NCBI GenBank assembly: GCA_002454845.1
Contig: DKJQ01000232.1
Span: 4,819-45,676 of the forward strand
Direction: 5' to 3'
DNA length: 40,858 nucleotides
Source of the DNA: Ignavibacteria bacterium UBA6688
GTDB taxonomy: Bacteria; Bacteroidota; Ignavibacteria; UBA10030
Shown here: positions 1 through 40,858 of the stretch, piece after piece
Layout of the letters: each line of letters opens with the position of its first letter
Position numbering within the stretch: position 1 is the stretch's first letter
Translations under genes and position numbers: made by a program
Notes under the pieces: model-generated
The model's database searches: none
What the model saw: the letters and a program-made list of their open reading frames with translations, nothing else
What the model was told of the DNA's origin: nothing

Positions 1-39
1 GATCGGCGGGCGTTCTCTTTTCTTCTGCGCTCCGAATAG

Positions 40-1707
40 TCATTCCTGCAATGTGGGATGTTTTCGATGATGGTCCGTAGCGTCCTGGTATGCCTTCGCC
101 ACGGCAAGGAGCACTGCTTCGCCGAATAACTTTCCCTGGAAGGTGATGCTCGTTGGTGTATTGGTCGCCGTAAATCCACTCGGCAGCACGACGCACGGGT
201 GTCCCGTGAGATTCGTGAGCAACAGGTTGCTCCCTCCAAACGACGGCGCAACATACACGTCGATATCCTTCATGATCTTTTCCATCTCCTGCACCAGCAG
301 ATACCGGACCCGGGATGCCTGGATATATTCGACTGCGGGGATAAAGCGGGCCGAGCGGAAGGTGTTGGGCCATCCTCCTTTGCCCTGGCGAACCAAGAGG
401 CTGTCCCTGCCACTGCGGGTCAGGTCATCAAACGCCGCTGCGGCTTCCGCGCCAAGCAGGAACGAAAGGTTCCCCACAGGGAGATTGGGCAGTGTTATCG
501 GTACGAGCTTTGCCCCAAGCCCGTGCAGAACGGCGAGGACGGAATCGTTATTTGCCTTGTTGGACCGGGCGCTGTCAAACTCCATTTTCAAATAGCCGAT
601 CCGGAGCTTGCGGAAATCCAGCTTTGGGTTGTAGTTGAACGGCGCGTCGATCAGGGTTTGATCAGTTTCGTCCGATCCATGCATCGCGTTAAAGACGAGG
701 GCGCAGTCCTCTACCGTCCGGCCAAGAGGGCCGATTTTATCCATGGACCAGCTCAACGCCATGGCGCCGGTCCTGCTGACCCGGCCATACGTCGGCCGGA
801 GCCCCGTCGTTCCGCACCTCGTGGAAGGGGAGACAATCGAGCCCCATGTTTCGGTCCCAATGGCAAATCCAACTAATCCTGCCGCCGTTGCGGAAGCCGA
901 TCCGGCCGATGAGCCGCTCGATCCCTGCTGATAATTCCAGGGGTTGCGCGTCATGCCGCCGAACCAGATATCCCCCAATGCGAGGGAGCCCATCGTCAGC
1001 TTGGCAACCAGCACTGCTCCCGCATTCTCCAGTTTCTTAATTACCGTCGCATCCTCTTCGAAGGTCTGATCTTTGTACGGCGGCGCGCCCCATGTCGTCG
1101 GATGTCCCTTCACCGACAGGAGATCCTTGGCCCCGTAGGGAATGCCGTGGAGGGGGCCACGGTATTTTCCCGCAGCGATCTCCGCGTCAGCCCGGAGCGC
1201 CTGCTGCATCGCAAGCTCTTCGGTCAGCGTCACGACACATTCGAGTTTGGGACCGTACCGTTTCAGTCTGCTGAGATACATGCTTGTTAACTCCACGGAG
1301 CTTACCTGTTTTGTTCGGATCAACTCAGCGAGCTGGCCGACAGAATAAAACGCGACATCTTCAAGGTTCACAGGCCTTTTTGTCCCCTTGAAGGAACTTG
1401 CCTTGAACGGTTTCCTGGTTGTTTCGATCTTCAGGCCGGCAGGGATCGGATTGAACTGAAACGCCGGCGGGATGCTGTTTTTGAGATCGACCTTTCGAAT
1501 CGCTTCATAGCTGTTCAGGTAATTATCCAAATTGCTCAGCATGGAATCGCGTTTCGCATCGTTCAGCGTCAGGCCTGCAATCCTTTCCGCATGTTCTACA
1601 TCCTCCCTGGTCACCTTCCTGGTTCCCTCCTGCAGGTAAGCCCCCAGCAAGAAACACCCTGCACAAGCGGCAAGGACCGCGCTCCGGTGAAGTAGCGTTC
1701 GTTTCAT
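40..1707 (-). CDS. Amidase-signature family amidase, exported (signal peptide, possible lipobox LAAC)
   Basis: 555-aa ORF. It has the Gly/Ser-rich AS motif GSSGSSAGSASA and GIPYGAKDLL (catalytic Lys region). The N-terminus MKRTLLHRSAVLAACAGC is hydrophobic. AAGGAG sits 5 nt upstream of the ATG at 1707. Confidence 0.85.
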   Translation of the reverse strand: MKRTLLHRSAVLAACAGCFLLGAYLQEGTRKVTREDVEHAERIAGLTLNDAKRDSMLSNLDNYLNSYEAIRKVDLKNSIPPAFQFNPIPAGLKIETTRKPFKASSFKGTKRPVNLEDVAFYSVGQLAELIRTKQVSSVELTSMYLSRLKRYGPKLECVVTLTEELAMQQALRADAEIAAGKYRGPLHGIPYGAKDLLSVKGHPTTWGAPPYKDQTFEEDATVIKKLENAGAVLVAKLTMGSLALGDIWFGGMTRNPWNYQQGSSGSSAGSASATAAGLVGFAIGTETWGSIVSPSTRCGTTGLRPTYGRVSRTGAMALSWSMDKIGPLGRTVEDCALVFNAMHGSDETDQTLIDAPFNYNPKLDFRKLRIGYLKMEFDSARSNKANNDSVLAVLHGLGAKLVPITLPNLPVGNLSFLLGAEAAAAFDDLTRSGRDSLLVRQGKGGWPNTFRSARFIPAVEYIQASRVRYLLVQEMEKIMKDIDVYVAPSFGGSNLLLTNLTGHPCVVLPSGFTATNTPTSITFQGKLFGEAVLLAVAKAYQDATDHHRKHPTLQE

Positions 1708-1721
1708 GTGTTCTCCTTAAG

Positions 1722-2549
1722 CTATGGTGTGGGTTGAACGTTTTGCTGTTGGTCGAGTGTGGAGTAGTCGAGTTCCGAGCCGAGCATGCTATGAGGGATG
1801 AGATACACCACGAGAAGCAGAAGTGACGCCCCAAGCGCCCAGACCCGTTCATGGCGTCTGCGGTGAATTGCCACGAGGGCTATGATCCATCCCAATAATG
1901 CGACGGCGGTTTTATTGTCTGTCAGGTCGGTCCCGGACGGCCAGCCGGTCCACCAGGCATCGAACGCGTACCATTGAACCGCCGGACCAAGAAGCAAGCC
2001 GCCGAGAAACAGCAGTCCCACTGTCCACAGCGCAAGTTTCTCCAGGTTTGGTTCGGAGTTGAAGAATTCCAGTCCTGCTCGGGTAGAGAAGAGCATGGCG
2101 CTGAACATGAAGATGACATGAGGGATGAGAACCCACAGCGGAACGCCTCCCCTGAATCGAATCGTGACGGGCTCAGCCCCGGGGACTGTCTCCGTCAGAT
2201 CCCCCCTGGTGAGTTGTATGCGGTATTGGAGCTTTCCCGCCGGCGGTTGATGAGGGAGCATCGCGGTCAGGACGCCATGGTCATGGACCATCGGTACCGA
2301 GCGCCAGACATCGATGGTCTTGAACCGCTTCCACTCGAGCGCCCCATGAATTTGATTATCATCCGTCCTGATCGACACCGGAGCATCGGACTCTCCGCCA
2401 TGACTGCGTTCAAGTCTGAACGGGACTACAGTTTCGCCGAGCGTGCAAGTTCCAGAGAGGGGATAGCTCGGCCCGGTGACGCGTTGAAAGACAGCAACGA
2501 CAACGGTGACAACAAACGAGAGAATCCATAAGAGTGTCGTGCGTTTCAT
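1722..2549 (-). CDS. Integral membrane protein of unknown function (N-terminal signal-anchor, extracytoplasmic domain, about 4 C-terminal TM helices)
   Basis: The ORF track gives 1722..2636. I prefer the internal ATG at 2549 (MKRTTLLWILSFVVTVVVAVF). The long form would overlap the upstream gene by 55 nt and adds a non-hydrophobic extension. Hydrophobic segments include VLIPHVIFMFSAMLF, LALWTVGLLFLGGLLLGPAV, AVALLGWIIALVAI and LGASLLLLVVYLI. No family recognised. Confidence 0.55.
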   Translation of the reverse strand: MKRTTLLWILSFVVTVVVAVFQRVTGPSYPLSGTCTLGETVVPFRLERSHGGESDAPVSIRTDDNQIHGALEWKRFKTIDVWRSVPMVHDHGVLTAMLPHQPPAGKLQYRIQLTRGDLTETVPGAEPVTIRFRGGVPLWVLIPHVIFMFSAMLFSTRAGLEFFNSEPNLEKLALWTVGLLFLGGLLLGPAVQWYAFDAWWTGWPSGTDLTDNKTAVALLGWIIALVAIHRRRHERVWALGASLLLLVVYLIPHSMLGSELDYSTLDQQQNVQPTP

Positions 2550-2581
2550 GGGGAGATCGATTGCGAGAGAGAGACAGGGGG

Positions 2582-2986
2582 TTATTTTCTTAATGAAAAG
2601 TATTTCTTCAGCGGGTCGAATACGTATTCGGTCCACCCTTTTTTGTGATTCTTGAGCTCTGTCGGATTGGGAAAATGGGAGTGGGTGAGGTTCACCGTTG
2701 TTCCGGATCCTGATCTCGTCAGTGAATAGGTGACAAGGGATTCTTCCGCGTAGACGGGCCAGTCACCGGGAAGCCACGTGTAAGCAAGCGACTCGCCGGG
2801 CTTGTACGTCCGTACCTTGCCCTTGACCCACCCATCGAACATTTCAATCTTTCCCCCAACCCGCGGCTCGACTTTTCCCCGCTGGCCGCACCATCGGGCA
2901 ATCAGCCTTTCGTCGGTCAAGGCAAGAAAGACTTCGTCCGGGCTGACGGGGAGTGTAACGGATATTTTGATGGATTTGGATTTCAA
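2582..2986 (-). CDS. SRPBCC / AHSA1-like (Activator of Hsp90 ATPase homolog 1-like) domain protein
   Basis: The domain begins at ISVTLPVSPDEVFLALTDERLIARW and ends at GWTEYVFDPLKKYF. The GTG at 3085 in the ORF track lies in the loop of the upstream terminator hairpin. I therefore place the start at the in-frame TTG at 2986 (TTG AAA TCC AAA). The start is uncertain. Confidence 0.7.
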   Translation of the reverse strand: MKSKSIKISVTLPVSPDEVFLALTDERLIARWCGQRGKVEPRVGGKIEMFDGWVKGKVRTYKPGESLAYTWLPGDWPVYAEESLVTYSLTRSGSGTTVNLTHSHFPNPTELKNHKKGWTEYVFDPLKKYFSLRK

Positions 2987-3065
2987 AAGGGCCCGTCGGT
3001 GTAAAGTGCCGGGGGAAAGGTACTCTTTTCCGGACAAACATTCATCCGGAGAAATCCTTGTTTTC

Positions 3066-3105
3066 CCAAAAAAAAGCCGCCACACGGAAATAGATGGGGC
3101 GGCTT
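3066..3105 (-). terminator. Rho-independent terminator of the 3128-3616 gene
   Basis: Perfect 8-bp stem AAGCCGCC (3074-3081) / GGCGGCTT (3098-3105). On the minus strand it is followed by a T-run (plus-strand A-run 3068-3075). It lies 23 nt downstream of the stop at 3128. Confidence 0.55.
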
Positions 3106-3127
3106 GAACATGGGGAAGAGGGTGGAC

Positions 3128-3616
3128 TTATTCGAGGCCGAGCTTTATCATAACCTTTTTATGCTCGGATGCCGCCTTCGTGGCGTTTTCATGAATGGTT
3201 CCAGCGAGTTCTTTTATGACTGAACGGTCGGGTGACTTCTTTTTCAACTCCGCCCGGATTGCCTTGACCGCTTCGGTGGCCTTTAAATGCGTTTGAATAA
3301 TCAGGGTATGGTTTTCCGAGATTTCCTCCTTCTCGTTTTCGGCGTATGTCCGGTGCATCATAACATGGTCAAGGCGGGCATTCTCAAGCGACCGTTCCAT
3401 TTCCTCCACATGCTGTCCGGCAATATCCATATTGAGTTTGTGCGGCAAAGCTACTTGTTCCTGCAGGGCCTTTGCATGGTCTGCGGTGTGCCAGAATTCC
3501 AGAGAGAAGGCCCGGTGATATTCCTCCCCCCTTCCTTCCACGGTGCGTTGTTGACTGAAGGTTGGAAGCGCGCTCACGGTGAGGAGAAGAAGTGAAAATA
3601 AGATATGCCTGATCAT
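3128..3616 (-). CDS. Secreted His-rich helical protein, unknown function
   Basis: 162-aa ORF with signal peptide MIRHILFSLLLLTVSALPTFSQQ. AAGGAG lies upstream of the ATG at 3616. The predicted mature part contains 11 His. Composition looks helical and is rich in charged residues (E, K). No family recognised. Confidence 0.55.
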   Translation of the reverse strand: MIRHILFSLLLLTVSALPTFSQQRTVEGRGEEYHRAFSLEFWHTADHAKALQEQVALPHKLNMDIAGQHVEEMERSLENARLDHVMMHRTYAENEKEEISENHTLIIQTHLKATEAVKAIRAELKKKSPDRSVIKELAGTIHENATKAASEHKKVMIKLGLE

Positions 3617-3854
3617 AAAGTTACTCCTTTCGGTACGGTGACATAAAGCCTTTGGACGCGATGCTGCATGCCATTCCGTACGACAATCTTCGTACCATCT
3701 CCCCAGCCTTCTTCGGTGTTGAAAACCGGTGCGAACAAGCGCAATGTCAATTCCGGGAATCGAGACTCCTCCCGCGCTTTATCATATTGGCGAGAATCAT
3801 TCCCGGATTTTGGAGGGAAGACTCTTTGAGTCGAAAGAGCCATACAAAGAATAC

Positions 3855-3883
3855 TTGACTCATGACCTTAGATATGTTAAATT
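3855..3883 (+). promoter_or_regulatory. Putative sigma70-type promoter of the marR operon
   Basis: TTGACT (3855-3860), 17-nt spacer, TAAATT (3878-3883). It lies 28 nt upstream of the marR ATG at 3911. Confidence 0.4.
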
Positions 3884-3902
3884 TGAACATTTCAAATTTG
3901 AA
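3879..3902. promoter_or_regulatory. Overlapping perfect palindromes, candidate MarR operator
   Basis: AAATTTGAA (3879-3887), CAT spacer, TTCAAATTT (3891-3899). TTCAAATTTGAA (3891-3902) is also a self-complementary 12-mer. This gives three copies of one 9-nt half-site overlapping the -10 element and the likely transcription start. Confidence 0.45.
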
Positions 3903-3910
3903 ATAATTCC

Positions 3911-4360
3911 ATGAAGACAACGAAACGATATGGGAAGAAAGCGGAGAGCGCACTCGGCCTTTGGGTGAAGCTGGCGCGGGCTTATCATACGTTTGCCCGC
4001 CATACGGCGGCGGACATACGTGCCAGCGGCCTCACACAACCACAATTCGGCGCGTTAGAGAGCCTCGGACACCTGGGGCCGATGCAGATCGGGGAACTCT
4101 GCCGCAAACAACTTGTCAGCGGCGGCAACATGACCGTCGTGGTCGATAACCTTGAAAAAGACGGCCTCGTTGAGCGTGTCCCCCACGCCGAGGACCGGAG
4201 GGCAATCATTGTCCGGCTTACGGCCAAAGGGAAGAAAGTGTTCGAAGATTCCTTCCCGAAACATGCACAGTACGTTACAAAAATAGCTTCGGTACTCACG
4301 GAGGAGGAACAAGCAGAGCTTTCCCAATTGTTAAAAAAATTGGGAACCGGTTTACAGTGA
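3911..4360 (+). CDS. MarR family transcriptional regulator
   Basis: 149 aa. The winged-helix region reads LTQPQFGALESLGHLGPMQIGELCRKQLVSGGNMTVVVDNLEKDGLVERVPHAEDRRAIIVRLTAKG, which is typical of MarR. Confidence 0.85.
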   Translation: MKTTKRYGKKAESALGLWVKLARAYHTFARHTAADIRASGLTQPQFGALESLGHLGPMQIGELCRKQLVSGGNMTVVVDNLEKDGLVERVPHAEDRRAIIVRLTAKGKKVFEDSFPKHAQYVTKIASVLTEEEQAELSQLLKKLGTGLQ

Positions 4361-4394
4361 TTGTAAAACATAACTCTCCGATCGCCGGAGAATC

Positions 4395-5369
4395 GTGAAA
4401 CCATTGCACACGGAAGAACACCCGAGGGGATATCCTCTCCTCGGTATCCATCATGTCACCGCACTCGCAGGCGACCCGCAGAACAACGCCGACTTCTACA
4501 CAAAGGTCCTCGGTCTGCGGTTGGTGAAGAAAACGGTGAACTTCGACGCGCCGGACGTCTATCACTTGTATTACGGAGACAAAATCGGAAGGCCGGGGAC
4601 AATTCTGACGTTCTTCCCTTTTCCGAATGCGGCACGCGGAAAACGCGGTGTGGGAGAGATTGAAGCCGTTTCCCTTACGGTCCCCGTGTCATCCATGGGT
4701 TTCTGGGCGGAGCATCTTTCCAGGCACGGTGTCGCGTTCGGCGGCCCGGCCCGGCGTTTCAACGAAGACGTTTTCTCGTTCCAGGACCCCGATGGAATGC
4801 GTTTGGAGTTGGTCTTCACGGAAGGGGCGCAAGGCCGCTCACACTGGTCCGGCAGTCCCATACCGGGCGACTCTGCTGTTCGCGGCATTTCCGGGGTCAC
4901 CCTGATGCTTGCAGACCACGAAAAAACTGCCCGGCTGCTCGTCGGGACCATGGGATTCACATTGCTTGAAACGCGCGGAGACCGTTCGCGGTACGTGATC
5001 GGCGAGGGGCACGGGCGGGCATCCCTCGACATTATGACTCAGCCCACCCTGCCCCCGTCGCGGCAGTCGGCCGGTTCCGTGCACCACATCGCATGGAGAG
5101 TGGCAACGGACGAAGGACAGCGTGCGTGGCAGGAAACCATTGCACAAGTCAACATCCCCGTCACCGATATTCTGGATAGAAATTATTTTCAGTCGATTTA
5201 TTTCCGCGAACCCGGCGGCGTCCTGTTCGAGATTGCGACCGACACGCCGGGTTTTACTATCGATGAACCAGCAGACGGGCTGGGAAGCCATCTCCAATTG
5301 CCCCATTGGCTTGAACCCGACCGCAAAAGCATCGAACGTACGCTTCCACCGATTGTCCTTCCCCTGTGA
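4395..5369 (+). CDS. Ring-cleaving dioxygenase, glyoxalase/VOC superfamily (MhqA/MhqE/MhqO-like)
   Basis: 324 aa, GTG start with GGAG upstream. The N-terminus GIHHVTALAGDPQNNADFYTKVLGLRLVKKTVNFDAPDVYHLYYGD closely resembles Bacillus Mhq-type dioxygenases. A second VOC repeat contains HHIAWRV. Confidence 0.85.
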   Translation: MKPLHTEEHPRGYPLLGIHHVTALAGDPQNNADFYTKVLGLRLVKKTVNFDAPDVYHLYYGDKIGRPGTILTFFPFPNAARGKRGVGEIEAVSLTVPVSSMGFWAEHLSRHGVAFGGPARRFNEDVFSFQDPDGMRLELVFTEGAQGRSHWSGSPIPGDSAVRGISGVTLMLADHEKTARLLVGTMGFTLLETRGDRSRYVIGEGHGRASLDIMTQPTLPPSRQSAGSVHHIAWRVATDEGQRAWQETIAQVNIPVTDILDRNYFQSIYFREPGGVLFEIATDTPGFTIDEPADGLGSHLQLPHWLEPDRKSIERTLPPIVLPL

Positions 5370-5459
5370 CAGAGACGCCCCCTTGACATCCCGGGGCGTT
5401 GCGCAGAGGAAAGACATGGAGGGGAGGGATTCATTCAGCGGTAATTTCAGGAAAAACCA

Positions 5460-5756
5460 ATGACACACTACATGGTTGATATCGATCTTCCCTCAAGCCG
5501 TTCGGTTGAGTTTCAGTCCCTTATCCCATCCCAGCGATCGCACATTAACACGCTGTTGGGGGAAGGCACCGTTGTCAGCTACAGCCTCTCCCTCGACCGT
5601 TCAAGGCTCTGGGTTATCCTTGTGGCCCAATCAGCGGATGAAGCTGCCGCCCTCGTATCCCGGTTCCCGCTCGCTCTGTTTTTCCGGACAACGATCCATC
5701 CGTTGGTGTTTCACGACGGCCTTACATTGTCCATGACAAAAGTGTCGTTGAACTGA
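5460..5756 (+). CDS. Small dimeric alpha/beta-barrel protein, muconolactone delta-isomerase-like
   Basis: 98 aa. Length and pattern (M-x-V-x-I-x-L-P at the N-terminus, PLALFFRTTIHPLVFHD at the C-terminus) resemble the MIase family. The assignment is by eye only. Confidence 0.5.
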   Translation: MTHYMVDIDLPSSRSVEFQSLIPSQRSHINTLLGEGTVVSYSLSLDRSRLWVILVAQSADEAAALVSRFPLALFFRTTIHPLVFHDGLTLSMTKVSLN

Positions 5757-5767
5757 AGAGGCTTCGC

Positions 5768-6628
5768 ATGCCCCCCGTTGCCTTGCCTCCATCGACCGGC
5801 ATCAGCTCCTTCACCCTTCAGGTTCCGAGTATACGGGAGTCGGTGGCTTTTTATAGGGACTTGCTGGGATTTGTCGTGACTGAGGTGGGGAGCTCCCGGA
5901 CGGGTCTTTCGGCGGAACAAAAAGAGGAGCCGTTCGTTTTCCTCGTCGAGAAGGGCGACGCCACACCCCGCCCCCGCGGAACGACGGGCCTTTTTCACGC
6001 GGCCTACCTGTTTCCCAACCGGAGGGAACTCGCGAGGGTCTACCGACGGTTATACGAACATGGCTGGCCGTTCCAGGGTTTTGCCGATCATGGCGTCAGC
6101 GAGGCACTGTACCTCACCGATCCCCACGGAAATGGACTCGAGCTTTATGCTGATCGGCCAAGAGCTCAATGGCCGCATCGAAACGGCGCGTTGCACATGG
6201 TCACAGAACCGTTGGATCTCGATTCCCTCCTTGCCGAGCTTGACCAGAACGATCACGAGTCGCCGGATGGAGGGTTGACCCGGATCGGACACCTTCACCT
6301 CAACGTCTCCGATCTTAAAAAAGCAAAACGCTTCTACCATGAACTTCTCGCGTTCACGTTGACCCAGGAGACGATCCCCGGCGCCCTCTTCGTCGCCGCG
6401 GGCGATTATCACCACCACCTCGGTCTGAATATATGGAATGGACCGGGAGCACCGTCTTCCCCTCCGGATGCGATCGGGTTGATACAGTTCGATATCGGAG
6501 TTCCCGACGCTGGCGTAATAGCACAACTGGCGGATCGGCTTCATGAAGAAGGGGTCACTCTTGCAGCCTGGCCGAACGGCTTTCGGACAACGGATTTTGA
6601 CGGCCTCGCGATGGTAATTCATCACTAA
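5768..6628 (+). CDS. Two-domain VOC / glyoxalase family protein (CatE-like extradiol dioxygenase family)
   Basis: 286 aa. Two VOC repeats are visible: SIRESVAFYRDLLGF...GLFHAAYLF...EALYLTDPHGNGLELY and IGHLHLNVSDLKKAKRFYHELLAF...GDYHHHLGLN. Confidence 0.8.
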   Translation: MPPVALPPSTGISSFTLQVPSIRESVAFYRDLLGFVVTEVGSSRTGLSAEQKEEPFVFLVEKGDATPRPRGTTGLFHAAYLFPNRRELARVYRRLYEHGWPFQGFADHGVSEALYLTDPHGNGLELYADRPRAQWPHRNGALHMVTEPLDLDSLLAELDQNDHESPDGGLTRIGHLHLNVSDLKKAKRFYHELLAFTLTQETIPGALFVAAGDYHHHLGLNIWNGPGAPSSPPDAIGLIQFDIGVPDAGVIAQLADRLHEEGVTLAAWPNGFRTTDFDGLAMVIHH

Positions 6629-6668
6629 GGTACCATTTCTTCACCCCTCACCTACAAAAGGAGTTTGT

Positions 6669-7256
6669 ATGAAATCATGGTCTTCCCTGTTTGTCATCGC
6701 TCTGATGAGCGTAGGACACCTGGTTGCGCAAACCCCCTGGCGAATCGACAAAGCGCATTCGCAGATCAAATTCACGGTAACGCACATGCTGGTTTCCGAG
6801 GTGGACGGAATCTTCAAGGATTACGACGTTGTTGTCGCTGCAACGAAAGACGACTTCACCGATGCCTCGATTGAGGCCACCATCAAAGCGGCCAGCATCA
6901 ATACGGAAAATGAGCGGCGGGACAACGACCTTCGGTCCGATAGTTTCTTCAACAGTGAACGGTTTCCGGAGATCACATTTAAGAGCACGTCGTTTGAAAA
7001 AGTAGGTGAGAAACAATACAAGATCCATGGCGACCTGACCATTCGCGACGTGACGAAGAAAGTAACATTCAACGCGACGAACACCGGCACGTTAAAAACA
7101 AGCCGGGGGCTCCTCTCGGGATGGAAAGCAGAGCTGACCATTAATCGGTTTGACTATGGATTAAAGTACAACCGCGCGATCGAGACCGGAGGGCTGGCCG
7201 TCAGCCAGGATGTAAAAATTACCGTTACTCTCAGGCTGAACAAACCCAGCGCTTGA
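6669..7256 (+). CDS. yceI: YceI family periplasmic (polyisoprenoid-binding) protein
   Basis: 195 aa with a signal peptide and an AAGGAG SD. Motifs WRIDKAHSQIKFTVTHMLVSEVDG, ENERRDNDLRSDSFFNSERFPEITFKS and IHGDLTIRDVTKKV are present. Confidence 0.85.
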   Translation: MKSWSSLFVIALMSVGHLVAQTPWRIDKAHSQIKFTVTHMLVSEVDGIFKDYDVVVAATKDDFTDASIEATIKAASINTENERRDNDLRSDSFFNSERFPEITFKSTSFEKVGEKQYKIHGDLTIRDVTKKVTFNATNTGTLKTSRGLLSGWKAELTINRFDYGLKYNRAIETGGLAVSQDVKITVTLRLNKPSA

Positions 7257-7271
7257 AAAGCGCTCCGAACG

Positions 7272-7310
7272 AAACAAATCCCATTGCCGTAACAAGGCAA
7301 TGGGATTTGT
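7272..7310. terminator. Bidirectional Rho-independent terminator between convergent yceI and the CDF gene
   Basis: Perfect 16-bp stem AACAAATCCCATTGCC (7272-7287) / GGCAATGGGATTTGTT (7295-7310) with a 7-nt loop. A T-rich tract GTTTCTTGTT follows on the plus strand. Confidence 0.7.
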
Positions 7311-7372
7311 TGTTTCTTGTTGGAACGGGAAAGAATTGTTCCCTAGACTTCAGGCCGGCCTTCTCCGACAGT

Positions 7373-8326
7373 TCAATGCGTTGAACCGTTCAACTTCGCG
7401 TGGACCTCGTCATGGTCCTCGCGGGTTTCAAGGTGAGTAGTGATGTAAGTCGTCATCGGAAGTCCGGCTTTGAGCACACTTTCGATTTCCGTCGCTTTCC
7501 AGTGGGCATCCGCAAGCAGGGAACCTTTTGGGAAGAGGAGATGGAATTCCATCCACACCGATGTTCCGCTCTGCCGGTATTTCAACTCGTGATAGCCTAA
7601 TCCCCTTTTCCCCGTTTCGATATCCAGAATGGAACGCAATTGGAGCTCGAGAACCGGGTCAGCTTCATCCATCAATCCCCCCACCGACTGTCTAATCAAT
7701 TTTCCCCCCGACCAGAGAATGTTCAGCGCGGCGGCGATGGCAATGATGGGGTCAAACGGTTTCCAGCCGGTCCACAACACAAGAAGCAATCCAAAAACCA
7801 CGCCCGCACTGGTCCATGAATCGGTAAGCACGTGTTTCCCGTTTGCGACCAGGATCAGGGAGCGGTTCCGCTTTCCCTGCCAGACGAGGTAGCCACCTAA
7901 CCCACCGTTAATAGCCCCCGCCGCCGCCACGAGGATTGTCCCTGTCCCCAGATTTTGAACGGGAATTCCTTCGATCCATTTGAGGATCGATTCATAGATG
8001 ATATAGAACGCCGCGAGGACGATCATCGTCCCCTCCATCCCCGCAGAAAAAAAGCTGATCTTGTCATGACCATAGGGATGGCTTTGATCGGCAGGTCTCA
8101 TACTGAACCAGAGACTGAACGCGGCGAAGGAGACCGCGAAGACGTGTACGACGGACTCGGCCGCATCGGAGAGGATCGCCGCTGATCCGGTGATGGCGTA
8201 CGCGTACGTCTTTCCCGCAAGCATCAGAAAACCGATGAGCAGGGAAAGGGTCATCGCGAACTTCTGCTGCCGGTACGATTCGTGCGTTTCCGGTTGGGAA
8301 ACAGAATGGATCAGCGGGTTTTGCAA
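7373..8326 (-). CDS. Cation diffusion facilitator (CDF) family metal efflux transporter
   Basis: 317 aa. TM1-TM2 reads AILSDAAESVVHVFAVSFAAFSLWFSMRPADQSHPYGHDKISFFSAG, and a C-terminal cytoplasmic domain is present. The start codon is TTG at 8326, preceded by AAGGAA. Confidence 0.85.
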   Translation of the reverse strand: MQNPLIHSVSQPETHESYRQQKFAMTLSLLIGFLMLAGKTYAYAITGSAAILSDAAESVVHVFAVSFAAFSLWFSMRPADQSHPYGHDKISFFSAGMEGTMIVLAAFYIIYESILKWIEGIPVQNLGTGTILVAAAGAINGGLGGYLVWQGKRNRSLILVANGKHVLTDSWTSAGVVFGLLLVLWTGWKPFDPIIAIAAALNILWSGGKLIRQSVGGLMDEADPVLELQLRSILDIETGKRGLGYHELKYRQSGTSVWMEFHLLFPKGSLLADAHWKATEIESVLKAGLPMTTYITTHLETREDHDEVHAKLNGSTH

Positions 8327-8347
8327 GGCATCATTCCTTTCACCGTG

Positions 8348-9508
8348 TCAGACCTTCAGCACCCATTTCTGCCGGTACATCACGTAGGCAATGAGATAGA
8401 GGCCGAGCATGAACGCAATCGAGTGCAGGAAGGAAGCGAGCATCGGATCCCCGAGGGGAACAAAGAATGTTTGGTAGTACCAAGTTTTGAACGAAATCTC
8501 GGCGCCGTCCGGCCCCGGCAGTTTGATAAGCATGATCAGTCGGCCGATGAAACCTGAGAGAGCGAACATCGTGATGGCATTCAGACCGTAGATCTCAAAC
8601 GGTTTGGTCCACCGCTTGTAGCCTTTCACGTCGATCACCCAGTAGCAGCATGCGAACACGACGAGGGACAACCCCGCCATGAAAACGGTGTAAGAACTCG
8701 TCCAGAGGTTTTTGTTGATCGGAAGCCAGTTGTCCATGGTCAACCCGGCGAGGATCAGGATCGAGCCCCAGAAGAACATCCATCCGGTCTTATCTTCGGT
8801 GGAACTCTGGGAGCGGACGAAATGGCCCGTCAGAATCCCGAGCATCGTTGTGGCAATTGCCGGAATCGTGCTGAAGATCCCTTCCGGATCGAACCCCGGG
8901 ACCGGCGCTCCCCTCCATGTATGTCCCGTTAACAAGGATGAGTCGACATACCACGCCAGGTTCCCCATCGGCTCGAGGATTCCGGCGCCATAGCCGGGGA
9001 CGGGCACCAACCGCACCAGGAGCCAGTAGCCGACAAGAAACATCGCTGTCCACCTGATTTGCCAGGTGATCGAAGAGAACAACAGGATCATCGCCGAGAT
9101 GAGATAGCAGAACCCGATACGTTGCAGAACGCCCGGAAACCGCATGGTTTCAAAGCTGAAGTTGTGGCCAAAGACCAGGCCAAACGGAAAGGCGTTCAGG
9201 AACAAACCGATGCCGATAATGGCTGCTGCACGCTGGAGAACGTGGAGCATCAGTTTGTTTTTGTCCGCCCCCTGTTCCATGCGCTTTGCCATGGAGAATG
9301 TCATGGCGACACCCACAATCCAGAGGAAGAAAGGAAAGACGGTATCCGTGTAGGTCCAGCCGTGCCAGGCGGCATGTTTGAACGGCGGGTAGATGTGTCC
9401 CCATGACCCCGGGTTGTTCACCAGCATCATTCCGGCAATCGTCGCACCGCGAAAGACATCGAGAGAGAGTAACCGGCCACTGGTTTTCGTAACAGAGGAT
9501 TGAGCCAT
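8348..9508 (-). CDS. HGSNAT-like / DUF5009-DUF1624 family membrane acyltransferase
   Basis: 386 aa and polytopic. The N-terminal signature is RLLSLDVFRGATIAGMMLVNNPGSWGHIYPPFKHAAWHGWTYTDTVFPFFLW. Confidence 0.75.
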   Translation of the reverse strand: MAQSSVTKTSGRLLSLDVFRGATIAGMMLVNNPGSWGHIYPPFKHAAWHGWTYTDTVFPFFLWIVGVAMTFSMAKRMEQGADKNKLMLHVLQRAAAIIGIGLFLNAFPFGLVFGHNFSFETMRFPGVLQRIGFCYLISAMILLFSSITWQIRWTAMFLVGYWLLVRLVPVPGYGAGILEPMGNLAWYVDSSLLTGHTWRGAPVPGFDPEGIFSTIPAIATTMLGILTGHFVRSQSSTEDKTGWMFFWGSILILAGLTMDNWLPINKNLWTSSYTVFMAGLSLVVFACCYWVIDVKGYKRWTKPFEIYGLNAITMFALSGFIGRLIMLIKLPGPDGAEISFKTWYYQTFFVPLGDPMLASFLHSIAFMLGLYLIAYVMYRQKWVLKV

Positions 9509-9583
9509 CGGCGTGCACCTTCCGTTCGTATGTGGAGAGGGGGAATTGTACAGGCAGGTCCCGGGGGGAGGAAGGCCCCGGAT

Positions 9584-9685
9584 CTACCCCCAGGCCGTCC
9601 CGGAACGAAGAAAAACGACCACGAACCATCCGGCGAGGAGGGAAACGACGATCAGAATGCGAAGTTGTTTATCGGTCAGTTTCAT
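9584..9685 (-). CDS. Possible 33-aa single-TM small protein (MKLTDKQLRILIVVSLLAGWFVVVFLRSGTAWG)
   Basis: Hand translation of the 231-nt gap between two minus-strand genes gives ATG at 9685 and TAG at 9584-9586. There is one hydrophobic helix and no clear Shine-Dalgarno. It is too short for the supplied ORF track. Confidence 0.2.
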   Translation of the reverse strand: MKLTDKQLRILIVVSLLAGWFVVVFLRSGTAWG

Positions 9686-9739
9686 CAAAATTTGGCAAGC
9701 GGTGAGTGAAAAGATAGAAACAAAAGGAAGGAGAAGCAA

Positions 9740-10981
9740 TCACAAGATCAAGAAAAAGAGCCAATAAACCAGCAGATTGAGGAGAGTCAACGGTATTCCG
9801 ATTTTCGCAAACTCCAGGAAGGTGATCGTTTCACGCGACTTCCGTTCGGCGTTTTGGATGACGATGATGTTGCTGGCGGCGCCGAGGATCAGCATGTTAC
9901 CCGCGATCGTGCTGCCCGCGGCGAGGGCCATCAACTCCCGCACGGTTGCCCCCGCGTGCATCAGCACCGGTTGATAGAGCGCGACCAGCGGGACATTGGA
10001 TATGCACTGACTCAGGATTGTGCTCACCGCGAGGATCATCTCAATGGACGTGATGGGGAAATCCATTCGGGCCAACACGCCTTGAAAGAAACCCGATCGC
10101 CAAACGCTCTCCATCAAGACGAACATGGCCGCGAAGAACGCCAGGGTATGCCAATCGATCCGGCGCAGGATTTCCATCCGCCTCTTGCTGCCGACCAGGA
10201 TCGGGAGCGCCCCCGCAAACGCGATCGTGGTCAGGCGGAAATCGACGTTCAGGGCGAGGACCACGTTGAGAATTTTAAGTCCAATGAAAATAAGAACGAC
10301 GTGAAGCGCCACGCGCGCCAAAAAGGCAAGGGACTTGTCACGAATCGGTTCCTGAGAATGCTTGAGCCCCGCATTGTGAAAATCCTTCGGGTAGAATCGT
10401 TTGAGCATGACATGGCAGAGACCCAGATTCAAGACGGTGGGGAGAAAGAGCCACCGGAAGAATGTAACAAACGGGCTCCCGATGTTCCCGTTCAGGGCGA
10501 TGAGCAGGTTCTGCGGATTCCCGATGGGACTCATCACGCTGCCGATGGTCACGGCGAAGCAGAGCGCCAGCAGGAGGGTCTTTGGCGGCATGCGATGCTT
10601 CTTCGCCAGCAGCAGAACCACAGGGGTCCCGACGATGGCAAGTGTGTCGTTCATGAGGAAGGCAGAAGCGAACCCTGCCCCGAATAACACCATCAGCATC
10701 AGGCCGTCGATGGTCGTCGCCCGTTTGAAGTACTTGTACGAAAGATGCGAAAGATACCCGCTCTCCTCAAGCGCCTGCCCGATCACGAACATCCCGAAGA
10801 GAAACAGCATCACGTCAAAGTTGATCGCACGCCATGCCACATCCAGGGGAATTTGGCCGGTGAGGATCACCACTACCGCACCCCCCAGCATAGCCTGCCA
10901 GATCTGGACCTTGATGTTCCCCACCTGCCTGACGGCAATCAGCAGGAACACAACGATAAGCGTCAGGACGGAAATGTTCAT
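9740..10981 (-). CDS. ArsB/NhaD-superfamily anion permease (YbiR / CitMHS-like)
   Basis: 413 aa and polytopic. It reads MNISVLTLIVVFLLIAVRQVGNIKVQIWQAMLGGAVVVILTGQI...SVMSPIGNPQNLLIAL...AAGSTIAGNMLILGAASNIIV. Confidence 0.75.
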   Translation of the reverse strand: MNISVLTLIVVFLLIAVRQVGNIKVQIWQAMLGGAVVVILTGQIPLDVAWRAINFDVMLFLFGMFVIGQALEESGYLSHLSYKYFKRATTIDGLMLMVLFGAGFASAFLMNDTLAIVGTPVVLLLAKKHRMPPKTLLLALCFAVTIGSVMSPIGNPQNLLIALNGNIGSPFVTFFRWLFLPTVLNLGLCHVMLKRFYPKDFHNAGLKHSQEPIRDKSLAFLARVALHVVLIFIGLKILNVVLALNVDFRLTTIAFAGALPILVGSKRRMEILRRIDWHTLAFFAAMFVLMESVWRSGFFQGVLARMDFPITSIEMILAVSTILSQCISNVPLVALYQPVLMHAGATVRELMALAAGSTIAGNMLILGAASNIIVIQNAERKSRETITFLEFAKIGIPLTLLNLLVYWLFFLIL

Positions 10982-11212
10982 GCGGTCATTTGGGCCAACG
11001 GTACAAGGTGTTCATCTCCACGGAATATCCTCGAACGTCAGAGCCCCGACCAAATGCTTCTTCCATTCCCCATCATCAATATGGCACTATTCCCACTCGT
11101 CCCCATGGAATGTTTCTGCCTCCAACGTGGGTCGGTTTGGAATCATTGGGGTGAAGGTGGGAACGGTTTCGGAGACCGGCCAGAGCAACCATCCGGCACC
11201 GTACGGGGGTAT

Positions 11213-12304
11213 TCAGCGAAGATCCGTTGAGAGTTTAAAGCGTACGATCCGGTCGTTGCCGGTGTCCGCGACGTAGACCGTCCCATCGAAGAAGGCAACA
11301 CCCGAAGGTTGGTTGAATTGCCTGTCGCCGTTTCCCCGGCCTCCAAAGGAATAACTTTCCACACCCCGCGAGGAAAACCGAAAGAGACTGTCTTTTTCCG
11401 CATCGATAACGAAGAGGTTTCCCGAGGGATCCAGCGTCAGCCCTTCGGGGCGGCCGAAGCGGTTGATCTGAAGGAGGCCGATATCGCCGTCCGTGGAGGG
11501 ATTGAACTTCGAAACGAATTCCGTCGTCTGTCCGATGGCAACCAGCCTGATCCATTGGACTTTGAAGAGGGGTTTATTGACTGCGTCCGGTGCATGCTCC
11601 ACTTGTGCGAAGACATACTCAAGGCTCCTGCCGGTGGGAAGTGTTGCAAGGGCCGTAAGCCGGTGGATCGAAAGCAGCCCCGTACCGTCCGGTGAAAACG
11701 TCGTTGTGATGGGGGAAATAAACCCATCGTCCTTGTCAAAAAGGAGGACCGCGTTGTCAAAGTAGGGGAAGAACCGCTTTGGACCGATACGGGCAATGGC
11801 GTACTGGTTATTATACAGCGTTGCCACGCCGGTGAAACGGCGCGTCGAGTCTGTGGGATCGAAGTACACGCGTTTGGGAGGTATGGTTCCAATTTCATGC
11901 CGATAGGCCGGCAAATCGAGACGATAGACGGCACCGAACGTCACCGGTTGAGTGTGACCGGGCAACAAGGTGTCAAATTCCGCACAGACAAGAAGCTGCA
12001 ATCGCTTGTCCTGCGCAAGGGCAACAGGACGCTTGATCCGCTGCGACGCGCCGATCACCCTGCCTGCAAGATCGAGCATCACCACGCGATCGTTTTCGGT
12101 GTCGGCGACATACGCGAAAGGTTCATTCCCGACGATGAGATCCTGCGGACGATTGAATCCGATCCAGTTGGGGTACTGCTGGATGTAGACTGTATCGCCA
12201 ATGGTGGTATTGAGATCCCCTTCGGGAAGGGAATTGATATCGAATTTCTCCACGGCACATCCCGCAAAGTATATTGCGGCAAGGAGAGCAAGAGCAATGC
12301 GCAT
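11213..12304 (-). CDS. NHL-repeat beta-propeller lipoprotein
   Basis: 363 aa with a lipoprotein signal MRIALALLAAIYFAGC. NHL-type repeats are AYVADTENDRVVML, LFVIDAEKDSLFRF and VYVADTGNDRIVRF. The start overlaps the upstream stop (TAATG). Confidence 0.75.
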   Translation of the reverse strand: MRIALALLAAIYFAGCAVEKFDINSLPEGDLNTTIGDTVYIQQYPNWIGFNRPQDLIVGNEPFAYVADTENDRVVMLDLAGRVIGASQRIKRPVALAQDKRLQLLVCAEFDTLLPGHTQPVTFGAVYRLDLPAYRHEIGTIPPKRVYFDPTDSTRRFTGVATLYNNQYAIARIGPKRFFPYFDNAVLLFDKDDGFISPITTTFSPDGTGLLSIHRLTALATLPTGRSLEYVFAQVEHAPDAVNKPLFKVQWIRLVAIGQTTEFVSKFNPSTDGDIGLLQINRFGRPEGLTLDPSGNLFVIDAEKDSLFRFSSRGVESYSFGGRGNGDRQFNQPSGVAFFDGTVYVADTGNDRIVRFKLSTDLR

Positions 12305-13290
12305 TATAACCTCACCAGCATGGAAATACGATGAACCCCACCGAGTCGTCCAAATGCCGTGTATCCGTAGTCGAGTGAAAGCGAAAGAAACTCCATTCCC
12401 GTGGCAACTCCAGCCCCGAGCGAGTAGGACTGCTCATCCGCATTGAGCCGGTATCCGCCCCGCACGGCGAAGGTCTTCGACCAAATGTATTCAAAACCCA
12501 GACTCACATTCTCGGAATTGTCATTCGGATGATTCAACTGCACGGAAGCCGTCAACGTGTTATATTCATTCTGAATCGGTTCAAAGGCGAAACCGAACTT
12601 GAACAAGGTCGGCGGGGAAAATTCCTGGAACTGCGTCACCTCCCCGCCGCCGTAGAGTTGCGCCGTACCCTCCGGTGTGACCTGGTTTCCGAAATTGGAC
12701 ATTACGGCGGAAAAGCGGGAGGAACCCAGACCGGTCCAGTAGAAGGTTCCCAGATCCACTACAACCCCTCTCATCTTCAACATATCGAGTGTCTCCTCAA
12801 AGTACCGAACCGTCGCTCCAAAACTGAACTGCGGCGTGAGCTTTTTCCCGTACGTCACCCCGACAGCCAGATCGCTGAAGCGGAAGTACGTGCCGTTCCC
12901 CGTCGGGTGCACTTCCGTCGTCACAGGCATATCGTCCGTGTGAAGCGACGTGATGGAAAGCCCGACGGCGTCCTCGGGTGTAAGATGATAGACGGCTCCC
13001 AGAAATTGATGACGAACATCCACGAGCCACTGGGTATGAGAGAGCACCGCTTCGTGCCCGCTGAACTGCGTAATGCCTGCCGGATTCCAATAGAGCGCGG
13101 ATGCGTCGTTCGCCACCGCGATAAATGTCTCCCCCATGGCTGCCGCCCGCGCCCCCACGCCGATTTTCAGAAACTGCGCGGTTGAGGTTCCGGCCCTCTG
13201 CGCCCCGAGAACCGGGATCAGCTGCGCGATCCCCTCTCCGAAGGGAACGCAAAGCAACAAAAGGATTACGGCAATTTTCATGCTCTGCAT
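12304..13290 (-). CDS. PorV/PorQ-family (FadL-fold) outer-membrane beta-barrel protein
   Basis: 328 aa with a signal peptide. The N-terminal signature is GTSTAQFLKIGVGARAAAMGETFIAVANDASALYWNPAGI. The sequence has an alternating beta-strand character. It ends in ...HRISMLVRL. Both gene junctions are 1-nt overlaps. Confidence 0.65.
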   Translation of the reverse strand: MQSMKIAVILLLLCVPFGEGIAQLIPVLGAQRAGTSTAQFLKIGVGARAAAMGETFIAVANDASALYWNPAGITQFSGHEAVLSHTQWLVDVRHQFLGAVYHLTPEDAVGLSITSLHTDDMPVTTEVHPTGNGTYFRFSDLAVGVTYGKKLTPQFSFGATVRYFEETLDMLKMRGVVVDLGTFYWTGLGSSRFSAVMSNFGNQVTPEGTAQLYGGGEVTQFQEFSPPTLFKFGFAFEPIQNEYNTLTASVQLNHPNDNSENVSLGFEYIWSKTFAVRGGYRLNADEQSYSLGAGVATGMEFLSLSLDYGYTAFGRLGGVHRISMLVRL

Positions 13291-16097
13291 CAGAACCGTA
13301 CTCCTAATCCCACCAGGACATTCCGTGGCGCAAGATAACGGGCAGGATTAAATGGATAGGGAGACACCGGCGCCTGGAGGTCGGGATATGACGGATCATT
13401 CCATGACGTGGGAGTCGGCTCTCCGAGCTCATAGGCACGACCCGTCACGGGATTCACGATCGTCGTGTTTTTGCGGTTCAGCACGTTCCGGACATTGATC
13501 GAAAGCAACCAATCGAGTCCCAGGAGTGAAAAACTCTTTTCGATATTGACATCGATCCAGAACCAATCCTGTCCTATGTCCGCGAGCCGGTTGTTCCTGT
13601 CCAGGACATAATTGGGCCTGTTGTTGGTCGTGAGGAAACCGTCCTGAACATAAGGGGTATATCGTTTTCCGGATTGAAAGAAGGTCCGGACATAGACTGA
13701 ATAGTCGTCGAGGATTCCCTGGCCGAAACCAAACAGCGGTTGATCCTTCAGAACGTTAAACGTCGTCGTGAGACTGAACTGCAAGGGTCGATCCCACGTT
13801 ACGTAGTTTTCCTTGATCGTTTCGTCCTCATCCCCCCGTGCAACGAGAAGCCCCTGGTCGGGCGAAGAGCTCTTGCCTGTGGTGATGGAGTACGAGCCGG
13901 AGACCGTTCCGCGGAACCACCGACCGATGCGCTTGCGGTATTCGAACTCGATGCCCCGGGCGCGCGCGTAATCCTGATTCACGTATGTCACAAAATTTCC
14001 GGTTGACAGGCGGGAGGTTGTAATCCGGGCCTGCCGTGTCGACACATAATCGAAAATATCCTTGTAGTACGCCGTAACGGTGAGGACATCATCGCTCGAG
14101 AACTGGGTTTGCAGTCCCAGTTCGTACGCGACGGTTGTTTCCGGATCAAGATCCGGGTTTCCGAATTTCTGAAAGGTCGATTGTGCAGTGGCCGGATCCA
14201 GCTTTGCATAGATGAATTGCGGTTTCGGCCGCTTGGAGAAATGGCCATACGAAAAAAAGAGCATCTGGTTTTCGGAAACAGGATGCGAGATGCCCACCCG
14301 CGGACTGAGCCGTCCTTTTCCCCTCAGTCCGAACATTGAAAAGGTTTTCCGGTGATAGTCTTCCCTGATCTTATCGGGGATTGTCGTCACATCGGGGTTG
14401 TTGACCGCATCGTCCACGTATTTTCCGGGGAACCAATAGTCGAAGCGAAGGCCGACGTTCAGGATCATGCCGCTGACGGTAATATTGTCCTGCGCATACA
14501 GCGCGCCAAATCCGGGGGACACTTGATAGATGTCGTTATTCAAACCAAGCACACCCACCCATGGTTGGTAAATATCGACATTTTGCATCTCCTGGAACGT
14601 TGCCTCCATGCCCGCCTTGAACTTGTTGTATTCGGAAAAATGTTTTGTGAGGTCGAACTTGACCGTATTCTCGGTAACGAAATGGTCGTGCCATGTGAAT
14701 CCATTTCCGTAGTCCCATAACCCGTCACCGGGAATGATGCCGACCGTGTCGCGGTCCAGGTTGTAGTACTGGACCGGAAATGTGACGATGTCCTTCGGTT
14801 CACGATATTCCGAGAAATGTTTCCCGTTGGCATCCGCCCGCATGCTCACGAAATAGTGCGTGAACTTGAGCTCGTAGAACAACGAGTTTGACAGGGTATG
14901 AGTGATTCCCATACTGAAGAATTGATTGTCATGCGTGTAGGTGTTGGCATCGTCCAGAATGTTTCCATATTCATACTGATACCCGGGGCTCGGTTCGACG
15001 TACTCGAGGTTTGTCTGGAGCGATTGTGAATTCTGATTGATCGCGACGGAGTGGTTGTAGGAGAAACTCACGCGGAACAGAGACGATGGACGCCACGTCA
15101 GTTTTCCCAGGAGCAACCAGTTGTTTTCCTGCTTCGGGGCGAATCTGCTTCCATGGAAGGTCGACGAAACGAGCTGGCGCGCGGCTTTCTTCGTGTACCC
15201 GTCGGAGAACGCTCCGACGAGACTTGTAAAGAACGTAACCGACCCGAGGTCCTTGCTGATGAGAGGAAACAAGAGGCCGCTTATCGGCTCGGGTCCGCTC
15301 AAGGTAAACTCGTAAGATTCCGAGTTGAAACTATTGAGGAAGCCCTTCGATCCGCCAGGTTTGTCCGTCCTGTACACCAGCCCCCCCCGGTAACGCTCCC
15401 CCCCTTCCTTGAGGGACACGTTGACGACACCCGAGGTTGCCTGACCGTACTCTGCATTGTACCCCCCGGTGATAACCTCAATCTCTTCAACCACATCGGC
15501 GCTCAACTGCAGACCGAACCCTGTTCCCGCCAACGGATCCTGGACCGACACTCCATCCAGCAGGTATGCATTTTCATGAGAGCGTCCTCCCCGGATGTGA
15601 ACTTCGTTGTCGGTTTGTACCACACCGACTTGTTGCGTCACCACGTCCTTCACATTCGCGACGGGAGTGGCACGGAGATCCTCGGCGGTCACTGAACGGC
15701 GACTCGAGGTCTCGTCGAGGTTGAAGAGCGGTTTCTCTCCCACCACCACAACCTCCTGTCCAAGCGAGAGTACCGTTTCTGCCATATCCTGGTTGACAAT
15801 TGTTTCCTGCCCGGCAATGACTTTGACATCCGTCCTCTGAACGGTCGTGTATCCAAGGATGGTGAATTCCAGCGTGTAGCTTCCCGGAGCCATGTTGGCA
15901 ATGACGTAATTGCCATCCAGGTCGGCTGCCGCGCCGTAATAGGTTCCCTTGATCTTGACATTGACCAACGGAAGTCCCTCTTTGGTCCCCGCGTCTCTGA
16001 TTGCTCCGCGAATTACCCCCCTCTCCTGCGACAGCGCGGGTGAATCCCAAACGATCACCAGGGTAATCGCCATCAGGAGAAAACGTGGCAGAGTCAT
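13290..16097 (-). CDS. TonB-dependent receptor with N-terminal carboxypeptidase-regulatory-like domain (SusC-like architecture)
   Basis: The ORF track extends to 16169. I prefer the ATG at 16097 (MTLPRFLLMAITLVIVWDSPALSQE), which directly follows the upstream stop (TAGTATG). The CarboxypepD_reg-like segment is GVIRGAIRDAGTKEGLPLVNVKIKGTYYGAAADLDGNYVIANMAPGSYTLEF. The plug region reads HIRGGRSHENAYLLDGVSVQDP...EVITGGYNAEYGQATSGVVNV. The C-terminus is VGLGVRF. Confidence 0.85.
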   Translation of the reverse strand: MTLPRFLLMAITLVIVWDSPALSQERGVIRGAIRDAGTKEGLPLVNVKIKGTYYGAAADLDGNYVIANMAPGSYTLEFTILGYTTVQRTDVKVIAGQETIVNQDMAETVLSLGQEVVVVGEKPLFNLDETSSRRSVTAEDLRATPVANVKDVVTQQVGVVQTDNEVHIRGGRSHENAYLLDGVSVQDPLAGTGFGLQLSADVVEEIEVITGGYNAEYGQATSGVVNVSLKEGGERYRGGLVYRTDKPGGSKGFLNSFNSESYEFTLSGPEPISGLLFPLISKDLGSVTFFTSLVGAFSDGYTKKAARQLVSSTFHGSRFAPKQENNWLLLGKLTWRPSSLFRVSFSYNHSVAINQNSQSLQTNLEYVEPSPGYQYEYGNILDDANTYTHDNQFFSMGITHTLSNSLFYELKFTHYFVSMRADANGKHFSEYREPKDIVTFPVQYYNLDRDTVGIIPGDGLWDYGNGFTWHDHFVTENTVKFDLTKHFSEYNKFKAGMEATFQEMQNVDIYQPWVGVLGLNNDIYQVSPGFGALYAQDNITVSGMILNVGLRFDYWFPGKYVDDAVNNPDVTTIPDKIREDYHRKTFSMFGLRGKGRLSPRVGISHPVSENQMLFFSYGHFSKRPKPQFIYAKLDPATAQSTFQKFGNPDLDPETTVAYELGLQTQFSSDDVLTVTAYYKDIFDYVSTRQARITTSRLSTGNFVTYVNQDYARARGIEFEYRKRIGRWFRGTVSGSYSITTGKSSSPDQGLLVARGDEDETIKENYVTWDRPLQFSLTTTFNVLKDQPLFGFGQGILDDYSVYVRTFFQSGKRYTPYVQDGFLTTNNRPNYVLDRNNRLADIGQDWFWIDVNIEKSFSLLGLDWLLSINVRNVLNRKNTTIVNPVTGRAYELGEPTPTSWNDPSYPDLQAPVSPYPFNPARYLAPRNVLVGLGVRF

Positions 16098-16098
16098 A

Positions 16099-17628
16099 CT
16101 ATGGAATCCCGAATTCATCCTTGTATACCTTCCGGAGCAGGGCCGCCGCATTGTCGGGCGGGGTTCCAAACCTGTGAAGAATCAATGCGAGCATGACAAA
16201 GCTGGGTTGGTCCGCATCCTTAACACCCATAATCGGTTGACCGGCCCAACGCGGGGACGCCTGCATGCGATACAGCACCCTCGTGTTCACTTTGGGGATG
16301 ACACCACGGGGAAATGCGTAGATCGTGCCGAGATTGTCCCGTACCAGCGTCGGGTAAGCCGGATCGGACGACGTCTCGACGGTATCGCTGGCATTCAACC
16401 GGTTGGTGAAGAAGCTTGGCTCGACATTTTCAATGGGCGCGAAATCCACCAAGCTCCCCTGTCCGCTCACATTTTCCGGCAGACCTGCGCTGAACATAAC
16501 CTTCCCCCCTGCTTTCACAAATTCCGGGAGACTGGATTGGGCAATTTCGAGACTTGGTGAATTATCGGAGTACCAGAAAATGTACTTAAACAGTTTGATC
16601 GATTCCGTAAACGTCGGATTGATCAGCGGAGGCATATTGTCCCCGCGTTTGATCGCCGTGGCCCCCTTCTTGATGTCCCAAACATCCCGGGATCCGAGCC
16701 TCCCGTCCATCAGCGTATCGAACATCGCCGTATAGAAAGAGGTGGAAAAATCGGAGGGCAGATAATCGTCCACGATAAGAAAATCGCCATTCGGATGACG
16801 CACGTACCATGTACGATTTTCATCCGGCATGCGGATGGTCGCACTGAACGCCCCGGCAACATCCTTGGCTTTCAGGTAGAACACATGCAAGCCTTCGGGC
16901 AGCGACGCGGACCGATAGGTGATCGGATCGGCCGGAGTGATCGTCCTGTTGTGGAACAAGGTGACGCGATTGAAGGATCCGGGCAGAGTCTGCCAGGCAT
17001 TCTCCGCGAGGGTGTCATCGACTGCGATATAGAACGAATCGATGGTGCCGTTGCCGTCGAAATCCGTCGCATTCCACTGAAACGTGGCAATCGGATAGGT
17101 GGTATCGGGAACATTGGCGCTCAGAAGGAATGACACCACCGGGGGCGTGTTTTGGATCGGGTAGTGAAGAGTCGCAGGCGTGGGATCGGCCGCCCCGAAA
17201 TCCGTAAACGGTTCCCCCTCATCCCAGCGGCCATTGGCGTTGAGATCGACGTACGGCTCAGTGCCCCAGGGTCCGCTCGCATCGTAACGACCGTTGCCGC
17301 CGTTATCAATCGCGGAAACAAAGAAGGAATAGGTCGTGTCCGTGGTATTCAACCGGAGTGCAAAGAGGCTATCATTGCGGGGGGTGAAATGCCACGACAG
17401 ACTGTCGAAGGAAAACACGAATCCCACGACGAAACCGTCTTCGTCCGCACCCCACCACCGGATATGCTGCTGGCTGCTCGTACGGCGGAGCGAAACGTCC
17501 GGCTGGAGAGAAAGATACGTCTCGGGGGCCTTGTTCTCAAGGGGCTCGTTGGTAAAGCGTTCGGAACACCCCTGCCAAAACACCAGGAACGCGAGCATCA
17601 ATATCGAAAGTCGTGTCAAGATACGCAT
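16099..17628 (-). CDS. Lipoprotein of unknown function with three D-x-N-x-N-G-x-x-D loops
   Basis: 509 aa. The signal peptide ends FLVFWQGC. Three loops are DNGGNGRYD, DLNANGRWD and DFDGNGTID. No enzymatic motif recognised. Confidence 0.6.
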   Translation of the reverse strand: MRILTRLSILMLAFLVFWQGCSERFTNEPLENKAPETYLSLQPDVSLRRTSSQQHIRWWGADEDGFVVGFVFSFDSLSWHFTPRNDSLFALRLNTTDTTYSFFVSAIDNGGNGRYDASGPWGTEPYVDLNANGRWDEGEPFTDFGAADPTPATLHYPIQNTPPVVSFLLSANVPDTTYPIATFQWNATDFDGNGTIDSFYIAVDDTLAENAWQTLPGSFNRVTLFHNRTITPADPITYRSASLPEGLHVFYLKAKDVAGAFSATIRMPDENRTWYVRHPNGDFLIVDDYLPSDFSTSFYTAMFDTLMDGRLGSRDVWDIKKGATAIKRGDNMPPLINPTFTESIKLFKYIFWYSDNSPSLEIAQSSLPEFVKAGGKVMFSAGLPENVSGQGSLVDFAPIENVEPSFFTNRLNASDTVETSSDPAYPTLVRDNLGTIYAFPRGVIPKVNTRVLYRMQASPRWAGQPIMGVKDADQPSFVMLALILHRFGTPPDNAAALLRKVYKDEFGIP

Positions 17629-17686
17629 TCGAATTATTACGGGAAGGAGAGCGCGGTTGTCTCTCCTTCCCGCAAACGGATCGTAG

Positions 17687-19927
17687 TTACTTCAAGAGCA
17701 CCATTTTTTTGGCGGTCATGAAATCGCTCACTTTGAGCTGATAGATATAGACACCTGTGGCAAGACGCGACGCGTCGAAGGTGGCCATAAACGTCCCCGC
17801 CATTTGGTCTGCATTGACGACCGATGCGACTTCCTGGCCAAGGACATTGAACACCTTCAGGGTGACCCTGCCGGGAACCGGGATGGAATACCGGATCGTC
17901 GTACTGGGATTGAAGGGATTTGGATAATTCTGGCTCAGATCGAACTGGCCGGGAACAAGATCCACGGTTTCGACGCTTGTGACCGTCCCAAAGTCATCAT
18001 CCTTGCGCGGCTCAAGTTTATAGGAACTGAACGAATAGTCGAGAATTCCGCGTATAAATGATAACCGTGCACGGTGGGGAATGAGAATGGCACCGGAAGG
18101 CTTCGCCGTGTAAGAAGCAGACGTGTCGGCGTAGTACTTGTTGACTCCATTATCATTCACTCTCAATCCGAACGAGGTGGTGGCACTGCTGCCGATGAAG
18201 AACTCTCCGAAGTTACTCCCCGATCCGCCTGTCGCGTTATCTGCATTTCTTCCGACGACATAGGGGTTGTTAATCTGCACGAACACGCCTTCCCATTGTT
18301 CGAACGTCGCATTTCCATCCACGGGTGGATTGCTTAACGAATAGCTGACCGATCCAGATCCCGATATAGAAATTGTGGTCGGTCCGGGTACCGTTTTGTT
18401 TCTCTCATGAACGGTCTTCGAGAGAACCTGGATTTCTGTCTTGGAGAAGCTCTCCCGAACGATTCCTGTCACGGTGACACTGTCACCGCGCGCAAGGGTA
18501 TCAGCCCGCACGCCGGCCCCATTTCCGTAGATCGCAATACCCTTCCATGCTCCTGCCGATTCGGCAATGTAGAGCCGGGGGTTGGAAACAGTCTCTTTGA
18601 GATCGGTTGTGTCGGCCGTGACAACGCCCGAGACCGTCACCGTGTCGCCGACGAACGCCGGCCTTCCATTGACGTACGGAGTGTATTGAAGATCATACAC
18701 CGTCAGACCGTTGTCGCGGACCCGGTAGAAATACGGAACAGTCGCGTCGGGGAATGTCCCGGTGGATCCTTCCGAACCATACGCTTCGGCATAATAACTG
18801 ACGAGGCTGTTGTTTGCTTGTGCCGGGATCTGAGCGCGATACAGGGAGTCTCCTGCCGCCAGCGTGAGTTTCAACCGCGTGAAGGTTCCACTGTCCACCT
18901 TGTAGTACACGGCGGCGCTGTCGATCGTCGCTCCGGTATTGAGGTTCGATGCGCGGAACGTCACGCTCACGGAGTTGCTCGAAAGAGGAAGCCCGGGTGT
19001 GCGCGTGAGCCCGGTGATGCTCGGTGCGAACTTGTCAATAACCATGTCCCCTGCGTAGGTGGATCCATTCAGCTGACCCGGTCCTGGGTACAGCGGCATG
19101 ATGGTGTAGTCGCCGGCCGTTCCCGTCCTCGCCTGCGGAATGATGATCCCGCGAATATAGCTGAGCTTGGTACCGACGGGGGGGGCCGTGTAGCGCGAAT
19201 TTGAATAACGGTGTCCGCGTAAGGTATAGTACCCCGAGCCATCATAAATCTGCATCTGGTTCCCTGCGGCATCAACAAAGGTAAATCTCCCGGAAGAGAG
19301 ATCGACCGAATTGACCGTGACATTCCGAATGACAACGTACATCCCCTCATACTTTTCACCCCGGGAGGGGCGGGGTTGCGTCCCAACTGCGAAGCTGTCC
19401 ACGCTTAGCTCGATGGGGGCCGGGCGCGATCCGCTCTTCACGATTTCCACGGCCACCGGACTTGTGAATGCCGGTGCCGAGGTCGAATAAAGATACAATT
19501 CCGTCAGACTATTGGGCTGCGAGCCGAATTCAAGGGCACGCCCCACGACCGTAATGACATCACCGGTATCGACCGCTGTTATTTGGGTCGTTTGGGCGGC
19601 ATCGGAAGTGTCGTTGGTCAGAATGTTCAATCCCGCAAAAATTGCGCCCGTCGTCGTGTCCTGGATGAAGAGATTATACCGTGCCAGCGTGTAGGTGAGA
19701 ATTCTGGGTTTTACCAGAACAACCCCCGTGACACGGACTGTGTCGTTGCTCTGGACATATTGCGTGTTATCCAGGAGCGTTCCCGCCGCACTTTGCAGCT
19801 GGTCCATTTTGAGCAGGGAGTCGAGCGGAACGATATTGAGCTCGGGGATGGTCACATTCTTCTGTGCAGAGGCAAGGGAAACCATGCCGGCCAGGCAGAA
19901 GACCGTTAACAGTAGACGAGTTCTCAT
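17687..19927 (-). CDS. Secreted protein of unknown function with internal duplication and T9SS type-A C-terminal sorting domain
   Basis: 746 aa with signal peptide MRTRLLLTVFCLAGMVSLASAQ. The C-terminus is NYPNPFNPSTTIRYSIPVPGRVTLKVFNVLGQEV...TGVYIYQLKVSDFMTAKKMVLLK, a canonical Por secretion tail. Confidence 0.75.
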   Translation of the reverse strand: MRTRLLLTVFCLAGMVSLASAQKNVTIPELNIVPLDSLLKMDQLQSAAGTLLDNTQYVQSNDTVRVTGVVLVKPRILTYTLARYNLFIQDTTTGAIFAGLNILTNDTSDAAQTTQITAVDTGDVITVVGRALEFGSQPNSLTELYLYSTSAPAFTSPVAVEIVKSGSRPAPIELSVDSFAVGTQPRPSRGEKYEGMYVVIRNVTVNSVDLSSGRFTFVDAAGNQMQIYDGSGYYTLRGHRYSNSRYTAPPVGTKLSYIRGIIIPQARTGTAGDYTIMPLYPGPGQLNGSTYAGDMVIDKFAPSITGLTRTPGLPLSSNSVSVTFRASNLNTGATIDSAAVYYKVDSGTFTRLKLTLAAGDSLYRAQIPAQANNSLVSYYAEAYGSEGSTGTFPDATVPYFYRVRDNGLTVYDLQYTPYVNGRPAFVGDTVTVSGVVTADTTDLKETVSNPRLYIAESAGAWKGIAIYGNGAGVRADTLARGDSVTVTGIVRESFSKTEIQVLSKTVHERNKTVPGPTTISISGSGSVSYSLSNPPVDGNATFEQWEGVFVQINNPYVVGRNADNATGGSGSNFGEFFIGSSATTSFGLRVNDNGVNKYYADTSASYTAKPSGAILIPHRARLSFIRGILDYSFSSYKLEPRKDDDFGTVTSVETVDLVPGQFDLSQNYPNPFNPSTTIRYSIPVPGRVTLKVFNVLGQEVASVVNADQMAGTFMATFDASRLATGVYIYQLKVSDFMTAKKMVLLK

Positions 19928-19989
19928 ACAAACTCCTTTCGGGAAGTGGTGAGTGTGAATGGTGATGTGAGATCGGTAGATTCAAAGCG

Positions 19990-22035
19990 TTATTTGATGA
20001 TTAAGAATTTTCCCCGTTGAATGTCACCGCTCTCTTTATTTTGGACGGTGAAGAGATACAAACCGGTGGCGATCGCCTGGTCGTTCTGCGTGATGAGGTC
20101 CCACGCGTGCTCGCCTCCGGCAAACTGTTGTGTTCCGTCCGAAAACCGCTGGAACCAATTGATGTCGCTTCCATTATAGCCTGCAGCTTCATGCTCGAAT
20201 TGATCGACAATGTCGCCGGCGAGCGTATAGATCCGTATCTCGGCGCGCGGCGGAAGGTTATAGAAGTACAACTTTCGATCCCGTTCTCCCTGTCCATCCC
20301 AATACGCACGCGCATAATAGGGATTGGGGTAGACGCCAACATTTACCCCGGGTTGTTCCGCTGCAGGAGTCCCCGGCAAAACTCTCCGTAGAGTCTGAAT
20401 CCGGCTGCTTTCCAGGCTTTGGAGTCCCGTGTTGGAGTCGCCGGAGTCGAAGGCCGTAACGGCAAAACCGTATTGAAATCCGTTCAATAATCCTTTCACG
20501 GAAAATTTGTACCAGTAGTGTGTCGTGTCCGGAGGAAACGTCACTGATGCCGTGAGCCGAACGGCACCGAAACCGGTGTTGTAACCGATCTGGTCATCCG
20601 GTGAATCAAATTCGCCAAGAACGTTGAGGTTCCCGAGGAGGTTCTGGGAAACCGTCAGGTCGACACCTGTCTTTGTCCCGTAGACACGGTAGCCTTCGAA
20701 ATCCTTTTCATTGGAGATCGGGTCGACCGATGCCTCGGAAGACCGATCCCAGTAGATATCCACGAGCTTATCGCCCGGTACCACGTTGACCCGCGGCGGT
20801 GTTGGAGGAGACGGGAGAAAATAACGCTTCGGTTTTCCATTATCCGTCCAGATCTCGTCCTCATCTTCCATCCCGTTGCCGTTTCGGTCTTCACCGTTGT
20901 ATGTACGCTGCGCCCAGTCGGCTGCCTGGTAGAGGAAAACCTTCTGCGCGGGAGAATCATCCGTCGTTGGTGTTGAAAATTTTTTCTTCGCCGCGATCAG
21001 AGCGAACACGACGTTAACCGAATCACCGGCGGCAATCCTGCTGAAGGGCCCAACAGTCACCATGGACATGAAATTGCTGGGCTTGGGGATCCCGGCAATC
21101 TGCGCGGGTGCAAGCCCCAGGGCCATCTTGTCGTATTTGGCAACATCCGTCGGGGGGGAGAAATAGGTCGGGTCTGAAGTATTCCGGAATTGCCACGCTT
21201 GATATCCCGTAGTGTTTTTAAACGGTGTGGAGCCCAGGAACATCATCGCTGCGTAGGTGTCTGCAAGCCCGACATCGCCGTTGTAATCGTAGGCATAAGC
21301 CATATTCAGGGTATCGACATAACCCAATCCCCCTTTGTCGTAGAACGGCGCCCCTACGGTCGGGGGGGTGACATTCGTATTTCGTACAACCAGGTCGGCC
21401 CAGAGTGAAACGTACGCACTGTCCAGCGGGTATGAATTCAGGTTTTTGATCCAGTAGTTGAAAATCACAAAATTATCGGCGAACGAAAAATTGAAAGCGT
21501 AGGTCTCCTGATGAACGTTGATGTTGAGGGGATTGTGATTCGGGATCGGCTCGTTATTCTGGTTGGGGTTGGTCGTGTTCACATCAGTGAAATCCGCGAT
21601 GAAGTCCTGATGACTGATGGCATCCGGAGAATAGAACCGGTTATCGGCAAGCGACGATCGTTCGATCACCCGCGAATCCAGGCCGGTCGTGAACTCGAAC
21701 CCCTCTGAAACGCTCCGGAGGGAAGGTACATCGACGGCGCCGGTGGTGACGCGAATGCCATTCGGTGTCACCGCCCCGACCCACAATCCGCCGACGAAAC
21801 AATGTTCGATCCCGGATCCGCGGGGATATTGCATGGAAGGTTGTTGTGGCCAGAGACGAAATCCGTGACCGAACACGCCGTAGTTCGAAATCGTAATGGC
21901 AATGTTACCGACATTGGTGAACTTCGAATTGTCGTCGCCCGCGCCCTTGGAAATCGAAGAGCGCTCCTGGGCCATAGCGATGGTAATGAGGGAAGAGAAG
22001 AAGAGGATTCCAATACGTAGTCCACGCAGGCGCAT
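19990..22035 (-). CDS. Secreted protein of unknown function with divergent, expanded T9SS/FlgD-Ig-like C-terminal domain
   Basis: The ORF track extends to 22224. I prefer the ATG at 22035 (MRLRGLRIGILFFSSLITIAMAQE), which gives a signal peptide. The C-terminus is VYPNPYY...EIRIYTLAGDIVDQF...TGLYLFTVQNKESGDIQRGKFLIIK. Confidence 0.7.
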   Translation of the reverse strand: MRLRGLRIGILFFSSLITIAMAQERSSISKGAGDDNSKFTNVGNIAITISNYGVFGHGFRLWPQQPSMQYPRGSGIEHCFVGGLWVGAVTPNGIRVTTGAVDVPSLRSVSEGFEFTTGLDSRVIERSSLADNRFYSPDAISHQDFIADFTDVNTTNPNQNNEPIPNHNPLNINVHQETYAFNFSFADNFVIFNYWIKNLNSYPLDSAYVSLWADLVVRNTNVTPPTVGAPFYDKGGLGYVDTLNMAYAYDYNGDVGLADTYAAMMFLGSTPFKNTTGYQAWQFRNTSDPTYFSPPTDVAKYDKMALGLAPAQIAGIPKPSNFMSMVTVGPFSRIAAGDSVNVVFALIAAKKKFSTPTTDDSPAQKVFLYQAADWAQRTYNGEDRNGNGMEDEDEIWTDNGKPKRYFLPSPPTPPRVNVVPGDKLVDIYWDRSSEASVDPISNEKDFEGYRVYGTKTGVDLTVSQNLLGNLNVLGEFDSPDDQIGYNTGFGAVRLTASVTFPPDTTHYWYKFSVKGLLNGFQYGFAVTAFDSGDSNTGLQSLESSRIQTLRRVLPGTPAAEQPGVNVGVYPNPYYARAYWDGQGERDRKLYFYNLPPRAEIRIYTLAGDIVDQFEHEAAGYNGSDINWFQRFSDGTQQFAGGEHAWDLITQNDQAIATGLYLFTVQNKESGDIQRGKFLIIK

Positions 22036-22089
22036 CAACGGGTGTGCTTTGAAAAAAGAAGGAGAGACGCTGGGAAAAAAGTACCGGTC

Positions 22090-22117
22090 AATATATATAC
22101 TTTTGGGAGAGAAGCAA
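22090..22117 (-). promoter_or_regulatory. Possible sigma70-like promoter for the 22035-11213 operon
   Basis: On the minus strand: TTGCTT (22117-22112), 16-nt spacer, TATATT (22095-22090). It lies about 55 nt upstream of the ATG at 22035. This is a weak call. Confidence 0.25.
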
Positions 22118-22474
22118 CGAAGGTCGGTAACTTTTTTGTTATGCCTGTATGAACTCCAGGAGCGAGCTTTGGGCGCTCTATTCGGCACCTCAGGAGCGAA
22201 CCCTGGCTGAGGTACTTTCTTCACGTCACAGCGGAGAAACCTGTCGAATAGTGTGCGGGACGAGCCGGAAACAACCCTGGAGGGTTTTTTGCAAAAAAAC
22301 GCATGAAATGGAATTTTTCACCTGCGGATTACGCTCCGTCTCTGGTGAAGCAAGGCGCTGTATCGCGCGAGTTTTCACGGTGATTCCTCATCCCCGGACT
22401 GCTGCCGGGGTTTCACCAATCCTGACCTTGTGGCATATTCCATAGGTGACATCTGACTGCCACCGGACCAAGGC

Positions 22475-22504
22475 GGAACAAAGGAGTGGGATCATCATCC
22501 ACTC
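22475..22504 (-). terminator. Possible weak terminator after the beta-lactamase/VanX fusion gene
   Basis: On the minus strand: GAGTGG (22504-22499), 9-nt loop, CCACTC (22489-22484), then CTTTGTTCC. The stem is short and the U-tract is poor. Confidence 0.3.
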
Positions 22505-22527
22505 ATTCAGGCGGAAGGCCGGCAATT

Positions 22528-24879
22528 TCATCCCTCCGGTATCTCCTCGAACCGTACGGTCCCGATCGGATACTTCCTCCAATCTCCGTAATCGAAATGC
22601 CACCATTCCCATTCGTACACATTGAATCCCTCCGCTTCCATGGCCGACCGGAGCAATTCCCGGTGCCACCGTTGAAGTGAAGTGCCGCCGGGATAGTCGG
22701 GGAAGGCCCGGTCGGAAAATTCATCATAACCGCTTACCATATCGACCGGCTTGCCGGTTTTGAGATCATAGAGCGTCAAATCGACCGCACAGCCACGGTT
22801 ATGACGCGACCCTTTTGACGGGTCGGCAACGAAAATCCGCTTGTCTTCCGGTGTCGCATCCCAGAACATTTTGGTCACGTACCAGGGCCGATACCCGTCG
22901 TGGATCATCAATCCGTATCCATGATCCTTCAGCCTTCTCAGCGCACGGACTAACGCCTCTGCCGCGGGACGTTGCAGGAACGCTTTCGCTTCTGAATAGA
23001 ATACGGAGCTCATGAAGTTGTTCTTCGACGCGTACCGTATATCGAATCGAATGGTTGAATCGAGCGTGGAAAGATCGACGAGATCGCTTTTGTAGAATTC
23101 CCCTTCTTCCCGTGGTGGTTGTGCCGCCAGAGCTTCCGACTTCAGTGTCTCGATCGGCTTCAGGGGCCGGATTTTGAAGGTTCCTCCCTCTTCACCGTCG
23201 ATCGCCCTGCGCTGAAATAGAACGCTTGCCGCCTCGACCCCGGTGACTTTCCCACGCGCATTCCGGCGGAAGAACAATTTTTCGCCATGGTATAATCCAT
23301 ACTCCGGAAACGCAAACACATCCTTCGTGATCTCGCGAAGCGGATAGAGATCGAACCACTCTATCAGGCAATACAGCTTTCCCTCTTTTTCAAGGATGTA
23401 AAGAATATTATGATCCCATCCGTACTCCCCGAGAAGTCCCTTCCAACGATCCGGGACCGGAGATGGTTTCTGTTCTGGCGTTCGTATCAGAGTATCTTGA
23501 CCCAGCACGAGGGCATCGGAGGAAAGCATGAGGAAATTCATCCCGACGCTCAACCGATCGTCGGTCACCAGTTGGGAACCGGAAAGTCTGAGCTTCAAAC
23601 CGGTCCGGGAACCAACGGCCGCCAGGAGAGTTCCGTTCCGGTTCATCAGGCGGACACTTCTTCCCCCTTTGGCATAGAGTCCTGCCAGGTCTGCGGCATC
23701 TTTCGGGTGTATCGGAAATGTCGGCTGAATGACGGGCCGCGCCTCCCCTTCCCTGTAGGCCAGAAGAAAATGAAATGCATAGTTCGCGATCCTCTCCAGC
23801 ACAGGGTTGATCGCATCGACAGATGCCATCAGGACAATACCGAGTTTCTCTTCCGGGAGAGCCGCGAGCTCCGTGCTAAAGCCATACACTGCTCCGCCAT
23901 GCCCAACACGCAGGTAGCCTTCGAAATCGGACACGGCAAAACCGATTCCGAATCCCGACCGTTGATCCACCGGAACAAACTGCGGCACCCACATTCGTGC
24001 GAGGGTCGGGGGGTTCAGCAAGCGCCCCGTTTCCCCGATCCCGCCGTTGAAAAGCATGGCAAGAAATTTTCCAAGGTCGATCACGTTCGAGTATAGATTT
24101 CCAGCCGGCCCCGTTCCCAAGGGGAACGTCGGGGCGGGAAACGTTCGACCGTCGACTGTCCACATCGTCCCTTGGGCAAGATGATCCCGGACCTTTGCCG
24201 TACGGACGAACGAACTAGCCTCCATTCCCAGGCGATCAAGGACGGCTTCCTGAATGTACTGCTCAAACTTTTTCTCCTTCAACGTCTCAAGCACCAGGCC
24301 GACTGTCGCCACTCCCGCGTTCGAATACTTGGTGCGGGTTCCCGGTTCATAGACCAGGGTTGTCCGATTCAGGCTTTGAACTGTGGTAGCCAGCGACGGC
24401 TGGCCGGGATCGAAGTAGTGCCCCACAGGGGACTCCCGGACCAGTCCCGACCGGTGCGACATCAGGTGCCGGAGTGTGATCTGCTTTTGGAACGGATTGC
24501 GAGGTTTGAATGCAGGCAGATAGCGTGTCATCGGGGCATCAAGGTCGATCTCACCCTGTTCCACAAGCTGCATGATGGCGATATCGGTGAAGAGGTTCGA
24601 GACGGAGCCGGCGCGGTAGGAGGTTTCGTACGTTGCCGGGATTTTCTTTTCCTCGTCGGCGTACCCGAACCCTTCCGCCCAGATGATGGTCTGGTCGTCG
24701 ACCAGGGCAATCGAAAGTGCGGGAATGTTCTTGTCTTCTATCTCATGCTGGATGAACTCGCGCAGGGTCGCAATAACGGGACGGTAATCCTCCACCCTCT
24801 CTTGTCCGGGTAAAACTCCGGGCATCATGAAAGACAAGAGTATCCACGCGCGCAACAATTCCGTGAACCATCGATGCAT
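22528..24879 (-). CDS. Exported fusion protein: N-terminal beta-lactamase/DD-peptidase-fold serine hydrolase domain plus C-terminal D-Ala-D-Ala dipeptidase (VanX/DdpX, peptidase M15D)
   Basis: The ORF track extends to 24972. I prefer the ATG at 24879, which has AAGGAG upstream and gives signal peptide MHRWFTELLRAWILLSFMMPGVLPG. N-domain motifs are GSVSNLFT (SxxK position reads SxxN), YSN and HGG. C-domain motifs are IRFDIRYAS, SRHNRGCAVD and EWEWWHFDY. Confidence 0.85.
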   Translation of the reverse strand: MHRWFTELLRAWILLSFMMPGVLPGQERVEDYRPVIATLREFIQHEIEDKNIPALSIALVDDQTIIWAEGFGYADEEKKIPATYETSYRAGSVSNLFTDIAIMQLVEQGEIDLDAPMTRYLPAFKPRNPFQKQITLRHLMSHRSGLVRESPVGHYFDPGQPSLATTVQSLNRTTLVYEPGTRTKYSNAGVATVGLVLETLKEKKFEQYIQEAVLDRLGMEASSFVRTAKVRDHLAQGTMWTVDGRTFPAPTFPLGTGPAGNLYSNVIDLGKFLAMLFNGGIGETGRLLNPPTLARMWVPQFVPVDQRSGFGIGFAVSDFEGYLRVGHGGAVYGFSTELAALPEEKLGIVLMASVDAINPVLERIANYAFHFLLAYREGEARPVIQPTFPIHPKDAADLAGLYAKGGRSVRLMNRNGTLLAAVGSRTGLKLRLSGSQLVTDDRLSVGMNFLMLSSDALVLGQDTLIRTPEQKPSPVPDRWKGLLGEYGWDHNILYILEKEGKLYCLIEWFDLYPLREITKDVFAFPEYGLYHGEKLFFRRNARGKVTGVEAASVLFQRRAIDGEEGGTFKIRPLKPIETLKSEALAAQPPREEGEFYKSDLVDLSTLDSTIRFDIRYASKNNFMSSVFYSEAKAFLQRPAAEALVRALRRLKDHGYGLMIHDGYRPWYVTKMFWDATPEDKRIFVADPSKGSRHNRGCAVDLTLYDLKTGKPVDMVSGYDEFSDRAFPDYPGGTSLQRWHRELLRSAMEAEGFNVYEWEWWHFDYGDWRKYPIGTVRFEEIPEG

Positions 24880-24905
24880 ACTGTTTCTCCTTTGATTAAA
24901 AACGA

Positions 24906-25760
24906 CTAAAAACCGAGAACGCTTTTCATCATCATTAACAACGGTTGGATCTCCCGGTTCCAATATTGCCAATTGTGTCCGCCCGGTGTTTCGTGGTATT
25001 CATACCGCACCCCGGAGGACCGGAGCATGTTGGTCACGATTCTGTGAGCAGGGAGGAAATCGCGAAACCCGTCATGGGTCCCGATGACGAAGTAGAAGTA
25101 GGGAAGAGAATCGCGGATGGTTTTTTGAGCGAGAAGCATGACGTCATGCCGGTTCTGAAAATCGACATCCCTCTCACCGAACGCCCGTCGCAGGCTCGGC
25201 AGCAAGTTCCGCCCCGGGGTACGAAGAGTATCCGCCATTGCACCCGGATAGCTGAGAGCTCCGCTCAATGATCCTGCAAATTGAAACCGGGTCGGGTGTT
25301 TCATGGCAAGCATGATCGCACCATACCCGCCCATGGAAAGACCGGCAATCCCCTGTTTCATCGTATCGATCGGGTACCGTTGCCGGATAAAACGGTGAAG
25401 ATCATGCACCACATAGTCTTCGAAGCGGTCCTGTTCCACCGTTGCAGAGTTGACATACCATGAGTTCTCCGCGTCCGGCATGACAATAATCAAGGGAAGC
25501 CTGCCGGCATACATGGCAAGTTTCGTCAGCTTCGTCCAGTTGGTGTGATCACCGCTGTATCCATGCAGCAGGTAGAGCACCGGGTAGCGGACTTGAGGGT
25601 TGTAGGATTCGGGGAGAAGGAGCGTAATGCTCTTTGTTCTGCCGAGACTGGAAACAAAAAAGCTATCAACGCGGACGGAGGACTGCGCCCAGGCAGGCTC
25701 GCTTCCGAGAAACAGGAGTGTAAGACAGAGGACGCTCAGCAGGATGAATTTTCGGGGCAT
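24906..25760 (-). CDS. Secreted alpha/beta-hydrolase esterase (esterase D / putative esterase family)
   Basis: I prefer the ATG at 25760 (MPRKFILLSVLCLTLLFLGSEPAWAQ) over 25862, which would overlap the upstream gene. Motifs are YPVLYLLHGYSGDHTNW and the nucleophile elbow GLSMGG. Confidence 0.8.
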   Translation of the reverse strand: MPRKFILLSVLCLTLLFLGSEPAWAQSSVRVDSFFVSSLGRTKSITLLLPESYNPQVRYPVLYLLHGYSGDHTNWTKLTKLAMYAGRLPLIIVMPDAENSWYVNSATVEQDRFEDYVVHDLHRFIRQRYPIDTMKQGIAGLSMGGYGAIMLAMKHPTRFQFAGSLSGALSYPGAMADTLRTPGRNLLPSLRRAFGERDVDFQNRHDVMLLAQKTIRDSLPYFYFVIGTHDGFRDFLPAHRIVTNMLRSSGVRYEYHETPGGHNWQYWNREIQPLLMMMKSVLGF

Positions 25761-25789
25761 ACGTTTACAGGAATTGTTTGATCGAAGGT

Positions 25790-27946
25790 TTAAAGCATGC
25801 CGCTTCGCTTTCGCAGAATCCATTCCAGGGCGAAAAGGGTGAGGACCAGCGCCAGCATCCATCCTTTATTCCAGAGCTCGATCTCCCTTGACTCGACCAC
25901 CTCCCGCGGCCGGAAGCCCGGCAGCGCGGCAATATCATCGGCAAGCGTTTCCATCGCCGACGGCTCATAGTACTTTCCCCCGGTCCTGGTTGCCAGTTGC
26001 TGCAACAGCAATGTATTCATCCGCGTCTCCTGAAACTCAGCATTGGACCCGCCGACGGAAAATGTTCCGCGCTCCTCTGTCAGCGGACGACCACCCGAGC
26101 TTACAATCGCCGAAAACGAGTAATCCCCTTCTTCCAATTGTTCGATCGCGCCTTCATACCGGCCGTTCCCCAACGGGTTGAGCGAAAGCTGGCTTTCGCT
26201 GCTGCCTCGCGTGACCTTGACCTGGATTTCTGCATCCTCTATGGGAACGTAGGTTTGATCGTAGACTTGTCCTGTGAATTCCACTGGTTCCTGATTTTCA
26301 AACAGCTCTTTGACCGTTGCAACCCGGACAGGACGGTCATCCTCCCGCGTTGTCAGCCAGCGGACGGTATTGCTGAAAAATTCCTCCACAAGGGTTTGCG
26401 CCCCGGGGATGGAGCCGGAAAGCAGCGACCACCGCCAGAGGCCGTACCCAAGGAGCGCCGCGCTTTTTCGCCGGTTCACGCTGCGGGCCACCAGGAGGGG
26501 TTCGTTGGTCGTTACCGATTGGACACGCGTCAGCCCTAAAACATCCGCCTCCGGTTTCGCCTTAAAGAGGGCTCCGCTCACAAACAACGGGGGAAGTTGC
26601 GCCCAGACTTCCGGAGATGCGGTTGTTTTCAACAGTGAATTGTTTCGCACCATCTCCGGGATGGAGAGAAATACCTGCTGTTCATCGAAGGAGGAGCGCT
26701 GCACCGTGAACGGAAGGACCGGATCCATCCTGCGTAATTTCTCGGGATCGACCGTCCGGCTCATGACCAAAAGAAGTCCTTTTCCCGCTGCAACACCCGC
26801 TGCAATCGCAGACATGCCGGCCTCTGAACTGGTCGGTCCGGGAAACCCAACGGCCACGATGCAGTCCGTTTCCAGGAATGTATTGGCCGAGACAACGCCT
26901 TCATAGAATTGTCCATCCTTCCGCTCGATGAACGATCGCACTTCGATGTTGCCATCCTGTTCGAGGGCGCGCCGGATGAAAGCGACATCGGGACCCGGGG
27001 CGCCGGCAACGAGGGTCACTTTCATTTTGCTCTTGAGAACTCTTGTAAAGAACAGCGACCGGTTGTTCTGGATTGCGACCTCGCCGGGAAGTTGGGATAC
27101 TTCAACGATCATACGGCGGGTCCCTTCTTCTTCCGCGATGAAACTCATCGCAACCGCATACTCCCGGGTCCCCGGCTGCAGGGTCAGGGTTCGCCGGTCG
27201 AGGACACCCGAAGGCCCCCGCAGAAGTACCTCAACCCGTTGGCCGGTGTAGCCGGAGCTTGAGATGGTTGCATTCACCGGCACCCTGTTCCCGACGTACG
27301 TGATCGAATTGGTAGCGACTCTCCGCACGAGCACGTCCTGCTGCTCGCTTGTATCCCCGATGCCAATCGTGAAAACAGGGATGCCGAGTTCTTCGGCTTC
27401 GAACAAGGGGCTGGGGCCCGTTGTGGCATTTCCATCGCTGACAACAAGAATTGCCTGTACATTGCCTTTTCCTGCTTCCTCATTTGCGCGTTTCAGGGCC
27501 TGACCGAGGTCCGTTCCCTCCCCTGCAAACGTCAGGGAATCCGGATGACCTCCGGACAGAAACCTGGTACGGGTATCGAAGATTCCGTACCGGACATGCC
27601 CAAGTCGATCCAGGTTCTGAACGGCAGAAGATTGAAGCACAGCCCTGGTGTTGGTCCGGCGGTCGCCGGCCTTGTCGCTGAGGGTCATGCTCTTTGAATC
27701 ATCGGCAAGGAGTATCACGGTGGGAGGATCGTCTGTGCGGCGAAGCAGGGAAAGGAGCGGCTCGGCGAGAAGGAGAACAATACAAAACACCCCAAGTCCG
27801 CGGAGGGCGATAAGTGTTATTTTGAGATTACGCGAAATTGGTGGGACGGTAAATCGGTAGACATACAATGCGAGCAGGAGCGCGACCACGCCGCCGGCAA
27901 CAACCAGCAGAATATTGATCGATGTAGTAAAATGAATTTCCGGCAT
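25790..27946 (-). CDS. BatA-like double-TM / VWA-domain membrane protein with C-terminal TM anchor
   Basis: 718 aa. There are two N-terminal TM helices (ILLVVAGGVVALLLALYVY, LRGLGVFCIVLLLAEPLL). A MIDAS-like motif follows: VILLADDSKSM ... ILVVSDGNATTG. The C-terminal anchor is WMLALVLTLFALEWILRKRSG. Confidence 0.7.
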   Translation of the reverse strand: MPEIHFTTSINILLVVAGGVVALLLALYVYRFTVPPISRNLKITLIALRGLGVFCIVLLLAEPLLSLLRRTDDPPTVILLADDSKSMTLSDKAGDRRTNTRAVLQSSAVQNLDRLGHVRYGIFDTRTRFLSGGHPDSLTFAGEGTDLGQALKRANEEAGKGNVQAILVVSDGNATTGPSPLFEAEELGIPVFTIGIGDTSEQQDVLVRRVATNSITYVGNRVPVNATISSSGYTGQRVEVLLRGPSGVLDRRTLTLQPGTREYAVAMSFIAEEEGTRRMIVEVSQLPGEVAIQNNRSLFFTRVLKSKMKVTLVAGAPGPDVAFIRRALEQDGNIEVRSFIERKDGQFYEGVVSANTFLETDCIVAVGFPGPTSSEAGMSAIAAGVAAGKGLLLVMSRTVDPEKLRRMDPVLPFTVQRSSFDEQQVFLSIPEMVRNNSLLKTTASPEVWAQLPPLFVSGALFKAKPEADVLGLTRVQSVTTNEPLLVARSVNRRKSAALLGYGLWRWSLLSGSIPGAQTLVEEFFSNTVRWLTTREDDRPVRVATVKELFENQEPVEFTGQVYDQTYVPIEDAEIQVKVTRGSSESQLSLNPLGNGRYEGAIEQLEEGDYSFSAIVSSGGRPLTEERGTFSVGGSNAEFQETRMNTLLLQQLATRTGGKYYEPSAMETLADDIAALPGFRPREVVESREIELWNKGWMLALVLTLFALEWILRKRSGML

Positions 27947-28004
27947 GGGGAGTTCTGGAAGAGGCCCGATGGTCGTCAGAACCTCGAGAGTCGGCCGACG
28001 ATGG

Positions 28005-29729
28005 TTATTTCAGGTAGAGCATCTTCCCGGAGAGAACGGAGGCCGGGGTGGTGAGGCGATAAAGGTAGAGACCGGTCGCAACCGTTGAGCCGGCATCATC
28101 CAGGCCGTCGTTCCACACGATGCGGTTTTCTCCCGGCCTGCTCACGCCGCGAAACAGAGTCCGTATCCGCTGTCCAAGAGTATTGAACACGACAAGCTCC
28201 ACGGGATGAACACCGGGAGCGCCGAACACAATGGTAGTCCCTGCGTTAAAGGGGTTGGGATAGTTGTGAAACAGAACAAATTCATCCGGCACCGTTGAGA
28301 AGATGAAACCCACGGCTTCCAAAGCGTCGAGCATGCCCGTTCCGGTAAAATTGTTCGGGACCGGCGCGTCGATGGGGCGGGCGGTGGAGATCATCCTCGC
28401 GCGGACTTCCATCGGCGTTAATTCGGGATGAGCGGAAAGAACCAGCGCGGCGACGCCGGCGGCAAGGGGGGTGGAGAAGGACGTTCCGTTCGCGAACGTG
28501 TATCCCCCTTCGCCATACATCGCATAGACACTGACGCCCTGGGCAACGACTTCGGGTTTGACACGACCGTCGGCAGTCGGACCTGTGGAACTGAACCCCG
28601 CCTTTTCCCCGTCGGAAAAGGAAGCCCCGACGGAGAGGATGCTATCGGCATCCGCGGGCGCAATCATCGTGCCGGTTTCCCGCGTTTGCGCATCGCGATA
28701 GGTTCCCTCGTTCCCCATTGCTGTGACCAGGAGAATCCCTTTTCGTGCAAGGATACGCGCGGCATTCGTCGTGGTCGCCGTCTTACCGTCCAGATCGGCG
28801 TAGGTGTACCAATCGATGTACCCGAGAGAACTGGAGATAATATCCGCCCCATTCCGTTCCAGCCATTCAAGACCTTCGATGTAGAGATCCTCCTCGACCT
28901 GGATTTCCACGCTGTCGATTTCCGTTTTGGCAAGAAGGAAGGACGCGCCGTACGCCGCACCAATCAGTTTTCCTTCTTCATATCCCCCTACCACGGAGAG
29001 CGTACCGGCGCCATGGTTTCCCTGTCCGGAATACTCCCCCGGCGCGCGCATCGTATTGTCGTCCCGCTGGATGAAATCGTACTCCGCCAGCACGTTGATA
29101 TTTCGCAGGGCGGGGTGCACACGATGCTCGCTGAATCCATCGTCGATCATTCCGATGATCACACCCTGACCGGTGATCCCTTTCGCATGGACCTCCACGA
29201 CATTGATACTGTTCAATTGAACGAAGGAAGTACCGTACTCGGGAACGGCTGTCCCGCCACGTTTTTGAAGCGAGAACGGCGGGCCGATCGGAGAAATTTC
29301 CGGTCGTTGTTTTTTGAAGACCGCCACCGGCTGAACTGAGGCAACCCATGGGAGGGTGTGAAGGGATTCAAGTTGACGGGGATTGATTTCGACGGAGACT
29401 GCGTTGAACCAGCGTGAGGTCGATCGAACGCGGACCCCCTGCGCACGAAGAAGTTGGAGGTACCGGTCGGCGACAGGCAGATCTCGTTCGTCGAGAAGGC
29501 GGTTCTGCGGGAGAACCTTCGCCCTCCGCCATAGCGCACGGTCGGTGATTCCAAGCCTGTGGGCGAAGGAACGTGTTTGCTGCAGCACTTGCTCCTCGCC
29601 ACGGTCGCGGAAGGTAATCCAGTACCGCTGTGATTGCGCGAGACTTTCTCCGGTTGCACCCAGGAACAACCAGCAGGCAAGAATGGCGGGGAAAGCTCTG
29701 ATCGTCTTCGTCAATCCTCTCATCGTCAT
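28005..29729 (-). CDS. S8 family subtilisin-like serine peptidase with T9SS C-terminal sorting domain
   Basis: 574 aa with a signal peptide. Triad regions are VIIGMIDDGF (Asp), GNHGAGTLS (His) and NGTSFSTPLAAG (Ser). The N-terminal region is propeptide-like (YWITFRDRGEE). The C-terminus is NYPNPFNAGTTIVFGAPG...TGLYLYRLTTPASVLSGKMLYLK. An alternative start lies 2 codons downstream. Confidence 0.85.
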   Translation of the reverse strand: MTMRGLTKTIRAFPAILACWLFLGATGESLAQSQRYWITFRDRGEEQVLQQTRSFAHRLGITDRALWRRAKVLPQNRLLDERDLPVADRYLQLLRAQGVRVRSTSRWFNAVSVEINPRQLESLHTLPWVASVQPVAVFKKQRPEISPIGPPFSLQKRGGTAVPEYGTSFVQLNSINVVEVHAKGITGQGVIIGMIDDGFSEHRVHPALRNINVLAEYDFIQRDDNTMRAPGEYSGQGNHGAGTLSVVGGYEEGKLIGAAYGASFLLAKTEIDSVEIQVEEDLYIEGLEWLERNGADIISSSLGYIDWYTYADLDGKTATTTNAARILARKGILLVTAMGNEGTYRDAQTRETGTMIAPADADSILSVGASFSDGEKAGFSSTGPTADGRVKPEVVAQGVSVYAMYGEGGYTFANGTSFSTPLAAGVAALVLSAHPELTPMEVRARMISTARPIDAPVPNNFTGTGMLDALEAVGFIFSTVPDEFVLFHNYPNPFNAGTTIVFGAPGVHPVELVVFNTLGQRIRTLFRGVSRPGENRIVWNDGLDDAGSTVATGLYLYRLTTPASVLSGKMLYLK

Positions 29730-29770
29730 CCTTCGTTATTTGACGTCCGCACTCTCCCGGACGGACTCAC

Positions 29771-30763
29771 TCAATCGGCGGCCGCCAACAGCTTCTCGAT
29801 GATCTGCACTGTCGAGACTCCTTCTGCTTCAGCGTTAAAGCTCGAGACAATCCGGTGTCGGAGCACCGGGCCTGCAAGCGCCTTCACATCATCGATATCG
29901 GGTGTATGTCTCCCCGCAAGAATCGCCCGGGTCTTGGCGCCCAAAATAAGGTACTGCGAAGCGCGCGGGCCCGCCCCCCACCGGATCCAATTCTTGACGA
30001 ACGACGGCGCTTCGGGGGACTGGGGTCTGGTCTTGTTGACGAGGGTGACGGCAAACTGAATCACGTTGTCGGCCACCGGGACTCGTCGAACCAGTTCTTG
30101 GAATGCAACGATCTCTCCGGCATTCAAGACATGCCGGAGCTCGGGTTGATAGGGACTTGTGGTTGCCTTGACGATTGCGACTTCTTCGGCGAACGACGGG
30201 TAATCAAGCCAGAGGTTGAACATAAACCGGTCAAGTTGCGCTTCAGGGAGGGGGTAAGTCCCCTCCTGTTCGATCGGATTCTGGGTTGCAAGGACGAAGA
30301 ACGGTTCTTCGAGGGTGTACGTATGTCCCGCCGCCGTCACATGGTGTTCCTGCATGGATTCCAGCAGTGCGGCCTGCGTTTTTGGGGGGGTGCGGTTGAT
30401 CTCGTCCGCGAGGATAATGTTGGCAAACACGGGTCCGTGGACGAATTTAAACGATTTTCCTCCGGTGGAAACGTTCTCTTCGATGATTTCCGTCCCCGTG
30501 ATATCGCTCGGCATAAGGTCCGGTGTAAACTGGATGCGGCTGAACTTGAGATCGAGCGCTTCCGACAGTGTTTTGATCAGGAGCGTCTTGGCAAGCCCCG
30601 GCACTCCGACTAATAGGCAGTGCCCCCTTGCCAGCAACGCGATCAGGAGGTGTTCCACCACCTGGTCCTGGCCGACGATTACTTTCGCAATCTCCGTGCG
30701 GATATTCCTGTACCCCTGCGCGAGTGCGCGAACCTCCTCGACGTCATTCGTTTGTTTTGGCAC
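29771..30763 (-). CDS. moxR: MoxR-family AAA+ ATPase
   Basis: 330 aa, GTG start with GGAAGG upstream. Walker A is LLVGVPGLAKT. The sequence continues RIQFTPDLMPSDITGTEI and LADEINRTPPKTQAALLESMQE. Confidence 0.9.
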   Translation of the reverse strand: MPKQTNDVEEVRALAQGYRNIRTEIAKVIVGQDQVVEHLLIALLARGHCLLVGVPGLAKTLLIKTLSEALDLKFSRIQFTPDLMPSDITGTEIIEENVSTGGKSFKFVHGPVFANIILADEINRTPPKTQAALLESMQEHHVTAAGHTYTLEEPFFVLATQNPIEQEGTYPLPEAQLDRFMFNLWLDYPSFAEEVAIVKATTSPYQPELRHVLNAGEIVAFQELVRRVPVADNVIQFAVTLVNKTRPQSPEAPSFVKNWIRWGAGPRASQYLILGAKTRAILAGRHTPDIDDVKALAGPVLRHRIVSSFNAEAEGVSTVQIIEKLLAAAD

Positions 30764-30826
30764 GTGCGCCTTCCTGCTGTCGTGGAATCGTTTCCTCTGG
30801 TGTTCTTCCCCGGCCTTCCGGAAGCC

Positions 30827-32113
30827 TTACAACCGGATCTCCCAATAGATTGACCTCTTCAATTCCTCCACCCATTCCGTATTGAGTCGGTTCCGCTTGA
30901 CGAACAGGGCCATCTGTTCCACGCGTTTATAATCGTCCTGCAGGTTCATGGCATGAGCCGCCACCCGCCGTCGGACATAAATGATCTGGTATCCGTAAGA
31001 AGCGCGCACGGGTACGCGGTGCGGCTCGGTGATTTCCCCTTCTTTCAGGTTCTTGACGACGCCGGCAAACGCCTCTTCCAGTTGGTCGACCGCGACGCGA
31101 CCGAGGTCTCCGCCGATCGATTTTGTCTCCTCATCCTCAGAGTACTTCCGTGCGAGCTCGGCGAAGGATTCCCCTTTCAGCGCCCGCCCCCGCAATAACC
31201 GGAGCTGCTCCACAGCCGCGGAATCGCTCTCCGGTCCCTGCTGGATACGCAGAAGGATATGCCGTGAATTCACCGTTTCTCCCCGCCGCTCGATCAACTG
31301 CACAATGTGATATCCGAAATCGGTTTTAAAGACTTTTGAGACTTCCTTCTCTTTCAGCGAAAAGACCGCCTCTTCAAATTCGGGGACGAACACCACTCCC
31401 CGTTTTGCCCAACCAAGATCGCCCCCACCGGCCGCGCTCCCATCCTGCGAGTACCGCCTGGCAAAATCCGCAAAATCACCCCCCGCAACAATGCTGTCGC
31501 GAATGACGGTCAGCGTGCGACGGGTCGTTTCTTCCTGGGTGGTATCGGGCTTCGGTTTCAAAAAGATATGGCTCAATTCCAATTCTTCCGGGACGGACGG
31601 CAGGCTGTCCTTATAGGCCTCATAGAATTCCTCCACCTCCCTTCGCGAGACAAGCATCGAGGCCTCGCGCTGCTGCCGGATACGCTGGATGAGCAACTGC
31701 TTCTTCATCTCAGGTCTGTATTCCCGTTTCAGCCGGCTGACCGGCTTCCCGTACAGCTCCTCGACACGTTGTTCGGAGCCTGCTTGCCGGATGATGTTCT
31801 GAAACTGCTGGTCCAGCGTACGCGTCACTTCCTCTTCGGTCACCGTGACGCTGTCCAGGATCGCCTGGGCAAGGATCAGCTTTTCCGAGACCATCGATTC
31901 CAGAACCTGCTTTTTCAGTCCGGGGTCGGCGGCGTCGAGGCGATTCTGCATCGCTATCATGGCAAGACGCTCCGCCACGTCACTCTCCGTGATGATCTCC
32001 TTGTCGACCACCGCGGCGACCTTGTCGATCAACACCTGGGCACGGAGCTGCTGCGTACCCCCCAGCATCACAACGATGAACCCTGCAACAATGGTTCTGA
32101 CCATCATACTCAT
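30827..32113 (-). CDS. surA: SurA-like periplasmic chaperone / peptidyl-prolyl isomerase (SurA-N plus two parvulin domains)
   Basis: 428 aa with a signal peptide. Two PpiC-type domains are visible: LSHIFLK...GGDLGWAKRG...FGYHIVQL and SRHILLR...GGDLGRVAVD...YGYQIIYV. An ATGA overlap joins it to the upstream gene. Confidence 0.85.
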   Translation of the reverse strand: MSMMVRTIVAGFIVVMLGGTQQLRAQVLIDKVAAVVDKEIITESDVAERLAMIAMQNRLDAADPGLKKQVLESMVSEKLILAQAILDSVTVTEEEVTRTLDQQFQNIIRQAGSEQRVEELYGKPVSRLKREYRPEMKKQLLIQRIRQQREASMLVSRREVEEFYEAYKDSLPSVPEELELSHIFLKPKPDTTQEETTRRTLTVIRDSIVAGGDFADFARRYSQDGSAAGGGDLGWAKRGVVFVPEFEEAVFSLKEKEVSKVFKTDFGYHIVQLIERRGETVNSRHILLRIQQGPESDSAAVEQLRLLRGRALKGESFAELARKYSEDEETKSIGGDLGRVAVDQLEEAFAGVVKNLKEGEITEPHRVPVRASYGYQIIYVRRRVAAHAMNLQDDYKRVEQMALFVKRNRLNTEWVEELKRSIYWEIRL

Positions 32114-32976
32114 TCCTCTTCTTTCACGGTGGATTCCCCACTGCCCGATTGAACTAGTATCTCAACAGCATGCCGGGCCCGAAGGTTCTCGATGAACGTT
32201 GTGAGCAACCGTTGCCGGCGCGCCATGGCCAGCCGGCTGCGAATTTCATGCTCCACGTACGCCAGATCGGGGGTCTGTCCCTGGCGGTTCAACTTCCAGG
32301 GTATCAGGATATAAAAGCCATCATCCGTTCGAATGGGAAACGAAGGTTCGCTTCGTTTGGCCGCCACCGCAACCCGCCAGAGTTCGGCGGGGAATAGTGT
32401 GCTTTGGGTATAGTACATGGAATCAACATGGGCTACAAGAAGATCCGACGCCTGGGGGTCCCCAAGAACTTCCCGCATTGCATCTCCCCAGGGGGTACCG
32501 CGCAGAACGGCGGTGCGGAAGGTATTCGCCGCATCGCGGTCCGAGAACAGCACAAAACTCACGAGGGCGAGATCGCCAGGAAGCGTGAATTCACTCTGAT
32601 GCTCCCCGTAGTACGCCTCAACTTCTTCCGGCGAGCTGGCGAGCGTCTTCTCATTGTAAATTTCCTGATCCAACAACGCGTTGATCGCCAGTTGTCGCTT
32701 CACTTCTTCGAGCCGGGCGTTTACCGTCTCATCCCGGTCCAGCCCACGTCGCACCGCCTCACGAAACAGAATCTCGTTGTCGATCCATCGACGGATGAAC
32801 TCTTGCAACTGGGCTTCAGAGATGCCGTGCGTGGAATCCAATTGGGCGCGCACCGTTTCAAGCGTCAGGGTCCGATTGTCGATACGGGCGACCGGCGTCT
32901 GTGGCGATTCTGCCTTCTGGCAACCAGCACCGGCCAACACCAGGAGGGCGAGCAAGATGGCGTCAGTTGGCCGCAC
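32110..32976 (-). CDS. SurA-N-domain lipoprotein with degenerate parvulin-like domain
   Basis: 288 aa, GTG start. The signal peptide ends LVLAGAGC. The SurA-N-like region is [15 protein letters not shown]...[20 protein letters not shown]. The C-terminal half (ALVSFVLF...[10 protein letters not shown]) looks like a decayed PpiC fold. Confidence 0.6.
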
Positions 32977-34978
32977 TGCGTTTCCTCATAAACGCCTCCC
33001 CCAGGAGTTCCTTCCGAAGGGTCACGCCGTATTTTGTTTTCAGAGAATCAACCCACTCCGCCTCGCGCCGTTTCGAGGCATACTCCTGATAACCGCCGAG
33101 CAGGTCGGGAAGAGCCTCCTCGAACGTCTTGATACGGGCGCTATCCTTGGCAAGCACCTGGATGATTGACCAACCATCGGGATGATCGAACGGTGGGGGG
33201 ATGGAATCGGGAGGGAGGATCGCGGCATACCGCGCAACCAAGTTTGCGTCGTACGGAACAAAATCCCACAGTCCCTGCTTCTCTTTGAAACCCGGACGGG
33301 TGGTGTACTTTTCCGCCACCAAACGGAAGTCTGCTCCCTGTTGCAGCTCCATGTGAGCGACCTTGATCAGGCTGTCCGATTCGGTAAAAATCTCAAGGAA
33401 TTTCACTCGATTGGGAAAGCGGTAATTTTCCTTCGTCTCTTCATAATAGACTTTCATCAGCGAGTCGTTCTCCGGGAGTTTCTTCCATACTTCATCCTGC
33501 TCGATCCTGTACAACAGGATCCCATCCCGGTACTCCTCCATGAGTTTCGTGAACCCCTGGTGCCGTTCCGGAACCTTCTCCGCATGGAACTGGAGGATAT
33601 TCACTTCCACCATCCGCTGGACCATCTCCTCAACCTGGGAGACCGAGAGCCGGGTGCCCTTGAATTCCTGGGATGTGGTGATATACACGATGAAGTCGCC
33701 CACCGTTACGGTTTTTCCACCATAGGTAAAGAGTGTCCGGGGGTTCATGGCGGGCGGGACCATCTCGCTCCATAAGGAATCGGAAGAAGTTTTCGTACTG
33801 TCGAACATGTGCGTCAGTTGGTACAGGACCGGGACATCAAAACTAAACTCGTACTTTTTCTTCAGCCCATGGAGATACTGTTGGTAGTCGTCTGTGTACC
33901 TCATTTGTTGATACTGCTGACGCAACTCTTTTTCCAGTTCCTGGAATGTTCCGAGCCCCTTGAACTCCATGACCTTGAAAATATGATAGCCGTAAGACTG
34001 CCGGTTTGGCTCGGTGATGTCGCCGACCTCCATCGAGTAGAATTGATCGCCGATGTCCTTCGGCAATGCTTGACGGTCATACGTGCCAAGGTCGCCCCCC
34101 AGTGGACCAGCACGCTGGTCATCGTTCAACAGCCGGGATGCTTCGGCGAAATCCATACCATCCTTCAGCTTCCCGTAGATCGCCCAGATGGAATCCCTCA
34201 CGGCAAGCGAATCCTCTCCCGACTGGGAAAATCGCTTCAGGATATGTGCGACCCTGACTGCCCCACGGTACGGCTGGCGGCCCGTCACCTTGATGATGTG
34301 ATAGCCAAAGTTCGTCCGGGCGGGGAAGCGGGTGTATTCCCCCTCCTTCATCGAGAACGCTGCATCCTCGAACGGTGGAACCATCTGCCCGGCGCTGAAA
34401 AAACCCAGATCGCCTTTGTTGAAGGAGACACTTTGATCCTCCGAATAACTGACTGCCAGCGTATCAAAGCCGATCGTCGGCACGAGGGAAATGACTTTCA
34501 TCGCTTTCTCATAGGCCTCGAGCGTATCGTTGGGACTGGCCTCATTCTGCAGGCGGATGAGGATGTGGCTGGCATGGACTTCCGCTTTCCTTCGTTCATA
34601 CATCCCCCTGATCTGCGGCTCCACCAGCTCCTTTTCGAGCATGTAGGATGTTGCAACAGACGTGTTGTATCCCTTGAGCTCCTCCTGGATTGCCGGGTCG
34701 TCCAGGAGTCCCCGGCTGTATGCTTCCCGTACTTTCAGCTTGAATTTGACGAGCAGGTCGAGGAACCGTTCCCGTTCTTCCAGGGAGGAGGTTACCGATT
34801 TTTCCCATCCGCCGTTGTTCTTCGCAAATGAATCTTCGAACTCCTCGAGCGTCAGGACCTCACCGCCGATGGACCCGAGTGACGTCCCTTGGCGGGCAGA
34901 ACCCCCAGTCGTGGCACACCCGGCCAGGACAGCAACAACAGCAAACACCAGCATTCCCTGCATCATACGAATCGTCAT
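32963..34978 (-). CDS. PpiD/SurA-like multi-parvulin lipoprotein chaperone
   Basis: The ORF track extends to 35323. I prefer the ATG at 34978 ([21 protein letters not shown], perfect LAGC lipobox, GAGGA upstream). Parvulin domains are ASHILIR...[10 protein letters not shown]...FGYHIIKV and VAHILKR...GGDLGTYDR...YGYHIFKV. A third, degenerate copy lies near the C-terminus. Confidence 0.8.
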
Positions 34979-35196
34979 TGCCAATCCTCTGATTTCTGAG
35001 TGAATTCGACGGAAAAACGTTGAAACCACAAAAAAGTAACCAAATTTGCCTCGGCACGCAAGGGAATAAGCTCTACGCCCAGCCCGGGATAATGGCAACG
35101 AATCGGGTCGGGAGAAGAAACCAAGGGAGAGTTTGAGGGGAGAAATGAGGTGAGATTCTGGAATGATCCTTCCGTCACACAGAACATGACACGGAT

Positions 35197-35224
35197 CGAA
35201 AAGGATGGATCGGGCCCCATCCCC
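35197..35224 (-). terminator. Possible weak terminator after the gldAFG-DUF4340 operon
   Basis: On the minus strand: GGATGG (35222-35217), 8-nt loop, CCATCC (35208-35203), then TTTTCG. It lies 24 nt downstream of the stop at 35248. Confidence 0.3.
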
Positions 35225-35247
35225 TTTCCCGATACGGTTTCTCTGTG

Positions 35248-36147
35248 CTACGCTCCAACCTGCACAATTTCTTTTTTTCTCTTCAGCACCTGATTTGCGC
35301 GCCAGTTCGAAACGGTATACCACTGCGGTGCGAGGGAGGAGCGAACCATATAGGTGTCGGTTTCTTTGACATAATGGAAGGCAAGCTGAACACCGGCAAA
35401 CGAAAGGGTCGCAGTGAGACGCGGGAGCGCAACCGAAGGGGTGTCGATGAAATCATCCCCCTGGAAATTCACAAGCGAAGAGAGGATCCCTTCAACCACC
35501 GTTCCTTGGGCGGGTTCGCTCCCGATAAACCAGAGACTGTCCTTAAACTCCAGGGTAAACGTTGTGTCCCCGAACTGATACGTCACCTGTTTGATCGTCT
35601 CCTTCGGGATGAAGGCAATTGAGCGGTCCCGCCATTCCTTGACCGAGCGAGTGAAAATGTAGTTCATCATGTTACTCACGAGCACGACCTCTTGAGAGCC
35701 TTTCCTCCGTGCGTAGGTCTCGGAAAACGTGGGTCCCGTTTTACCAAGAATAAAGGAGGCTGTTTCATTTCCTCCCTCGTATAAGGTCACCTGTGTTCCA
35801 GTGGAGTCGACCTGAAACATCGATTGTTTTTCCGGATTACTGGAGACTACATTTTTGACCTCCAGATTCTTCGACTGGTGGATGAGCTGGGCAACATTCC
35901 CCTGGTCGGCGCGAAACATAAGCGGATGCCGCAGATACCACTCAACCCCCTGTTTCTCGAGAACGATGTCGAGGGAAGGGGATTGCAGACGGATTTTATC
36001 CAGGGCAAGTGAATCGATTGAGGCAAGAAACTCACCTGTCGATGTGGAAGAGCTCTGCTCCCCCGGTTTCTGCAGGACAAGATAGGCAACGAGGATCAGG
36101 ACAACCAGGACTCCGACCAGAACGACTGTTGAACGATTCATAATCAT
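35248..36147 (-). CDS. DUF4340-like single-pass membrane protein (usual partner of GldG-type proteins)
   Basis: 299 aa with N-terminal anchor [25 protein letters not shown]. It starts 7 nt after the gldG stop. The position and architecture are typical of DUF4340. Confidence 0.7.
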
Positions 36148-36154
36148 CAGCTTT

Positions 36155-37699
36155 TTATGATTGTGCTTCCATCATCCGTTTGAACGTGACCCGCCGGCGC
36201 CAACGGAACAGTCCGTAGAGAACGATGAGAAGCGGCGGGCCGGCGAGGTTTGCATACTTGAGGAGCTGTTTGGTGCCATCCGATACCTGCTCCAGCGGCG
36301 GCGTTGCAACATTCTTCGTCCGGATTGTGATCAGCCCCGCGTCATCGGCAAGATAATCCACGATATTGGCAAAGAGGGTCATGTTGGCCCTGTTGCTCAG
36401 GTAGTCATCCTTCATAAAATCGCCGTCACCGAAAATCAGGATTTGCGTCTCCGGACTTTGTTCGGCGGAGCCGGCGGGTTGCTTTCCCGCAAAAAAACTC
36501 TTGAACGATCCATAGACCAGCGCGGCCAGCGGGATGTGCTGTTCCGCCAACTCGGCGGGGGTGTAGCGCTGGAACGGATCGATCGTGAAGAAACCGGTCT
36601 GGCGGCCGCTCTGCTTTGATGTGCTGAACAACACCTGCACACTCAATCCTTTCGCCGCGGCAAGACTCGTATCCACGGAGCTCGTAAATGGAAGTACGAT
36701 TGCCTGCAGGTCTTTGACAATCGGGTTGTCTTCGTTGAAGTTCGAGACAATGGGGATATACGGGAACGGCACCTGGCTCTGGAACGTGAATCCGCCTTGT
36801 TGCTGCATAACGGAAATGTTGGCGCACTGTGCATCCCTGATGAGGTCCGGATTGATGCGGATGCCATAATGCTCCAGGAGGTCGTCAAGACCCAATTCAA
36901 CGGTCGACCCGAACCGGGCCTGTAAATTCGCGTTGACGCGGTTCAACAGAAAGGCGATCTTGCCGCCGCGCATAAGGTATTGGTCCAGATTGAACTTCGC
37001 CGTATCGGAAAATCGCGCCGAAGGAGCGATCACCAGAAGCGCTGCGATATCGCCGGGGACGGACTCCATGCGCGTGAGATCGACCGGCACGAGGTCGTAC
37101 TGCAGGTTCAGGGTCTGCTGAACCTGCCGGAGGCTGCCCGGTTCCGCTTCCTGCTGTCCCGTGGAGTAGGCGATTTTCTTTTTGGAACGCGCCGTCAACC
37201 GTTTCAACGCACTGCTGATATCGTATTCCAACGAGCCAAGGTTTTGAATGACGGGAAGGACTTCTTTCCGATCCTCGTAGAGCATCACGAGCCCGAGGTA
37301 CCCGCGCTTGATTTCAAACTTATCCTCTTTCACCACCTGGACCTGGACCGGCGCGATCCCCTGCTGCTGCGCCTCTTCCTCCCCCTTTTCCCCTTCGGGG
37401 TTGATAAAATCGAAGTGCAGGTTCCCGCCGGCATAGGCTCTGTAGTCATTCAGAATGTCCAACACGGCGCGGCGGTTGTTGTTGTACGGAGCGGGGAGGT
37501 CCTCCGTGAAATAGGCTTTGACCGTCACGCGGTCGTCCAGCGACCCGACGATGTTCTTGCTGGCGTCCGAAAGGGTATAAACGTTCTGACTCGTGAGGTC
37601 GAGGCGCCCGAACAACCGCACGGAGATCACATTCACCACCACAAGGATGCCAAGAATTAACAACGTTCGAATGAGGGCTTGTGTCTTTTTGGCTTTCAT
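36155..37699 (-). CDS. gldG: GldG-family ABC-transporter auxiliary protein
   Basis: 514 aa. The N-terminal TM region is LIRTLLILGILVVVNVISVRLFGRLDLTSQNVYTLSDAS. The C-terminal TM is LAGPPLLIVLYGLFRWRRR. A large periplasmic domain lies between them. Confidence 0.85.
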   Translation of the reverse strand: MKAKKTQALIRTLLILGILVVVNVISVRLFGRLDLTSQNVYTLSDASKNIVGSLDDRVTVKAYFTEDLPAPYNNNRRAVLDILNDYRAYAGGNLHFDFINPEGEKGEEEAQQQGIAPVQVQVVKEDKFEIKRGYLGLVMLYEDRKEVLPVIQNLGSLEYDISSALKRLTARSKKKIAYSTGQQEAEPGSLRQVQQTLNLQYDLVPVDLTRMESVPGDIAALLVIAPSARFSDTAKFNLDQYLMRGGKIAFLLNRVNANLQARFGSTVELGLDDLLEHYGIRINPDLIRDAQCANISVMQQQGGFTFQSQVPFPYIPIVSNFNEDNPIVKDLQAIVLPFTSSVDTSLAAAKGLSVQVLFSTSKQSGRQTGFFTIDPFQRYTPAELAEQHIPLAALVYGSFKSFFAGKQPAGSAEQSPETQILIFGDGDFMKDDYLSNRANMTLFANIVDYLADDAGLITIRTKNVATPPLEQVSDGTKQLLKYANLAGPPLLIVLYGLFRWRRRVTFKRMMEAQS

Positions 37700-37748
37700 G
37701 TCTTTATATTTTTATACTTCGATACTTTCCTGCCATACAATATGTCCG

Positions 37749-38507
37749 CTACCACTTTCTCCGTTCCAGCGAAAGGACGGAGAGATAGAGGGTGAATCCG
37801 AGCAATGAGAGGAAATAGAGAACATCCCGCGAGTCGACCACGCCCCGCGCGATGTTCGAAAAATGATAATCGACGCTCAGAAACTCGACGATGCTCGTCA
37901 ATCCTTCCGGCACGTAGAGCAGGACCTTGTCGAGCATGAAGAAGAGGAACACCAGGACAAACCCGACAATGAACGCTATCACCTGATTGTCCGTGAGGCT
38001 CGATGCGAACAGGCCCATGGCAACATAGATCCCCGCCATCAACATCAGTCCGAAATATCCCCCAAAGACCGGTCCGCTATCGATATCCCCCAGCGCGGCA
38101 ATCGTGAAGTAATACACCAGCGTCAGGAGCAGGCTAACACCGACCAACGCCCATGCGGCCAGGAACTTCCCCAGCACGATCTCGACATCGATCAGCGGCT
38201 TGGTCGTGAGAAGCTCGATCGTCCCCGACTTTTTCTCCTCGGACAGCAGTCTCATAGTGACAGCCGGTATGATAAACATGAACACGATCGGCACCAGCTC
38301 AAACATCAACCGGAGCGATGCGGTGTTCGCCAGGAAGAGGGCGTTGCTATGAAACCAGCCTACGATCGCGAGGAACACAACGATGACCACGTAGGCCACC
38401 GCCGAATTGAAGTACGACCGCAGCTCTTTTTGAAAAATCGTTCCGACGTTCGTCAGGCTTCTCTTGAAATCCATTTCCGTACCATTGATTGATCTTTGTC
38501 GTACCAT
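37749..38507 (-). CDS. gldF: GldF-like ABC-2 type permease
   Basis: The sequence IFQKELRSYFNSAVAYVVIVVFL...IPAVTMRLLSEEKKSGTIELLTTKP is typical of GldF. An alternative ATG at 38474 (MDFKRSL) is equally plausible. Confidence 0.8.
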   Translation of the reverse strand: MVRQRSINGTEMDFKRSLTNVGTIFQKELRSYFNSAVAYVVIVVFLAIVGWFHSNALFLANTASLRLMFELVPIVFMFIIPAVTMRLLSEEKKSGTIELLTTKPLIDVEIVLGKFLAAWALVGVSLLLTLVYYFTIAALGDIDSGPVFGGYFGLMLMAGIYVAMGLFASSLTDNQVIAFIVGFVLVFLFFMLDKVLLYVPEGLTSIVEFLSVDYHFSNIARGVVDSRDVLYFLSLLGFTLYLSVLSLERRKW

Positions 38508-38564
38508 TTGAGACCAAAAGTCATCTCAAAAATCCCCCTTCGTTATGGCCGCTCAAAGCGTCCA

Positions 38565-39509
38565 TCAGAGCTTCGTCAGCTTATGAAAAACCTCTTCCAG
38601 GCTCGTCACCTTTCGAGTCAGTTCCAACAGCACCCACCGCTCCTGCACTGCCTGCCGGAAGATTTCCTCCCGGATATCGCTCCCTTTTGCCGCGAAAAGA
38701 GAAAACCGGTGGCACCCGTTCTCCCCTCCTCCGTACTCCACCGACTCCACGCTGGACAGCGCTTTCAATTTGGGGAAGATCTCAGCCATTGGGTTTGCCA
38801 CTTGCGCCCTGAGCTCGATCGCAATGGACTCCGACCCACGAAATTTCTGTTGAAGTTCTTCCGGCGTCCCGTCCGCCACAATCGCACCGTCGTTCACAAT
38901 GATGACGCGGTCGCAGGTCGCTTGAACTTCCGAAAGGATATGAGTGGAAAGGATGACTGTTTTCGCCCTGCCGAGCTGTCGGATAAGGTTGCGGATCTCC
39001 ACGATCTGGTTCGGATCGAGCCCGCTGGTCGGCTCATCGAGAATCAGCACCTCGGGGTCATGGATCATCGCCTGGGCAAGGCCCACACGCTGTTTGTACC
39101 CCTTGGATAATTCACCGATGTCCTTGTGGCGGACCTCCTTCAATCCACACACCTCGATCATCGAGGCAAGTTGTCGTTTCAGCGTCGCTTTATCGATGCC
39201 GTGGAGCCGGGCGGCGTACTCGAGATATTCCACCACGTTCATATCGAGATACAGTGGATTGAGCTCGGGCAAGTAACCGATTTTGCGCCGTACTTCCAGC
39301 GAGTGATCCGCGATGGTGTGCCCGTCCACATCCACCGTCCCCTTCGACGGCGGCATGTAGCAGGTAATGATTTTCATCGTCGTGGTCTTCCCGGCGCCGT
39401 TGGGACCGAGGAATCCGAGAATCTCTCCGGTTTTGACATCGAAGGAGATATCGTCGATGGCTTTTTCCTGCCCGTAATACTTGGTCAGGTTGCGAACCGT
39501 GATGGCCAT
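38565..39509 (-). CDS. gldA: GldA-like ABC transporter ATP-binding protein
   Basis: 314 aa. Walker A is GFLGPNGAGKTTT, the signature is LSKGYKQRVGLAQA, and Walker B is VLILDEPTSGLDP. By recollection it is collinear with Flavobacterium GldA over the whole NBD. Confidence 0.9.
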   Translation of the reverse strand: MAITVRNLTKYYGQEKAIDDISFDVKTGEILGFLGPNGAGKTTTMKIITCYMPPSKGTVDVDGHTIADHSLEVRRKIGYLPELNPLYLDMNVVEYLEYAARLHGIDKATLKRQLASMIEVCGLKEVRHKDIGELSKGYKQRVGLAQAMIHDPEVLILDEPTSGLDPNQIVEIRNLIRQLGRAKTVILSTHILSEVQATCDRVIIVNDGAIVADGTPEELQQKFRGSESIAIELRAQVANPMAEIFPKLKALSSVESVEYGGGENGCHRFSLFAAKGSDIREEIFRQAVQERWVLLELTRKVTSLEEVFHKLTKL

Positions 39510-39586
39510 GCTGGTTTCTTGATCGTGTTGGACGCGTCTGCTTGAATGTGAGCCATTGTTTCCGCCGTTCCAAAAACAGCGGTGTG

Positions 39587-39615
39587 ATTTTAAAGAAAAA
39601 GAGAAAAAATGTCAA
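39587..39615 (-). promoter_or_regulatory. Near-consensus sigma70 promoter upstream of gldA
   Basis: On the minus strand: TTGACA (39615-39610), 17-nt T-rich spacer, TAAAAT (39592-39587). This implies a leader of about 70 nt to the ATG at 39509. Confidence 0.5.
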
Positions 39616-39662
39616 GGAAAAAAGGACAACGGCACAGAGATCCTGCGGGCGACCGCGGCTTT

Positions 39663-40733
39663 TTAGAAAAGGGTGAATTGGTCGCGGGGCGCACGTCGGA
39701 AGTGCTCTGTGGAAAGTCGCAGTTTCGTCCTGTTCAAACCGTACCGGCGACAATGCAATGCAAACAGTTGTTCGATGGCTTCCGCGATGGGCCCCTCACC
39801 GGTCATGCGTTTCCCGAATTCCGATTCCGACATCTTTCCGTCCCGCACGCTTCGGATGCGGTTGAGGATCTTCGCCCCCGACTCGGGCAACTCCCGTTCC
39901 ACCCACTCGACGAACAGATCCTTCACCGCCAGCGGAAGGCGCACCAGGGTGTGCCCGGCGGACGTTGCGCCGCGATCGGCGGCCTCCTTGAGAATCGCGG
40001 GCATCTCGGCATCCGTCAGGCCCGGAATCAACGGCGCAACATTGACACCGACGGGTATGCCATGACGCGCAAGCGCCTCTATGGTCTCGAGCCTTTTGAC
40101 GGGCGTCGACGTTCTGGGTTCCATCTTTCGTATCAACCCGGCGTTCAGCGAGGTCACGGAGATCACCACCACAACCAGGTTGAAGGCGGCAAGCTCTTTC
40201 AAAATATCGATATCACGCTGAACGAGAGCGTTCTTGGTGATGATGGCGAGAGGGTTCCGGAACCGGCTGAAGACCTCCAGGCACCCGCGGGTAATTCCGA
40301 GCTTCCGCTCGATAGGCTGGTAACAATCGGTGTTGCCGGATAACACGACAACCTCCGGCTTCCATGAACGCGCATGGAACTGGTCTTCGAGAAGTCGTGC
40401 CGCGTCCGTCTTGACCAGGATTTTTGTTTCGAAATCGATGCCGGAGGAGAAACCGAGGTATTCGTGCGAAGGCCGGGCATAGCAATAGATGCATCCGTGC
40501 TCGCAACCGCGGTATGGGTTCAGGCTGTAGGTGAACCCGATATCGGGGCTGTCATTGCTGGCCAGGATCGATTTGGTGTGATCGAAATAGTACCGGGTGA
40601 GAATCTTCCGATCCGGATCGGGGGCCTCAAAGTAGCGGGCGAGATCCTCGGGAGGTGCTCCCACATGGAGTTCTTCGAACCGGTTCGGGGGATTGAATCC
40701 GGCACCGCGCCCTTTCACGTCCAAGGGGAGCAT
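39663..40733 (-). CDS. PA0069-family radical SAM protein (SplB-like, COG1533)
   Basis: 356 aa. The N-terminus is KGRGAGFNPPNRFE. The CxxxCxxC cluster is YRGCEHGCIYCYAR. Confidence 0.85.
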   Translation of the reverse strand: MLPLDVKGRGAGFNPPNRFEELHVGAPPEDLARYFEAPDPDRKILTRYYFDHTKSILASNDSPDIGFTYSLNPYRGCEHGCIYCYARPSHEYLGFSSGIDFETKILVKTDAARLLEDQFHARSWKPEVVVLSGNTDCYQPIERKLGITRGCLEVFSRFRNPLAIITKNALVQRDIDILKELAAFNLVVVVISVTSLNAGLIRKMEPRTSTPVKRLETIEALARHGIPVGVNVAPLIPGLTDAEMPAILKEAADRGATSAGHTLVRLPLAVKDLFVEWVERELPESGAKILNRIRSVRDGKMSESEFGKRMTGEGPIAEAIEQLFALHCRRYGLNRTKLRLSTEHFRRAPRDQFTLF

Positions 40734-40858
40734 GATCCATAACGGTTGAGCAGTGTGTGAAGAGACCTCTTTTCATTATCCACGAGGGTCACCGAGGGCA
40801 CAAACAAAAATTCTTAGTCGAAAACAGAAACCTGCTAGTGTCGCGTTCCGAAAAAAAA

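Follow-up and report, generated by a model that had tools for sequence, protein, structure and literature searches.

In the Bacteroidota, the TonB receptors BtuB and XusA are capped by beta-propeller surface lipoproteins, BtuG and XusB, respectively. The ddb locus of Bacteroidales is a DNA-utilisation locus based on a TonB-dependent receptor (TBDR), and represents a characterised analogue of the operon analyzed here (PMC12478041; PMC8459023). In the T9SS, the C-terminal domain (CTD) of PorZ is retained to bind PorQ, and cognate PorV-like barrels may shield CTDs from cleavage (PMC10202324). In the BAM complex of Bacteroidota, the FadL-fold protein BamG is tightly bound to BamA and holds the surface lipoprotein BamH (PMC12578637).

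Here, we analyzed a six-gene outer-membrane operon (G1 to G6) of Ignavibacteria bacterium UBA6688, located in a window of 40,858 nucleotides, i.e., the whole stretch of DNA under analysis, whose numbering is used throughout. The locus shares with ddbABCDEF and with the natural-transformation transporter of Riemerella anatipestifer (RA0C_RS04915/04920) the organization of a six-gene outer-membrane locus (PMC12478041; PMC8459023), a central TonB-dependent receptor of the CarboxypepD_reg type that lacks a SusD partner, a surface partner of OB-like folds along with secreted nucleases, and a PUL-like logic for a non-glycan polymer. Unlike these systems, the operon has no detected DUF5689 partner and no nuclease; ddb uses lipoprotein nucleases, whereas the loci related to this operon use a PLD-type nuclease tagged for T9SS delivery, and ddb is devoid of a PorV-like barrel, an NHL lipoprotein and a G1-type protein. 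The SusCD/RagAB utilisomes (PULs) are similar in receptor architecture (CarboxypepD_reg N-domain, plug and large barrel) and in co-encoding surface lipoproteins with secreted polymer-handling proteins, but the operon has no SusD, and a PorV-like barrel and a CTD protein adjoin the receptor instead. Similarity to BtuB-BtuG and XusA-XusB consists in a TonB receptor without SusD that is co-encoded with a beta-propeller lipoprotein, G6, carrying a surface-export-like signal; however, G6 is an NHL propeller for which no homology to BtuG or XusB was detected.

Results

Organization and conservation of the operon

Re-calling of ORFs in the window confirmed six minus-strand ORFs in a single block, in the order G1 to G6, with the gene junctions that an earlier note on this DNA had given: spacers of 62, 58 and 1 nt, then two overlaps of 1 nt, of the G5 start with the G4 stop and of the G6 start with the G5 stop. 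Downstream of the operon, there are 231 nt of non-coding DNA, and the putative leader or promoter region 5' of G1 (22036..22527, minus strand) comprises 492 non-coding nt (about 490 in the note). This leader matched no Rfam family, riboswitches included, at the gathering threshold and a single one, at chance level, at E ≤ 10, and its promoter-like sites did not exceed the shuffled expectation; siderophore genes were also absent. The profile search returned the family matches that had been anticipated, namely TIGR04183, NF033709, PF13715 with PF07715 and PF00593, and PF01436.

The G1-G6 order is retained in 48 of the 53 related loci whose flank had room for all six genes, and the last four genes, G3-G6, stay together in 68/69 loci. 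These loci belong to metagenome-assembled genomes (MAGs) of Ignavibacteria and Kryptoniota. The genes flanking the operon differ between loci, being common only to one congeneric MAG (L006); because the order is retained while the flanks differ, the block is beyond chance. The six-gene outer-membrane operon is thus real, and it is uncharacterised; no published description of this module was found in the literature.

Homologs of G4, G1 and G5 were adjacent in 7/7 distant loci, from Calditrichota, Cloacimonadota and further distant lineages, which were selected solely for encoding a G1 relative that possesses the C-terminal module. The profile HMM E-values in these loci were 1e-102 to 1e-213 for G4, 1e-68 to 1e-129 for G1, and 1e-63 to 1e-71 for G5. 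This triad is the deeper core of the operon and recurs in several bacterial phyla. The triad context was absent from three variants with the G1 N-domain alone. In two of the seven distant loci (L086 and L091), exbB-exbD-exbD-tonB sits between the G4-like gene and its G1-like neighbor. Relatives of the G3 N-domain come after G5 in three loci (L085, L087 and L094), and in another, L088, the G1 N-domain is fused to the G3 C-terminal domains, which links G1 and G3.

The receptor and the barrel

G4 (13290..16097, minus strand), a member of the core triad, encodes a TonB-dependent receptor of 935 aa, not 936 as claimed earlier, with CarbopepD_reg_2, Plug and TonB_dep_Rec_b-barrel domains (PF13715, PF07715 and PF00593), all over cutoff. 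The earlier description of this protein as SusC-like did not hold: the match to the SusC/RagA model TIGR04056 was confined to the 200 N-terminal residues and scored 59 bits versus a cutoff of 368, solved SusC and RagA structures gave no sequence match, and the CirA plug was the sole PDB match. Membership of G4 in the SusC/RagA family is thus ruled out, and therefore the missing SusD, previously regarded as an oddity, is not anomalous. T9SS core genes are normally dispersed over the genome, and for this reason the absence of SprA, also put forward as a feature of the locus, carries little weight. The TonB-box-like motif QEVVVVG (15738..15758, minus strand; G4 aa 114-120) fits the pattern (Q/E/D/S/R/H/K)(E/D/A)(V/I)(V/I/L/M)(V/I)(V/I)G, which is found in all aligned G4 orthologs.

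The other barrel of the triad, G5 (12304..13290, minus strand; 328 aa), is of the PorV/PorQ family, in agreement with the earlier proposal: the family model NF033709 scored 217 bits versus a cutoff of 90, and the only PDB relative was PorV (6h3i, E 5e-7). A generic FadL or OmpA identity was rejected, given that score and a Toluene_X/FadL score under cutoff. G5 was also under both equivalog cutoffs (PorV, 94 versus 250 bits; PorQ, 92 versus 220 bits). BamG offers a precedent for a 14-strand FadL-fold barrel that acts as the permanent partner of a larger barrel and as a platform for surface lipoproteins (PMC12578637); however, G5 is of the PorV/PorQ type, not of the BamG or Toluene_X type, and its proposed larger partner is a TonB receptor, not BamA.

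G1 and its atypical C-terminal domain

G1 (19990..22035, minus strand), the third member of the triad, has 681 aa counted from the ATG; a GTG-extended ORF would have 744 aa, but the ATG start is favored because homologs measure 680-705 aa. The protein family comprises 5569 representative clusters. A signal peptide (SPI, cleavage between AMA and Q) is followed by an N-terminal beta-supersandwich, fn3-like domains and an atypical, PorZ-like C-terminal domain (19993..20343, minus strand; aa 565-681). No Pfam family and no PDB sequence match was found for G1. Foldseek searches with an AF2 model (pLDDT 69) retrieved the N-domain of GH94/GH15/GH161 enzymes and fn3 arrays with low TM-scores (~0.25), and no catalytic domain.

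The tail matched the PorZ C-terminus (E 1.5e-4), CHU_C (0.026) and Por_Secre_tail (0.09), all weakly, and the PorZ C-terminus was the best family match in three independent homologs (G1, L086 and L092). It also aligned end to end with the CTD of G2 (E 0.009). The PorZ beta-propellers are absent, and the PorZ model scored 20 bits on G1 versus a cutoff of 260. Invariant columns make up 38% of the C-terminal domain versus 19-25% elsewhere in G1, and its motif is conserved across phyla. G1 and G2 both carry a T9SS-type C-terminal domain, only weakly detectable in G1. Of the two CTD cargo proteins proposed earlier, G2 was corroborated, whereas G1, with an atypical, PorZ-like tail that is the best conserved part of the protein, is probably not ordinary T9SS cargo. 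From conservation and the PorZ-like matches, we infer that the C-terminal domain is retained; the conservation of this tail above the rest of G1, its cross-phylum motif, the PorZ match and the precedents of PorZ/PorQ and BamG support the idea of a retained anchor. A PorV-family barrel co-encoded with a protein bearing a PorZ-like tail is reminiscent of the PorQ-PorZ and PorV-PorU pairs, and of PorP/SprF with type B cargo, and suggests that an uncleaved CTD docks on its cognate barrel. Unlike in these pairs, G5 falls short of the equivalog cutoffs and G1 is without propellers; furthermore, the attachment complex has no TonB-dependent receptor, whereas the G1/G5 pair is fixed beside one.

G2, the lipoproteins and the associated enzymes

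G2 (17687..19927, minus strand; 746 aa) consists of an SPI signal peptide, an ExeM/NucH-type OB module, an Ig-like domain, a second OB module of this type (18236..18556, minus strand; aa 458-564), and a T9SS type A C-terminal sorting domain (17699..17926, minus strand; aa 668-743). The CTD scored 41.4 bits with TIGR04183 (cutoff 23) and 34.4 bits with PF18962, Por_Secre_tail (cutoff 27). The second module aligned with NF033681 positions 30-120 (E 1.7e-9) and, weakly, with the Pfam tRNA_anti-codon OB fold; NF033681 was matched by 21 of the 22 G2 orthologs (best E 2.5e-14), an internal repeat was detected (E 7e-4), and the PDB profile search returned the PPAD Ig domain, the RPA OB fold and the T9SS CTD. 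The statement that the bulk of G1, G2 and G3 is unassignable holds in that no characterised enzyme or adhesin family explains it, but not for the ExeM/NucH-type modules of G2.

The 509-aa lipoprotein G3 (16099..17628, minus strand; invariant lipobox Cys21) is composed of two fn3/Ig-like domains and a C-terminal alpha/beta domain without an assigned family. It has no Pfam family, and Foldseek retrieved only fn3 tandems with its AF2 model (pLDDT 83); fn3 was matched by 15/28 G3 homologs. The full-length family was found only in Ignavibacteria and Kryptoniota, and a G3 relative is encoded in at least 486 species-level genomes. G6 (11213..12304, minus strand) is a 363-aa NHL beta-propeller lipoprotein, as was proposed, with lipobox Cys16, a PF01436 score of 53.7 bits and PDB matches to NHL propellers. 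Of 55 orthologs, 39 have at least two acidic residues behind the lipid-anchor Cys, a putative signature that resembles the surface-export signal of Bacteroidota.

In every lineage, CTD-tagged proteins cluster about the module. In 21/62 loci, G6 is followed by a CTD-tagged PLD/NucT-like nuclease that carries an ExeM/NucH module (median gap 1.5 nt), a CTD-tagged M4 peptidase is located immediately 5' of G3 in 11/64 loci, and a CTD-tagged phosphoesterase precedes G3 in one locus (L022).

Discussion

On balance, we lean toward the operon encoding a TonB-energised outer-membrane complex for capture and import, of a kind so far undescribed and without the usual SusD partner. The surface capture/import module of the earlier note is thereby kept, without the SusC identity, the SusD anomaly, the SprA argument and G1 as ordinary cargo. 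In such a complex, G1 would be exported through the T9SS with its C-terminal domain left uncleaved, and the tail would remain docked on the G5 barrel for good, in the manner of PorZ on PorQ and PorU on PorV. G5 would pack against the G4 barrel, as FadL-like BamG does against BamA, and G1 would serve as an extracellular substrate-binding lid, a role that SusD, BtuG or XusB fills in other transporters of the Bacteroidota. Two lipoproteins, G3 and G6, would complete the surface assembly. A polymer would be bound and cut by T9SS-delivered G2, or, in other lineages, by the PLD-type nuclease, M4 peptidase or phosphoesterase, and its fragments drawn through G4 by TonB. If this is correct, the PorV-like barrel and G1 would stand in for the SusD partner at a TonB receptor. 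An import role is supported by the plug and barrel domains of G4, which exceed their Pfam cutoffs, by the TonB box in all orthologs and by exbB-exbD-exbD-tonB inside two distant clusters. Conversely, a hydrolase, a periplasmic binding protein and an inner-membrane transporter are all missing from the operon itself. The receptor and the barrel are ~57-60% identical at class depth (median 60% for G4 over the 82 loci analyzed; median 59% for G5) and synteny is rigid, which also counts against import; such high conservation and rigid order fit housekeeping machinery of the envelope better than a nutrient locus.

This conservation, near-universal and like that of core machinery, would suit a T9SS accessory or attachment module, in which G5 and G1 take the functional roles of PorQ and PorZ (or PorV and PorU) in these lineages and process, anchor or release CTD cargo generally, and the receptor serves, e.g., to recycle cleaved CTDs or to bring in a precursor of a linking glycolipid, not nutrients. 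The family membership of G5, the PorZ-like tail in three lineages and the clustering of CTD-tagged proteins fit as well. We nevertheless regard this alternative as unlikely, given the lack of PorZ propellers in G1, the G5 scores below both equivalog cutoffs, the absence of a PorU-like sortase from all of the loci, and the constant presence of a plug-containing TonB receptor, sometimes with its own TonB-ExbBD, neither of which the known attachment complex needs. PorV gathers CTD cargo at the translocon, and the L086 operon unites TonB-ExbBD with a PorV-like barrel and several CTD proteins; hence one might envisage a TonB-powered device for CTD proteins in FCB lineages, with a G4 barrel unplugged by TonB-ExbBD and a PorV-like shuttle forming an alternative outer-membrane route or means of release. 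This seems highly improbable: to our knowledge, no TonB-dependent receptor exports proteins, the lumen of a 22-strand barrel is too narrow for folded T9SS cargo, and the conserved plug and TonB box suit ordinary import.

For the favored import complex, a tentative candidate substrate, suggested by the ExeM/NucH-type modules together with the nuclease and phosphoesterase, is nucleic acid outside the cell or other necromass rich in phosphodiesters. The mixture of accessory enzymes (nuclease, protease, phosphoesterase) counts against this reading, and the G2 modules have a pI of 5-6 (4.9-5.3 as ortholog medians) and hence are not basic, which is evidence against simple electrostatic DNA binding. 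We give rather little credence to a SusD-less glycan or exopolysaccharide utilisation locus, in which the G1 supersandwich, the OB (oligosaccharide-binding) modules of G2, and G3 would bind glycans at the cell surface and feed oligosaccharides to G4: none of the scanned proteins of these loci has a domain of a glycoside hydrolase, lyase or esterase, the embedded enzymes identified are of the three types just named, and the fold similarity to GH94, GH15 and GH161 enzymes comes with low TM-scores and a model of pLDDT 69. That similarity is nonetheless in its favor, as are the fn3/Ig make-up, characteristic of proteins that bind glycans at the surface, and the L088 fusion gene, which adjoins polysaccharide-synthesis genes. 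In the Foldseek comparison, the G1 N-domain bore more resemblance to a carbohydrate-binding supersandwich, which speaks against a nucleic-acid substrate.

Organization of the operon

The six minus-strand genes, denoted G1 to G6 in the order of transcription, encode a secreted protein (G1, 19990-22035, 681 aa), a protein with a T9SS C-terminal domain, or CTD (G2, 17687-19927, 746 aa), a lipoprotein (G3, 16099-17628, 509 aa), a TonB receptor (G4, 13290-16097, 935 aa), a PorV/PorQ-like barrel (G5, 12304-13290, 328 aa) and an NHL lipoprotein (G6, 11213-12304, 363 aa). Successive genes are separated by 62 nt, 58 nt and 1 nt, the last two junctions being 1-nt overlaps, and the operon is flanked by non-coding stretches of 492 nt upstream and 231 nt downstream. 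The re-derived ORF coordinates and junctions coincide with the placement and spacing in the earlier note, as do the lengths of five genes, the receptor being 935 aa long rather than 936 aa. In the translations, Gln occupies position +1 of the signal-peptidase-I signals of G1, G2, G4 and G5, and the lipobox Cys is Cys21 in G3, where it is invariant among homologs, and Cys16 in G6.

The neighboring genes are unrelated to the operon: a beta-lactamase/M15 dipeptidase fusion is located upstream and a CitMHS transporter downstream. The fusion (22528-24972, minus strand, 814 aa) combines a serine beta-lactamase/PBP-like domain (PF00144, E 7e-62) with a VanX-type M15 domain (PF01427, E 4e-34), that is, a D-Ala-D-Ala dipeptidase, and is an unusual, cell-wall-related arrangement directly upstream of the operon. 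No Rfam family was detected in the window, and the 492-nt leader produced one match only, at chance level. Scans for sigma-70 promoters and terminators gave counts not exceeding the shuffled expectation. A B12 or siderophore system was rejected, as no riboswitch or related genes were found.

G4 is a TonB receptor outside the SusC family

G4 contains CarbopepD_reg_2, Plug (PF07715, 48.7 bits, cutoff 23.9) and TonB_dep_Rec_b-barrel (PF00593, 106.8 bits, cutoff 27) domains, all above the Pfam cutoffs. Thus, the plug, the 22-strand barrel domain and the TonB box that characterize a generic TonB-dependent receptor are all present, and a QEVVVVG-type TonB-box motif is found in all G4 orthologs. The SusC/RagA model TIGR04056 scored 59.4 bits against a curated cutoff of 368 and matched residues 29-232 only, and a phmmer search of G4 against solved structures recovered no SusC or RagA, the CirA plug being the only match. 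Membership in the SusC/RagA family was therefore rejected. Because the model covers only the first ~200 residues, at a score below cutoff, G4 is a CarboxypepD_reg-type TonB receptor. Family scans of the six operon proteins revealed no SusD/RagB-family lipoprotein, and the genes adjoining G4 are G3 upstream and G5 downstream; given that G4 is not SusC, the missing SusD is no anomaly. Accordingly, the SusC/SusD framing of the operon in the earlier note is not supported, and neither is its emphasis on a missing SprA. In two distant homologs of G4 (L092, 4583-7903, and L093, 3424-6822, loci from other genomes), an insertion resembles residues ~105-155 of G3, an Asp/Asn/Gly-rich, calcium-binding-like stretch.

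The G5 barrel and the G6 propeller

G5 matched the PorV/PorQ family model NF033709 with 217.2 bits over residues 35-326 (cutoff 90), and its scores were below the equivalog cutoffs of both PorV (NF033710, 94.1 bits, cutoff 250) and PorQ (NF033711, 92.1 bits, cutoff 220). The only PDB relative is PorV (6h3i), and the FadL/Toluene_X match was under cutoff. The PorV/PorQ-like assignment proposed from the sequence alone is thus confirmed, and a generic FadL or OmpA porin is rejected on the same grounds. Orthology with BamG was rejected as well, there being no BamG match to G5 and a separate BamG-like gene in one related locus, L085. The NHL propeller call for G6 also held (PF01436, 53.7 bits, cutoff 20), with matches to the TRIM71 and PknD NHL structures. 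At least two acidic residues usually follow the lipid-anchor Cys in G6 orthologs, a feature that can be likened to the surface-export signal of Bacteroidota (PMC12578637).

Domain composition of G1, G2 and G3

G2 ends in a T9SS type A CTD (TIGR04183, 41.4 bits, cutoff 23; PF18962, 34.4 bits, cutoff 27), and a T9SS CTD match was obtained for 22 of 22 G2 orthologs. The rest of the protein consists of two tandem ExeM/NucH-type modules with an Ig-like domain between them. The module corresponds to the N-terminal part of ExeM/NucH (NF033681, 37 bits, profile positions 30-120 only) and was detected in 21 of the 22 orthologs, with the best E-value of 2.5e-14. The 300-bit cutoff of the full ExeM/NucH endonuclease was missed, and Pfam revealed no nuclease domain in G2. 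The G2 modules are acidic to neutral, not basic, so that charge provides no support for DNA binding. DUF5689 (PF18942) was not found in whole proteins at E<=0.01 or in pieces of G2 at E<=5.

The G1 tail, when isolated, showed weak matches to PF18962 (13.5 bits) and CHU_C (15.1 bits); the PorZ model NF052228 scored 20.4 bits against a cutoff of 260, in the C-terminal 120 residues only. Over its whole length, this tail can be aligned with the CTD of G2 (E 0.009), with the common landmarks YPNP...GxY...KxxxxK, and is the best conserved part of G1 (38% invariant columns). Its motif is kept across phyla, and the PorZ C-terminus is the best match in three lineages. Of the two proteins assigned T9SS CTDs in the earlier note, G2 is therefore clearly one, and the tail of G1 is weakly CTD-like. 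The AF2 model of G1 (pLDDT 69) comprises a beta-supersandwich, then fn3 domains, and a sandwich at the C-terminus, with no propeller. In Foldseek, the model matched only sandwich and fn3 structures with low TM-scores, the supersandwich resembling the non-catalytic N-domain of GH94, GH15 and GH161 enzymes; the G1 profile had no match among PDB sequences. For G3, the AF2 model (pLDDT 83) contains two fn3-like domains and an alpha/beta domain; Foldseek returned mostly fn3 tandems and no family for the C-terminal alpha/beta domain, and the G3 profile gave weak fn3 matches only against the PDB. When the homologs of G1 and G3 were scanned one by one with Pfam (E<=1), only fn3, Ig and weak CTD matches were obtained. 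The statement that no family can be assigned to the bulk of the first three proteins thus stands for G1 and G3 and is qualified for G2 by its ExeM/NucH-type modules.

Conservation of the operon

With the G3 profile, at least 486 species-level genomes were found to encode a relative. The 80 best matches come from MAGs of Ignavibacteria, Melioribacteraceae and Kryptoniota, and searches started from either end of the family remained within the Ignavibacteria/Kryptoniota group among the best 80-150 matches listed. The organism labels were taken from the MAG records, and "Chromatiales" labels are probably due to mis-binned MAGs. We mapped G1-G6 on 82 loci, counting complete sets only where the locus had room for all six genes. 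Six genes are collinear in 48 of 53 such loci, and an inserted gene accounts for at least two of the five exceptions, L026 and L032, by pushing G1 outside the fetched range; G3-G6 are kept in 68 of 69 loci. The recurrence of gene order, which had been named as a test, is thus observed, and chance adjacency of the six genes is rejected by synteny. Flanking genes are shared only with the congeneric locus L006, and therefore the block is a unit of its own. Conservation is highest for the two barrels (median identity of 60% for G4 and 59% for G5), followed by G3 (45%), G6 (44%) and G2 (35%).

A core of G4, G1 and G5 across phyla

A full-library HMM search with the G1 profile yielded a family of 5569 clusters, in which the N-domain and the C-terminal module are also found apart from each other. 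As a distant set, we used seven proteins carrying the C-terminal module (L085, L086, L087, L091, L092, L093 and L094). In all seven loci, G4 and G5 homologs are located beside the G1-like gene, with HMM E-values of 1e-102 to 1e-213 for G4, 1e-68 to 1e-129 for G1 and 1e-63 to 1e-71 for G5. L085 belongs to Calditrichota and L086 to Ca. Syntrophosphaera (Cloacimonadota), and GC content ranges from 42% to 63% over the five distant loci measured (L085, L086, L087, L091 and L092). In L086 and L091, exbB-exbD-exbD-tonB lie between the receptor and the G1-like gene. L087 contains all six families in a different order, the NHL protein being a weak match to G6 (HMM E 3e-10), and G3-like N-domains are found 3' of G5 in L085, L087 and L094. 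Three G1 variants with the N-domain only, L088 among them, are without the G4/G5 context.

The L088 gene (8001-10823, 940 aa) is a fusion of the G1 N-domain, G3 residues ~170-500 and an ordinary type A CTD, and is a Rosetta-stone link between G1 and G3; it adjoins glycosyltransferase, flippase and deacetylase genes, a polysaccharide-synthesis context. In L085, two EB_dh-domain proteins and a GWxTD protein are encoded 3' of G5, and a ComEC/Rec2 DNA-uptake channel gene (19535-21928) lies ~7.5 kb downstream of the G4-G1-G5 triad, a proximity that may be coincidental.

Lineage-specific added genes

In 21 of 62 loci, G6 is followed by a seventh gene (median gap 1.5 nt), the product of which consists of an ExeM/NucH-type module, fn3, two PLD/HKD domains, nearest to the NucT, Nuc and Zucchini nucleases, and a type A CTD. 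A CTD-bearing M4 thermolysin-like peptidase is encoded directly upstream of G3 in 11 of 64 loci, and in L022, a single locus, G3 is preceded by a CTD-bearing phosphoesterase of the PLC/acid-phosphatase family. The window itself has no nuclease, M4 peptidase or phosphoesterase of these types, and there is no glycoside hydrolase in any scanned protein of these loci. In two loci (L080, 19051-21444, and L081, 19099-21498), the nuclease is followed by an eighth gene, for a 799-aa protein with an N-domain without a family, two more ExeM/NucH-type modules and a CTD. In L041 (6274-9912), a 1212-aa protein without a family is encoded upstream of G3 in place of G1 and G2, and a conserved ~160-aa protein, likewise without a family, precedes the M4 peptidase in the clade of L001 (6355-6849).

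Possible function and alternatives

The observed facts are consistent with a TonB-energised import complex. G1 would reach the surface via the T9SS and stay docked on G5 by its uncleaved PorZ-like domain, an arrangement like those of PorZ-PorQ and PorU-PorV (PMC10202324). G5, in turn, would pack against G4, by analogy to the FadL-like BamG, which both contacts BamA in this way and holds a surface lipoprotein (PMC12578637). In such a complex, G1 would be the lid, the role played by SusD elsewhere, G3 and G6 would be the remaining surface components, and G2 together with the lineage-specific hydrolases would bind and cut a polymer. Nucleic acid is our leading guess for the substrate; the evidence is mixed because the G2 modules are not basic, DUF5689 is absent, and one clade has a protease in the same position. 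In terms of logic, the closest characterised analogue is the ddb DNA-utilisation locus along with the Riemerella DNA-uptake receptor, which include a CarboxypepD_reg-type TonB receptor, an OB-like partner and nucleases (PMC12478041; PMC8459023). The likeness of G4 to DdbC and RA0C_RS04915 is one of CarboxypepD_reg-type architecture only. In ddb, a DUF5689 partner lies beside the receptor, whereas the operon here lacks DUF5689. As for the secreted nucleases that the ddb locus contains, none is encoded in the window, and a PLD/NucT-like CTD nuclease is present in 21 of 62 related loci.

A bolder reading, less likely than not, is that of an unrecognised class of outer-membrane machine occurring across the FCB superphylum, in which a TonB-energised receptor of 22 strands would form a permanent pair with a PorV/PorQ-type barrel, and this barrel would hold a T9SS-exported protein by an uncleaved PorZ-like CTD. 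Either T9SS anchoring would have been co-opted as the lid of a SusD-less transporter, or TonB energy would serve to handle CTD-anchored surface proteins, with lineage-specific T9SS hydrolases plugging in. A general role of the module in T9SS attachment appears unlikely, as the receptor and the TonB linkage are constant and both the PorQ and the PorZ thresholds are missed. A SusD-less glycan locus is slightly less plausible still, considering that no CAZyme was found among the scanned proteins, and a TonB-powered export route, for which no precedent is known, is highly improbable.

Full-text searches of the literature on Ignavibacteria T9SS/PorV, on PorV with TonB and NHL, on operons of PorQ with a TonB receptor and on PorV-like proteins yielded no description of the module. 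Each operon protein taken singly is of an already known kind; what is new, as far as can be told, is that a TonB receptor, a PorV/PorQ-type barrel and a protein whose tail is PorZ-like form a fixed combination that is conserved in several FCB phyla. The core suggestion of the earlier note, an uncharacterised surface capture/import module, is in this respect supported. If the coupled receptor-barrel machine is real, it would join TonB-dependent uptake complexes with T9SS cargo anchoring, two hallmark outer-membrane systems of FCB/Bacteroidota that have been studied apart, and would show how SusD-less lineages build a substrate-capturing lid. It would also provide a function for the G1 family, with its more than 5,000 sequence clusters, and for many proteins whose sole annotation is "PorV/PorQ family". 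Sediments, groundwater and bioreactors harbor abundant Ignavibacteria, Kryptoniota, Calditrichota and Cloacimonadota, and should extracellular nucleic acid or necromass prove to be the substrate, the module would be the mark of a widespread recycling route. The idea is directly testable: cultures exist of Ignavibacterium album and Melioribacter roseus, and the operon is present in relatives of both genera.

Other genes in the window

Three further groups of minus-strand genes were noted. Those at 25790-30763 encode a MoxR AAA ATPase, an S8 subtilase with a FlgD_ig/CTD-like tail, which is probably a further T9SS cargo, and a 718-aa protein with a weak VWA match. Three SurA/PpiC-type peptidyl-prolyl isomerase genes in a row (30827-35323; 428, 288 and 786 aa) are likely to encode periplasmic chaperones of outer-membrane proteins. 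The four genes at 35248-39509, for an ABC ATPase, an ABC-2 permease, a GldG-like ABC_transp_aux/GIFT protein and a DUF4340 protein, resemble the GldA/F/G gliding/T9SS-associated ABC module and hint at T9SS-related machinery in this genome.

Follow-up and report, generated by a model that had tools for sequence, protein, structure and literature searches.

Domain architecture of an S12-VanX fusion

The window analyzed here (the whole stretch of DNA, 40,858 nucleotides from Ignavibacteria bacterium UBA6688) carries on its reverse strand a gene, P0122, for a fusion protein in which an S12 domain of the β-lactamase fold, two all-β domains and a C-terminal zinc dipeptidase domain of the VanX type are arranged co-linearly (Table 1). 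Its ATG start codon is common to orthologs of 781 to 791 amino acids. An 814-amino acid frame with a TTG start was rejected, being merely the longest open reading frame, as the orthologs use the ATG that gives 783 amino acids. The fusion is a single-copy gene in the genome (3.5 Mb, 92% complete).

Table 1. Features of the P0122 gene and protein, with positions in the window and residues in 783-amino acid numbering
Feature	Position	Strand	Residues	Basis
Gene for the S12/two-β-domain/VanX fusion (783 aa, predicted to be exported)	22528..24879	-		ORF list, translation
Stop codon	22528-22530	-		
Predicted signal peptide, MHRWFTELLRAWILLSFMMPGVLPGQ	24802..24879	-		Read from the sequence; AF2 helix 2-18
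S12 domain (β-lactamase-fold, Pab87/DAP-like)	23740..24792	-	30-380	Pfam, PDB, Foldseek
S-V-S-N replacing S-x-x-K	24595..24606	-		PDB alignment, codon reading
Codon of Ser92	24604-24606	-	92	
Codon of Asn95 (AAC)	24595-24597	-	95	
Y-S-N motif (Tyr185 and Asn187), intact	24319..24327	-		Aligned with Pab87 YLN
H-G-G motif (HxG, KTG equivalent), intact	23893..23901	-	327-329	Aligned with Pab87 HSG
Two all-β middle domains	23086..23739	-	381-598	AF2 secondary structure, Foldseek
VanX/DdpX-type M15D zinc D-Ala-D-Ala dipeptidase domain	22531..23085	-		PF01427, 1r44 alignment

Pfam matches to PF00144 (210 bits, E 6.7e-62) and PF01427 (Peptidase_M15; 118 bits, E 4.3e-34) were found in the protein. An AF2 model built from 72 sequences (pLDDT 88.5, pTM 0.85) gave 2qmi, 7spn and 1ei5 as top Foldseek matches, with a probability of 1.00 for 2qmi, 1ei5, LACTB and R61 and alignments to 2qmi and 1ei5 that cover 470 to 566 columns. 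The PF00144 match, the model and the Foldseek search all place the S12 domain within the β-lactamase/PBP fold. The model opens with a helix (residues 2-18), followed by a disordered segment (residues 18-28, pLDDT below 50), and from sequence and model we infer that the N terminus is a signal peptide. The first β domain is lipocalin-like by AF2 and Foldseek, comparable to those of Pab87, DAP (1ei5) and SurE, and the second accompanies VanX in stand-alone relatives. The C-terminal half (residues ∼460-783) occurs alone, as a protein of 350 to 390 amino acids, in several related genera; the second β domain and VanX therefore constitute an independent unit, which should be able to function without S12. 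All four modules, S12, β, β and VanX, are shared with a canonical member that is 95% identical, and export is predicted.

The residues characteristic of VanX are all present in the C-terminal domain. Arg664, His693, Asp700, Glu758 and His761 align with Arg71, His116, Asp123, Glu181 and His184 of VanX (PDB ID: 1r44), the DGYRP, SxHxRGxAxD and EWWH motifs are kept in this alignment, and the M15D feature set is complete, from the His-Asp-His zinc ligands to the catalytic Glu and the Arg of the transition state. Scores against equivalog models fall below the cut-off (137 versus 176 bits for NF007557 (DdpX) and 87 versus 320 bits for NF033115); the domain is a relative, not an ortholog, of VanX or DdpX.

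Both VanX and DdpX act in the cytoplasm as stand-alone enzymes. The C-terminal 185 residues of P0122 keep every catalytic residue of this type (MEROPS M15D, 1r44) but are fused to the S12 and β domains and are predicted to be exported. The closest solved relative of P0122 is Pab87 (PAB0087, a CubicO S12 peptidase from Pyrococcus abyssi, PDB ID: 2qmi), in sequence (E 4.8e-43) as well as in fold (470 columns aligned by Foldseek, E 2e-30). In both proteins a lipocalin-like β domain comes after the S12 domain, and both have YxN and HxG motifs. Pab87 is cytoplasmic and octameric, carries SITK and has no VanX domain, whereas P0122 carries SVSN, a predicted signal peptide, a second β domain and the C-terminal VanX domain. 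D-Aminopeptidase and DD-carboxypeptidase activity on muropeptides have been shown for Pab87 (PMC2651629). DAP, the D-aminopeptidase of Ochrobactrum anthropi (PDB ID: 1ei5; Foldseek rank 4, 566 columns), resembles P0122 in that two β-barrel domains follow S12, but it lacks a dipeptidase domain and its SxxK motif is intact.

S12-VanX fusions have thousands of members in Bacteroidota, Acidobacteriota, Planctomycetota and KSB1. The family, which is widespread among bacteria of soil and sediment, is biochemically uncharacterized; our literature search found no paper on an S12-VanX fusion, and the annotation is generic only ('CubicO group peptidase/D-alanyl-D-alanine dipeptidase' at JGI, 'serine hydrolase' at NCBI).

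Asn at the position of the SxxK lysine

The forward strand at the motif reads gttcgagacgga, the reverse complement of which (TCC GTC TCG AAC) encodes S-V-S-N, in the protein context YRAGSVSNLFTDIAIMQL. In a phmmer search against the PDB, GSVSNLF of P0122 was aligned with GSITKSF of Pab87 (2qmi, E 4.8e-43) and GSITKTF of IS11 (7spn), and in the AF2 model Ser92 lies at the N terminus of helix 91-107, the canonical position of the nucleophile. The nucleophilic serine of SxxK is present (Ser92) and the catalytic lysine is absent (Asn95). Inspection of residues 1-400 revealed no second S-x-x-K in the S12 domain. The motifs of S12 peptidases were named SxxK, YxN and HxG in the report on Pab87 (PMC2651629); the YSN of P0122 is invariant in alignment A1. 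The preliminary description had located SVSN where the fold carries SxxK, with YSN and HGG retained and AAC one third-position base away from a Lys codon. It proved right in each detail: PDB alignments and model agree on the place of the motif with no other SxxK in the domain, YSN and HGG both align with their Pab87 counterparts (YLN and HSG), and the codon is AAA in a sister species and AAG in the outgroup.

Conservation of the lysine among homologs

The lysine is conserved throughout the closest homologs. A motif search recovered S[VIL]SK in 118 of the 120 best homologs, and the two that it missed, P0009 and P0076, also carry SVSK; in the alignment, column 95 is Lys in 121/121 of the closest homologs. 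Of the 143 diverse representatives obtained by an exhaustive search with the S12 domain, all of them spanning the motif, none has Asn at column 95. SVSN is more than chance, given Lys in every close homolog and Asn in 0/143 representatives. The sister species (P0002 and P0125, from Bacteroidota MAGs, with 95% amino acid identity to P0122; protein accession MEX0736395.1) uses the codon AAA, and the next outgroup, 82% identical, uses AAG. Full-length fusions found in related genomes all have SVSK or SISK, and SxxK is kept by all five stand-alone S12 paralogs in the genome of P0122. More broadly, 249 of the 261 full-length fusions sampled have the canonical residue at each of the eleven catalytic positions examined. 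Canonical fusions share the four modules with P0122 at 55 to 95% identity but differ from it at this site, the sampled close members all having S[VIL]SK and SVSN occurring only in the lineage of the window.

On the strength of these comparisons, the Lys95 to Asn change is limited to one species-level lineage, is very recent and is no trait of the family. Conservation of Asn across orthologous fusions had been put forward as a check in the preliminary description; the alignment returned Lys instead. The same description had suggested that the S12 domain may be a dead binding module that presents substrate to VanX. As a conserved design this is refuted, because the orthologs overwhelmingly keep Lys; the part that stands is an architecture that tolerates the loss of S12 catalysis, for which other lineages of the family provide support.

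Recurrent loss of S12 catalytic residues in the fusion family

SxxK is missing from 8 of the 143 representatives, seven of them from the fusion family and the eighth being P0266. Six of the seven possess both domains, and P0193 is a 509-amino acid fragment without a VanX match. In P0188 the SxxK position reads EVSG and YSN has become FSN; in P0236 (Telmatocola sphagniphila, WP_213498054.1, the complete genome of a cultured strain) the corresponding changes are GITK and HSN; and P0230/P0374 have SLSQ and FSN and have lost HGG. The VanX residues are intact in all of these. P0190, P0227 and P0244, together with the fragment P0193, have [A/T/E]L[S/A]Q and have lost HxG; in these proteins the zinc and catalytic residues of VanX are gone as well (P0193 lacks the domain altogether). 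Each variant occurs in at least two sequences or in a complete genome, and the variants are not errors because their cluster mates carry the same motifs.

In a FastTree phylogeny these variants fall in separate places, with the clade that has lost both sites monophyletic at a support of 100. Well-supported branches give at least three separate origins of a state with dead S12 and live VanX, in a tree whose deep branches are poorly resolved. The nearest relatives of P0188 (57-61% identical) are all canonical, so that its dead state is limited to the lineage and does not mark an old clade. Its S12 domain is 58 and 55% similar to those relatives, compared with 57% for a canonical pair; the domain is thus as conserved as in canonical proteins, and the fold is therefore still under constraint after catalytic death.

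Judged from these sequences, loss of S12 catalysis in the fusion family is sporadic (a few per cent of lineages), recurrent and tolerated, with the domain kept. It is plausible that the S12 fold has a non-catalytic role, because independent lineages have lost catalytic residues yet kept the fold, and the repetition of this loss suggests that the serine domain contributes something beyond catalysis. P0122 resembles P0188, P0236 and P0230/P0374 in that an S12 catalytic residue is gone while the fold and VanX are kept. It differs from the dead-S12 variants in having one change only, whereas each of those is older and has lost two or three catalytic residues: Ser and/or Lys together with Tyr, and in some the His of HxG too.

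The Asn allele in other assemblies

The exact 783-amino acid protein was found in ENA ERZ27235157, JGI 3300034945, Logan SRR5323573 and Logan SRR1026849. The gene sequence in all four is identical to that of the window, AAC included, which brings the codon to five assemblies from different pipelines and at least four runs or samples. This speaks against a sequencing error, which the preliminary description had allowed as the origin of Asn. The four contigs show 0 to 2 base differences from the window over 4.5 to 8.4 kb (99.96-100% identical), the differences lying in the flanks. They belong to a single near-clonal population, and because of these differences they are not copies of the same contig.

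The sister sequence reads TCA GTC TCC AAA where the window has TCC GTC TCG AAC. Adjacent synonymous sites thus differ as well, and the AAC codon therefore belongs to a distinct haplotype and is not a miscalled base. A pattern scan that let the three variable third positions hold any base matched nothing among metagenome contigs and only the sister MAG among genome contigs. A Lys allele on the haplotype of the window was thus not seen, which is a weak negative, as records close to the genome of the window may be absent from the metagenome set. The data sets that bear Asn are nearly clonal and possibly from one site, and a minor Lys allele may accompany a K95N that otherwise looks fixed. A further assembly of SRR1026849, L005, also has AAC and shows 6 synonymous and 1 non-synonymous differences. 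It was rejected as an independent Asn-bearing strain, all seven differences lying within nucleotides 1092-1186 of the gene (95 nt). This cluster would represent a local strain patch or a recombination tract, and offers no evidence of selection after K95N.

State of the remainder of the gene

Of the 237 columns with a conservation of at least 95%, P0122 departs from the consensus at two, N95 and V545; the homologs depart at 0 to 13 of these columns, and P0122 has as few departures as most or fewer. By the Nei-Gojobori method, dN/dS between P0122 and its sister is 0.11 overall, 0.17 for S12 and 0.04 for VanX. The S12-coding 5' 1050 nucleotides differ from the sister by ∼3%, with a dS of 0.098. 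On the branch of the window, the S12 part has accumulated 3 polarized non-synonymous and 7 synonymous changes in addition to K95N, too few to test for relaxation, and no compensating Lys was gained on this branch. The gene appears to be free of general decay, because the reading frame is intact, 2/237 conserved columns are altered and dN/dS is 0.11.

Consequences of the Lys95 to Asn change

The SxxK lysine acts as the general base that activates the serine nucleophile and as a proton shuttle. The amide side chain of Asn is unable to accept a proton. For class C enzymes, MD and QM/MM work supports Lys67 as the general base, and a substantial loss of activity was found when Lys67Arg was re-examined, as cited by a review (PMC6723624); Lys67 mutants have also been reported to retain partial activity for some substrates (PMC6723624). 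Our literature search for K67N, K73N, K65N or an SxxN motif returned nothing relevant.

We consider it probable that P0122 records a genuine, recent missense change of Lys95 to Asn in a soil Bacteroidota lineage, which has crippled the S12 site, has left VanX working and is tolerated. A change from AAA or AAG to AAC would have turned the catalytic lysine into Asn, which could neither activate the serine nor shuttle protons, and acyl-enzyme catalysis by the S12 domain would be abolished or strongly lowered. The S12 site is thus most likely inactive or severely weakened. The zinc dipeptidase half, being untouched, should still work, given its full complement of VanX residues, and with this half functional the loss would be tolerated rather than designed. 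The S12 fold would persist and presumably serve the enzyme in a structural or ligand-binding capacity, and K95N would be the youngest of the sporadic losses of S12 catalysis that recur in the fusion family.

A different possibility, to which we assign a low but appreciable likelihood, is that the S12 domain with Asn95 is still catalytic, Tyr185 serving as the general base, perhaps with the help of the invariant neighboring Lys184 or of a substrate amine or carboxylate, and with an altered rate or preference. The other active-site motifs are all intact and the gene has no other damage; Tyr150 and substrate-assisted routes are debated for class C enzymes, in which the effects of Lys67Arg are variable (PMC6723624). 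Nevertheless, Lys is invariant in close orthologs and Asn is found in no sampled relative, and an amide cannot take up the proton. Moreover, family members without this lysine (P0188, P0230) have also lost the Tyr and/or the Ser, a pattern expected of dead sites and not of alternative chemistry.

We regard it as unlikely that K95N is the first step of a recurrent pseudoenzyme transition, with S12 kept under selection as a non-catalytic module, for D-Ala-peptide binding or for scaffolding, that captures peptides of the cell-wall type for VanX. If this were so, the family, with its clade dead at both sites, would form a natural series from a two-enzyme fusion to a pure binding protein. A transfer of substrate from the S12 domain to VanX is speculation; what the sequences do show is that the fold is retained even when its catalytic chemistry is gone.

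Tolerated loss in an otherwise maintained gene must also be weighed against a slide of the whole gene to a pseudogene in a small clonal population, with K95N as the first visible lesion, fixed by drift, and with no part of the protein still of use to the cell. The near identity of the Asn-bearing contigs (99.96-100%) suggests a population of low diversity and strong drift, and the fusion is absent from 24 of 41 related genomes (at E below 1e-50), which marks it as dispensable in the group. Against this, the 783-codon frame is open, the departures from conserved columns number two, the VanX residues are intact with a dN/dS of 0.04 versus the sister, and P0122 is the sole VanX-type gene of its genome; we consider such a slide quite improbable. 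A sequencing or assembly error in an organism that encodes Lys is very unlikely, for although a single third-position base separates Asn from Lys, the same base recurs in all five assemblies and the neighboring synonymous differences from the sister (TCC/TCG versus TCA/TCC) mark a distinct haplotype.

No vancomycin-resistance genes were found near P0122, and the SVSN finding has no bearing on antibiotic resistance. For annotation, the gene should not be named an active serine hydrolase or β-lactamase by homology alone. Together with its counterpart in the sister species, which is 95% identical and has Lys, the Asn allele forms a natural, otherwise isogenic pair with which the contribution of the serine domain could be probed.

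S12-VanX fusions with predicted dead catalytic sites

Three of the homologous S12-VanX fusion proteins (P0190, P0227 and P0244), together with the fragment P0193, form one monophyletic clade in which the catalytic residues are gone at both sites. The sources of these sequences are metagenomes and a 5.8-Mb contig, and none lies in the window. At the S12 site, the clade has [A/T/E]L[S/A]Q in place of SxxK and the HxG motif is lost. The VanX sites of P0190, P0227 and P0244 carry Ser or Gly in place of Asp, with Lys, Arg or Leu in place of Glu; in two of the three the His is also replaced, by Leu or Thr. All four modules are nonetheless retained in these three proteins, and the S12 fold is the most conserved part of the clade. 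The clade looks like a pseudoenzyme subfamily, dead at both sites.

The fusion from Telmatocola sphagniphila, a cultured planctomycete with a complete genome (P0236, WP_213498054.1), has GITK at SxxK, so that the nucleophilic Ser is absent, and HSN at the YSN motif, with an intact VanX domain. It is a fusion with a predicted dead S12 domain that can be obtained from a cultured strain.

Module architecture among relatives

Stand-alone proteins of 350 to 390 aa are encoded at seven loci (L022-L028) in the related genomes G007, G010, G011, G014, G016, G020 and G023. Their alignments are limited to fusion residues ∼460 to 783, comprising the second beta domain and VanX, and the C-terminal half of the fusion is therefore a separate gene in related genera.

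Longer fusions were also found, mostly in Planctomycetota, including P0010, P0011 and P0013 (1250-1380 aa) and P0014 and P0016 (∼1135 aa), among others. One set has an additional PF11954 (DUF3471) domain, and the other an additional class-A-type Beta-lactamase2 domain (PF13354) N-terminal to the S12 domain. Three or four S12 domains occur in tandem in the giant proteins P0266 (1662 aa), P0157, P0158, P0189 and P0195 (2259-2967 aa); all three S12 copies of P0266 have TLSS at SxxK.

Mosaic divergence of the fusion gene

We compared the fusion gene of the window with its counterparts in the sister species (L006, L007 and L016), and found divergence to be mosaic along its length. The 5′ 1050 nt, encoding the S12 domain, differ by ∼3% (dS 0.10); the 3′ part differs by 8 to 10%, and divergence peaks there at 23% over a 150-nt segment, codons ∼500 to 550 (dS 0.40-0.43). 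The flank downstream of the gene is 95.6 to 98% identical between the two species. The overall pattern suggests recombination between close species inside the fusion gene.

At its stop, the fusion gene has a 4-nt overlap with a small, possibly spurious ORF; the gene call of this ORF is present in the Asn95-bearing contigs L001-L003 and absent from the sister-species contigs.

Coordinates of the fusion gene and the adjoining small ORF
Feature	Window position	Strand	Length
S12-VanX fusion gene	22528-24879	minus	783 aa
Small ORF	22387-22530	minus	47 codons
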